DNA of 64,000 bases from Mytilus californianus (GCF_021869535.1 NW_026262712.1:107756001-107820000), one strand, 5' to 3'. Positions 1 through 64,000 are shown, counted from the stretch's first letter. Numbers and translations are program-made. Notes: generated by a model not told the origin, from the letters alone.

Positions 1-742
1 TTGTAGTACAATTTCATAAAGATCCATACACTTACACACAAGTTATTGTCCTGAAACTAGAAAAATGCTTGTTTTTTTGCCCCTTTAAGGCCCCTAATTC
101 CTAAAATTTTGAGGCAATTACCCCCAAAATCAATCCCAGTCTTCCCTTTGTGGTATGGTACATTGAAGTACAATTTCAGAGAGATCCATACACTTGAACA
201 CAAGAAACTAGAAAAATGCTTATTTTTGGCCCCTTTTTCCTAAACATTTTGAGCAATTACCCCCAAACTCAATTCCAGCTTTCCCTTTGTGATATGGAAC
301 CTTGTAGTACAATTTCATAAAGATCCATACACTTACACACAAGTTATTGTCCTGAAACTAGAAAACTGCTTGTTTTTTGCCCCTTTTTGGCCCCTAATTC
401 CTAAAATTTGGAGGCAATTGCCCCCAAAATCAATCCCAGCATTCCCTTTGTGATATGGAACCTTGTGGTACAATGTCAGAGAGATCCATACACTAACACA
501 CAAGTTATGTCTGGAAGTTACAAAAATGTTTATTTTTGGCCCCTTTTTGGCCCCTAATTCCTTAACTGTTGGTACCATAACCCCCAAAATCAATCCCCAC
601 CTTCCTTTTGTGGTATTGAACCTTATGGTAAAATTTCATAGAGATCCATACACTTAAACTAAAGTTAGAGTGCGAAAACCGACGACGACGCCAACGTCAT
701 ACCAATATACGACCACAAAATTTTTTTGCGGTCGTATAAAAA
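1..742 (+). mobile_element. Non-autonomous Helentron-like (HINE/DINE-1/pearl type) element, 5' end outside window
   Basis: Internal ~160-bp tandem units (gatccatac at 21, 183, 322, 483, 643), a (gac)n microsatellite, a 3' hairpin tatacgaccac..gcggtcgtata (706-738) and an A-run. This is the usual HINE layout. Confidence 0.7.
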
Positions 743-842
743 ATATAGTGTGAAGAGAGAACACAGAAACAAGTATATCTTGAATAAGAAAAATGCATTA
801 CAAAAGTATGCATTGACAGTTCCATGATGATGGTACAGAACT

Positions 843-962
843 TGTTTCATTTAATGGAAAGGAGTGTTTCATTTAATGGAAAGGAGTGTTTCATTTAATG
901 GAAAGGAGTGTTTCATTTAATGGAAAGGAGTGTTTCATTTAATGGAAAGGAGTGTTTCGTTT
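843..962. repeat. 22-bp minisatellite (tgtttcatttaatggaaaggag), 5 full copies plus a partial copy
   Basis: Perfect units start at 843, 865, 887, 909 and 931. Confidence 0.95.
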
Positions 963-1019
963 AAGTTGATAAAGGTTTAAAACTAACATTATAAATGATT
1001 TTACTTGACAATGGAACTA

Positions 1020-1155
1020 AAAATAGAAAAAGAAAGGATATGGGGTATCCATCCATGACACAAAATCATTACATGCACAACAAATAAACACACAAAAAGC
1101 AAAGGAACAGCGCCTTTATTGCTGTTCTTCATCTCAAAGTCACAGTGAGGTCTTC
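1020..1155. repeat. Dispersed ~130-bp repeat; second copy inverted at ~60128-60250
   Basis: ggatatggggtatccatccatgacacaaaatca...aaagtcacagtgagg matches the reverse complement of 60128-60250. Confidence 0.75.
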
Positions 1156-1733
1156 AACACAGAGCAAAAGAACTCTGACCTCACTGCAAGTTTAAGACGG
1201 CCCCTAGCACGGGCTTGAGCGGAATTCTTTGCAAAAATAATTTGGATAGACTTTGTAAGATGTAACACCACCTAATCGGGCCAGGTCGAAAAAGAACATA
1301 CAGGAAAGTAGTACATACTTAAAACAAAATAGTTCCTACGTACAGGTGTAAAACTTAAACCATGTAGCATACATTTTAGTAATTAAAATATAAGGTATCA
1401 AATGAAAGGCGAAGGACTGGTGATCCTTGTAGAACACTCAATTCACTGATAATTCTGAATAATACAAAGTTTATTTTCTGTCAAATACTAATGACTAATG
1501 TAATAACTGAGTAAATGTTACAGAAACATTAGTTTTATGTAAATATATAACATTGTAAGAAATGTTACTGTAATGTCAGTTTCATGTATAAATATAAACA
1601 ATGTTATACAAAATATTACTCCAACATTCATGAAATCAGTTTTATATTAATATACATGAATGACGTTAAAATGGATGTTAGGCTAATTTTCAATAAGTTT
1701 TCTTATTCAATATAAACAGAAACGTTACTAAAA

Positions 1734-2236
1734 ATGGGCACTAGCTGTCAAATTCATGTTCACCGATTTGACTCAAATTCTCATATTTGATTTATAACAA
1801 TGTAAAACATTTATCCAAATTATAAAAAGTCTAAAATAAACAATTTACAGGGCAGGGTGTGTATTTTAGTCTAGACGCCATCTAGTTTACTATCGAGTTG
1901 ACCTCCAAAGACCTCCAATGGTCATATAAGTGATATAAACATAAATATAGATATAAATAGATAGCAAACTCGTTCAATTGGATTTCTCTAGCAAATGGGT
2001 TGAATTGAATTTCACATAAATAGGGATTCAATGAGGTGAATTATTAACTTGCAAGTGAATAATTCATCATCAATGCTTCTTAGCTTATTTTGACAAAATT
2101 GAACCATACTGGCTCCTAAAAGCGAATTATTATTTCACTATTTCACTTTCATTAACATGATTAATGATTGAACCAAAAAAAAATCGTATTTAAGATTTTT
2201 TATATATCTCGTACATTTGTCGTAGCTAGTGCCCCT
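1734..2236. mobile_element. MITE with 13-bp TIRs, TTAA-flanked (Kolobok-like)
   Basis: Left atgggcactagct (1734-1746) and right agctagtgcccct (2224-2236) followed by TTAA. The left TSD is degenerate, so the superfamily call is tentative. Confidence 0.6.
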
Positions 2237-2438
2237 TTAAAGTTATACCATTACTTTTACATTTCCTTTTTAAATATTACTTTGAATGTTATTCAGAGTC
2301 TACCATGCATACGGACGTATTAAATATGTTACCATGTAGTAACTTTATGTTAACATGAATTTACATTGGAATAACATGACATTAACCATGTTAACGTTTT
2401 TTTGTTTGCTGGGCTCTGGGTTACATGTATATAATTTA

Positions 2439-3525
2439 AACAAGAGTGCACACGCTGAAATGTCTCACCTTCTTTTTTAATCATTGATATTATGTTGATA
2501 GTCCTAAATATAAAGCTTTATTACAACTGTCACATAAACTTAACATTAACCAAAAAACTAAACATTGACCAATGAACCATGAAAATGAGGTCAAGGTCAG
2601 ATGAACCATGCCAGGCAGACATGTGCAGCTAACAATTCTTCTATACAACAAATATAGTTGACCTATTGCTTATAGTTTAAGAAAAACAGACCATAACACA
2701 AAAACTTAACACTGAGCAATGAACCGTGAAAATTAGGTCAAGGTCAAATAAAACCTGTGCAACCGATATATAGATCATAAAATATTTCCATATACCAAAT
2801 ATAGTTGAACTATTGCATATAGTATTAGAAAAAAAAGACCAAAACTCAAAAACTTAACTTTGACCTCTGAACCATGAAAATGAGGTCAAGGTCAGATGAA
2901 ACCTGCCAGCTAGACATGTACACCTTACAATCATTCCATACACCAAATATAGTAGACCTATTGCATACAATATAAGAAAAACAGACCAAAACACAAAAAC
3001 TTAACTATAACCACTGAACCATGAAAATGAGGTCAAGGTCAGATGACACCTGCCAGTTGGACATGTACACCTTACAGTCCTTCCATACACAGAATATACT
3101 AGACCTATTGCTTATAGTATTTGAGATATGGACTTGACCACCAAAACTTAACCTTGTTCACTGATCCATGAAATGAGGTCGAGGTCAAGTGAAAACTGTC
3201 TGATGGGCATGAGGACCTTGTAAGGTACGCACATACCAAATATAGTTATCCTATTACTTATAATATGAGAGAATTTAAAGTTACAAAAAATCTTAACTTT
3301 TTTTTCAAGTAGTCACTGAACCATGAAAACGAGGTCAAGGACATTGGACATGTGACTGACGGAAACTTCGTAACATGAGGCATCTATATACAAAGTATGA
3401 AGCATCCAGGTTTTCCACCTTCTAAAAATATAAAGCTTTTAAAAAGTTTGCTAACGCCGCTGCCGCCGGATCACTATCCCTATGTCGAGCTTTCTGCGAC
3501 ACAATTCGCAGGCTCAACAAAAAAA
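2439..3525 (+). mobile_element. Non-autonomous Helentron-like element with six ~147-bp internal repeats
   Basis: Starts aacaagag. gaggtcaagg units at 2587, 2734, 2882, 3029, 3175 and 3331. (gcc)n tract, 3' hairpin gagctttctgcg..cgcaggctc, then an A-run. Confidence 0.75.
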
Positions 3526-3530
3526 CTAAC

Positions 3531-4009
3531 CTCGGAAGATCTTTTTTCAAATTCTGGAAAGTTTCTCGATAGAAGCCTTTGTTATTGTATCTACTCAGAT
3601 CGGATATGGAGAAAGAGAACGTGATTTCGTCCTTAAGTTTCTTCACAAACTCTATTTGATCAGAACTTGGAGTTTCGAACAACCCTGTATGTTCGTAAAC
3701 CATATCGAAGACACCTGGAACAGACAATGCTTTGTCCTTGTAGTATACTCCAACCGACTCAAGACAAATTAATGTCCAGTGCGATGTTGATGATGGGAGT
3801 GAATTAAAAGAAAGACCTGTATACGATTCATCAGTGTGTATACTCGATATTTTACTTTTATTTCGTCCTCGGCCCTTGTGTGTACTTTCACTTCTGGATC
3901 GTACTCTAGATGACGATCTCTCTCGGGGTGTTGATTCCCTTGTCCTTAAATTTTGTTCAAGATCGGAGCCTAGGTTAGATATTTGTGCTTCAATTTCTTC
4001 AGATGCCAT
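3531..4009 (-). CDS. Probable first coding exon (159 aa + 2 nt) of an uncharacterised protein with an Arg/Ser-rich N-terminus
   Basis: ATG at 4009 in good context (gagATGG). Open, GC-richer frame MASEEIEAQ...SLPSSTSHWTLICLESVGVYY...KKDLP ends at a canonical donor AG|GTTAGT (3531/3530). The listed ORF beyond that point runs into the adjacent repeat. No further exons found in the window. Confidence 0.65.
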
Positions 4010-4145
4010 CTCTTTCAAGTCGTAATATCGCGGTTTGTTATGACACGTGGGGCGCGTTTTTTTGTTCTTCGGTAGTGAGCCAGAAGAGGTCCATTTCTGT
4101 GTTTTTGCATTGGGAAGATCTTCTGTTTCTCTTCTACCTCTTCTT

Positions 4146-4193
4146 TTTAAATAGGTGGTTTATAGACGGCAGAGGCACATAACAAACATGGCG
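4146..4193. promoter_or_regulatory. Candidate promoter: TATTTAAA on the minus strand (4146-4153) and a YY1-like AACATGGCG on plus (4185-4193)
   Basis: Motifs lie ~140-180 nt upstream of the 4009 ATG in a CpG-rich patch. Motif match only. Confidence 0.35.
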
Positions 4194-4469
4194 TCGTTTA
4201 GTCTAAATGACATTAATAAATTTAGGAATGCAGATTTAATAAAATGTGAGCTGTATGATAAACGTTTTTATCATATATCCTTGTATAAAATATTACTAAA
4301 ATTTTACAGTTCAATAACATTTAAAAATATTAAAAGGCTATGAAAGGATTACTAGGTTTATTGATCAGATTCCTAAGAATTTCCTCAGCGGGCTGATAAA
4401 GGAACCTTTATTGACTGCTTCCGGAATGTTATCACATGCCTTTCGGAAGTTTCCGTTAATTTCCGTGAC

Positions 4470-4912
4470 GTTTATTATATACTTAGTAGTAAATACAGAT
4501 AAATTGTATGTGTAATACAATCATTGGCAAGCGTGCTGTATCAGCCACCCGTGATGATATCGATATCAGCACGGTTACAAAGGCTTTATCACACCTTTAA
4601 TCTGTATGACGTCACGTCATCGATTGCAGTCACTGTTGCAAACTCTAATCTGTATGACGTCATGTCAAACCTATTATCTGTATGACGTCATTTCAAACCT
4701 CCTTATCTGTATGACGTCATGTCACATAAAAAGCATCTACGTGAGATATATGTATATAATAAAGTGTATATGATATGGCCTTTTCAATATCACACACCGT
4801 ATCAACCCTCAACCAATATAATCCCTCGAGCAGAGCTCTTGGGATTATATTGGTGCCTCGGGTTGATCAATACGGATGTGATATTGAAAAAGCCATATGA
4901 TATTCTCTATTT
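4470..4912 (+). mobile_element. TIR-less non-autonomous element with a ~135-bp 3' palindrome (family P1, copy 1)
   Basis: Starts tttattatatacttag, ends gatattctctat. Palindrome ~4770-4903 with apex gagc-aga-gctc. Homologous copies at ~37085-37480 (+) and ~62385-62790 (-). Confidence 0.75.
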
Positions 4913-5196
4913 ATCACATGCATTTCCGGAAATCTGTTCGACAACGACAACACAGAGCGGAAAACCGCAAGTGATTTAAGACTTCTCAAAATGGTTGAGG
5001 AGCATATTTTCAAACTAAGTTCATGATAACTGTTGTGACAAGATAAATAAAATGCTTGTAATATCAATAAAAATAATTAAAGTTAAGAAATTTGTATTTG
5101 ATTGACTGTAAATTATTATCTAAAAATTCATGGAAAGACAAAATTTTAATTAATAGTTCTTGTCTGTATTTCTTCTGTTGAAGTATATGATAAAAA

Positions 5197-5337
5197 GATA
5201 ATTACATGTCATTTATCATATCAGACCCTTTATCGGCCCTCGTTCATGATATCAGCCCTCGAGCCTACGGCTCTTTGGCTGATGTCATGACCTAGGGCCG
5301 ATACAGGGTCTGATATGAAAAATGCCATGTAATAATC
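5197..5337. mobile_element. ~140-bp palindromic element (family P2)
   Basis: Arms gataattacatgtcatttatcatatcagaccc... and ...gggtctgatatgaaaaatgccatgtaataatc around the apex gagcctacggctc (5261-5273). Confidence 0.7.
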
Positions 5338-5702
5338 TATACTTATGGTAGCCTTAGAACATCCCTGCATGTAGGGACGATAAGCTGGATAAATTTAAGA
5401 ACTACATGGAAAAATAACAGTAAGGGGACGACTATTTGATATCCCGGGGAGGGGGAGTAAGCAGGAGGATTTTTTGCGGATTTATTATTCATTTTACTAG
5501 GTCCCTAAGAATGCCTATTTTCAGGTCTTACCAGACCAACCCTATTCCTATTCAAAATCCTCATGTTCCCCACCCCCACCAAAAAAAAATCACTTTTTTT
5601 CCTTATTTAAAACGAGTTTAAATTGATTGATTGTTTGTTGCTTATTTTTAACGTCGAGGGACAAATATTTCATGCATTTTCAGAAAAAACACGAGTTTAA
5701 AA

Positions 5703-5835
5703 CAGTGGCGGGTCTAGAAATTTTCATAAGTGGGGACCCACTGACTGCCTAAGAGGGGGCCCGCTCCAGTCATGTTTCAGTGATGCCCTATGATATAACC
5801 AACCAAATTTTTCCCAAAAAGGGGGGTGCCCGGGC
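5703..5835 (+). mobile_element. One-ended hAT-like MITE fragment
   Basis: Begins CAGTGGCGG(G)TCTAGAAATTTTC, a typical hAT MITE terminus. No matching right TIR nearby. Confidence 0.45.
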
Positions 5836-6639
5836 CTTAAGTCAGATTTGTTTAGCAAAATTGAGTTCGGAAAGTATAAAGAAATATATATTAATGTCAC
5901 GAACACAGCGATTTCTTCCAACCAATTTTCTTTTTTTATACACATATTGTATAATTACACCAATGTTGAAACATAGCACACTATTACAGTCATGTCTACC
6001 GAATAAACTGGTCACGTATCTTAATTTTCTAATAAATCATCGTAAACTTCATTTGTGTCATCCAACATTAAAAAAATCTGATATATTCAACGGCAAATTG
6101 ATTTTTTGTTTTATTGCTTCTTCTACAGAATATCTTCAGAAGAGGTCCAGATTCATTTTTTTGGACTGTTCACCAGAAGACGTTCTGGAGATATTCAGCA
6201 ATAAACACGCCCCTGGAGTACGCTGACTGAGATAAGGGGTCAACAGCTAATCATCGCTGGGGACGTCATCGCTGAGCACGTTAGTCCACGGAGAGGACGC
6301 TAAGGAGAGATAACTGTGTCTGTATTATATATTTGAGAAGTGTCATAGTTATCTCGCTTTGGTAAGTTTTAGGTTGACTGCTTATAACAAGAGATTTTTA
6401 CATGTTTGAAGTAACATGAGGTTTTATAACATTTTTTAAATAACTCTCTAAATAAAGTTTCCATGAGACAGCAACCAAATGTAATAGAAAAAGATGTTAT
6501 GAAATACTTAAAATTACAAAGAAAGAAAACACATATATACTGTATTTACACTTGACAGCGACTTCAGCATAAATATGCCAGCTTTTGTAAATCTTCTTCT
6601 TCTTCTTCTAAAAAAATCATCATTCCCAATATAATTTTT

Positions 6640-9560
6640 AAGTCATATAATGGTCATAGAAGATTGGCACATCCAACGTCCTGAGCGTGGATTAATTCTG
6701 ATGTCGCCTTGAAAGTCATATAATGGTCATAGAAGATTGGCACATCTAACGTCCTGAGCATGGATTTATTCTGATGAACATTGAAAAGTCATACCCTGGT
6801 CAAAGAAGATTGGCACATCCAATGTCCTGAGCGTGGTTTTATTCTGCTGTCCACTAAAAAGTCATATAATGGTCATAGAAGATTGGAACACCCAACGTCC
6901 TGAGCGTGGATTTATTCTGATGTCCACTTAAAAGTCATATAATGGTCATAGAAGATTGGCACATCCAACGTCCTGAGCGTGGATAAATTCTGATGTCCAC
7001 TAAAAAGTCATATATAGTCATAGAAGATTGGCACATCCAACGTCCTGAGCGTGGATTTATTCTGATGAACATTGAAAAGTCATATAATGGTCATAGAAAA
7101 TTGACACATCCAACGTCCTGAGCGTGGATTTATTCTGATGTCCACTAAAAAGTCATATAATGGTCATAGAACATTGGCACATCTGACGTCCTAAGCGTGG
7201 ATTAATTCTGATGTCCACTAAAAAGTCATATAATGGTCACAGATGATTGGCACATCCAACGTCCTGAGCGTGGATTTATTGTGATGTACATTGAAAAGTC
7301 ATAAAATGGTTATAGAAGATTGGCACATCCAACGTCCTGAGCATGGATTAATTCTGATGTCCACTAAAAAGTCATATAATGGTCATAGAAGATTGGCACA
7401 TCTAACGTCCTAAGCGTGGATTAATTCTGATGTCCACTAAAAAGTCATATAATGGTCATAGAAGATTGGCACATCCAACGTCCTGAACGTGGATTAATTC
7501 TGATGTCCACTAAAAAGTCATATAATGGTCATAAAAGATTGGCACATCCATTGTCCTGAGCGTGGATTAATTCTGATATCGCCTTAAAAGTCATATAATG
7601 GTCATAGAAGATTGCAACATCCAACGTCTTAAGCGTGGATTTATTCTGATATACATTGAAAAGTCATACCCTGGTCATAGAAGATTGGCACATCCAACGT
7701 CCTAAGCGTGGATTAATTCTGATGTCCACTTAAAAGTCATATAATGGTCATAGAAGATTGGCACATCTAACGTCCTAAGCGTGGATTAATTCCGATGTCC
7801 ACTAAACAGTCATAGAATGGTCATAGAAGTTTGGCACATCCAACGTCCTGAGCGTGGATTTATTCTGATGAACATTGAAAAGTCATATAATGGTCATAGA
7901 AGATTGGCACATCCAACGTCCTGAGCGTGGATTAATTCTGATGTCCACTAAAAAGTCATATAATGGTCATAGAAGATTGGCACATCCAACGTCCTAAGCG
8001 TGGATTTATTCTGATGTACATTAAAAAGTCATATTATGGTCATAGAAGATTGGCACATCCAACGTCCTGAGCATGGATTTATTCTGATGTCCACTAAAAA
8101 GTCATATAATGGTGATAGAAGATTGGCACACCCAACGTCCTGAGCGTGGATTTATTCTGATGTCCACTTAAAAGTCATATAATGGTCATAGAAGATTGGC
8201 ACATCCAACGTCCGAAGCGTGGATTAATTCTGATGTCCACTAAAAAGTTATATATAGTCATAGAAGATTGGCACATCCAACGTCCTGAGCGTGGATTTAT
8301 TCTGATGAACATTGAAAAGTCATATAATGGTCATAGAAGATTGACACATCCAACGTCCTGAGCGTGGATTTATTCTGATGTCCACTAAAAAGTCATATAA
8401 TGGTGATAGAAGATTGGCACATCTAACGTCCTAAGCGTGGATTAATTCTGATGTCCACTAAAAAGTCATATAATGGTCATAGAAGATTGGCACAACCAAC
8501 GTCCTGAGCGTGGATTTATTCTGATGTACATTGAAAAGTCATATACTGGTTAAAGAAAATTGGCACATCCAACGTCCTGAGCGTGGATTAATTCTGATTT
8601 CCACTAAAAAGTCATATAATGGTCATAGAAGGTTGCCACATCCAACGTCCTGAGTGTGGATTTATTCTGATGTACATTGAAAAGTCATATAATGGTCATA
8701 GAAGATTGGCACATCCAACGTCCTGAGCTTGGATTTATTCTGATGAACATTGAAAAGTCATATAATGGTCATAGAAGATTGGCACATCCAACGTCCTGAG
8801 CGTGGATAAATTCTGATGTCCACTAAAAAGTCATATAATGGTCATAGAAGATTAGCACATCCAACGTCCTGAGCGTGGATTTATTCTGATGTACATTGAA
8901 AAGTCATATTATGGTCATAGAAGATTGGCACATCCAACGTCCTGAGCATGGATTTATTCTGATGTCCACTAAAAAGTCATATAATGGTGATAGAAGATTG
9001 GCACACCCAACGTCCTGAGCGTGGATTTATTCTGATGTCCACTTGAAAGTCATATAATGGTCATAGAAGATTGGCACATCCAACGTCCGAAGCGTGGATT
9101 AATTCTGATGTCCACTAAAAAGTTATATATAGTCATAGAAGATTGGCACATCCAACGTCCTGAGCGTGGATTTATTCTGATGAACATTGAAAAGTCATAT
9201 AATGGTCATAGAAGATTGACACATCCAACGTCCTGAGCGTGGATTTATTCTGATGTCCACTAAAAAGTCATATAATGGTCATAGAAGATTGGCACATCTA
9301 ACGTCCTAAGCGTGGATTAATTCTGATGTCCACTAAAAAGTCATATAATGGTCATAGAAGATTGGCACAACCAACGTCCTGAGCGTGGATTTATTCTGAT
9401 GTACATTGAAAAGTCATATAATGGTTAAAGAGAATTGGCACATCCAACGTCCTGAGCGTGGATTAATTCTGATTTCCACTAAAAAGTCATATAATGGTCA
9501 TAGAAGGTTGCCACATCCAACGTCCTGAGTGTGGATTTATTCTGATGTACATTGAAAAGT
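6640..9560. repeat. 73-bp satellite/minisatellite array, ~40 copies
   Basis: Unit aagtcatataatggtcatagaagattggcacatccaacgtcctgagcgtggattaattctgatgtccactaaa; period 73 (for example 7141 to 7214). Confidence 0.97.
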
Positions 9561-11004
9561 AATGCGTATTAATCCTCAATTTTTAATGCAAACTCATAGA
9601 CAAGTTTATTTCGGCTCAAAATGGTCTAAATATATTTCTCTTTCATCAAAAGTTTTATTTCTGCAAATTTGTTGGTTAGTTTAAGTAAACAATGACCTCA
9701 AAAGCACTATTTTGTGTCAGAGTAGGGCTTCTTTTACATACGTTCTAAATTGGAGAGAGTGAATTGGTGGTTTATCGGAAGTCTTTTGGTTTTCTTTATT
9801 ATTAATCCTTGGTCATTTTGTAGTTAAAAAAGCTATCTGAGCATAATTCGAATTCACAGCTCAATTTAAACTGACTGTAATGTATGACTTTAATAGAAAA
9901 TACATGAAATTTAATATCAGACTACAGGAACAGAAACTTTCAATCAAGATCAATTTTGGTTGATTTTTCCTTGTTTGTCCTACTGCTTTAAAGACTTTGC
10001 ACAACCTTAACAATGAGTTTAGTAAAAATATTAAAGGTAATGAAGTGTCAAGGAATTTTGACCCCCCTTTTTTTCATCAGTCGTCAGTAATGGACTTTTA
10101 ATTTATCAATATTTCAGTTATGATCATAAAACAATTTTTATTACCTATCAGTCAATAATTTTAGGTAGAAAACTTTCATTTAAGACAATATATGGGATTG
10201 GGAGGTGTTTATACACTGTTTACATTAGGCTATGCTATTTACCAAATACATGGAATGATGCAAAGACAAAACGGGCAAAAATCAAATAATTTCATAAAAT
10301 CTTCATTGCGACAATGTTTTTGGGGTAGTACACAAGCTATGTTTTAATGTTTAATACCGTGAAATTGAAAGTCTAATATCATTATTCCACAGTAAACATG
10401 AATCACATAAAGAAAACAGCATAGTGGAATTTAATTAAATATCAACAAGCTGATTAACAAAATCTGTTTTAAGTTTATGTGTACACCTTAATTATTTGCT
10501 CATGTTGTTATCCAGGTTGAACATGAAATAAACGAACGGAGTACGATAGATTTTACAAATATAATATAATAAATTTTCCATGAGACATGCACACAAATTT
10601 TATTAAATAAGGAGCATGTTGACAATATTTAATATTTATGCGAAGACATACGTATTTTTAGAAAATAGAATGTGACAACTACAGGCTCCTGGCTTGGGAC
10701 AGGCATACACAGAATGTGGCGAGATTAAACATGTTTGAGTGTACAGACAAACATATGAACAAACTGTAAAAATCAGTTTAAAAGGGCTTAACTCATCAGA
10801 TCGATACAAAGCAGAAAAACATCTAACAAACAAATAAAAAAACAACCAAAAAACACAGATTGTAGTATCGTGAAAGTGCATATGTGTATAACAATAATAT
10901 TTAGTATGGTTTTGATTTACTGATAACAAAATCAATAATTATACCAATAAAATCCACATTCAAAGATCTAATTACAGTGATTTGGTAACTTTGAAGAATT
11001 AGTT

Positions 11005-11685
11005 TACTATGAAAGTATTTTTATTCGTGGGTATCAATTTTCGTGGTTTCAGCAAAAGTTACATGTCCGTGGGTTCTTAAATTCGTGGATTTTAGTTTTC
11101 TGAAGAAAAAAATCGAATGACGAATTTGAAGACTTCAGAATCGAATATTTGTGATATTTATCATATGTTGTTTTATAATGATTTGTGGGGCATTGTTAAA
11201 TAAGGTGTTCATTTTCACTCACTTGTTCGTCCTTCATTACTAACAAATTCATAATATTTTGAATTGTAGAATCAATTATTATGACATAAAAAAGCAAGCC
11301 CAAAATGAAATCAGTAGTTTTTTTCGTATGAGAATTATGAAAAAGGAACATTTCATTATCGCATATCATCACCGGAAATCTGACTTTCATCGATCAAAAA
11401 TTATTTCTCATGAGAAATAAAATGTTAACAGTCGAACGTTTTAGAATTTTAAAAGATTAAATGGGTAAAATCCGGTCTGAAGTTGTACAAAAAAAATGTA
11501 TATTTAGTTCATAGTACGTTGGTTTATATGACCGTATCCATGTAATCAAACCTACATGGGGATCTTTCCATGTCTGGAATTGAACAACAGTTATTATATT
11601 TCGTTGGACAGTTAAATTCGTGGATAAAGCCATCCACGAAAACCACGAAAATTGGTACCCCACGAATAAAAGTACTTTAACAGTA
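11005..11685. mobile_element. TA-flanked MITE with ~45-bp imperfect TIRs (Tc1/mariner-type)
   Basis: Left tactatgaaagtatttttattcgtgggtatcaattttcgtggttt matches the reverse complement of the right end aaaccacgaaaattggtaccccacgaataaaagtactttaacagta. Confidence 0.7.
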
Positions 11686-12065
11686 TTTGAAGGATTGATA
11701 AGTTCACCCGGATCGTATCTAAATTTCCGAGCCCTGTAAACAACATCACCGTAAAAATTAGGATGTACTGTTCCGTTTGAAATAAATTTTCTATTGGTAC
11801 AGCCAAATTTGACAACCAAATCTTTGTATTTATGGAAGAATATAGTAAAGGTTTTAAGTAATTTGTGGAAACGAAATCCCTGACTTAACAATTTACCAGT
11901 AAAACATAGATTACGCTCATTGAAATCCAAAGCGTCACTACAGACACGGGCATAGCGAACGAGTTGGGATGTGTAAACACCGTAAGACGGTGCCAAAGAA
12001 ACATCACCGTCCAAAAAAGGAAAATTAACAATAGGGAAAGAGAAATCCATTTTGTCGTAAATTTA
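11686..12065 (-). mobile_element. Penelope-like retroelement RT C-terminal fragment (probably Naiad clade), truncated
   Basis: DFSFPIVNFPFLDGDVSLAPSYGVYTSQLVRYARVCS...KLLSQGFRFHKL...FYGDVVY matches the PLE RT-thumb motif. The rest of the listed ORF runs into the neighbouring MITE. Confidence 0.8.
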
Positions 12066-13709
12066 TATTTATTACACACTATAGAGTAGAAGTTGAACAC
12101 GCCATAAATATTTTATGGTTACTCCATAATTTCATTAAACATAATTGGATAGTCTATATGGTACATCAAAAAATAACGTACAATTCCTCTAAAAACACTT
12201 TTATACATATTATTGAAATATTTTTGGAAAAGACGTCGCTAATTTGAAAAACTTGTGACTAATCCATTTGTCATTTTGAACAGTAAAATATGTTTAAACT
12301 ATCATTTTCAATCATATAAATGAAATATATCTCATCAGGGGTAAGAATGTACGTTTAACACGCTTGGCAGGTCAGTAAGTGTTATGATTAACGGGAGGTT
12401 GAGGGAATATGTCACATGACTTACATTTACTCTCCTGAAGGGGAAAATGGTAACAGGGTTGGGAGACGCGGTGCTTCATACTTCAGTCATTTTTTTAATG
12501 GGCAAAGAATCTCCCAAAACCACCAATGTCTTCGTGAATTTTGAATGTTCTATCCTTGATACATTACAATATAAAAAAATCCATACACAGCATTTTACAT
12601 TTTTCGATAAATGTATTCAGTATATTTGTTGTAGTGATACCAACCTTTTTCCGTACTTAAACTTACCTATGAAAGGTTGAGATTGAAAACATTGTTTGTT
12701 TTATTCACTTACAGGGGAATACTAATTTCTAATTATACGATATTGACATGATTTCTTATTTTTTATACCTTAGGTGATGAGTTGTGCCACTCGTATAAAA
12801 TATTTGTTTCTTTATACTGTTGTGAATCTCAATGACTCAACATTATGTTAATGTTGAAACCAATGTAATCTACCTTTCTAAGATAATTCCATGGGAATGA
12901 AAGATTTCATTTACATAGAAAACACAAGATTCTTAAAACAACAGATTTATATTAAATGTAGAAAGCGGTATGTGATTTTCAAATGCAATCTTTCAAATTG
13001 TTTTCTCATCAAAACATGTTAAAATATTATGAAATAACCGATTGGTATTAACTATATGTATGACACAAATAATCATGTATTTTCAAATGATTTCCAGTGA
13101 CTTTTTTCAATTCATACAGACACAATTTATGAAAGCTTTTCTGAAATACAAAGCTCTTTATTAGTATTTAAAGGCATGCTTTCATAATTAGTAGATTAAT
13201 TATTTTGGGCTTTTCTCAGGAGCTCGGATATTCACACTTTATTGAGTGGCATTATTCAAAAGAAAACGCAAATGGAATGAAACAGGACACTGACTAACTT
13301 CGAACAATTGCTGTTCAGTTGATTGATATCGTTTGATTTTGTCAGTTTTATGGACTTCCCCTTTTTGAATTTGCCTTGGAGTTTGGTATTTTGTTATACT
13401 TTTTTCTAGACTATTGGACTATATATATGTTTTCCCTTAGCAGTCACTACACATTTCAGGGAACTCCTACGCCACTGCTATGTTTAAAGAGTTGCTATCG
13501 TCAATTAGAGATTTGACAGGAAACAGATATTTAAGACTACAAATCACAAATTGAAGGTTGCAACGGTTCACAGTACCGTTATTCCTCTTCTAAAGCAAAA
13601 CTAGGAAAATTTTCAAAAGATATTATTTAAATTATCCTAATCAGTCAATGACGCCGCTCTGATATTTGTTAATTTCCACAGATTAAGAACTTCGGAAAAA
13701 TAAACCGTT

Positions 13710-14527
13710 GACACAGAGAGATGTCTCGCCTATTTGTAATTTTGGTAGCATAATGCAAATATTGAATCCAAATGGCAACATTTATACATGCAAACTATGC
13801 AAAACATTTAAAGTCAATGAATCATGACTAAGTCTTAATGATCAAATAACCTCCATGGAAATGAGAAATGCCAAATTTAAAGGCAATGCTTATAAAACTG
13901 CATACCAGATACGATTGACTTATCATAAGTGGTGCCCTTTATACTAACCAAAATGCAGATTTGAGCTTGTAAACAAAGTAAAAGTTTCAAAGTCAATGAA
14001 CCGTGCTGAGGGAATGGGGCCATATAATCTCCATGGAAAAGTGACAAAAAATAATAACTTCATACCAAATATCATTGACTTAACATTAGTATTCCTCTTA
14101 AAATGATCTTATCACAAACTTATACAAGTAAACTAAGCAAAAGTTTCAAAGTCAATGTACCATGACTGATTGGACAGGGCCAAAACATTTCCATGGATAT
14201 GAGATGTACAATGCTAACAAAACTGAATATCAAATATCATTGACCTACCACTAGTGGTTTCCCATAAATCACAAATTAATATATGTAAAGTAACAAAAGT
14301 TTAAAAGTCAATAGACCATGACTAAGGGGGGCGGGGCCAAATAATCTCCATGGAAATGAGATGTGTCAATGCTAATACAAGTGCATACCAAATATCATTG
14401 ACCTAACACTAGTGGATCCACATAAACTGACCATATCACAAAGTTATACATAGCTGACGACGACGCCGCCATCGAAAACAGCAAACCTTAGTCTCGCTTT
14501 TTAACCTTGTGAAGGCGAGACATAAAA
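13710..14527 (+). mobile_element. Non-autonomous Helentron-like element with ~160-bp internal repeats
   Basis: Subterminal IR atgtctcgcct / aggcgagacat, (gac)n tract, 3' hairpin gtctcgc..gcgagac. The paralogous empty site near 45700 shows insertion before an A-run with no TSD. Confidence 0.75.
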
Positions 14528-15584
14528 GGAAGGAAAACACTGCTGCTTTTCATTTGTTTTCAGTTTTCAAATCGTGATCATCTTCTTTTACAAAGGATTA
14601 GTAATGTTACAATGTGTTGTTCTCCGTAAGGATGTTGAAAAGGCACCACATAACCTTTCGCTAGCAAAGATATTTTGTAGGAATCTCGGAGTTCATTATT
14701 ATTATATGTCCCTGCAATGATGTAGTGATAAGTAACAGTAAATTGGTCATTTTTATAATTACACATTAATGTCATTACATGTATTCGGATAGTCTACTAT
14801 GCTTCATCCGAAAATAAGGTCAAATTACTTTAATTTTGGAAAATTGATTTTTAGTTGAGTGTGTATTGAAGATTTTTATTGGTTTATTTATCTCTGATGA
14901 CGTTTCCATCTTTCTGATATCATAAAGCTATCACACTCATTAAACAAGTACTAATGTGTACACATATATATTTGATAATGAAAATACACTCAATGCATTT
15001 GAAAATGTCAATCTTTCAGGCCACATTTATTCTTTTTGATAAAAAATGGTAATTGTAAAAGTATACATCAATTAACTGACTTAGATATTCGAAGTGCCGC
15101 ATGATCGGTAATACTTAGGAAGATATGATCACTAAAGAAGATAAACTCAGATGAGAATCGATGGGGGATTAAGTGGAAAAACTGTATTATATTAAGGTCC
15201 AGTAGCTTGTATTACAGACTTCACTAGCTTATCCACGAGACTTTTTAAAATTTTGTTAGCAGGCAGGTTTTAGAAATATTTTTGAAAGTTTGGGAAGTTT
15301 GATAATATCTTTCCACCGACCGGGATTTTTACAGAACTGTCTCTGATTTTCTTTGTATTTTAAATGTTGACCCTGTCAGTTCGACTTCTTTTTTTCGAAT
15401 TTTTGCCTTCGCGTTTTCGCCCTATAGAATATGTTAGGCGAAATGGCGAAATCGAGAAATGGCCTTAACCGGACACCATAGTTTTTTTACTTTTATGATG
15501 ACATACGCATGATAAAAATACAAAGGGAGATGTTTGTGCACGCATAAAACTGGCCGCAATTGTCTACCCTTTTCATAATTGGAA

Positions 15585-16005
15585 CACAAGGGTTGACTGG
15601 AGTATAGCAATATGGTCACCCCTTTGTTTTCTTCTGACCGACAATGAAACCCTTGCCAAAATGGGGCCTACGTTTGGCTGTGCGGGATGTATCAAATCGC
15701 TGCCACATCCGGTCAGAATTTGAACATTAATTACGATGCCTCCCGTAGAGGTAGTAACACGCTCTTTCCATGCTAAGAAACATGGTAACAACTCTTTGGG
15801 GGGTCTGTAGGTGACCAGTTGCAAGGCTAAATTTCTATTCCTATCCAATATACCCTCATTTCCTAGTTGCATTCCAAATTTCTCGCCAATCATTCCGATA
15901 GCTATTGCAGAGACTGCCTATTGGTTTTATTGTAAATTTGTTCTCGTCCTGAACATGCATGAGATATTTGCCACTGGGCGTAAAGCAAACAACAATCAAT
16001 CAATC
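15585..16005 (+). mobile_element. Old SINE-like element with (CAAT)n tail; paralogs at ~32515-32940 (+) and ~17352-17530 (-, partial)
   Basis: GC-rich body ending gttctcgtcctgaacatgcatgagatatttgccactgg..aacaatcaatcaatc. It predates the GPCR duplications. 5' boundary approximate. Confidence 0.6.
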
Positions 16006-16237
16006 TATACATGATAGAAAAGTCAATACGTATAATAAGGAGACATTTTTGACGAAGTATGATTTTGCCAGAATAGTACAATTTTTATCTTCACAATAAT
16101 GCTTCCAAAACAGATTATATCAAAATGAGTTTCTAAGGAAATTCCCTACAAAATAACACATATTTACATAAACGTCCCAAGATTATCTTTGACTGATACC
16201 TGCTGGAAAAAGCGATATTCGCAAAATAACGGAACAT

Positions 16238-16432
16238 ACATCTACTGATACCAACATTAAAAAACACCTACTGATACCAACATTAAAACACCTATTGATA
16301 CCAACATAAAAACACCTGCTGAAACCAACATAACAACACCTACTGATACCAACATAAAAAACACCTACTGATACCAACATAAAAAACACCTACTGATACC
16401 AACATAAAAACACCTACTGATACCAACTTAAA
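16238..16432. repeat. 24-25-bp minisatellite (acacctactgataccaacataaaa), ~8 copies
   Basis: Units at ~16238, 16264, 16288, 16312, 16336, 16361, 16386 and 16411. Confidence 0.9.
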
Positions 16433-16569
16433 AAAAAAAATTCGTTTAACATTTCACAGCGGTATAACATGTTACTTTAATTATTCTTCCCTTAGTTTAT
16501 TTATTTTGTATTTACATTGTATCATAGATCAAATTTATTTGTTCAGTGTATGTTCACTGGTGTTAATAT

Positions 16570-16991
16570 GTCTTTTGATTTAGTTAAGCCATTTCAATTG
16601 ATATTTTATAGTGTGTCTTTCTATGTTGTGATGTTACACTATTGTTTCAGATACGGGTGAAGGTTTGGTACCAATAAAACGTTTAAACCCGCTGCAATTG
16701 TTTGCACCTGTCCTAAGTCAGGAATTTGATGTTCAGTAGTTGTCGTTTGTTGATGTGGTTCATAAGTGTTTCTTGTTTCTCGTTTTTTTTATATAGATTG
16801 ACCGTTGGTTTTCCTGTTTGAATAGTTTTATACTAGTAATTTTTGGGGCCCTTTATAGCTTGCTGTTCGGTGTGAGCCAAGGCTCCGTGTTGAAGACCGT
16901 ACTTTGACCTATAATAGTTTACTTTTATAAGTTTTGACTTGTGTGGAGAGTTGTCTCATTGGCACTCATACCACATCTTCTTATATCTGTA
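16570..16991. mobile_element. High-copy dispersed element ending cattggcactcataccacatcttcttatatct; more copies at ~30597, 43597, 48683, 52597, 53941-54170 and 58365-58632
   Basis: At least seven near-identical, variably truncated copies share one terminus and are absent from paralogous GPCR upstream sites. Confidence 0.85.
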
Positions 16992-17116
16992 TAATTTAAC
17001 AAATCTTCAACCCGTGACATCCGCCCATGTATAACCAATGAAAGGCATACATAGCTTAAAAAGTATTGTAGGAAAGAAAGTAAAGTAATTAAGAAAATAA
17101 ATGTAATGGTGCAATT

Positions 17117-17230
17117 ATTCCCTATGATTCCAACGATACTTCCGATAATTATCAGAATAGTACTGCTTAAAGCGAGATCGGAGTATTTGATTTCCCAAAG
17201 AACCTGAACATAATCAGTGCTATTCACCAT
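17117..17230 (-). pseudogene. 5' fragment (38 codons) of the GPCR, truncated at an inversion junction
   Basis: MVNSTDYVQVLWEIKYSDLALSSTILIIIGSIVGIIGN matches the N-termini of both intact GPCRs. Homology stops after the TM1 GN. Confidence 0.92.
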
Positions 17231-20200
17231 TTACGTATATTATTTACGTCTTTGTGTCAGAATAAAAGTGTGGTGAAATATACGATTTAAATTGTATTCG
17301 ATATTACTTTGCTTCCTTTCCTAGAATATTTTTTAAGTTACGTTTTCCGTGATCCTCGGGTTGTTAGCGTGGAAAGAGCGTGGGACTCCATCTACGCGAG
17401 GCATCGGAATTATCGTTCTATCTTATACATCCATCAAAGCCAAACAAAGCCCAATTTTGGCAATGATTTTGCTGTCGGTCGGAAGAAAACCAAGGGATGA
17501 CGATATTGCTATACTCCAGTCAACCACTGCAGTCTAATTATGAAATTGTAGGCAATTGCAGCTAGATTTAAATATGCACACACATTCTCCTTTGTATTTT
17601 CAGGCCATGCGTATGTCATAAAAGTAACACAATAAATTCTACACAGTCCAGCTACCAACAGGTTAATTAATTTAAACAAGGAATAAAATATTGTATAAAA
17701 TTTGGAAAGCTGGGTCAAAATGTGTTTAACTGCTACAGAAAGTTGTCAAAAGTAGCAACAGCTGTTTGTTGAATACTTCTGGTCAATAATGTGTTCATAT
17801 TGCTGACAGTAACGCTAGTACACAGACAAGTGAGAGAATACAATATCTAAAAGTTGTGCAACAACAATACGAACTAGAAATGTCATTGCAAGCAATGGCG
17901 GATATCACACCCGCTAACTGTCACTAAACGGTAGCCACTTTGAAAACTGTAAAGTCGAATGCCACATCCACACATGCCAGCTAACATTTCTGTAAAGTTT
18001 AATTAAGTTCGGACATTTCATTTTTTTACAATTTGCTGTTTCCATGGTTAAGGCAGTCATGTTGAAAATTCCAAAGTAAACGGCACATCTACACATGCCA
18101 ATTAAAGTTTGTGTGAAGATTCATTAATTTTGGAGCATTTTTATTATTTTTTTTGCTGTTTCCATGGTGACAGTTGACTTTTTGAGAATTTTGAACATTT
18201 AATTCCACATTTATACATTGAAGATAACAAATCGATAAAAAACATTAGTTTTGATCTAATTGTCTTTAGGAAAATGTTACTTTTGTGTTTTACCGTACGA
18301 TTCTATGTTAACCATATTCCAGAAAAGGCACAGCCGTGAAGTTCTGAAGATACTCACTATCATACAAAACCTTGTATAGCGAACATCTACATTGTATAAA
18401 AATTTCATGATTTATAGATCAGGTAACTCAAATTAGGCATAAACTAAATGTTTGCATTTTCCATAGTAAAGGCGGCCATTTTAAAAATTCCTGCACCATT
18501 ACTGCACATCTACATATGGTGGTTCTCGTTATGGTTTATTTTTTTTAAGATTGATCCAACAGTACCTGAAAAATAGCGCGAATAAAATATCATTGGAATA
18601 ATAATGATAACAGAGAAACGATAGCGATAGATTCCATCGGGGTGACATAATGAAATGGTACATAGTGCTGTAAGAAGGGAATATATATCAACCTATATAC
18701 AGGCTTCTCTAATGTAAATTATCAGCTAGCTGTGTGTTGCTATCGAGATTAACGTGTTGCTGAAGTCAAATGAAGTTTAAATAGTTCTTAGTCTTGAAAA
18801 TAAATTTCCATTATACCCTTTGCAATTGGAGTTGTAAGTTTTCAGATCAAGAATAAGCATCATACAAATGTTTTTTTACCAACCAAAAGACTACAAAAGT
18901 AGATTTAATATAAACATAAAGGGGATGCTATGAAATAATGGCCAATAAAACAACTATCCATTGTCATTTGATGGAAAGGGGCTACAACAACAGAAACATG
19001 AACAATGGTTTTCAAAAAAAGTGGAACTGACAGGTCTCCACTTTTCATATACAAAGAAAATCAGAGACAGTGCTGACATACTATCAAGAATTAAAGGACT
19101 TAATATATATAATCTAGGACAGTCGAAAGATATTATTAAACATTCCAAACTTTCAAAAATATTTCCAAACATGCTTGCTTACAAAATTTTAAAAAGCCTC
19201 GTGGATTAGCTAGTGAAATCTGTAATACCAGTTGCTCAACCTTAAATTATACAGTTTTCACACTTAATCCCCCATCTATTGATATCAGATTTCATCCTCT
19301 TTAGTAATAATATCTTCCAGTAATACCTATCACGCGGCACTTTGAATATCAAAGTCAGTTAATTGAGGTATACTTTTACAATTACCATTTTCACCCAAAA
19401 GAAGAAATATGGCCATAGAGTGTGACATTTTAAATTCAGTAAAATGCATTGAATATATTTTTATCATCACAAGTTATCAAATATAAATGAATTAACATTT
19501 GTATTTGTTTAATGAGAGTGATAGTTTTATGATATCAAAAAGATAGCGAAGTCCTCGAAGGTAAATTAACCCAACAAAATCTTCAACACACACCAAACGA
19601 AAATTTTTCAAAAAAATTCCTGCAGATTTCAACCTGAACATGAAGTTTGTTTTTATCACTATATCAGAAACATGTATATTATATTTATCTATATCCATGT
19701 CATTTGAACTCTAGTGGAGAGTTGCCTTATTTTTAAGTGGTTTTGAATGATTCTTTGTCCAATTAAAAAAGACTGAAGCACGAAGCACGTCGTCCCCACC
19801 TCCCATAGCCCTTCCCCCCGCACAGAGAGTAAATGAAAGTACATGTGACAATTAACATCAGCCTCCAGTTAATTATTATGTGATTAATATAAAACTTACT
19901 GACCTTCCTAGCTACATTCTCACCCGTGCTGAGGTATATTTCATTTCTATCATGGTAAATGGAAAATGATAGCTTTCAATAATATAGAAGTTTTTTTTTA
20001 TCTCATATTATGATATAGCATATAGACTATCCAACAATATTTATATTGTGTAATCAATTATAACGACATAGTATACCAAATCACATAATTATAAGCCCTG
20101 TTTAGTGTTACTTATCACTGCGACATTACAGGGACATATAATAATTATAATAAACTCTGAGATCGCTTCAAAATATCTTTGCTAGCCAAGGGTTATGCGG

Positions 20201-20730
20201 TACCTTTTTATCTCTACGGAGAACAAAGCACTGTACCATTACTTACCCTTTGTAAATGAAGATGATAGCGATTGGGAAACTGAGAATAACTGAAAGGCAA
20301 CATCAGTTTCCTTCCTTGGTTCATTCATATCACATTTTTTTTCTGAAGTTTTAAACCTAAAGGAACACTACTTTTATCGTTTTTCATTTATTTGAGTCAT
20401 ATGAATTCTCGTCTTATTAATAATGGAGCGTTGACTTTATTTTGTACTGGTAAATTCAGGCTTAAAGAACAAAGAATTTTAAAAAGTAATTTTATTTAAA
20501 AATGATTACAATATTATTTATACTTTATACAAAATAGTTTATACAAATCACAATTGAATATGCCATTGCCTTAATAGCTACACGAAAAGAGTTCACCGTT
20601 TACGTAGAAAGTAAAATGATTAGTTTATTAAAACCAGTCAAAATGCCTCCAAGAAATCGGCAGTGAAATAGAGTATCTTTAAATCAAGTAAACGCGTTTA
20701 TGTTTCTCAATCCAACGTTGTCTTCACACT

Positions 20731-21336
20731 TTATTTATTAGTTTGTACCACCCAGTATGTGTTTACCTGTGTAAATAACTTTCTCAATTATGTTCTAAAC
20801 TTCTCATCAAAGTAACTATATATAAAGAGATTGACAATGTGGTTTAGAAACAAAAAACGCGCAAGGTAAGTACAAACAAAAGCTGCCTCCATGGATATAG
20901 ATATAAAATTGAAATCACTAACAGCATATACTTAAATTAAAATGAATTACGAAGGAATATAAGATAAAACATAAGCAACAATGATGACAAAAACATAATT
21001 TTTATTCTTGTTGTTGCCTTTTCCTTTCTTTTTCTTTCCCTGTCCTCGGTCGCTAAAGTATTTACTGGTTTATTAGTATCCTGATCACCTCGCAAAGTAG
21101 AGGGTTTATTAATGCTGGGATTGGAGCTTGATTTATCCTGGATCTGAATATTAGTAGTTTTCCTAAGTATTTGAGTTCTTTATCTTTTGTTAACACTAAA
21201 TCAGTATAACGTGGTGTATTTCGATGTTTCCTTTACTTATGCCCACTTCTGATGTCCCCAGAAAGGAGAGTTTATCCTCTTCAAAACTAGTAAAACAAAC
21301 TTATGGTTATCAGAATACTGACAATCGTTAACAGAA
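20731..21336 (-). pseudogene. 3' half (TM5 to stop) of a GPCR paralog with in-frame stops and frameshifts
   Basis: Reverse complement aligns from ctgttaacgatt (TM5) to tac tgg gtg gta caa act aat aaa TAA. It has premature TAA codons (tcgTAAttc, acaTAAttg) and a 1-nt deletion in TM6. Confidence 0.92.
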
Positions 21337-21560
21337 AAAAAACGCAAAATAACGGAACATACACCTACTGATACCAACATAAAAAAACATGCATGTATAT
21401 TTTAACTAATCTTCCATTCGTGACATCCGCCGATGTATAATCAGGGAAAGGATCACGGAAAACAATTCATTCTAGGAAAGGAAGAAAAGTAATATCGAAA
21501 ACATATAAAATCGTATATTTCCCCACACTTTTATTCTGACACAAAGACGTAAATAATAGT

Positions 21561-22739
21561 ATGACGAATAACACTGATTATCTTCAGGTTCTTTGGGAAC
21601 TGAAATACTCCGATCTCGCTTTAAGCAGTACTATTCTGATAATCATCGGAGGTATCGTTGGAATCCTAGGGAATGTTTCAGTAATAATATGTTACTTCTT
21701 TCGGATTGAGAAGTGCGGAGAGCGTTATTTTATTCCGGTGTTGGCAGTCGTTGACCTGGTTGCTTGTATAACAAGTTCTATTTTCTATGTTATGGATAAT
21801 ACATTTTTCTTCAATTATCCCTACGATTTGATGTGTCGTATTCTGACATTTCTGCAGCTGCTTGTACCAGCGACTTCGGCAAGTTTATTGGTCATAATTA
21901 GTCTTCAAAGATATTTATTAGTTTGCAAACCTCACGGACCAAAGATGACATTACGTTGGAAAAGGATTTCAATTGGTGTCGCATGCTTGTTTACTTTATC
22001 TTACTCTGCACCGATGCTTGCGATATCTGGGATTAAAACATCAAATGAAACGTTTCAGAATCATACAATACAAATTACAGTCTGTAAATTTTCAACAGCA
22101 GAAACTTCAGCTAAGATAACAGTGTACTTCGGTTTTCTTCTTCTGTTAACGATTATCAGTATTCTGGTAACCATAAGTTTGTTCATACCAGTTTTGAGGA
22201 GGATAAAACTCTCCCTTCTTGGGAAATTCAGAAATAAACATCAAAATACACCACCTTATACTGATTCGGTGTCCACAAAAGATATAGAACTGAGAAAATG
22301 CGTAGGAAAAACGCAGGAAATTCAGATCCAGGAAAAATCTAGCTCCAATCCAAGCATTGATACATCCTCTACTTTGAGAGGTGATCTTGATGCTAATAAA
22401 TCAGTAAATACTTTAGCAACCGAGGACAGTGAAAGAATAAGAAAGGAAAAAACAACAAGAAGAATAACAATTATGTTTTTTGTCATCATTGTTGCTTATG
22501 TTTTATCTTATATTCCTTCGTTAATCATTTTAATTGTAGTATATACTGTTGGTGATCTCAATTTTATTTCTATATCCAAAGAGGCAGCATTTGTTAGTAC
22601 TTACCTTGCGCGGTTTGTGTTTCTAAACCACATTGTCAATCCCTTTATTTATAGTTACTTTGATGAAAAGTTTAGAACAGAACTGAGAAAGTTATTAACA
22701 CAGGTAAAAACATACTGGATGGTACAAAATGATGAATAA
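21561..22739 (+). CDS. Class A (rhodopsin-like) GPCR, single coding exon, 392 aa (GPCR-1)
   Basis: Seven hydrophobic segments with TM1 GN, TM2 LAxxD, TM3 C...QRY, ECL2 Cys, TM6 SYIP and TM7 NPFIY. Intact ATG-to-stop ORF. Ligand class cannot be assigned. Confidence 0.95.
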   Translation: MTNNTDYLQVLWELKYSDLALSSTILIIIGGIVGILGNVSVIICYFFRIEKCGERYFIPVLAVVDLVACITSSIFYVMDNTFFFNYPYDLMCRILTFLQLLVPATSASLLVIISLQRYLLVCKPHGPKMTLRWKRISIGVACLFTLSYSAPMLAISGIKTSNETFQNHTIQITVCKFSTAETSAKITVYFGFLLLLTIISILVTISLFIPVLRRIKLSLLGKFRNKHQNTPPYTDSVSTKDIELRKCVGKTQEIQIQEKSSSNPSIDTSSTLRGDLDANKSVNTLATEDSERIRKEKTTRRITIMFFVIIVAYVLSYIPSLIILIVVYTVGDLNFISISKEAAFVSTYLARFVFLNHIVNPFIYSYFDEKFRTELRKLLTQVKTYWMVQNDE

Positions 22740-23609
22740 AGTGTGTAGACACAGTTGGATTGAGAAAATGAGTTAATTTATTCAATTATATACACGTTAA
22801 CTAGATTTCAAGAGACTCAATTTCACTGCCAATTTTGAGGCATTTGGACTGGTTTTAATATACTAACCTCCTTACTGTCAATGTTAACGGTGAATTCGAA
22901 CTCTTTTCAATGGAACATTTCAAACAATTAAAATGTAGATGGAGATATTGCTGAGAGAGATGTGTCAAAAACATTTTATTCGAGTATCCGAGTACGGAAT
23001 TTGCAATCGAGTGTTCGGTCTTCAGAGCGAGTACTCGTCCAGGATATGGTTGGTCACCTAAAAAAATGATTAAATTACGATTTCTTTGCTAATTTAATGT
23101 AATCAATAACATAACAATTACTCCTAAATTCAAATGTAATCGATTACATTTGATCGATTACTTTTTTTTAAGTAATCATGATTACATTGGATTACATTGT
23201 ATACTGTGATATTAAAGTTTTTTTTAAAACATAAAAAACGAAAAAAAGAACGTTAATTTTTGTGAAAAGTTGTGTTTTTAATATCTTTAATATATATACA
23301 GCATATATGTTATTAAGAACTTAAATCAGGAGCAGTGTAATATTAGTATTGTTTGATAGCATAAGAAAATGACATTTCTCTATCATAGAAAAAACATTGT
23401 CTTTAAATTTATGAATATTTTAGCCCAGTGTTTATTTGCAGTTAACAAAAACAATTGAGGGACTATTGAATGATCAAATAGCTTTATTGTATATTTTGCC
23501 ATGGACATGATTGTATGAAAAAATTTCAATATTGGATATTAAAAACACATTTGAATTTTTATAGAACAAAAAATTGATGAAGATTGTGAAACAAAAAAAT
23601 TAAGGTGTG

Positions 23610-23797
23610 ATTTCCGAAGCACCAGAGATCACCCCCAGTTTTTGGTGGGGTTCGTGTTGCTCAGGCTTTGGTTTTCTAAGTTGTGTTTTGTATACTGTTG
23701 TTTGTTTGTTTGTCTTTTTCTTTTTTAGCCATGGCATTGTCAGTTTATTTTCGATTTATGATTTTGCATGTCCCTTTAATATTCTTCGCCTCTCTTT
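23610..23797 (+). mobile_element. 3' UTR fragment of a Penelope-like element
   Basis: ~85% similar by eye to the reverse complement of 24091-24290. Absent from the paralogous site near 35515. Confidence 0.7.
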
Positions 23798-24090
23798 TTC
23801 CATTACTTTTAAATGGGGTCATTTATGTTAATCATCATAGTCAAAAATGGAATTAATTCCCTAAAATAATGTTCTATGCTGTTAAATGTCAAGGAAACAG
23901 AGAACAAAATATTGTGATATCTAGAATTGTAATTTTTATCAAAATTTAACCATCAGGAAACCCAAAATATTCTCAATGCAGACATTTCGTATTACAAGGA
24001 CTCAATCTCCAAATGAAACATTAGAAAACGTAATTCATTAAGTGAATTATTGTCAAAACAAATCACACAATTTCACTGTACATGTCTTAA

Positions 24091-24475
24091 AAGAGAGGCG
24101 AAAGATACCAAAAGGACATTAAAACTCATAAGTCGAAAATAAACTGACAACGCCATAGCTAAAAAAGAAAAAGACCAAAAGACAAACAATAGTACACAAA
24201 ACGCAACATTGCAAACTAAAGACTGAGCAACACGAACCCCATCAAAAACTGGGGGTGATCTCAGGTGCTCCGGAAGGGTAAGCAGATTCTGCTCCACATG
24301 TGGCACCCGTCGTGTTGCTCATGTTAGTACAAAACCGGTAATAAGTCTAATTCGGTAGGTCACATTCGCGAAAATGGGACGGGATTATAGTTACGACATT
24401 AGGAACATATACGCTATCATCTGTGAAACGGACATTCCGTAACGGTCAACCAACTCGTGATGGCGTCCGTAAATT
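24091..24475 (-). mobile_element. 5'-truncated Penelope-like (Naiad-type) 3' end, flanked by TTAA on both sides
   Basis: Minus strand encodes KIYGRHHELVDRYGMSVSQM, homologous to the RT C-terminus at 38418-38720. The empty site tcTTAAgcg lies at 35812-35815. Confidence 0.75.
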
Positions 24476-25339
24476 TTAAGCGTAGTTTTATACTGGTTAT
24501 ACTGTTGCAGGGAATGAAATCTACCCCTATTCAAAATATCCATATTTTAGCGGTAGTCTTAATTTCATATCAACTCCCGCTCTACCTTGAAAAACTAGCT
24601 ATTGTTTATTTGTTTTCGTCCTTGTTCTAGATGAACTATTTGCCACTGGACTTTAAAGCAACAATTAATCAATCACTCAATGAATCTGAAAGATGCAAAA
24701 TGATTGTATATGATCAATTGCAGAGGTTTATGGAATATTTCTATGTCAATTGTGATTTGTATAACTATTATGTATATATTATATTGTAATCATTCTTAAA
24801 TAAAGTTATTCTTTAAGCTTATTTTTTCCCTTAAGCCTGTTTACCTGTACAAATGTCAACATACTACTTCATTGTAAGTAAGACGATAATTCATATAATT
24901 CAAATGAATAAACAAGAAACAAACTGCAATAAAGATTGAGGTACACTCACATAATGAATGTCATAAAAAACTTAATGTGTAAACGATGACTAAACAAGAG
25001 ATCTTTTACAATATCTAAAATATATTTTATGTATGAAATTAATATGCAAAAAAAAAAAAAAAAAAAAAAAACGAAACATTCCAGTAGTGTTTCAAACAGT
25101 AGATAAACAATTCCTAAATATAAACAATATGATTAAAACCTTTATCAATTAATGTATTAAAACGATTAAAACCTTTACCAATAATTGTATAAAATAAAAC
25201 AAAAAGAATGTAAAAGGCGTTGTCTTATATTGTTCACTGAATATATAAGTTTTAAATTAAAAGGTTGTTAAAGACCTTTTTGAAATTCTTATTGAAAGAG
25301 CATACTAAATGTTCAATAAAAAACTATAAGTCGGATTGA

Positions 25340-25670
25340 AATAGACAACACCCTGGCCAAAAAAGATAAACGATGAAAAGAAAAGAAAACCAATTCGCGA
25401 AAGAGTTTTCTAAAAAAATCAAGATTAAGGCTCCGATTTCCATCCAAAATCAAAAGTAATCTAAAGTCCTGGGGAAAGATAAGTAGTTCCTTTTCCGCTA
25501 ACGGTACCTGTCGTGTTACTCAATGCAAGAACATATTCTATGATAAGTCGCATTTGGTAATGTCACAATCAAAGAAAAATAAAATTGGATTTGTAGCTAC
25601 GACAATTGGAATATACTCGTGCTCATCGGAGACACAGATATTACATTAGGTTCAACTAAATCATGACTAC
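25340..25670 (-). mobile_element. Older diverged copy of the same Penelope-like 3' end (partly shared at ~37760-37890)
   Basis: Recognisably similar to 24150-24460 but heavily mutated. Confidence 0.5.
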
Positions 25671-28600
25671 GTCAGAAAGATGAAAATTGTAAAAATTTGA
25701 CTTCTTTTATACAGAGTACTTTTACAATTTTTAGTTGGTTTGACATACACGGGGTTGTATTGACGATTTGAATATACGGAAAATTTCCATGACTAAAAAA
25801 ATATATCATTAACAAAGCAAAACCGGTTAGGACATCTTTCTTTTTCAATAATATACTTATTGATAAAGGTAATGATATTAGCATTCTTTTTTATGGAATT
25901 ATTTGATATTATTTGATATTGTTATAGGCCTACCTTCCATTCTAAAGCGGTGGTATATAGTGTTAGGAGAGTCCGTCAGTCCGTGTGCCTATCTGTCCCA
26001 CTTTTGTATCTACAACTGCTCCTGAACTGCTTGACATAATTATTTGAAACTTTCATAGATTCTTAATCACATACGGGAACCAATTGATTTTCGGGGGCGG
26101 GCGGGAGAGTTTCGAAAATGAATATTCTGTTCTGGTATGAACTGAAAAAAAATAACTTTGGCCAAGACAGGATGGAAATGAATATTCTGCAACACAATAT
26201 GCAGGAAAGAAAATGTGTAGAAAATTGAAGATAAATTAAAAAAAAAAAATTTTTACGCGGAAAATAAGCATGCATAGTTACAAATGAAAATGACTAGTTT
26301 AAACTGCAACAAATCCTCCTTATCAAATGTTAATCCCTTATGTACTTCTGCATCTCCTATTTCATTTCCTTAACTGAGTGATTCTTTGGGTTTACTTTGG
26401 GATTCATTTCTGAACACTATTAGTACACATTTGGAGGATACCAATTTTGTACCTGCAATTTTGGGGTTCCCTTACTGAAGCATTGACTTTGCAAGGATTG
26501 GGGGTATCATTTTTGAACTTTGCTCACGGTACCTCTTAGCCAGCAGAATTCCTTGGGGGCAAAATTATGTTATTAAATAGTTAAATTATGGAAAATGAAA
26601 AATGAACATGGAAGGAAAGAGGATACTGACTAACTTCTAGACTATAAGACTATATATTTGTTTCTTTTAAAGTCACGTTCGTAAGCCCCCCCCCCCCCCC
26701 CCCCCCCCCCTCTCCTCCCACACACATCGACGTTTCAGTGCTATGCCACTGCTATATCTAAAGAGTTGGCATCGTCAGTTGGAGATTTGACATAGGGCTC
26801 AGCCAGTAAACAGATATTAACGACTGCCAAAGCCCAAATTGAAGGTTGCAACTATTCACAGTCCCGTTATTCCTATTCTAATGCAAATTCAAAGCTTATG
26901 TAAAACTAGTAAAATTTTCATAATTTATTTCAAAATAAAATATCTAAATTATTCTAATAATTCAACAATGTTGTCAAGGATGCCGATTAGTCATATAACA
27001 TATGACTTCACATTCTTATTAATTTTTTAACGTTTTTATTCTGATATTTTCATATTTTTTCGGAATGCGGCACATGAATAGTTAAAAAAATAATTAGAAA
27101 AAAGGCAAAATAAGTAAAAAGAAAATATCAGAAATAAATAAGTGTAGAAATAATGCCCCCGAGGTCATATATTATAGGTCTATGACGCCGATCTGATATT
27201 AATTCATTTTCACAAGCTAAGGATTTGATCAAAAACATGAAATTGGCTATTTATATCCATCATAATCTATTGCAGTAACGATATGAAAAACGATCAAAAT
27301 ATTGTTCTTTTAAGTACTATTTCCTGTAGGTTCCTGAAGCTATCTCGGACTTCATTATCATTATATGTCCCTACAATGATGCAGTGATAAATAACAGAAA
27401 ATAGGGCATACAGATATTTGATTTTGGTATATGTAATATTTGATAACACCATATTAATATAATTGGATAGTATATATGCTATGTCATAAAATAAGTTCAA
27501 ATTTCTATTTCCTAAAAAAAAACTTCTATGATATTGAAAGCTATCATTTTTCAATTACCATAATATAAATGAAATATACCTCATCAGGGGTCAGAATGTA
27601 GCTAGGAAGGTCAGTAAGTATTAATCACGTAAGGATTAACTGGAGGCTGATGTTAAATGTCACATGCACTAACATATACTCCCCATGCATGTGGAATGGA
27701 AATGGGAGGTGGGAAGGAGGTGCTTTGTGATTCAGTCTTTTTCAGATGTGTAAAGAATCTCTCAATAGCACTTGAATAAAAATAAGGAGATGCAGTATGA
27801 TTGCCAATGAGACAACTATTCACCTGACTATCAAATGACGTGAATATAGGTAAACATAGTTTACATGTCTATGATCTAGTGATTAAAACAAACTTCATCT
27901 TCAGCTAGAAGTGAACGGGGAATTTTGATTTTGCGTTGGGTGGGTGTTGAAGATTTGTTTGGGTTAATTTATTTCTGATGACTTCTTTTTGATATCATAA
28001 AGCAATCACACTAATTTAAAAATTACAAATGTTTATACATATATATATATTTGATAACTTATGATAATAAAAATACATTCAATGCATTTTACTGAATTTG
28101 AAATGTCAAACTTTAAGGCCATATTTATTCTTTTTGGTGAAAATGGTAATTGTAAAAGTATACCTCAATTAACGGACTTTGATATTCAAATTGCCGCATG
28201 ATCGGTTATACTTAAGAAGATATCATTACTTAAGAAGATGAACTCAGATGCCAATAAATGGGGGATTAAGTAGAAAAACTTTTTAATATTTAGATCTAGC
28301 AACTGGTATTACAGACTTCACTAGCTTATCCACAAGATTTTAAAAAAAAATTTAAGCAGGCAGGTTTTGGAAATATTTTTGAAAGTTTTAAATGTTTTAT
28401 AATATCTTTCTACTAATCCTAGATTATTTTAATTAATTCTTACAAAATCCTGATAGTATTTCAGCACTGCCTCTAATTTTCTTTGTATTTGAAAAGTTGA
28501 GACCTGCCAGTTTGATGTCTGTTGAGAACCATTGTTCATGTTGCTGTTGTTGTAGCCCCTTTCCATCAAATGACCATGGATAGTTGTCTCATTACACAGC

Positions 28601-29024
28601 ATCTCCTTGTGTATTTTTTTCATATTAAATTGACTTTTGTTGTCTTTTTGGTTGGTAGAAAAGATTAGTATGATGCTTATTCTTGATTTAAAAACTAACA
28701 ACTTTAATTCCAAAGGGTGTAAATGAAAAGTAATATCAAGACTTTAAGAATTAAAATCTATATATATAAACCTCATTAGACTTGAGCAACACATCAATCT
28801 AGGTAACAACAAATAATTATAGCCTACCATTCACAATAGAGAAGCTTGCATGTGAGGTGAAATATATTCTGTTTTTACTAGCATTATTTACCATTTCATT
28901 ATGTTATTCCGAACAAATGGCATATATCTCTTGCTCCGTTTGTTTTTTCGATTATCAATATTCTTCCAATGCTTTTTGTCTTTGCGATTTCTCAGGTTCT
29001 ATTGGACCAATCTTCATGAAAGTA

Positions 29025-29400
29025 CAGTCAAACCTGCCTTAACGGCCACCTCGTTTCAACGGTCACCTGCCTCTAACTGCCACTTTCAGATCTTCCCAAA
29101 CGTTTTCTCTATGAAATTTAACACTTTTAAACAGTCACCTGTCTAACGCGGTCTGCGGTCACCTAATTGTACCACGAAATCGTCATTTCAATTTTTAACA
29201 ACGGCCATTTTAATTTTTTTGACAACCAAAATATAATCATGACGATAAATATATGTGTTCAGTATCGAGGTCAGAATGAGGATTGAAGCCCGTTTGTAAC
29301 CGAGATCGTGCAAATAGGATATGATGTGTCAGTCTCCATTAAAAACCGTATCATCGACTTATTTATCCACGAATATTAGCTATTTCGAATGTTTTCCTCA
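29025..29400 (+). mobile_element. One-ended pogo/Tigger-like DNA transposon fragment
   Basis: TA|CAGTCAAACCTG terminus followed by repeated cggtcacct motifs. No right TIR found; right boundary approximate. Confidence 0.5.
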
Positions 29401-32400
29401 GGTTGTAGGTACCAGTTTTGGTGTACTAGAATATGTGTCCCACACAGAAATGTTGTTATAGTTAAGTAATGAAGAATTTTATTGCATACACAGATTGGGG
29501 ATTTCCTTTACATGTGGGACCAATCAGAAGTCAAAATTGGGTCTCTTCTCTTGATTTCATCCAATCAAAGTAGGTAAAAAATTCAGTTTTATGTGAACAA
29601 AATATCTTGAGAGTTTGGTGGTAAGGCTAGGTGCGGATAAGGCTCTAATTCATTGGATACTATTTATCTCTTTAAATTTGTGTAGCAGGATTCTGAAGGT
29701 GAGGATTAGATTTGTATCAGGGCATCACATTTTTTTTGCCTTACTTGCAATGCATTTATAAATTTTAAAATCTCCATGCTGGACAGAGACCCAAATTCAC
29801 AGGTTTTCTATATATTCACGTAAGCACGCACACATCTTAGTTACCCGAACAATACATTGTATTTGCATATTAGCTTTAATGCTTTTTCAGGAATATTAAA
29901 TCATAAATCCATGAAATTCTAAAGATTTATTATAAAATAACTGGTTTCTGCCACCTTAAGGATAAACCTGATTTTGTATATGATCAAATGTGCTTTTGTA
30001 GGAGTTCTACAGGTGTGTGATGTTATATTTCTTTTATTCACAGCCAATGTATAGGCCTGTTTGCAAGCATATAGTTTTTTCATAGATTTAAAGAATTATC
30101 AAATATCAAGATAGATAACTCTGTATCCCATGACAAACAATGACATTCAATTGATAAGTGTTAAAATGATTATGTTCACCATAGAATGATTTATAATCAT
30201 AAAACATAAAGAAGAAGCATTTGCAAAGAGTAAAATAAGTAATATAAGTCTCAGCATAATACTAGAAAAGCTGATTATACTGTTTATTACCTGTTTAAAT
30301 GATTAATTTCACATGACTTGAACATTGTTTTTTTTACTTTTTTACTCTGAAAATATGAATTCTTCTTTTTTTATAGGTCTACTACAAAGTTAATGCTGTA
30401 GGAACGGCCAAAGAAATATAAAAACTGGTCTGTCCCATCAGGAATAGTGTGACAATTCTAAAATTTCATCATGCGGCCTACACAGCAGTCTCTTATGTGG
30501 AGAAGAGATGAGAGTGATTGCGAATAAATGTACACTTAGTTTAGTGCATCATGGATCGGCAAAGTGATACCAACGAAATTAATTTATTCATAACTAGATA
30601 TAGGAAGATGTGGTATGAGTGCCAATGAGACAACTCTCCATCCAAGTTACAATTTATAAAAGTAAACCATTATAGGTCAAGGTACGGCCTTCAACATAAG
30701 CTATTTTAAGTACTGCAGTCGACAGAACAATGAAAGTCACAAGATTAAAGCTTATTTAATACTTCGAACAATAGAAAAATACTTCCCGAGATCAGCTGTA
30801 AAATGGTTTTATATCACGCATATAACAATAAACTCAAGTATTTTTGAGGTCTGTTGGATAAATCATTCATACACTTTATCAAAAAACTCATATGATAGAC
30901 TTTTTTGAATTTGAACACAATCATTTTAAATTTGTTTTATATGTTCAAAACAGCTTGACGACAATTGACAAAAATATTGCTTTGATAAATTTGGTCTAAC
31001 CAAGTCTATGTATGATTTTTTTTATGATGTAACCAATTGCACTGTATGCATTTTTAATAGTAAATGACTGCAGAACTCTAACAGACTAAAAATTAAAATA
31101 TATTCTTTTCAATAAGTGGCTAAAGGTGGCAAGTATCAGTTTTGGTGTACCAGAACATGTGTCTCGCGCAGAAATTTTGTTATAGTTAAGTAATGAAGTA
31201 TAGAATTGCATCATGTGGACTGAAAAAAAACCCCAAATGAATGTAAATTGTAGGCTATTGTACTACATTAGTAAGTAGTTGCATACACAGATTGGGGATT
31301 TCCTTCACACATGGGACCAATCAGATGTAAAAATTGGGGTCTCCTCTCTTGATTTCCTCCAATCAAAGTAGGGAAAAAATTCAGTTTTATGTAAAAAAAA
31401 AATCTTGAGATTTTGATGGTAAGGAGAAGTGCGGACAAGGCTCTAATTCATTGAATAAATTTGATTAAAAGTCTTCCCTGCCATTATGCCAATCAATGGG
31501 GGATTAAGTGGAAAACTGTTTAATATTTAGGTCCAGCAACTGGTATTACAGAATTCACTAGCTTATTCCAAGATTTTTAAAAAAATTTAAGCAGGCAGGT
31601 TTTAGAAATATTTTTGAAAGTTTGGAATGTTTTATAATATCTTTCTACTGTCCTTGACTATCTATATTAAATACTATAAATCCTGATAGTATTTCAGCAC
31701 TGTCTCTAATTTTCTTTGTAATTGAAAGTTGAGACCTGCCAGTTCAACTTCTTTTGAGAACCATTGTTCATGTTGCTGTTGTTGTAGCTCCTTTTCATTA
31801 AATGACGATGGATAGTTGTCTCATTACACAGCAGCTCCTTGTTTATTATTTTAATATTAAATTGACTTTTGTAGTCGTTTTGGTTGGTAGAAAAGATTAG
31901 TATGATGCTTATTCTTGATCTGAAAACTGACAACTTTAATTCCAAAGGGTGTAAATGTAAAGTAATATCAAGACTTTAAGAATTAAAATCTATATGAAAA
32001 CCTTATTAGACTTGAGCAAAACATCCATCTAGGTAACAACAAATAATTTGAGCTGACCATTCACAATAGAGAAGCTTGCATGTAAGGTGAAATATATTCC
32101 GTTTTTACTAGCATTATGTACCAATGTATTTAATGAATCTTCACCACCATGTTAATTTGCATATGTAGAAGTGGCATTCGACTTTGGAATTTTCAAAATG
32201 GCTGCCGTGTAGTGGCAATTGGCGGGGTGACATCCGCTATTGCTTGCAATGGTAATTCAAGTTCTAATTGTTGTTGCATAACTTTTAGATATTGTATGCT
32301 TTCACTTGTCTGTGTAGTATTGTTACTGTTAACAATATGAACACTTTATTGACCAGAAGTATTCAACAAACAGCTGTTGCTACTTTTGCCAACAATCAAA

Positions 32401-33384
32401 AGCAGCAAACACATTTTGACTCAGCTTTCAAGATTAAATGCCATATTATTTTTCTTTGTTCACATTAATCAACTTGTTGATAGCTGGACTGTGCAGAATG
32501 TATTCATCATTAGAATACAGGGGTTGACTGAGGTAAAGCAATGTGTTCACCCCATGGTTTTCTTCCGACCGACAATGAAACCCTTGCCAAAGTGGGGCCT
32601 CCATTTGGCTGTACGTGATGTATACAATTGCAGCCACGTCCGGTCAGAATTGGGACATTAATTCCGATGCCTCGCGTAGAGGTAGTACTACGCTCTTTAC
32701 ACGCTAGGAAACGTTGCAACAACTCTTTGGGGGTCTGTAGGTTGCCAGTTGCAAGGCTAAATTTCTATCCCTATCCAATATACACTCATTTCTTAGTGGT
32801 ATTCCACAATTCCCGCCAATCATATCGATAAACTCCCTATTGCAGAGCCTACCTATTGTGTTTATTGTTAATTTGTTCTCGTCCTGAACATGTATAAGAT
32901 ATTTTCCACTAGGCGTAAAGCAAACAACAATCAATCAATCTTCACATGATAGAAAAAGTCAATACGCATAATCAGGAGACATTTTTTTCTAAGTATGATA
33001 TTACCAGAACAGTACAATTTTCATCTTCACAATGTTGCTTCCAAAATCAGATTGTAATAAAATGAGTTTTTAAGGAAATTTCCTACAAAATAACACAAAT
33101 TTACAGAAACATAATGATTATCTTTGGCTGATACCTGCTTGAAAAAAACGCAAAATTTGAAAATAACGGAACATACACCTACTTATACCAACATACAAAA
33201 ACAATGTATGCATAATTTAACAAATCTTCCACATGTGACATCTGCCGATGTATAATAAGTAAAGGGTATGCGGAAAACATAACTTAAAAGATATTCTAGG
33301 AAAGGCAGTAAAGTAATATTGAAAACAAATATAATCGTATATCTTTTCACAGTTTTATTCTTACATAGAGACGTAAATAATAGT

Positions 33385-34575
33385 ATGGCGAATAACACTG
33401 ATTATGTTCAGGTTCTTTGGGAGCTGAAATACTCCGATCTCGCTTTAAGCAGTACCATTCTAATAATAATCGGATGTATCGTTGGAATCATAGGGAATGG
33501 TTCAGTTATAATATGTTACTTCTTTCGGATTCAAGAAAGAGGAGAGCGTTATTTTATTCCGGTGTTGGCAGTCGTAGACTTAGTTGCTTGTATAACAAGT
33601 TCTATCTTCTACGTGATGGATAATACATTTTTCTTCAGTTATCCCCATGATTTGATGTGTCGTATTCTGACATTTTTGCAGCTACTTGTACCAGCGACTT
33701 CGGCAAGTTTATTAGTCATAATTAGTGTTCAAAGATATCTTTTAGTTTGCAAACCTCACGTACCAAAGATGACATTACGTTTGAAAAGGATTTCAATTGG
33801 TGTCGCATGCTTGTTTACTTTATCTTACTCTGCACCGATGCTTGCGATATCTGGAATTAAAACATCAAATGAAACGTTTCAGAATCATACAATACAAATT
33901 ACAGTCTGTAAATTTTCAACAGCAGAAACTTCAGCTAAGATAACAGTGTACTTCGGTTTTCTTCTTTTGTTAACGATTATCAGTACTCTGATAACCATAG
34001 GTTTGTTCATACCAGTTTTGAAGACGATAAAACTCTCCCTTCTTGGGAAATTCAGAAATTGGCGTAAGTCAAGTAAACACAGGAAAAAACCACCTAATAC
34101 TGATTCGGCGTCAACAAAAGATATAGAACTGGGGAAATACGTAGGAAAAAATCCTGAAATTCAGATCCTTGAAAAATCAAGCTCAAATCCAAGTATTGAT
34201 ACATCCTCTACTTTGAGAGGTGATATTAATAAACCAGTAAATACTTTAACAACCGAGGACAGTGAAAGAATAAAAAAGGAAAAGGCAACAAGAAGAATAA
34301 CAATTATGTTTTTTGTCATCATTGTTGCTTATGTTTTATCTTATATTCCTGCGTTAATCATTTTAATTTTAGTATATGCTGTTGGTGATCTCAATAATTT
34401 TATTTCTATATCCAGAGAGGCAGCATTTGTTTGTACTTACCTTGCTCGTTTTGTGTTTCTAAACCATATTGTCAATCCCTTTATATACAGTTACTTCGAT
34501 GAGAAGTTTAGAACAGAATTGAGAAAGTTATTTACACAGGTAAATGAATACTGGATGGTACAAAATGATAAATAA
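33385..34575 (+). CDS. Class A (rhodopsin-like) GPCR, single coding exon, 396 aa (GPCR-2)
   Basis: Paralog of 21561-22739 with the same motifs. The ATG at 33385 aligns with the GPCR-1 start; the listed TTG extension is not supported. Confidence 0.95.
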   Translation: MANNTDYVQVLWELKYSDLALSSTILIIIGCIVGIIGNGSVIICYFFRIQERGERYFIPVLAVVDLVACITSSIFYVMDNTFFFSYPHDLMCRILTFLQLLVPATSASLLVIISVQRYLLVCKPHVPKMTLRLKRISIGVACLFTLSYSAPMLAISGIKTSNETFQNHTIQITVCKFSTAETSAKITVYFGFLLLLTIISTLITIGLFIPVLKTIKLSLLGKFRNWRKSSKHRKKPPNTDSASTKDIELGKYVGKNPEIQILEKSSSNPSIDTSSTLRGDINKPVNTLTTEDSERIKKEKATRRITIMFFVIIVAYVLSYIPALIILILVYAVGDLNNFISISREAAFVCTYLARFVFLNHIVNPFIYSYFDEKFRTELRKLFTQVNEYWMVQNDK

Positions 34576-36307
34576 AGTGTAAAGGCACAGTTGGATTGAG
34601 AAATTGTGTTGATTTATTCAATCATAAACACGTTAACTAGATTTCAAGAGACTCAATTTCACTGCCTATTTTGGTTGAGGCATTTTGACTGATTTTAATA
34701 TAATAACCTTCTTACTGTCAACGTTAACGGTAAACTCTTTTCATGTTGCAATAAATGGAACCTTTCAAATAATAAAAATGTAGATGTAAATATTGCTGAG
34801 AGAGATGTGTCAAACACAGTTTATTCGAGTATCCGAGAATTTGCCATCGAGTGTTCGGTCTTCAGAGCGAGTACTTGTCAGGAATATGGTTGGTCACTTA
34901 AAAGAAAATGGTTAAATTAAGATTACTTTGCTAATTTTATGAAATTCAGTAACATAACAATTACTCCTAAATTCAAATGTAATCGATTACATTTAATGGA
35001 TTACTTTTTTTTTAAAGTACATAAAAACGAAAGAAAAAAAACCCGCTAATTTGTGTGAAAAGTTGTGTTTTTAATATTTTTAATATATATATAGTATATA
35101 TGTTATTAAGACCTTAAATCAGGAGCAGTGTAATATTAGTATTGTTTGATAGCATAAGAAAATGGCATTTCTCTATCAAAGAAATAACATTGTTTTTAAA
35201 TTATGAATATTTAGCAAATAGGGACTTTTTAATGATCTAGTATCTTTATTGTCTGTGGAGACATACTTGACGTTTTCATATGTATTTACAGGTGCTAATC
35301 CCATTTTCAAACTCAAATTTTATGACAACCAATAGGTGAGTGTGGGTAATAAAAGTAAATCATATCAACGATAATCAATAAAGTTATATGTAATTTATTT
35401 TCATCATGTACATGTTTGCATGAAAATTTTAATATTTCGTATTTAGAAAACATATATTCAACTTTTTATAGAACACAAAATTCATAAAAAATGTTAAACC
35501 AAAAAAAAAAAGGTTCTAAATTCCATTACTTTTTAAGTGGGGTCATTTATGTCAATCATCAAAGTCAAAAATGGAATTAACTCCCCCCAAAATATGTGCT
35601 TTGCTGTTAAATGTCCAGGAAGTTATGACAAAATATTGTGTTAACTAAAATTGACGTTGTTATCAAAAGTTGTCCTTCAGGAAACACAAAATATTCTCAG
35701 TGCAGATATTTTATATTACAAGAACTCAATCTCAAAATGAAACATTTGGACTAGTCAATTCATTAAGTGTACTGTTGTCAAAATAGATCACACAATTTCA
35801 CTGCACATGTCTTAAGCGTGGTTATACTGATTTATACTGGTTATACTGTTGCAGGGGATGAAATCTACTCCAATTCGTTACATCCACATTTCCAATGGTA
35901 GTCTTAACTTCATGTAGACTCCCGCTCTACCTTGGATAACCTATTTATTATTAATTTGTTCTCTCTGTTTGGTTCTGAATATGCACGAACTGTTTGCCAC
36001 TGTACTTTAAAGCAACAATCAATCAATCACTCAATCAATCAATCTGAGGGATGCAAAATAATCGTAAATGATCAATTGCAGTGATATATGAAATATTTCA
36101 CCGTCAGCTGTGATGTGTATCACTATTATGTATATATTGTATTGTAATGTGACAACTATTATGTATATATGATATTGTAATCATTCTTAAATATAATTAC
36201 CTTTTCAGCTTATTTTTTTCCTTAAGCCTGTATTTACCAGTACAAAAATAACGTTAACATACCACATTATTATTAAGACGAGAATTCGTATAATTCAAAT
36301 TAATAAA

Positions 36308-36974
36308 TAAGAATTATAATATGACGTTCCTCAAACGCTTTAAGTACACACCCGTGGTAAAATATGAATATATTGATATGTCAGCTGATCCTCAACGTCT
36401 TGTATTGTTTAGGCTGTTCCAATCTTACTCCCGCGTCGTTTGCTTTTTATGAATGAATTACCTGAGATTAGATGTGTAAACGACGTCATTGAACGATGAC
36501 GTAAGGATATAAGCATTCTACGGGAAAATGCACGAATTTGAAACTGATAGTCGCCAAAACATGAAAACATAAGAGACAATGATAAGTATTTGTTGAAAGT
36601 CCATTTTCTTAAATAAATGTAAGATAATCAATCAATTTCGTCGAAACCTGTCTTAGTATGTTATTGTAAATCATTTAAGCATGTCAGTTATTCAGTTTTC
36701 TTCGTATTTTACGTCAATATTAATAGTGTGTTCAATCACGGGAACAGCAAACATTTCCCTTCATCTAGAGCGCTTCGAAACAAAAGAATTGCTGTCTTTG
36801 TCCTATTATAATAGAAATAATTCATTGGGGATTGAATCTATATTGATTTTATCACGTGTTGGCCCTTTATGCAAAATATTTTACCAAGAGCGATAGCGAG
36901 GGGTAAAATATCAGCATAAAGGGATAACCCGTGGTAAAATCGATATAAATTCAAGCTCCCATGAATTATTTCTT
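36308..36974 (+). mobile_element. Element with a ~165-bp terminal palindrome (family P3)
   Basis: Palindrome 36811-36976 with apex GA-GC-GATA-GC-GA (36888-36899). The whole segment is absent from the paralogous site at ~24910-24925. Confidence 0.75.
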
Positions 36975-37084
36975 AAACAATCTGCAATAATGGTTAAGGT
37001 ACACTCATTGCAAAAAATGTCATAACAAACCGTAATTTGTAACGGTGCAGAAACAAGAGATCTTTTACGATACCTTAAGTATTT

Positions 37085-37480
37085 TTATTTATTATATACT
37101 TAGTACTAAATACATGATAAACTGTATGTGTAGTACAATTAATGGCAATCGTGCTGTATCAAGCATCCGTGATGATATCGATATCAGTCACGGTTGCAAA
37201 AGCTTTATCAAACCCCTAAACTCTATGACGTCACGTCATCGATATCAGTCACGGTTGTAAAGGCTTTATCAAACCACTAATCTGAATTACACTATCTCAC
37301 GTGAAAAAAAACCCATCTACTTGAAGTATATAATAAAGTGTATATGATATGGCTTATTAATATCACACCCCGTATCAACCCTCAACCAATATAATCCCTC
37401 GAGCAGAGCTCTTGGGATTATATTAGTGTCTCGGATTGATACGAGTGTGATATTGAAAAAGCCATATGATATTCTCTATG
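37085..37480 (+). mobile_element. TIR-less palindromic element family P1, copy 2
   Basis: Same termini and hairpin as 4470-4912. Absent from the paralogous site at ~25020-25035. Confidence 0.78.
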
Positions 37481-38292
37481 TATCAAATTGCTTTACAAAA
37501 AAAAAAAAAAAAAAAAAATAACAAAACATACCAATAGTGTTTCAAACTGTAGATAAACAATTTCAAAATATAAACATAACGATTAAAACATATATCAATA
37601 ATTTTATTATTACAAAAAGGATTTTAAAAAGCCGTTTTCTTAAATTGTTCACTAAACTAATGATTTTAACATCAAAAGCTTGTAAGATACCATTTTATTT
37701 GGAGACTTTCTGAAAAGGCATAACAAATGGTCAATTAACTCATTGCAAGAAAAAAGTCTGTTACAAGTCGCATTCGGTAATAACACAATTGAGGAAAATA
37801 AAACAAGGATTGTAGCTACAAGTGGAACATATCAGTTCTCATCTGAGTCATAGATATTCCATTGGGTTCATCCAAATCATTATTACGTCAGAAAGATGAA
37901 AATTGCTTCAACAATAAACACCTATATTTGTAAAACCTTGTTTCAAGTTTGACAATTTTATGATATCTATATTTTTGTATAAAAGCATTTAAGTGATGAA
38001 AATTTTATTTGTCTCATTAAAATCCGAGTAGTTACTGCATTGCAGTACAAAACATATCGAAGCAGCTGAAATATACCCTCCATTAGAAAAAAAAAAAGAA
38101 CAGAAGGAAAATGAGATTTGCTTTGGCTCCTTTGGTATCTTATAAGGTATGAATTATCTTTCAATAAGAAATTTGGACGCATATGGGTGAGAATGGGGAT
38201 TAAAACATGTATTCAATTTTAAGTTTTCATATAAATTATCTTAATTACAAAAAAATAATTTACAGACCACAATGTTTAAAGTCCTGGCATGC

Positions 38293-39005
38293 ATTAATTC
38301 CATAAATATATCCTCCATAACTAGAAATTGAAGAAACAACAGACACGGCTTCCTCCTCCTCATTTGCAGACTTATACCTCGAATTTGACATAAGCGGTCA
38401 TCTAAGTACCAGAATCTATGACAAATGAGATTTTTTTTTATTTTGAAATTATAAATTTCCCCCTCCTTAGCAGCAATATACCAACTTCACCTGCATATGG
38501 GATATGCATTTCCCAACTCATTCGGTATTCAAGAGCTTGCAGCTGCTACTCAGACTTGATAAAACGTGACCAGTGTCTGAGCAGAAATTTGATGAACCAG
38601 GGTTATGTCAAAGAACGTCTCGTCCTTTTTCTAAAAATGTTCATCGGAAGATACAAAGACCTTCTTGATAAATATTCCGTATCAACTTCACAATTAAAAC
38701 ATGATGGTCTTGAAGTATAGATTCTAGGTTCTGACGTTGTTTATCATCTTAATTACTTGTTATAGTGTTTTTATTTGTCTTTGTATATTTTTAACCTTTA
38801 CTGTTTATTCCAATTTTGGTAATATACTTTTGATGTGGATCGGTATTTATACATCCCGCCATATTATTATTGTGCTATGGTCAATTTTTGTATACTTGTC
38901 TTTCATTTTTGCTTATGTAATTTTTCTATAGAGTGTCTATATGCCATTTTGTTTTTCTTTGTTGAAATAGTTATTTGGCACTCATACCACATCTTCATAT
39001 ATCTA
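38293..39005 (+). mobile_element. 5'-truncated Penelope-like (Naiad-type) element: degenerate RT C-terminus plus 3' UTR
   Basis: Reads IYPP*LEIEETTDTASSSSFADLYLEFDISGHLSTRIYDK*, then (after a frameshift) FEIINFPLLSSNIPTSPAYGICISQLIRYSRACS...; the ORF ends at 38720 with no C-terminal endonuclease. Confidence 0.85.
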
Positions 39006-42000
39006 TTTGTTTTTATAGTGATTAAGATTATAACACAATGTTGACTGCTGTACCCCAATTTTTGACAATTTTACCTTTTATGTCGGTTTGTTTTGCTCAC
39101 ACATTATTGTCAATATAATGGAATTCTATGCGTCAGACAAGTGAGAGGTTTGGCTAGTATAGGGCCAGGTTCATATTACCGTTTTCTACGTAGGGAAATG
39201 CCTGTGCCAAGTCGGGAATATGACGGTTGTTTTCCATTCATTTGATGTGTTTGGGCTTTTGATTTTGCCATTTGATCGAGGACTTTCCGTTTTGAATTTT
39301 CCTTGGAGTTCGGTATTTTTGCTATTTTACTGTTTTTCTTTTACATAAAGAAAAACCCGATTTTCAGGTTCTTACTCTACCTTGAAGATAATATGGCTAA
39401 ACTTTATAAAAGCCTAACAAAGTATGATTCATCCATTCAACAAAATACGACTTGATACCAAAACCTGTATTTGTTTAGATTTATCTAAATATACCAAATT
39501 GGCAATGAAATCGCCACTGAAGTTTGTCTTTTTTTAATTATCTAAAGTTAAAAGTGGTCGTAGTTATTTTGTTAGACTTTGATATTATAATTTCTTATGG
39601 TTATCTTCACACAAAAATGTATTACAAAAGAGGTGGACTTTCCCTTTCCTTCTCTTAGTTTTCCTTTGCTCTTGTTAGATTACCTTACCTACTGTTAGTT
39701 TTGCTTTCCTACTGTTACTTTCCATTCTACTGTTAGTTACTACTGTTAGTTTTTCTCTCCTACTGTATTTTCTATTATTAGTTGTCCTTTCTTATTGTTA
39801 GTTTATTTTCTTCTGTTAGTTTTCCTTTCCTACTATTAGTTAACCTTTCCTACTGTTAGTTTTCCTCTCCTACTGTTAGTTTTTAATTCTTTCATGATGG
39901 TGTGCATTCGACTTCTTTTTATGCAGAGTACATTTACCAGTTGGTTTTACATGCGTGTGCTTGTATTGACGATTTGAATATACGAAATATTATCATGACT
40001 TAAAAAAAATTGTTCAACAATGGTAAAGATCAGACATATTTGATTGGTAAATAATTTAGCTTCATTTAATCACACAAATAAAGGGATTTATTTTTTTTCT
40101 TACAAGAAGAAATTCACTCAAAAGTGGTATTTCATATCCAACTTTTATGGCTATATCGTTAACAAAGCAAATACGGTTAGAATCTGTCCTTCGACATATT
40201 TCCGTTTTCAATAATATAATTACTGATAAAGGTAATAATTTTACCATTGATGTTTAATCTTGTAGGTATGTAACTAGACAAGACTGCTTCTTAAATCAGC
40301 AGATTAAGTATTTGCTTCTGGTAACTACGAGCATTCTTTTATTATGGTATTATTTCATAATGTTATACCTAACTTTCTAAAGAGGTGGTATATAGTGATA
40401 GAGGAGTCCGTTAGTCGAAGTCGAAGTCGACAACGTTGTTGTCAATGACGCCGATCTAATATTAGTTTTATTTTCACAATCTAAGGATTGGCTATTTTTA
40501 TCCATCATAATTTATTACAATAAAGATATGAAAAACGATAAAAGTTTCCGTAACAAAGGATTGTTCTTTTAAGTACTGTTTCCTTTAGGTTAAAAACTTC
40601 GGAAAAAAGCTGATATGAATGAATGACAAAAGGAAGGAAACCACTGTTGCATTTAAATTGTTTTCTGTTTTCCTTTGGCATTTATCTTCACTTACAAAGG
40701 GTTAGTAATGTTACAATGCGGTGTTCTCTGTAAGGATGCTGAAAAGGCACCGCATAACCCTTGGCTAGGAAAGATATTTTAAAGCAATCTCGGAGTTCAT
40801 TGTTATTAATAGTAAATAGAGCATATAAAATGTGTATGATAACACCATAATGACATTACATATAATTGAATAGTCTATATGCTACATCCGAATATGAGGT
40901 CAAATTCCTTGCAAAATACACTTCTATACATATTATTGAAAGCTTATGTTTCTGGAAAAGACGTTGCTAAGTTGAAACACTGCATGGTTTCTAATCCATT
41001 TGTCTTTTTGAACAATAATATATGTAAAAACTGTCATGTACCATAATATAAATGAAATATACATCATCAATGGTAAGAATGGAGCTTTAACAAATTAGGA
41101 AGGTCAGTAAGTGATATGATTAACTGGAGGTTAATGTATAATGTCACATGCACTTACATTCTCTCTCTGTTAAGGGGAAAATTGTAAAATGGGATGGAGA
41201 GGGACGGGGTGCTTCATACTTCAGTCTATTTTCAATGGGTATATAATTTCTTCAAACCACTGATGTTTGTATGGAATTTTGTATGTTCTAACCTTTACAC
41301 ATTACAAAAAAAAATTCCAGGAACCGATTGAAGTCATCGTTTTTTTTTTACAGGGAAATACCTATTTTTTTAGTCTACGATATTGACAATACTTCTTTTC
41401 TTTATACTGTTGTGAATCTCAATGACTCAATTCTATGTTCATGTTCAAACCAATGTAATCTACCTTAATAAGTTAATTTCGAGGAAATGAAAAGTTTCAT
41501 TTACAAAATAGACACTTAAAACAACTGATTTATATTATTCATGGAAAGCGGTATGATTTTCAAATGCAATATTTCAAATTGTTTTCTCATCAAAATATGT
41601 TGAAATATTCGGAAATAACCAATTGGTATTAACTACATGTATGACACAAATAACCTTGTATTTTCAAACGATTTCCATGTGAAAAAAAGTATAACAGAAA
41701 TACTGAACTCGAATGCGAATTCAAAAAGGGGAAATCCATGAAAACTGACAAAATCAAATGGTACCAATCACCGGAACAAGATAAAACAACTGCCATATTC
41801 CAGTTTTCAAAATTATATGCCATATTTTAATTCCTTGTTTAAATTAGTTCACCCGGTTGGAAGTTGGACTGTGCAGTTTTTATTATTTATATGACATGTA
41901 TTTATGGTCAAAAAAGACAACGGAGATGTTTGCTCACATAAAACTGGTTTTACTTGCCAAGTTTTGTGCCAAGTCATGATCTGGATTATGTGTTGTTAGT

Positions 42001-42496
42001 TGTTGTTTGTCTTTGTTTGTGTGTCTATCCCATTGGAGAAGTAAGAGGTTTGTGGTTTTGGGTAATCTGTTGTACAGTATAGATCAGTATAGTATTGTTG
42101 GTGATTCCAATTATCCTTTTCATGTACTTTGTATTCATTATTACTCATGTGATTCCAATTTAAGTGGATTTCATATGTTCAACGAAGTACACATTTCTAT
42201 AGCTTGAATGCATACTTTGGCAAATCCAAGAAATCAAATATCTACGAAAATAATCAAAGCATCGTCGGTGCTGCGATTCAACCATTTTTTAGCTATTGCA
42301 GGTAGACAGACATTTTTTCTGATCTCATTTTTAATTAAAAAAAATGTATACGTGCTCCTGTAAGACATTTAGAGACAACCATCACAACTTTGGTTAAGTG
42401 ATTTTGGCCCAAAATGTTAATTTGTGTTCAAACCGAAAAGAAACCAATGGACAATCTAATATCATGTGTTAAAAAAAAAACAGACAACACAAGGAT

Positions 42497-43025
42497 CATC
42501 TTCGCTAGCCAAGGGTTACGATCCACTTCCCTCCTCTCCACCCTTAGCAGATTAAGCCAACATTTGTGATAACAATGTTGCGCCATCTATGGGTAGATTA
42601 AAGTCACGCCCATTCCTAATACATTATTCTTGACCAATGGTAGCACTCGAACTCTTCAATTTGGAGGTAAAACACGGTAGCGTCTAGATTCTACACACTT
42701 GGTAAAGCAGGAAACGAAAATATACGTTGACATTAATGCATTTGTGCAAGAAACATACACAGGAACTTCTATTAGTTGATTAAAAACATTCAAATTGTCA
42801 CCAAATATAGTCGTATGTTAAGGGATGTAAAGACTTGTTGCACAATAAGCACGTGGCAATTGTTTACATACACTTTCTACATTTACACGTGATTATGTTA
42901 TAGGCGCTTTTTGAGTTTCGACTGCAACCAATGAAAATCATTACCTTGTGTCTCCGAAATTCTATCTCAATCCGCCAAAGGTGGAGAGGAGGGAAGTGGA
43001 TCGTAACCATTGGCTAGCGAAGATG
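42497..43025. mobile_element. 529-bp MITE with ~55-bp TIRs and a 9-bp TSD (Mutator- or AcademH-type)
   Basis: TIR catcttcgctagccaagggttacgatccacttccctcctctccaccct...; TSD cacaaggat at 42488-42496 and 43026-43034. Confidence 0.85.
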
Positions 43026-44549
43026 CACAAGGATTGAATATAGCACTTTATCATTTTCATTACTATTTCACTAAAACATTACCAGTGTTATTTTTCTTTT
43101 TTAAACATAGGTATGCAATTTTTCTACCTGATCTGATGATCATTTATTGATTTTTTATAAACATTTTGACACTGAAGATGAATAGTTTTATTTCATTTCC
43201 ATAATCTTACTAAAAAAATTGTGTTCAATTGTCCAAAGATGGAGAATTTCTCAATTTTCATACAAATTCTTTTGATATTTCAATTTTTAGAAGATGCTCT
43301 GATTTCCAATATCTTCTTTTTATTCAATTAAATAATGTTTGCAACCATGTTTGCATGATTGCAAATAGAAATCTTCAAAGGAAGGTGTAGTATATTTTTT
43401 TATTGAAGTTTGACTTAATAATTTCAGATAAGAGGCATTGAAAATGCACTTTAACAACAACAAAAATTATATAAAAACATTTTTTTATTTTAATTGGTGT
43501 TCATTCTTCATTGAGAAAAATAATTTCCTGTATTCAAATATACATGTACAAATACATTATACTGTTAAATAGCAATATTAACAAATAAATTTTATATAGA
43601 TATAAGAAGATGTGGTATGAGTGCCAATGAGACAACTCTCCATCCAAGTCAAAATTTATAAAAATAAACCATTATAGGTCACAGTACGGTCTTCAACACG
43701 GATATGTATACACTGTATTTAAAAGAATGTTGATGTTATTACTGATAATAATTGATTACTTTTTACTGAGCTTTTTCCCAGGAGATTCAGTAACTAATAA
43801 CAGGGATACTTGGGCTAACGCTGTGATCCGAGTAAATTGTTAAAACAGCAGATATGTAATAAAAGATATTTACTTTAAAAAAAAAAAAAAAAACAAAAAC
43901 AAAAATCTTATTGCAGAAAATCTCCAGATTAGAGTTATGCAATTTTTTTTATTGTTTCAATCTAAATAGTGATAATTGAAACTTAAATTTGAATTCTATG
44001 CGTCAGACAAGTGAGAGGTTTGGCTAGCTATAGGGCCAGGTTCATATTACCGTTTTCTACGTAGGGAAATGCCTGTGCCAAGTCGGGAATATGACGGTTG
44101 TTTTCCATTCATTTGATGTGTTTGGGCTTTTGATTTTGCCATTTGATCGAGGACTTTCCGTTTTGAATTTTCCTTGGAGTTCGGTATTTTTGCTATTTTA
44201 CTGTTTTTCTTTTACATAAAAAAAACCCGATTTTCAGGTTCTTACTCTACCTTGAAGATAATATGGCTAAACTTTATAAAAGCCTAACAAAGTATGATTC
44301 ATCCATTCAACAAAATACGACTTGATACCAAAACCTGTATTTGTTTAGATTTATCTAAATATACCAAATTGGCAATGAAATCGCCACTGAAGTTTGTCTT
44401 TTTTTAATTATCTAAAGTTAAAAGTGGTCGTAGTTATTTTGTTAGACTTTGATATTATAATTTCTTATGGTTATCTTCACACAAAAATGTATTACAAAAG
44501 AGGTGGACTTTCCCTTTCCTTCTCTTAGTTTTCCTTTGCTCTTGTTAGA

Positions 44550-44805
44550 TTACCTTACCTACTGTTAGTTTTGCTTTCCTACTGTTACTTTCCATTCTAC
44601 TGTTAGTTACTACTGTTAGTTTTCCTCTCCTACTGTTAGTTTTATTTTCTTTTATTAGTTGTCCTTTCTTATTGTTAGTTTATTTTCTTCTGTTAGTTTT
44701 CCTTTCCTACTGTTTGTTTACCTTTCCTACTTTTAGTTTTACTTTCCTACTATTAGTTTACCTTTCCTACTGTTAGTTTTCCTCTCCTACTGTTAGTTTT
44801 TAATT
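44550..44805. repeat. Degenerate ~20-bp repeat (cctactgttagttttcctct); shorter version at ~39690-39885
   Basis: Repeated ctactgttagttt cores; the tract length differs between triplication units 1 and 2. Confidence 0.75.
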
Positions 44806-47583
44806 CTTTCATGATGGTGTGCATTCGACTTCTTTTTATGCAGAGTACATTTACCAGTTGGTTTTACATGCGTGTGCTTGTATTGACGATTTGAATATAC
44901 GAAATATTATCATGACTTAAAAAAAATTGTTCAACAATGGTAAAGATCAGACATATTTGATTGGTAAATAATTTAGCTTCATTTAATCACACAAATAAAG
45001 GGATTTATTTATTTTCTTACAAGAAGAAATTAACTCAAAAGTGGTATTTCATATCCAACTTTTATGGCTATATCGTTAACAAAGCAAATACGGTTAGAAT
45101 CTGTCCTTCGACATATTTCCGTTTTCAATAATATAATTACTGATAAAGGTAATAATTTTACCATTGATGTTTAATCTTGTAGGTATGTAACTAGACAAGA
45201 CTGCTTCTTAAATCAGCAGATTAAGTATTTGCTTCTGGTAACTACGAGCATTCTTTTATTATGGTATTATTTTAAATGTTATACCTAACTTTCTAAAGAG
45301 GTGGTATATAGTGATAGAGGAGTCCGTTAGTCCGTTTGTCCATCTGTCCCACTTTGTTATCCGCAATTACTCCTGAACTGCTTGGCATACTAATTTGAAA
45401 CTTTCATAGATTCCCAAGCAACGCTTAATAGTCCCGTTACTTCAATTCTAATGCAAAACTTGTACAATTTTCAAAATTAAATATTAAAATTATTCGAAGT
45501 CGAAGTCGAAGTCGACAACGTTGTTGTCAATGACGCCGATCTAATATTAGTTTTATTTTCACAATCTAAGGATTGGCTATTTTTATCCATCATAATTATT
45601 ACAATAAAGATATGAAAAACGATAAAAGTTTCCGTAACAAAGGATTGTTCTTTTAAATACTGTTTCCTTTAGGTTAAAAACTTCGGAAAAAAGCTGATAT
45701 GAATGAATGACAAAAGGAAGGAAACCACTGTTGCATTTAAATTATTTTCTGTTTTCCTTTGGCATTTATCTTCACTTACAAAGGGTTAGTAATGTTACAA
45801 TGCGGTGTTCTCTGTAAGGATGCTGAAAAGGCACCGCATAACCCTTGGCTAGGAAAGATATTTTAAAGCAATCTCGGAGTTCATTGTTATTAATAGTAAA
45901 TAGAGCATATAAAATGTGTATGATAACACCATAATGACATTACATATAATTGAATAGTCTATATGCTACATCCGAATATGAGGTCAAATTCCTTGCAAAA
46001 TACACTTCTATACATATTATTGAAAGCTTATGTTTCTGGAAAAGACGTTGCTAAGTTGAAACACTGGTTTCTAATCCATTTGTCTTTTTGAACAATAAAA
46101 TATGTAAAAACTGTCATGTACCATAATATAAATGAAATATACATCATCAATGGTAAGAATGTAGCTTTAACAAATTAGGAAGGTCAGTAAGTGATATGAT
46201 TAACTGGAGGTTGATGTAAAATATCACATGCACTTACATTCTCTCTCTGTTAAGGGGAAAATTGTAAAATGGGATGGAGAGGGACGGGGTGCTTCATACT
46301 TCAGTCTATTTTCAATGGGTATATGATTTCTTCAAACCACTGATGTTTGTAGGGAATTTGATATGTTCTAACCTTTACACATTACAAAAAAAAAATTCCA
46401 GGAACCAATTGAAGTCATCGTTTTTTTTTTTTTTACAGAGAAATACCTATTTCTTATTCTACGATATTGACAATACTTCTTTTCTTTATACTGTTGTGAA
46501 TCTCAATGACTCAACTCCATGTTCATGTTGAAACCAATGTAATCTACCTTAATAAGTTAATTTCGAGGAAATGAAAAGTTTCATTTACAAAATAGACACT
46601 TAAAACAACAGATTTATATTATTCATGGAAAGCGGTATGATTTTCAAATGCAATATTTCAAATTGTTTTCTCATCAAAATATGTTGAAATATTCGGAAAT
46701 AACCAATTGGTATTAACTTCATGTATGACACAAATAACCTTGTATTTTCAAACGATTTCCATGTGAAAAAAAGTATAACAGAAATACTGAACTCGAATGC
46801 GAATTCAAAAAGGGGAAATCCATGAAAACTGACAAAATCGAATGGTACCAATCACCGGAACAAGATAAAAACAACTGCCATATTCCAGTTTTCAAAATTA
46901 TATGCCATATTTTAATTCCTTGTTTAAATTAGTTCACCCGGTTGGAAGTTGGACTGTGCAGTTTTTATTATTTATATGACATGTATTTATGGTAAAAAAA
47001 GACAACGGGGATGTTTGCTCACATAAAACTGGTTTTACTTGCCAAGTTTTTGTGCCAAGTCAGGATCTGGAATATGTGTTGTTAGTTGTTGTTTGTCTTT
47101 GTTTGTGTGTCTATCCCATTGGAGAAGTAAGAGGTTTGTGGTTTTGGGTAATCTGTTGTACAGCATAGATCAGTATAGTATTGTTGGTGATTCCAATTAT
47201 CCTTTTCATGTACTTTGTATTCATTATTACTCATGTGATTCCAATTTAAGTGGATTTCATATGTTCCACGAAGTACAAATTTCTATAGCTTGAATGCATA
47301 CTTTGGCAAATCCAAGAAATCAAATATCTACGAAAATAATCAAAGCATCGTCGGTGCTGCGATTCAACCATTTTTTAGCTATTGCAGGTAGACAGACATT
47401 TTTTCTGATCTCGTTTTTAATTAAAAAAAAATGTATACGTGCTCCTGTAAGACATTTAGAGACAACCATCACAACTTTGGTTAAGTGATTTTGGCCCAAA
47501 ATGTTAATTTGTGTTCAAACCGAAAAGAAACCAATGGACAATCTAATATCATGTGTTTAAAAAAAAACAGACAACACAAGGAT

Positions 47584-48112
47584 CATCTTCGCTAGCCAAA
47601 GGTTACGATCCACTTCCCTCCTCTCCACCCTTGGCAGATTAAGCCAACATTTGTGATAACAATGTTGCGCCATCTATGGGTAGATTAAAGTCACGCCCAT
47701 TCCTAATACATTATTCTTGACCAATGGTAGCACTCGAACTCTTCAATTTGGAGGTAAAACACGGTAGCGTCTAGATTCTACACACTTGGTAAAGCAGGAA
47801 ACGAAAATATACGTTGACATTAATGCATTTGTGCAAGAAACATACACATGAACTTCTATTAGTTGATTAAAAACATTCAAATTGTCACTAAATATAGTCG
47901 TATGTTAAGGGATGTAAAGACTTGTTGCACAATAAGCACGTGGCAATTGTTTACATACACTTTCTACATTTACACGTGATTATGTTATAGGCTCTTTTTG
48001 AGTTTCGACTGCAACCAATGAAAATCATTACCTTGTGTCTCCGAAATTCTATCTCAATCCGCCAAGGGTGGAGAGGAGGGAAGTGGATCGTAACCATTGG
48101 CTAGCGAAGATG
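47584..48112. mobile_element. Same 529-bp MITE, copy in triplication unit 2
   Basis: Same TIRs; TSD cacaaggat / aacaaggat. Confidence 0.85.
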
Positions 48113-51100
48113 AACAAGGATTGAATATAGCACTTTATCATTTTCATTACTATTTCACTAAAACATTACCAGCGTTATTTTTCTTTTTTAAACATAGGTA
48201 TGCAATTTTTCTACCTGATCTGATGATCATTTATTGATTTTTTATAAAAATTTTGACACTGAAGATGAATAGTTTTATTTCATTTCCATAATCTTACTAA
48301 AAAAATTGTGTTCAATTGTCCAAAGATGGAGAATTTCTCAATTTTCATACAAATTCTTTTGATATTTCAATTTTTAGAAGATGTTCTGATTTCCAATATC
48401 TTCTTTTTATTCAATTAAATAATGTTTGCAATCATGTTTGCATGATTGCAAATAGAAATCTTCAAAGGAAGGTGTAGTATATTTTTTTATTGAAGTTTGA
48501 CTTAATAATTTCAGAAAAGAGGCATTGAAAATGCACTTTAACAACAACAAAAATTATATAACAACAATTTTTTATTTTAATTGGTGTTCATTCTTCATTG
48601 AGAAAAATAATTTCCTGTATTCAAATATACATGTACAAATACATTACACTGTTAAATAGCAATATTAACAAATAAATTTTATATAGATATAAGAAGATGT
48701 GGTATGAGTGCCAATGAGACAACTCTCCATCCAAGTCAAAATTTATAAAAATAAACCATTATAGGTCACAGTACGGTCTTCAACACGGATATGTATACAC
48801 TGTATTTAAAAGAATGTTGATGTTATTACTGATAATAATTGATTACTTTTTACTGAGCTTTTTCCCAGGAGATTCAGTAACTAATAACAGGGATACTTGT
48901 GCTAACGCTGTGATCCGAGTAAATTGTTAAAACAGCAGATATGTAATAAAAGATATTTACTTTCAAAAAAAAAAACCAAATAAAAAAAAAAATCTTATTG
49001 CAGAAATCTTCAGATTAGAGTTATGCAAATTTTTTTATTGTTTCAATCTAAATAGTGATAATTGAAACTTAAATTTGAATTCTATGCGTCAGACTAGTGA
49101 GAGGTTTGGCTAACTATAGGGCCAGGTTCATATTACCGTTTTCTACGTAGGGAAATGCCTGTGCCAAGTCGGGAATATGACGGTTGTTTTCCATTCATTT
49201 GATGTGTTTGGGCTTTTGATTTTGCCATTTGATAGAGGAGTCCGTTAGTCCGTTTGTCCATCTGTCCCACTTTGTTATCCGCAATTACTCCTGAACTGCT
49301 TGGCATACTAATTTGAAACTTTCATAGATTCCTAAGCAACGCTTAATAGTCCCGTTACTTCAATTCTAATGCAAAACTTGTACAATTTTCAAAATTAAAT
49401 ATTTAAATTATTCGAAGTCGAAGTCGAAGTCGACAACGTTGTTGTCAATGACGCCGATCTAATATTAGTTTTATTTTCACAATCTAAGGATTGGCTATTT
49501 TTATCCATCATAATTTATTGCAATAAAGATATGAAAAACGATAAAAGTTTCCGTAACAAAGGATTGTTCTTTTAAGTACTGTTTCCTTTAGGTTAAAAAC
49601 TTCGGAAAAAAGCTGATATGAATGAATGACAAAAGGAAGGAAACCACTGTTGCATTTAAATTGTTTTCTGTTTTCCTTTGGCATTTATCTTCACTTACAA
49701 AGGGTTAGTAATGTTACAATGCGGTGTTCTCTGTAAGGATGCTGAAAAGGCACCGCATAACCCTTGGCTAGGAAACATACTTTAAAGCAATCTCGGAGTT
49801 CATTGTTATTAATAGTAAATAGAGCATATAAAATGTGTATGATAACACCATAATGACATTACATATAATTGAATAGTCTATATGCTACATCCGAATATGA
49901 GGTCAAATTCCTTGCAAAATACACTTCTATACATATTATTGAAAGCTTATGTTTCTGGAAAAGACGTTGCTAAGTTAAAACACTGGTTTCTAATCCATTT
50001 GTCTTTTTGAACAATTAAATATGTAAAAACTGTCATGTACCATAATATAAATGAAATATACATCATCAATGGTAAGAATGTAGCTTTAACAAATTAGGAA
50101 GGTCAGTTAGTGATATGATTAACTGGAGGTTAATGTAAAATGTCACATGCACTTACATTCTCTCTCTGTTAAGGGGAAAATTGTAAAATGGGATGGAGAG
50201 GGACGGGGTGCTTCATACTTCAGTCGATTTTCAATGGGTATATAATTTCTTCAAACCACTGATGTTTGTATGGAATTTTGTATGTTCTAACCTTTACACA
50301 TTACAAAAAAAAATTCCAGGAACCGATTGAAGTCATCGTTTTTACAGGGAAATACCTATTTCTTATTCTACGATATTGACAATACTTCTTTTCTTTATAC
50401 TGTTGTGAATCTCAATGACTCAACTCCATGTTCATGTTGAAACCAATGTGATCTACCTTAATAAGTTAATTTCGAGGAAATGAAAAGTTTCATTTACAAA
50501 ATAGACACTTAAAACAACAGATTTATATTATTCATGGAAAGCGGTATGATTTTCAAATGCAATATTTCAAATTGTTTTCTCATCAAAATATGTTGAAATA
50601 TTCGGAAATAACCAATTGGTATTAACTACATGTATGACACAAATAACCTTGTATTTTCAAACGATTTCCATGTGAAAAAAAGTATAACAGAAATACTGAA
50701 CTCGAATGCGAATTCAAAAAGGGGAAATCCATGAAAACTGACAAAATCAAATGGTACCAATCACCGGAACAAGAGAAAAACAACTGCCATATTCCAGTTT
50801 TCAAAATTATATGCCATATTTTAATTCCTTGTTTAAATTAGTTCACCCGGTTGGAAGTTGGACTGTGCAGTTTTTATTATTTATATGACATGTATTTATG
50901 GTCAAAAAAGACAACAGGGATGTTTGCTCTCATAAAACTGGTTTTACTTGCCAAGTTTTTGTGCCAAGTCAGGATCTGGATTATGTGTTGTTAGTTGTTG
51001 TTTGTCTTTGTTTGTGTGTCTATCCCATTGGAAAAGTAAGAGGTTTGTGGTTTTGGGTAATCTGTTGTACAGTATAGATCAGTATAGTATTGTTGGTGAT

Positions 51101-51495
51101 TCCAATTATCCTTTTCATGTACTTTGTATTTATTAATACTCATGTGATTCCAATTCAAGTGGATTTCATATGTTCCACGAAGTACAAATTTCTATAGCTT
51201 GAATGCATACTTTGGCAAATCCAAGAAATCAAATATCTACGAAAATAATCAAAGCATCGTCGGTGCTGCGATTCAACCATTTTTTAGCTATTGCAGGTAG
51301 ACAGACATTTTTTCTGATCTCATTTTTAATAAAAAAAAAATGTATACGTGCTCCTGTAAGACATTTAGAGACAACCATCACAACTTTGGTAAAGTGATTT
51401 TGGCAAAAAATGTTAATTTGTGTTCAAACCGAAAAGAAACCAATGGACAATCTAATATCATGTGTTTAAAAAAAAAAAAAAGACAACACAAGGAT

Positions 51496-52024
51496 CATAT
51501 TCGCTAGCCAAGGGTTACGATCCACTTCCCTCCTCTCCACCCTTGGCAGATTAAGCCAACATTTGTGATAACAATGTTGCGCCATCTATGGGTAGATTAA
51601 AGTCACGCCCATTCCTAATACATTATTCTTGACCAATGGTAGCACTCGAACTCTTCAATTTGGAGGTAAAACACGGTAGCGTCTAGATTCTACACACTTA
51701 GTAAAGCAGGAAACGAAAATATACGTTGACATTAATGCATTTGTGCAAGAAACATACACAGGAACTTCTAATAGTTGATTAAAAACATTCAAATTGTCAC
51801 TAAATATAGTCGTATGTTAAAAGATGTAAAGACTTGTTGCACAATAAGCACGTGGCAATTGTTTACATACACTTTCTACATTTACACGTGATTATGTTAT
51901 AGGCGCTTTTTGAGTTTCGACTGCAACCAATGAAAATCATTACCTTGTGTCTCCGAAATTCTATCTCAATCCGCCAAGGGTGGAGAGGAGGGAAGTGGAT
52001 CGTAACCATTGGCTAGCGAAGATG
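51496..52024. mobile_element. Same 529-bp MITE, copy in triplication unit 3
   Basis: Same TIRs; TSD cacaaggat at 51487-51495 and 52025-52033. Confidence 0.85.
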
Positions 52025-55000
52025 CACAAGGATTGAATATAGCACTTTATCATTTTCATTACTATTTCACTAAAACATTACCAGTGTTATTTTTCTTTTT
52101 TAAACATAGGTATGCAATTTTTCTACCTGATCTGATGATCATTTATTGATTTTTTATAAAAACTTTGACACTGAAGATGAATAGTTTTATTTCATTTCCA
52201 TAATCTTACTAAAAAAATTGTGTTCAATTGTCCAAAGATGGAGAATTTCTCAATTTTCATACAAATTCTTTTGATATTTCAATTTTTAGAAGATGTTCTG
52301 ATTTCCAATATCTTCTTTTTATTCAATTAAATAATGTTTGCAATCATGTTTGCATGATTGCAAATAGAAATCTTCAAAGGAAGGTGTAGTATATTTTTTT
52401 TATTGAAGTTTGACTTAATAATTTCAGAAAAGAGGCATTGAAAATGCACTTTAACAACAACAAAAATTATATACCAACAATTTTTTATTTTAATTGGTGT
52501 TCATTCTTCATTGAGAAAAATAATTTCCTGTATTCAAATATACATGTACAAATACATTACACTGTTAAATAGCAATATTAACAAATAAATTTTATATAGA
52601 TATAAGAAGATGTGGTATGAGTGCCAATGAGACAACTCTCCATCCAAGTCAAAATTTATAAAAGTAAACCATTATAGGTCACAGTACGGTCTTCAACACG
52701 GATATGTATACACTGTATTTAAAAGAATGTTGATGTTATTACTGATAATAATTGATTACTTTTTACTGAGCTTTTTCCCAGGAGATTCAGTAACTAATAA
52801 CAGGGATACTTGTGCTAACGCTGTGATCCGAGTAAATTGTTAAAACAGCAGATATGTAATAAAAGATATTTACTTTCCAAAAAAAAAACAAACAAAAAAA
52901 AAATCTTATTGCAGAAAATCTCCAGATTAGAGTTATGCAATTTTTTTTATTGTTTCAATCTAAATAGTGATAATTGAAACTTAAATTAACCAAAAATTTT
53001 GACTAATATCAGATGATTTTTAACACTAATTTTTCAAGTAAAATAGATCCTGCTTGCACTTTTTCGTACATATTTTTTTTTCTTTTCCTTTCAAAAAATG
53101 CATCTTTTTTATCGTTAATTATTCATCTCTGAGAGATAATTCACTGAATAATTTTATGTAGTGTAGATCAAAAGTGATTATAGGTATACTATTGAGGTCA
53201 ATATTATTGTGTAATAAAAGAGATATCAAAACTGATCAATTAAGATTGACATTAAAGTGGAGGGTATTCCAATTAATACTCCACCTTTGAGTGAAATATT
53301 TGTAAGCAATGACAGTTGTCAATTAGTTCTCTTATTTGCCTAAGAAAAGAATTAAAATAATAGCATTTCAAAAAAGTGTGAGAATCAACTTTGATATCAA
53401 TACACATCTTGTACCACATGTTGTTCAATTACTTACACAAGTCTTAGATACTGATAAAATACTTTCAAAATTCTCATCAACTGCTCAAATTTGATATATT
53501 ACATTTTCACATTACTAGTAATTCAAAATAAATAGTAATCTATTATAAATTTTGATGTATAAAGGAACTATATGCAAGTGTATATCTAAGATACAGGAGC
53601 TATTCGACCAATCTTTTCTTGATTTAAGGGCAAATAACATGTCAAAAGTTGGCAATAGTTAACTAAAATTGTGTATAAAGTTTCTGCAAGTCATAAAAAC
53701 ACATAATTAGTTTCATGATATGTCTTCAACTTCTAATTCTGCACCATCTCCAAATCCGGAGTGATCACATAGATCCAGCATGGCTGAATCGAAATATTCC
53801 TCAAACCATGAAAATAAATGAATCCACAGTATTACATAGGATGAGGGTTGGTAATTTTGTTTGTCCCTTATAAGTCTGTTCATTTAACATTATGTTTATA
53901 AAATGCAGTGATTTATCAGATAGATTATCATTACTAAGAAGTGTGGTTCTTAAGTGTTTCTTGTTTTTTATATAGATTAGACCGTTGGTTTTCCTGTTTG
54001 AATTGTTATACATTATTCATTTTCGAGCCCTTTATAGCTTGCTGTTCGGTGTGAGCCAAGGCTCCGTGTTGGAGGCCGTACTTTGACCTATAATTGTTTA
54101 CTTTTTACACATTGTGACTTGGATGGAAGGTTGTCTCATTGGTACTCATACCACATCTTCTTATTTCTACTTACCATTTTCAAAAAAGATTATGCTTAAA
54201 CATAAACAACTTAAAACAATGAATAGTCTCTCCCAATATTTCGTTAAACTGTTTTGATTGGTTGGTGATTAACTTTTTTCTCATTCATTCTCATTGTAAT
54301 TCATAAATCATTTATTTTTTTGGATTTTTATTATCATTATCAAATGAGTATTGCACATAACATAATAGATTATAACAAAACAATCATAACAAAAACATTA
54401 CCGTATTAATACAAACATTATATTCATTATATTTGGCTCAGCCTACAGCAAAAAAGTACGCAATTCTTCTTCCAAGTCAGTGAATCCTTCATCTATACAA
54501 AAATGTATGGTTAATTTTTGTAAGGAGTAATTTTCATTATTATTTTGGTTAATTTTTGTAAGGAGTAATTTTCATTATTATTTTTAAGTTTAAATCAAAC
54601 CTTGCTATTTAATTAAATTATTAAAAACAAATATTCCATATTTCACAACTGAATGCAATGTAACTGAAACAATATTTTTTTTTTTAAATATTTGAAATGA
54701 ATGAAGAAGAAGAATGTTTAAAAGGACAAATAAAAAGTAGATAATGCCAATGCAATTAATTTTTTCCTCTGATACACAAATTGATATGGCTTCAACTAAG
54801 GAAAGCTCCATAGGAGCTATTGTGTTTATAGACCTTTAATGTCATTTTTCTCTCTTTTACTCATAAAAGTGCAATTGGCTTTTTGAGCCTTTATTTTCAG
54901 ACATTATTATCAGTATTTGAAGATTAAACTTCTGAGAGTTGTAAAATATTGTATTCAACATGATGCTGTGATATTTTTTCCTATTGATTTCTACATGATA

Positions 55001-55345
55001 ACTGATTAATCATTGTTATCTCTTTCTAGAAACCCATTAACATGTGTTCTTTATGTGTTGTCAGCATGTTAAGTCACCTTTTATCATGATGTCCAAATGG
55101 GAAAAATCAAACAATACCAAAAAAATTTGTGGATCAATTCAGCAAAATTTCAAATGACAAATGGCTGAAAACACTAAAACCAGACATTGTTTAGCAATAA
55201 ATAAATAAAATTGCATCAAAATGTACAAATCAGTACAGAATTGAAATTAAATTGAATTGAACTGTTTATCCACTGTTTTTTTTCAATCATTTGTAAATGT
55301 TTTACTTATTTCCAGCTAAAAAGAGGATGGTTATCCTGTTTTAAT

Positions 55346-55409
55346 TTAATTCCAGCTAGAATGGGACTGGTCTTCTTCCTCTTCATCAATGAATGGTTTA
55401 TCTACACAT
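55346..55409 (-). CDS. VPS18: VPS18 last coding exon (R)CVDKPFIDEEEEDQSHSSWN*
   Basis: ttcag acceptor, phase fits the previous exon, stop at 55346. Matches the VPS18 C-terminus IRSIDRPFI...W. Confidence 0.92.
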
Positions 55410-55600
55410 CTGAAAGGATAAATCATTGCTAGGATAAGAAATATTAATAAAATCATGTTTCCTTTGACATTATTATTATGGTTAATAAAACATGTCAGCA
55501 TGTTTTTCTTATGATTTTTTTCTCAGTATATTTTGGATAAACTATGTTATGTGCATCCCTTTCAAATAATTTATTTGTCTACACTGTCTTTGTGACTGTG

Positions 55601-55791
55601 TACTGTGGATTCATCATTGATACCAGATTTTGTGGGATTTTGTAAGTATAGGTGAACCACGACTTTAAATGTCCAAACAAACTGGGAATTTACTGCAGGC
55701 TTATATGTAGATTTTTACAAAACCACTAAATCAAAATATCCACGGAAATACAGCTTTTCCTCAATCCATGAAAATTAATGAATCCACAGTA
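55601..55791. mobile_element. TA-flanked MITE (tactgtggattcat...atgaatccacagta)
   Basis: 14-bp TIR pair; end fragments recur at ~53805-53831 and ~55905-55950. Confidence 0.7.
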
Positions 55792-56320
55792 ATAGAATTG
55801 TTCGAGTATCAACTTGATGTCAACCATAATAATGTATCTTTTTTTCCAAAACATTACTTGCATAAAAGCCTTAAAATCTTTTTTTTTTAAGAAATTTATA
55901 TTCACTAAAATACAGCTTTTCCTCAATCAAGGAAAATTAATGAATCCACAGACAGTAACAGAATTGTTTGAGTATCAACTCTTAATAATGTAATTTTTTT
56001 TTACAATCTATATCAGTGTTTTTGTTTGATTTCCTTTTGCAACTTCAAATCCATTAGTCACACTAAACATATAAATGGACTGAGGTTTGCTTATGAAGTT
56101 TTTTGTTCCCAATGGTTAAAAGTGCATTTAAAATTCAATTTACAATACAACATAAGGATTTTTTTTAATTTGTAATATGGACGGATGAGTTCATGTTTAA
56201 CACTGGGACCATGTCCAGAAAATTGAATTGATACCATGATGATAACAAATTTGAAAATGAACGCTTCCTTGTTAAAGACAGACAAACCAAGCCAGATTTT
56301 TATAATTCTACCTTAGAAGA

Positions 56321-56940
56321 TAACAGTCCATAAGAGAGCATGTCACCTCAAAGGATCAACCTTACAAGGTAACAGTCCATAAGAGAGCATGTCACCTCAA
56401 AGGATCAACCTTACAAGGTAACAGTCCATAAGAGAGCATGTCACCTCAAAAGGATCAACCTTACAAGGTAACAGTCCATAAGAGAGCATGTCACCTCAAA
56501 GGATCAACCTTACAAAGTAACAGTCCATAAGAGAGCATGTCACCACAAAGGATCAACCTTACAAGGTAACAGTCCATAAGAGAGCATGTCACCACAAAGG
56601 ATCAACCTTACAAGGTAACAGTCCATAAGAGAGCATGTCACCTCAAAGGATCAACCTTACAAGGTAACAGTCCATAAGAGAGCATGTCACCACAAAGGAT
56701 CAACCTTACAAGGTAACAGTCCATAAGAGAGCATGTCACCTCAAAGGATCAACCTTACAAGGTAACAGTCCATAAGAGAGCATGTCACCTCAAAGGATCA
56801 ACCTTACAAGGTAACAGTCCATAAGAGAGCATGTCACCTCAAAGGATCAACCTTACAAGGTAACAGTCCATAAGAGAGCATGTCACCTCAAAGGATCAAC
56901 CTTACAAGGTAACAGTCCATAAGAGAGCATGTCACCACAA
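56321..56940. repeat. 49-bp minisatellite, ~12.6 copies, in the last VPS18 intron
   Basis: Unit taacagtccataagagagcatgtcacctcaaaggatcaaccttacaagg; period 49 (56321 to 56370). Confidence 0.97.
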
Positions 56941-57178
56941 ACCATCAAATGGACACAATAATGTGGATCTTTGTACAAGCCATCAAAATTATTATTCCTA
57001 TACCTATGTGTTCAAAGTTTTAGCTGTACAGACTAAAGCCTGAGAGAAGTGTCTGGTTTTTTTTTATTACATTTCAGCAAAGTATAAAACATTCTGTCAA
57101 AAGACACTGCAAAAAACAGCCATTTAATTGGTTCTAGTGAACTAGAAATTGGGGATGACTTGGTAATGTTAAGAACTC

Positions 57179-57320
57179 CAGGGCTTGCGGTCATAAAAGT
57201 TTTGAGCACGATTATCGTACTCAGACTCAGAAATCAACCAATCAAAATACTGGATTTAGTGTTTCAAGCACAAATATTGTACTCCGAGTACTGAGTACAG
57301 TTTTATGACCGAGGACCCTG
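57179..57320. mobile_element. Small MITE with ~20-bp imperfect TIRs
   Basis: cagggcttgcggtcataaaa versus ttttatgaccgaggaccctg. TSD unclear. Confidence 0.55.
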
Positions 57321-57703
57321 AACTTAGTTTTAAATTAGTTTTGTCCATTCACTACCTGTTTCTATATCTAGCAAATTCATTCCATTCTTTTTTCTTAAAA
57401 AGACTTGTCTTCTATCTCAAAGTCTAAATTATATTGGTAATTTAGGATTATTGTATCATAAACTCATCATAGATACCAGGATAAAAATTTTGTACACCAG
57501 ATGTGCATTTCGTCTAAGTGACGCTCAAATGAAAACAGTTAAAATGTCCTTGGTTAAAATATTACATTGTACAAGCCTTCAATTGCAAGTAATATTCTAC
57601 CAGGGATAATATTCTTATTTATAGTATGGACAAATTTTAAATGACAAAAGATAATTTTTGGTCATGTTCATTGGAAATTGCTATACAATATACTAATGTA
57701 TAC

Positions 57704-57762
57704 CTTATCATAAAATCACCACAATAAAGACATTCTGATGCTACAAGATCATCTAATTCTGC
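57704..57762 (-). CDS. VPS18: VPS18 exon AELDDLVASECLYCGDFMI(R)
   Basis: AG/GT boundaries, 59 nt; matches the VPS18 motif DLDELVAAECVYCGELMIR. Confidence 0.95.
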
Positions 57763-59210
57763 CTGAAAGTACAAAAAAAAACAAATTTCAAACATTTGAT
57801 TCATAACTAACTATCGTATAAGTATTGCAAAGTGCCTGAGCTAGACCTAAAGGCTAGTCAAGGTTGTTGAACACCCTCATAGTAGTCAATGTGCAAAATA
57901 TTCCATGTTTATTTCCTGTAAATATTCAATGTCAAGCTCTTCGTTGGTGGTGAAAAATCATACCAATATATCTTGAATATCTTTCCAAAGAGTTTAAAAT
58001 AAAAACAACAGAAAGAAGTTGTGCCGTTTGATCTTTTGACAAATATATGAATCAAATTTGTAACATTGTCCTCTGAGCTTGACATGAAAAGCTTAAATAT
58101 GAAACACTAAATGGTTTAGAACACTCAGGAGAAGTATCATACAATATCAATGACAATGATCATGGATTTCAAAACTTGTACACCAGAAACAACTGAAATA
58201 TTCTTGGGTATAAAAACTAATTTATCCAAGCAGTTGAAAAGATTTAGGCCTCACAAGATTTATGACAGATGAATACTTGGATGGAATGGTTTCAACCACC
58301 TGATTTCTACATAGTTCCATTTAGTAGTTTTCCAGACTCTAACAATGATAAGTCTTCAAATAATATATAGATATAAGAAGATGTGGTATGAGTGCCAATG
58401 AGACAACTCTCCATCCAAGTCACAATTTGTAAAAGTAAAGCATTATAGGTCAAAGTACGGTCTTCAACACGAAGCCTCTGCTCACATCAAACAGCAAGCT
58501 ATAAAGGGCCCCAAAAATGACTAGTGTAAAACCATTTAAACAGGAAAACCAACGGTCAATCTATATAAAAAAACGGGAAACGAGAAACACTTATGAACCA
58601 TATCAACAAACGACAACCACTGAACATCAGGCTCAATACATGTATTAAGATCCCATTTGTAACAACACCATCTATCACTAAAAGGGGAAAAAATCAACAA
58701 AATAATACACATTATAATATTTATATTTAATTGGTACTAATTTTCCTTGAATTATCCTTCAAAATATAAACTGTTTTTGCCACAATAAATCAATTTATAA
58801 CACTGAGATCAAGAAAACAAAAGATCCATACATGTTTCCAATGTTTGTGTTTGGAAGGTTATGCATTTGATGGCTGTTCATTTCAGAATATACCTTATCT
58901 GCGACAACTGACATAAGAATTTGTGAACTTGAGCTATTGACATCATACAACAATCACTTGTCCTTTCAGGTGTCAGGTATTTTCTATTGTGATGTAAAAT
59001 TTTACAGGAACCTTTGTGATGTCCAGTTATGTCGAACAATAGCAATAAGGTGAATACAAATATAAACAATATACCCTCAATGTGGTAGCACTCTTACCTT
59101 TATATTTAAATGTTTAGGAATGTTTAATGTGATGTCCAGTTATGGTGGACAATAGCAAGAAGGTGAATTCAAATATATACAATATCCCCTCAATGTGGTA
59201 GCACTCGTAC

Positions 59211-59354
59211 CTTTATATCTAAATGTTTAGGAATGTTTAGCGACGATAAATCATTTGATTGTTGTTGTTGTAATTTACTGCTTTCATGTTCTGCAAGTTT
59301 CCTTTGTAAATCTACCACACGGTTTTTCTTTGTAGTTGTTAAATTTGGTATCAC
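59211..59354 (-). CDS. VPS18: VPS18 exon VIPNLTTTKKNRVVDLQRKL...IPKHLDIK
   Basis: AG/GT boundaries, 144 nt, in phase with both neighbours; corresponds to the helical insert within the RING. Confidence 0.9.
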
Positions 59355-59916
59355 CTGAAAAAAGTAATCCAATATCATTTCATGTTATAGTGAATTATAG
59401 TGTTTGTTCAAGCTATGAGATAAGTAACAGGGGTTAAAATTGTTTAGTACAACTGTACTTTTCTGCCACCTCCCATTGTTTTATGCCCCCTTTTTTTGTT
59501 GAAAATCCTGGATCTGCCAGTGACTATGTCAGTGACTGGTACCCTGTAACAACTGACATTGCTGTCCAAATATTAACTTTTATTTGACGAGTTTTTAATC
59601 GTGATCAGCATAACTGAGTAAACTAACATACACCACATATCACCTTTATTCACATTCCTTTCCTGAATATCTTAAACTAGTTACCATGCCATACTTGTAA
59701 AATTTGAATTACATATCTTTTAAAATCATTCAATCAAATTGTCTTTTGATTGGGAGTTTTATTCTTTTTTATTCCCCCATCATATTCACTTTAGCTCTCA
59801 TCCTAATATTTTGCTCAATAATGACAGATGTTTTAATTTCAGCCCAACTTAATTTTCATCTCCATTTATATAGTGCAGACTGCTCTTTAAATGTACAAAC
59901 TAAATAAATAACCTAC

Positions 59917-60034
59917 TTCTTCTATCAAACAGTCTGAATGGAATTTATGTTGGCATGGAAATAAGTAGAACCCTCGGGTCATCAATGGATAATTACAAGC
60001 TGCACATTTATCATTCGCCTTCACTGTTGAATAT
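59917..60034 (-). CDS. VPS18: VPS18 exon YSTVKANDKCAACNYPLMTRGFYLFPCQHKFHSDCLIEE (RING-H2)
   Basis: AG/GT boundaries, 118 nt; matches DKCATCDFPLLNRPFYLFLCGHMFHADCL. Confidence 0.95.
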
Positions 60035-60536
60035 CTGAAATATAAAAGATATAAAATTTCCCCATTAACTTAACTGTATATATATATATATATATGTAAT
60101 ATTAAAATAGATACCAAATTCAACTTAGGCCTCACTGTGACTTTAAGATGTAGAACAGCAATAAAAGCACTGTTCCTTTGCTTTTGCATTTTTTGCTATG
60201 CATGTACTGATTTTGTGTCGTGGATGGATACCCCATATCCTTTTTTTTTCTATTATTGGAATTTACTATAGTGTTGTACCAAGCATTGGAACAAGGCAAT
60301 GTAACTCTTTAAATTAGTTTTTTAGTGTTCATAATGTTCAGGTCAGATCATGAACCTTTAACATATTAATTTGCATGGCAATACCTAAAACTTTTAAAAT
60401 ATTAAATTCTTTTGATGAGCAATAAATATATATAACAGTGAATTTTATTTCCAATTTATGCCAAGCAAAAATACCAAGCGATCCTTGAACACAGAAGAGG
60501 TGTTGTAATAATTCAGACAATAAAATGCATTTCATT

Positions 60537-60747
60537 TACTGTAAATTCAGAGATTATTGTGTGCATTTATTATTGCGATTTTCGAAGAATAGACAAAAAT
60601 GGGAGATTAATTATTGCAATTTCTGGAAAATCTGCATACAGATATATGTATCAGATATCAGAATGAGAGTTTATATTATTGCGATAGCCACCAAGTCCCA
60701 TTATATGCATTAATAAAAATCTCCCAATAATTTCTGAATTTACAGTA
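60537..60747. mobile_element. TA-flanked MITE (tactgtaaattcaga...tctgaatttacagta)
   Basis: ~22-bp TIR pair inside a VPS18 intron. Confidence 0.72.
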
Positions 60748-61346
60748 TCACTATTTTTTAACCCAAGCAACTTTTGTTGTGTATTTTCATTGTATATAAA
60801 ATATATCTCAATTTTATTCTCATCTACACCAACAGGAAAACCTTTGAGTCAATGAAAACTGATAAAATTTTACTTATTATCATTTTGATGTCTTAAAAAC
60901 ATATGAATTTACATTATTTTTATTTACTTTACTGACAGGCATGTTGTTTGGTGGTTCGGATAATTTTAAAGAGTTGATAAATATATTGCAAAATACACTC
61001 ATTTGGAAATTTTTTGCTTCTTTTTTTTGATGCTCATTACTCATCTTTGGTTGTAGACTTAGAAGATATAGTACAAATCTGTGAAGACGTTTATCATAGC
61101 TGTGGCAAAAAAAAATTTAATGTAAAATGAAATAACCTTTTTTTATAATAGTTTCAATATTTCAGGATATATGGCTACTGTTCATCTTGATCATTCATAA
61201 CATTCAAATCACATAGAATAATTGATATTTAATTAAGGCAGACAGGCTTCACCTACAGAGGTGTGTAATTTTAGTAATTTGATTAAAAAAAATTAATCAT
61301 ACATTTAACTGTTATTAAAACTGGACTAAAAAAACATTAAACATAC

Positions 61347-61468
61347 TTATTTCTAAAACTTTGTATTTCTTTACGGATTTCTTCTGCACTTCCTGTAGCT
61401 TCATCCATCTCTTCTTTTAATGTTTCTATATGACTGTTGTATTCTTGCAATGATGTAATGATGGCATC
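61347..61468 (-). CDS. VPS18: VPS18 exon DAIITSLQEYNSHIETLKEEMDEATGSAEEIRKEIQSFRN(K)
   Basis: AG/GT boundaries, 122 nt; coiled coil matching EAICSSLKAYNHHIQELQREMEEAT. Confidence 0.95.
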
Positions 61469-62384
61469 CTGGAATGACCAAATAAGAAATCAGATTCATC
61501 TCCAGTGTTTTATGTCATAGTAAGGCCATATTAAGTCATACATTTGATCTATTTTAGTGTAGACTTTCCAAAGCCCATTTTTGTTCTTCACCTATATAAA
61601 GTATGAGGTCAAGGTAATTTGATTCTAAACATTTTCTGTTTACTTTTGGAACTTTGATCTGTGTCCTGGAACAACCAAAAAAGAAATCAGATTTATATCC
61701 AGTGAAATTGTGGCATAAAATTTGATACAGTGGAACATTCAATGAGTAAATTTATAAAATAACGACTTTTGAATGGAAAGCAATATGTAAATGTTTGTAG
61801 TAAAAGCAGAATTACATAGATATCTGTAAAAAGTTTGCATATTCTTTACAGATAAAAGAATCTGACAACATTACTAATAAGGTTTTTAATTACAAAAATG
61901 TGCAATGGTCTATTGGCAGACACTTTTTGTATTATAACAAGCTTTCATCATCAGACAATACTTTTCTATGGTGAACACTATATTAAGTTCTTGTGTTTAA
62001 TTCTGATTTTATAAACCAAAATATCAAGACTTGGTAGTTCCAAAATGGCGCTCCTTCCTGTCACATTTGATGATTGATTGATGGTTGGTGTTTAACCCCA
62101 CTTTCAGCACTATAAGCTATATCGTTGCAGTCAGTTTTTATTTGGGCACAGATTGTCACATTTGATAAATTTTCCTTAGTTTATCTAAATATATAGGGTC
62201 AAGGGAAAGGATATTGTAAACATTATCAGTCAAATGTGGTTGTGCAACAAATAAAATAACTCAGTATCTATCAAGAATTATTCTTACTGCCATACTTGAT
62301 TTCATCTGGTTTAGTGGTTCTCTAGGTTTCATTTTTTTTCTAAATGTCTTGTGTTAAATAGTCCCTAACAGTGTGATATATAGA

Positions 62385-62790
62385 GTGATATATATAGAGA
62401 ATATCATATGGCTTTTTCAATATCACACCTGTATCAACCTGAGACACCAATATAATCCTAAGAGCTCTGCTCGAGGGATTATTAGGTTGAGGGTTGATAA
62501 GGTGTGTGATATTGAAAAGGCCATATCATATACATTTTATTATATATTTCAAGTAGAGTTGATTCTAGATTTTTTTTATGTGACGTGACGTCATACAGAT
62601 AAGGTGTTTGATAAAGCCTTTGCAATGGTGATTGATATCGATGATGTGACGTCATACAGATTAAGGGTGTGATAAAGCCTTTGCAACCGTAACTGCTATC
62701 GATATCATTATGGATGGCTGATACAGCACGATTGCCATTGATTGTATTACACATACAATTTACATGTATTTACTTCTAAGTAGATAATAA
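62385..62790 (-). mobile_element. TIR-less palindromic element family P1, copy 3 (in a VPS18 intron)
   Basis: Reverse complement shares termini, internal tgacgtca repeats and hairpin with 4470-4912. Confidence 0.78.
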
Positions 62791-62994
62791 AGCTTGGTAC
62801 ATAGACATCAACATGATCAAGTAACAGTGTTGCAAGGAAGTCAATATCAAGTTTAACTTTAAACTCTTTACCTGATTCTCCAGAAGTAGATAAAATATAA
62901 ACAGATTTTTTTTTGAAGAAGTATAAAAGTAACTACATAAAATTGCTTAAATGCATAGTTCACGAATGGTGGTATAATATATAATTTTAAATAC

Positions 62995-63122
62995 CTTAAA
63001 ATGGTCAATGGTAACAAAATCAGGAAAAAATGGTAGGATATCTTCAATTTTAAGTAAATCACACTCATGGAGAAATTCCATGGCTCTTTTTACATCTTTT
63101 TCTTTTTCTACAACATGTCTGG
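62995..63122 (-). CDS. VPS18: VPS18 exon (A)RHVVEKEKDVKRAMEFLHECDLLKIEDILPFFPDFVTIDHFK
   Basis: AG/GT boundaries, 128 nt; contains the VPS18 signature LLKIED(I/V)LPFFPDFVTIDHFK. Confidence 0.97.
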
Positions 63123-63508
63123 CTGCAAAAATAATGTAACAAAATAATTTTACAAATGAGGACAAAAGGAAGCAATTCAACATTTACTGTCATTTCTTAA
63201 AACTTTTCAGAATCAATATAAAAAAATTCCAAACCTCTTTCAAGTAAGCTCTAGACAGAAAATTTATGAAAGTTTGCTAAAAAATCATGTTCAAAAATTA
63301 AAATAAAATGAAGATAAAAATCTATGTGAAATACCCATTAATCATGCAAATTAGATTCCTAAAAACCAGTAGCCACCAGTAACATGTTGTTTTTGTAATT
63401 GGTATACTATGTATAATTCCAGTAGATAGTAAGATTGAAGTTAGGCGAAGGGATACAGGTTCTTTAGAACCCCTTTCTCTTTGAATTATCTTTGCTTATC
63501 TAACTTAC

Positions 63509-63593
63509 CAATTCTAAGCCAAAGTTTCTTTTTTAACTCATCGTCAGTATCTTCAGGTTTTTCAGCTTGTTGCTTAGCTAACTCTACATCAAC
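63509..63593 (-). CDS. VPS18: VPS18 exon VDVELAKQQAEKPEDTDDELKKKLWLRI
   Basis: AG/GT boundaries, 85 nt; matches VDVDLAKQCAD...LRKKLWLKI. Confidence 0.95.
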
Positions 63594-63813
63594 CTAAATG
63601 AAAAAAAAAATGCTTTTCATATATTTCATTGTCCTTAGTTCTACTGTAAAATAACTGCTTTCAATAAAATTATAATTTTCTGTCAGGTTAAGTTCAGTAT
63701 GACCTATTATCCTTTTATAAAAGATTGACAGATTATAATTCCTGTTTTATGTATTGTATGTTGTTATGTTCTATATAACAATCAGACTGTAATTCTAATC
63801 AAAGTACACTCAC

Positions 63814-63945
63814 GTCTAATGCTAAATCTACAGCTTCTTCATACAGTCCCATTAAAGAATAAATATGTACACAGGCCTTCTTACGATCATGTTCCATACA
63901 CAATCTTAATGCATATTTCAAATCATAACAGACTTCATCTGAATC
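63814..63945 (-). CDS. VPS18: VPS18 exon DSDEVCYDLKYALRLCMEHDRKKACVHIYSLMGLYEEAVDLALD (gene continues beyond the window)
   Basis: AG/GT boundaries, 132 nt; matches YDLKYALRLC...ACVHVY...LYEEAVDLAL. Confidence 0.96.
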
Positions 63946-64000
63946 CTAGAAAAAAACAAAAAATCACATGATAGATAAATGATTTAAAGATGGAAGAAAG

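What the first reader, a model, noticed from the sequence alone, without database searches (positions are those of the whole stretch)
12090..22739. Template-switch-like inversion with both breakpoints inside GPCR copies, separating GPCR-1 from its upstream block
Seen: a plus-strand upstream block ends at ~17112 just short of the ATG. It is joined to a minus-strand segment (17117-21336) reading GPCR TM5-stop, flank, upstream block, first 38 codons. At 21334-21336 a 3-bp GAA microhomology switches back to plus, only ~225 bp upstream of intact GPCR-1. The inverted 5' fragment shares upstream variants with GPCR-1 (ggatcacggaaaac, cacacttttattctgacacaaagacg) rather than with GPCR-2. A simple inversion cannot explain this. 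Inference: a FoSTeS/MMBIR-type double template switch created two pseudogene fragments and left GPCR-1 with new regulatory context. An AG 14 nt before its ATG could accept a 5' UTR exon from block A across the inversion.
Basis: partly seen in the sequence, partly recalled or inferred. Interest (0 to 1): 0.7.

Follow-up and report, generated by a model that had tools for sequence, protein, structure and literature searches.

The report
Old complex inversion beside mussel GPCR
In a tandem cluster of orphan receptor genes in the California mussel, a 4.2-kb stretch between two genes was flipped long ago, which destroyed one receptor gene and spared its neighbour through a small duplication; this is a real but ordinary kind of complex rearrangement.

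Summary
GPCR-1 (21561-22739) and GPCR-2 (33385-34575) are intact rhodopsin-type receptors. Between block A (ends at 17116, about 40 nt short of where an ATG would be) and GPCR-1 lies a minus-strand segment, 17117-21334. It carries exactly 38 start codons, an upstream block, a 3' flank and a decayed 3' gene piece (aa 192-stop, with 5 frameshifts and 3 stops).

Junction 2 is bridged by contigs from two independent runs. Junction 1 occurs twice in the genome: a 5.5-kb paralogous copy lies 127 kb upstream, so it is not a misjoin.

The inverted spacer has no source copy elsewhere, so this is an in-place inversion. It carries an inverted duplication of GPCR-1's -113..+114 (90-92% identical, against 82% to GPCR-2) and a roughly 610-bp deletion in a lost neighbour gene. 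That makes it a "delINVdup"-type event.

Mytilus edulis has the positional orthologues all head-to-tail, so the event is derived in the M. californianus lineage. It is old (about 10% divergence).

Template switching (FoSTeS/MMBIR) remains possible, but it cannot be told apart from staggered breaks followed by end joining. Block A was probably the lost gene's upstream block, not GPCR-1's. The proposed splice acceptor is not conserved. Interest is low to moderate.

The parts
11918..17116 (+). Block A. The proximal part (14524-17116) is a plus-strand GPCR upstream block ending about 41 nt before the expected ATG. The whole stretch has a paralogous copy A' 127 kb upstream.
   Evidence: homologous to the GPCR-2 upstream (27919-33338, 76-86%) and, in inverted orientation, to 17361-20317; 91-92% identical to L031:1074-4986.
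16267..16988 (.). High-copy repeat (TE-like) inserted in block A, 124-128 bp left of junction 1.
   Evidence: it interrupts the collinearity with GPCR-2's upstream (33203 to 33209) and has copies at 53942-54168 and 58364-58629; word depth in the millions, with loose ends at 16984/16988.
17111..17122 (.). Junction 1: gcaatt|attccc, joining upstream position about -41 (plus strand) to GPCR codon 38 (minus strand).
   Evidence: The same junction is at L031:~5634-5641.
17117..17230 (-). GPCR 5' fragment: codons 1-38.
   Evidence: the ORF 17230 to 16925 starts with the 38 receptor residues. 92% nt identity to GPCR-1.
17231..17356 (-). Inverted duplicate of GPCR-1's proximal upstream (-1 to about -113).
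   Evidence: 11/111 differences to GPCR-1 against 23/120 to GPCR-2. Trees.
17356..17361 (.). Junction 3: an internal deletion of about 540 bp relative to block A, the GPCR-2 upstream, and the L003 and L004 upstreams. The paralogous copy upstream shares it.
   Evidence: homology jumps from -113 to the equivalent of block A 15779 / GPCR-2 upstream 32706. L031:5866-5996 has the same sequence.
17361..20373 (-). Inverted upstream block, read here as GPCR-1's native upstream block. It contains a dispersed repeat at about 17860-18213.
   Evidence: homologous to the GPCR-2 upstream 27335-32706 (76-83%) and to the L003 upstream (84%); no copy of 90% or more anywhere in the genome.
20380..20730 (-). Inverted 3' flank of the destroyed neighbour gene.
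   Evidence: collinear with the flanks after GPCR-1 (22740-22897, 24746-24915) and GPCR-2 (34576-34755, 36157-36310), about 83% identical.
20731..21334 (-). 3' pseudogene fragment: aa ~192-392 plus stop.
   Evidence: 87% nt identity to GPCR-1, 86% to GPCR-2; five 1-nt deletions and three in-register TAA codons.
21334..21342 (.). Junction 2, inside a G+A8 run. It is unique in the genome.
   Evidence: Bridged by contigs X3 record 23 and X20 record 15. A-run length varies (+AA at 21334).
21343..21560 (+). Native upstream sequence kept by GPCR-1 (-218 to -1). It includes a TATA-like 'tatattt' at about -47.
   Evidence: aligns with the upstream of GPCR-2, L003, L004, block A and the M. edulis genes. 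The promoter reading is inference only.
21561..22739 (+). GPCR-1: an intact, intronless, 392-aa rhodopsin-family receptor.
   Evidence: dN/dS against GPCR-2 is 0.33.
33385..34575 (+). GPCR-2: an intact 396-aa paralogue with a complete upstream block. Used as the reference unit.
   Evidence: Positional orthologue in M. edulis at L037:10001-11184.

Best explanation
This is one old germline rearrangement in the Mytilus californianus lineage. It acted on a head-to-tail array of intronless orphan rhodopsin-type GPCR genes, ordered: block A, neighbour gene G_A, its 3' flank, GPCR-1's upstream block, GPCR-1, GPCR-2.

The stretch from about aa 192 of G_A to codon 38 of GPCR-1 was inverted in place. 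At the GPCR-1 end, a short piece was duplicated in inverted orientation: at least -113..+114, and probably -225..+114 (about 340 bp). GPCR-1 therefore kept its start codon and about 220 bp of proximal upstream, and stayed a working gene. At the other end, about 610 bp (-40 to aa 191 of G_A) was lost, which killed G_A. Its 3' piece has since decayed.

This is the 'deletion-inversion-duplication' class of complex variant. I think replication-based template switching is the most likely mechanism: the nascent strand leaves block A at -41, copies the opposite strand back from codon 38 to G_A, then returns to -225. I hold this only narrowly (about 0.4 against 0.3 for staggered breaks with end joining).

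At about the same time, a 5.5-kb piece (block A + junction 1 + 360 bp) was copied 127 kb upstream.

Shown: the geometry; both junctions are real; no source copy exists; the inverted 5' fragment is kin to GPCR-1; the arrangement is absent from the M. edulis positional orthologue. Inferred: a single step; G_A's former presence; the mechanism; that the retained 220 bp holds the promoter.
For: - Geometry and junctions.
- Junction 2 is bridged in two independent runs.
- Junction 1 is present in two copies 87% identical, and junction 2 is unique.
- The inverted spacer 17390-20730 has no genomic copy above 84% identity, so nothing was copied from elsewhere.
- In the noncoding -111..-1, GPCR-1, the inverted copy and the distant copy are mutually 90-92% identical and only 79-82% identical to GPCR-2. 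ML tree (((G1,UPinv)80,Inv)77,G2). A tree that keeps G1+G2 together without the fragments is rejected (AU p=0.013).
- Block A's proximal part is only 65-75% identical to GPCR-1's upstream, as expected if A served another gene.
- The 3' fragment is not specifically GPCR-1 or GPCR-2 (87/86%, against 90.9% between those two), which fits a third gene.
- M. edulis (L036+L037, overlapping at 98%) has five copies, all on one strand, 3-6 kb apart (12 kb between the last two). The positional orthologue of GPCR-1 has an unbroken upstream block, and there are no inverted fragments. This spacing matches the 3.5+0.54 kb inverted spacer.
- Between-species flank divergence (16-23% differences) exceeds the roughly 10% between the duplicated pieces.
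- A/A' K2P of 0.08-0.10 gives the same age as the duplication.
- GPCR-1 is open with dN/dS 0.33, while the 3' fragment decayed.
- The class and both mechanisms are described in PMC5338099 and PMC1885836. The latter reports a median inverted duplication of 321 bp.
Against: - No orthologue of G_A was identified, so the 610-bp deletion is inferred, not seen.
- Grouping of the 5' fragment with GPCR-2 is not rejected (AU p=0.28) on 241 columns.
- The distant copy is closer to GPCR-1 (94%) than the local inverted copy is (91%), although the two inverted copies share junctions 1 and 3. This needs either rate variation or some gene conversion.
- Junction 1 exists without junction 2 in the distant copy, so the two junctions could differ in age.
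- No read or contig was shown to bridge junction 1, and no long reads were available.
- Microhomology cannot be scored after about 10% divergence.
Confidence: 0.6

Rival explanations
1. Same one-step in-place inversion, but made by breakage and end joining. A staggered pair of breaks around GPCR-1's start (-225 and +114) is filled in and gives the inverted duplication. At the other breakpoint, in G_A, about 610 bp is resected. The ends are joined by non-homologous end joining.
For: The product is identical to what is seen. In Drosophila, 59% of fixed inversions carry such inverted duplications, with a median of 321 bp and often at one breakpoint only (PMC1885836). Here the duplication is 227-339 bp. 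The junctions are clean, and no inserted stretches are recognisable.
Against: It does not by itself account for the third junction (the 540-bp internal deletion) or for the distant copy of block A + junction 1, which has the same age. These then need separate events. It requires unwinding or fill-in over about 340 bp.
Confidence: 0.3
2. Several independent events. A head-to-head inverted duplication first made junction 1. That structure was then segmentally duplicated. Junction 2 and the deletions arose later, in the window copy only.
For: Junction 1 has two genomic copies and junction 2 only one. The cluster is full of other fragments, such as L004 (aa 1-218) and L027 (aa 167-end), so rearrangement here is frequent.
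Against: It needs more steps and a lost source copy. GPCR-1, the inverted copy and the distant copy are nearly equidistant at 90-92%, which leaves little time between the events. Block A and the inverted block are only 73-79% identical, so junction 1 was not made by a fold-back copy of A.
Confidence: 0.2
3. Block A was GPCR-1's own upstream block, and an inverted copy of a segment from elsewhere in the array was inserted between -41 and -225, duplicating the 185 bp on both sides.
For: Block A (16220-16266 plus 16988-17116) and GPCR-1's upstream (21343-21520) overlap in what they cover, like a target duplication. One 47-nt stretch is 96% identical.
Against: The rest of the overlap is only 65-75% identical, far below the 90% of the inverted copy. 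The 47-nt stretch is conserved in all paralogues. No source copy exists.
Confidence: 0.07
4. Assembly artefact: one or both junctions are misjoins between similar GPCR units.
For: The region is repeat-rich. A very high-copy element ends 128 bp from junction 1. No listed contig bridges junction 1, and only short contigs could be laid, not long reads.
Against: Junction 1 recurs with the same breakpoint, 12-14% diverged, at a second locus. Junction 2 is bridged by contigs from two other studies. The window has no N. The inverted pieces are old and decayed, not recent collapsed copies.
Confidence: 0.03

Closest known systems
CNV-flanked complex inversions (delINVdup / dupINVdel classes) in human genomes (Collins et al. 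2017, PMC5338099)
   Same: An inverted segment with a duplication at one breakpoint and a loss at the other, all in cis and at kilobase scale. A plain two-break inversion does not explain it.
   Different: This one is an old, apparently fixed event in a bivalve gene cluster, reconstructed from paralogues and another species rather than from parent-offspring or population data. The deletion is inferred.
Inversions with inverted duplications at breakpoints from staggered breaks (Ranz et al. 2007, PMC1885836)
   Same: A non-repetitive breakpoint sequence, including part of a gene, is present once inside the inversion at its far end and once outside it, in opposite orientation. The size (227-339 bp) is near their median of 321 bp. 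The duplication occurs at one breakpoint only, as in 12 of their 17 cases.
   Different: Those inversions span large chromosomal segments; this one spans 4.2 kb inside a tandem gene array. The other breakpoint carries a deletion.
FoSTeS / MMBIR template-switch rearrangements (my own knowledge: Lee, Carvalho and Lupski 2007; Hastings et al. 2009)
   Same: Several junctions lie close together, the strand changes twice, there is net loss and gain of short segments, and there may be short microhomology at junction 2.
   Different: The diagnostic features cannot be read any more at about 10% divergence. These are junction microhomology, templated insertions and de novo origin.
Birth-and-death evolution of lineage-specific rhodopsin-type GPCR arrays in bivalves
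   Same: Intronless PF00001 genes sit in head-to-tail arrays with pseudogene fragments. The genome scan found 123 matches. Automatic names disagree with each other: NPY, orexin, CCK and 5-HT1A 'like'.
   Different: Nothing unusual about the receptors themselves was seen.

Membership tests
Rhodopsin-family GPCR (Pfam PF00001 7tm_1) | Significant match to the 7tm_1 profile over seven helices, above the gathering score | tested here: met
   GPCR-1 scores 84.2 bits and GPCR-2 85.9 bits (cut-off 30.5), covering profile positions 2-260 of 260.
delINVdup-type complex inversion | A segment in inverted orientation relative to the ancestral order | tested here: met
   17117-21334 is collinear, in reverse, with the GPCR-1-to-GPCR-2 spacer unit. 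M. edulis has all units in direct orientation.
delINVdup-type complex inversion | Duplication of sequence at one breakpoint | tested here: met
   GPCR-1's -113..+114 is present at 21450-21674 (+) and 17117-17356 (-), 90-92% identical. These are closer to each other than to any other paralogue except the secondary copy.
delINVdup-type complex inversion | Deletion of sequence at the other breakpoint | tested here: inconclusive
   Block A stops at -41 and the inverted 3' piece starts at aa ~192, so about 610 bp of a gene is missing. The intact ancestral gene was not found in another species.
delINVdup-type complex inversion | All junctions arose in one event | not testable with these tools
   The ages are compatible, but junction 1 also exists without junction 2.
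FoSTeS / MMBIR template switching | Microhomology at the junctions beyond chance | tested here: inconclusive
   Junction 2 lies in a G+A8 run, giving 3 to about 9 nt of possible match. Junction 1 has 0-1 nt. The chance of 3 nt or more is about 0.07 at this base composition (my estimate). The sequences have diverged by about 10% since the event.
FoSTeS / MMBIR template switching | Origin during replication (de novo event, templated insertions, nearby templates) | not testable with these tools
   Only indirect hints: three junctions plus a copy 127 kb away, all of similar age.
Staggered-break inversion (Ranz model) | Inverted duplicates of non-repetitive breakpoint sequence, one inside the inversion and one outside | tested here: met
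   As for the duplication above. The size is within their range of 46 bp-1.9 kb.
Inversion by ectopic recombination between inverted repeats (NAHR) | Both breakpoints lie at matching positions of pre-existing inverted homologous repeats, with no gain or loss | tested here: not met
   The joined positions are not homologous: -41 joins codon 38, and aa ~192 joins -225. Sequence was both gained and lost.
Transposon-borne gene-fragment capture (Helitron or Pack-type) | Element termini at the ends of the moved segment, and further copies in the genome | tested here: not met
   Both ends abut GPCR-homologous sequence directly. There is no other copy of the segment in the genome.

The most novel reading that the evidence does not exclude
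Junctions 1, 2 and 3 and the 5.5-kb copy 127 kb upstream are products of a single multi-switch replicative event (a small germline chromoanasynthesis) that became fixed in Mytilus californianus. GPCR-1 survived only because the 230-340-bp duplication preserved its core promoter and start codon. It would then run on a minimal promoter of about 220 bp, facing an antisense copy of its own former regulatory block.
Probability: 0.2. Interest if true: 0.4.

Novelty: new member of a known kind. Interest (0 to 1): 0.25.

Why it matters
This is a clean, datable example of how tandem receptor arrays in bivalves lose and reshape genes. One complex inversion killed one receptor gene, while a short breakpoint duplication let its neighbour survive with only about 220 bp of native upstream sequence. 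It also gives a natural test of how much upstream sequence such a receptor gene needs. It adds a non-model, non-human case to the list of duplication- and deletion-flanked inversions. It does not reveal a new mechanism or a new kind of element.

Tried and rejected
- Fold-back (hairpin) inverted duplication of block A. Rejected because A and the inverted block are only 73-79% identical, less than either is to other copies.
- NAHR between inverted GPCR copies. Rejected because the joined positions are not homologous.
- Transposon capture. Rejected because there are no termini and no other copies.
- Duplicative insertion from a retained source. The genome search found nothing above 84% identity.
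- Exact-protein look-ups, meant to find independent contigs across junction 1 (an ORF spanning it) and around GPCR-1, found nothing on record.
- Adding M. edulis copies to the 5' tree gave poor resolution on about 240 columns. The 3' trees did not place the pseudogene fragment.
- A Logan contig (L039) with 82 nt before the ATG is collinear with genomic upstream sequence. I could not tell whether it is RNA or DNA, so it says nothing about splicing.
- Pairwise MAFFT of the 111-nt upstream pieces misaligned around a 9-nt gap and gave identities that were too low. The multiple alignment was used instead.

Full report
**Setting.** The window is C132:107756001-107820000 of a 1.65-Gb genome. A paralogue on the same 120,330,192-bp contig is named by NCBI as a Mytilus californianus protein, so I take the genome to be M. 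californianus. The window has no N. The one reads call used 5,301 letters.

**The genes.**
- GPCR-1 (21561-22739, 392 aa) and GPCR-2 (33385-34575, 396 aa) are intact, intronless rhodopsin-family receptors. They hit PF00001 at 1e-23 and 4e-24 and are 87% identical.
- Pairwise dN/dS is 0.33.
- The genome holds at least 123 matches to this receptor type, many in arrays.
- Names given by databases to relatives disagree: NPY-, orexin-, CCK- and 5-HT1A-'like'. The receptors are therefore best called orphan.

**The observation.**
- Block A aligns with GPCR upstream regions up to 17116, about 41 nt short of where an ATG would be.
- From 17117 the sequence is the reverse complement of codons 38 to 1 (17117-17230). 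After that come the proximal upstream, an upstream block (to about 20373), a 3' flank (20380-20730) and a 3' gene piece (20731-21334, aa ~192 to stop).
- The 3' piece has five 1-nt deletions and three in-register stops.
- Read on the minus strand, the whole segment is collinear with the GPCR-1-to-GPCR-2 spacer. It is therefore one inter-genic unit of a head-to-tail array, flipped.

**Junction 2.** It lies in 'cag aaaaaaaa cgc' (21331-21345). To its right, GPCR-1's upstream aligns with four paralogous upstream regions: block A, GPCR-2, L003 and L004. To its left, those four go on aligning with each other and GPCR-1 does not.

**Are the junctions real?**
- Only short Logan contigs were available.
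- Junction 2 is bridged by a contig from a different study of the same species (X3 record 23, 21290-21491, one mismatch). A contig from a run filed under another organism label also bridges it (X20 record 15, 21127-21389).
- No listed contig bridges junction 1, which lies 128 bp from a repeat with word depth in the millions.
- However, junction 1 exists a second time in the assembly. L031:1074-5587 is a copy of block A, 91-92% identical where aligned. L031:5591-5996 matches window 17069-17475 across the junction, with the same breakpoint give or take 3 nt.
- A misjoin would not recur in a copy 12-14% diverged.
- Junction 2 is unique in the genome.

**What kind of event.**
- The inverted spacer (17390-20730) has no copy above 84% identity anywhere in the genome. 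The segment was therefore turned around in place, not copied from a retained source.
- Only one piece is present twice: GPCR-1's -113..+114. It is found at 21450-21674 (+) and 17117-17356 (-).
- In the noncoding part (-111..-1), GPCR-1, the inverted copy and the distant copy differ from each other at 9-12 of 111-120 sites. Each differs from GPCR-2 at 20-25 sites.
- The ML tree is (((GPCR-1, distant copy)80, inverted copy)77, GPCR-2).
- A tree that unites GPCR-1 and GPCR-2 to the exclusion of the fragments is rejected (AU p=0.013). A GPCR-2 grouping is disfavoured but not rejected (AU p=0.28).
The conclusion nevertheless survives proper polarisation.

**Whose block is block A?**
- Its proximal part is only 65-75% identical to GPCR-1's upstream, far below the inverted copy's 90%. 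A short 96% stretch is conserved in every paralogue.
- The 3' pseudogene piece is about equally distant from GPCR-1 (87%) and GPCR-2 (86%), which are 90.9% alike.
- The simplest reading is a former third gene, G_A, downstream of block A. Its 3' part survives, inverted.
- The ancestral order would then be: A, G_A, flank, upstream block, GPCR-1.
- The event inverted the stretch from aa ~192 of G_A to codon 38 of GPCR-1. It lost -40..aa 191 of G_A (about 610 bp). It duplicated GPCR-1's start region, up to -225..+114 (339 bp).
- So GPCR-1 was indeed cut off from its native upstream block. That block is the inverted one, not block A.

**A third junction.** At 17356-17361 the inverted copy lacks about 540 bp that block A, GPCR-2, L003 and L004 all have. 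The distant copy shares this gap. The deletion therefore predates, or accompanied, the 5.5-kb duplication.

**Comparison with another species.**
- Two M. edulis assemblies give overlapping loci (L036 and L037, 98% identical over 950 bp). Together they carry five full-length copies and one 5' fragment, all on one strand. The spacers are 3.0-5.7 kb, and 12 kb between the last two full copies.
- Flank collinearity makes the fourth copy the positional orthologue of GPCR-1 and the fifth that of GPCR-2.
- The GPCR-1 orthologue has an unbroken upstream block, with no inverted fragments nearby.
- Between-species divergence in the flanks (16-23% differences) exceeds the roughly 10% between the duplicated pieces. 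The event is therefore derived in the M. californianus lineage, and old.
- Block A against A' has K2P 0.08-0.10. This is the same age as the duplication, so the inversion and the 5.5-kb duplication were close in time.

**Mechanism.**
- The product is a deletion-inversion-duplication, a recognised class (PMC5338099).
- Two known routes give exactly this outcome. The other is staggered breaks filled in and joined by end joining (PMC1885836), where the median inverted duplication is 321 bp and is often at one breakpoint only.
- Junction 2's 'GAA' sits in a G+A8 run whose length even varies among reads. Junction 1 shows 0-1 nt of overlap.
- After 10% divergence neither junction can decide the question.
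- The extra junction and the distant copy of similar age tilt me slightly toward template switching (0.4 against 0.3). Separate events get 0.2.

**Consequences.**
- GPCR-1 is open and under purifying selection, while the fragment beside it decayed. It has therefore probably stayed in use.
- It retains 218 bp of upstream sequence that is conserved among paralogues and in M. edulis, with a TATA-like motif near -47. That this is a sufficient promoter is inference.
- The AG at -16/-15 proposed as an acceptor is absent from three of six M. edulis copies.

**Verdict.** The feature is real and was accurately described. Its kind is known. The specific mechanism claimed is plausible but unproven, and one part of the interpretation, the role of block A, is probably wrong.

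Noticed in passing
L032:1828-2732 and L034:3345-4617 (C132:107651828-107652732 and 107673345-107674617): There is a second split receptor gene in the same cluster. A 5' fragment (aa 1-218) and a 3' fragment (aa 167-end) lie about 21 kb apart on the same strand, with the near-intact gene L003 between them. Both fragments group with the first two M. edulis copies, weakly for the 5' fragment (UFBoot 48; 99 for the 3' fragment), and their ends overlap by about 52 codons. The breaks again fall near TM4-TM5, which hints at another duplication-flanked rearrangement.
   Followed up: partly
window 6494-9300: A satellite of about 37 or more copies of a 73-bp unit, 85-96% alike, with two 145-bp steps.
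   Followed up: no
window 56203-57036: A satellite with a 49-bp unit. The central copies are 98-99% identical.
   Followed up: no
window 40400-53000: Three tandem copies of a long unit (periods about 5.09 and 3.91 kb), 97-99% identical, with no ORF of 150 aa or more. Parts of it are homologous (75-85%) to distal block A (12114-13100, 14524-14830) and to the far end of the inverted block (19736-20373).
   Followed up: partly
window 16600-16988; also 53942-54168 and 58364-58629: A very high-copy short repeat, with word depth in the millions in every mussel run laid. It is also present in the run filed under a more distant organism label (X7). It has a sharp right end at 16984/16988.
   Followed up: partly
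window 17860-18213: A dispersed repeat inside the inverted block, with dozens of 70-77% copies on many chromosomes, some in tandem clusters (for example C1:39.05-39.06 Mb).
   Followed up: no
window 11457-12050 (-): A 197-aa ORF with no Pfam match, at the left edge of the 5.5-kb segmental duplication.
   Followed up: partly
window 23612-23798 / 24089-24275: An inverted repeat of 187 nt (87% complementary, 290 nt apart) downstream of GPCR-1. The same element is found, about 85% identical, in both M. edulis loci (L036:8520-8906, L037:3618-4009).
   Followed up: no
window 20703-20993 vs 22477-22767: The inverted 3' pseudogene piece and GPCR-1's own 3' end form a 291-nt inverted repeat, 90% complementary and 1.5 kb apart. 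It is more similar than the rest of the fragment (82%). This could reflect stronger former constraint or a patch of gene conversion.
   Followed up: no
L032:8179-9333 (C132:107658179-107659333): The paralogue L003 has a TAG seven codons before the family's usual stop. NCBI annotates a 378-aa product, so it is probably a slightly shorter working gene rather than a pseudogene.
   Followed up: partly
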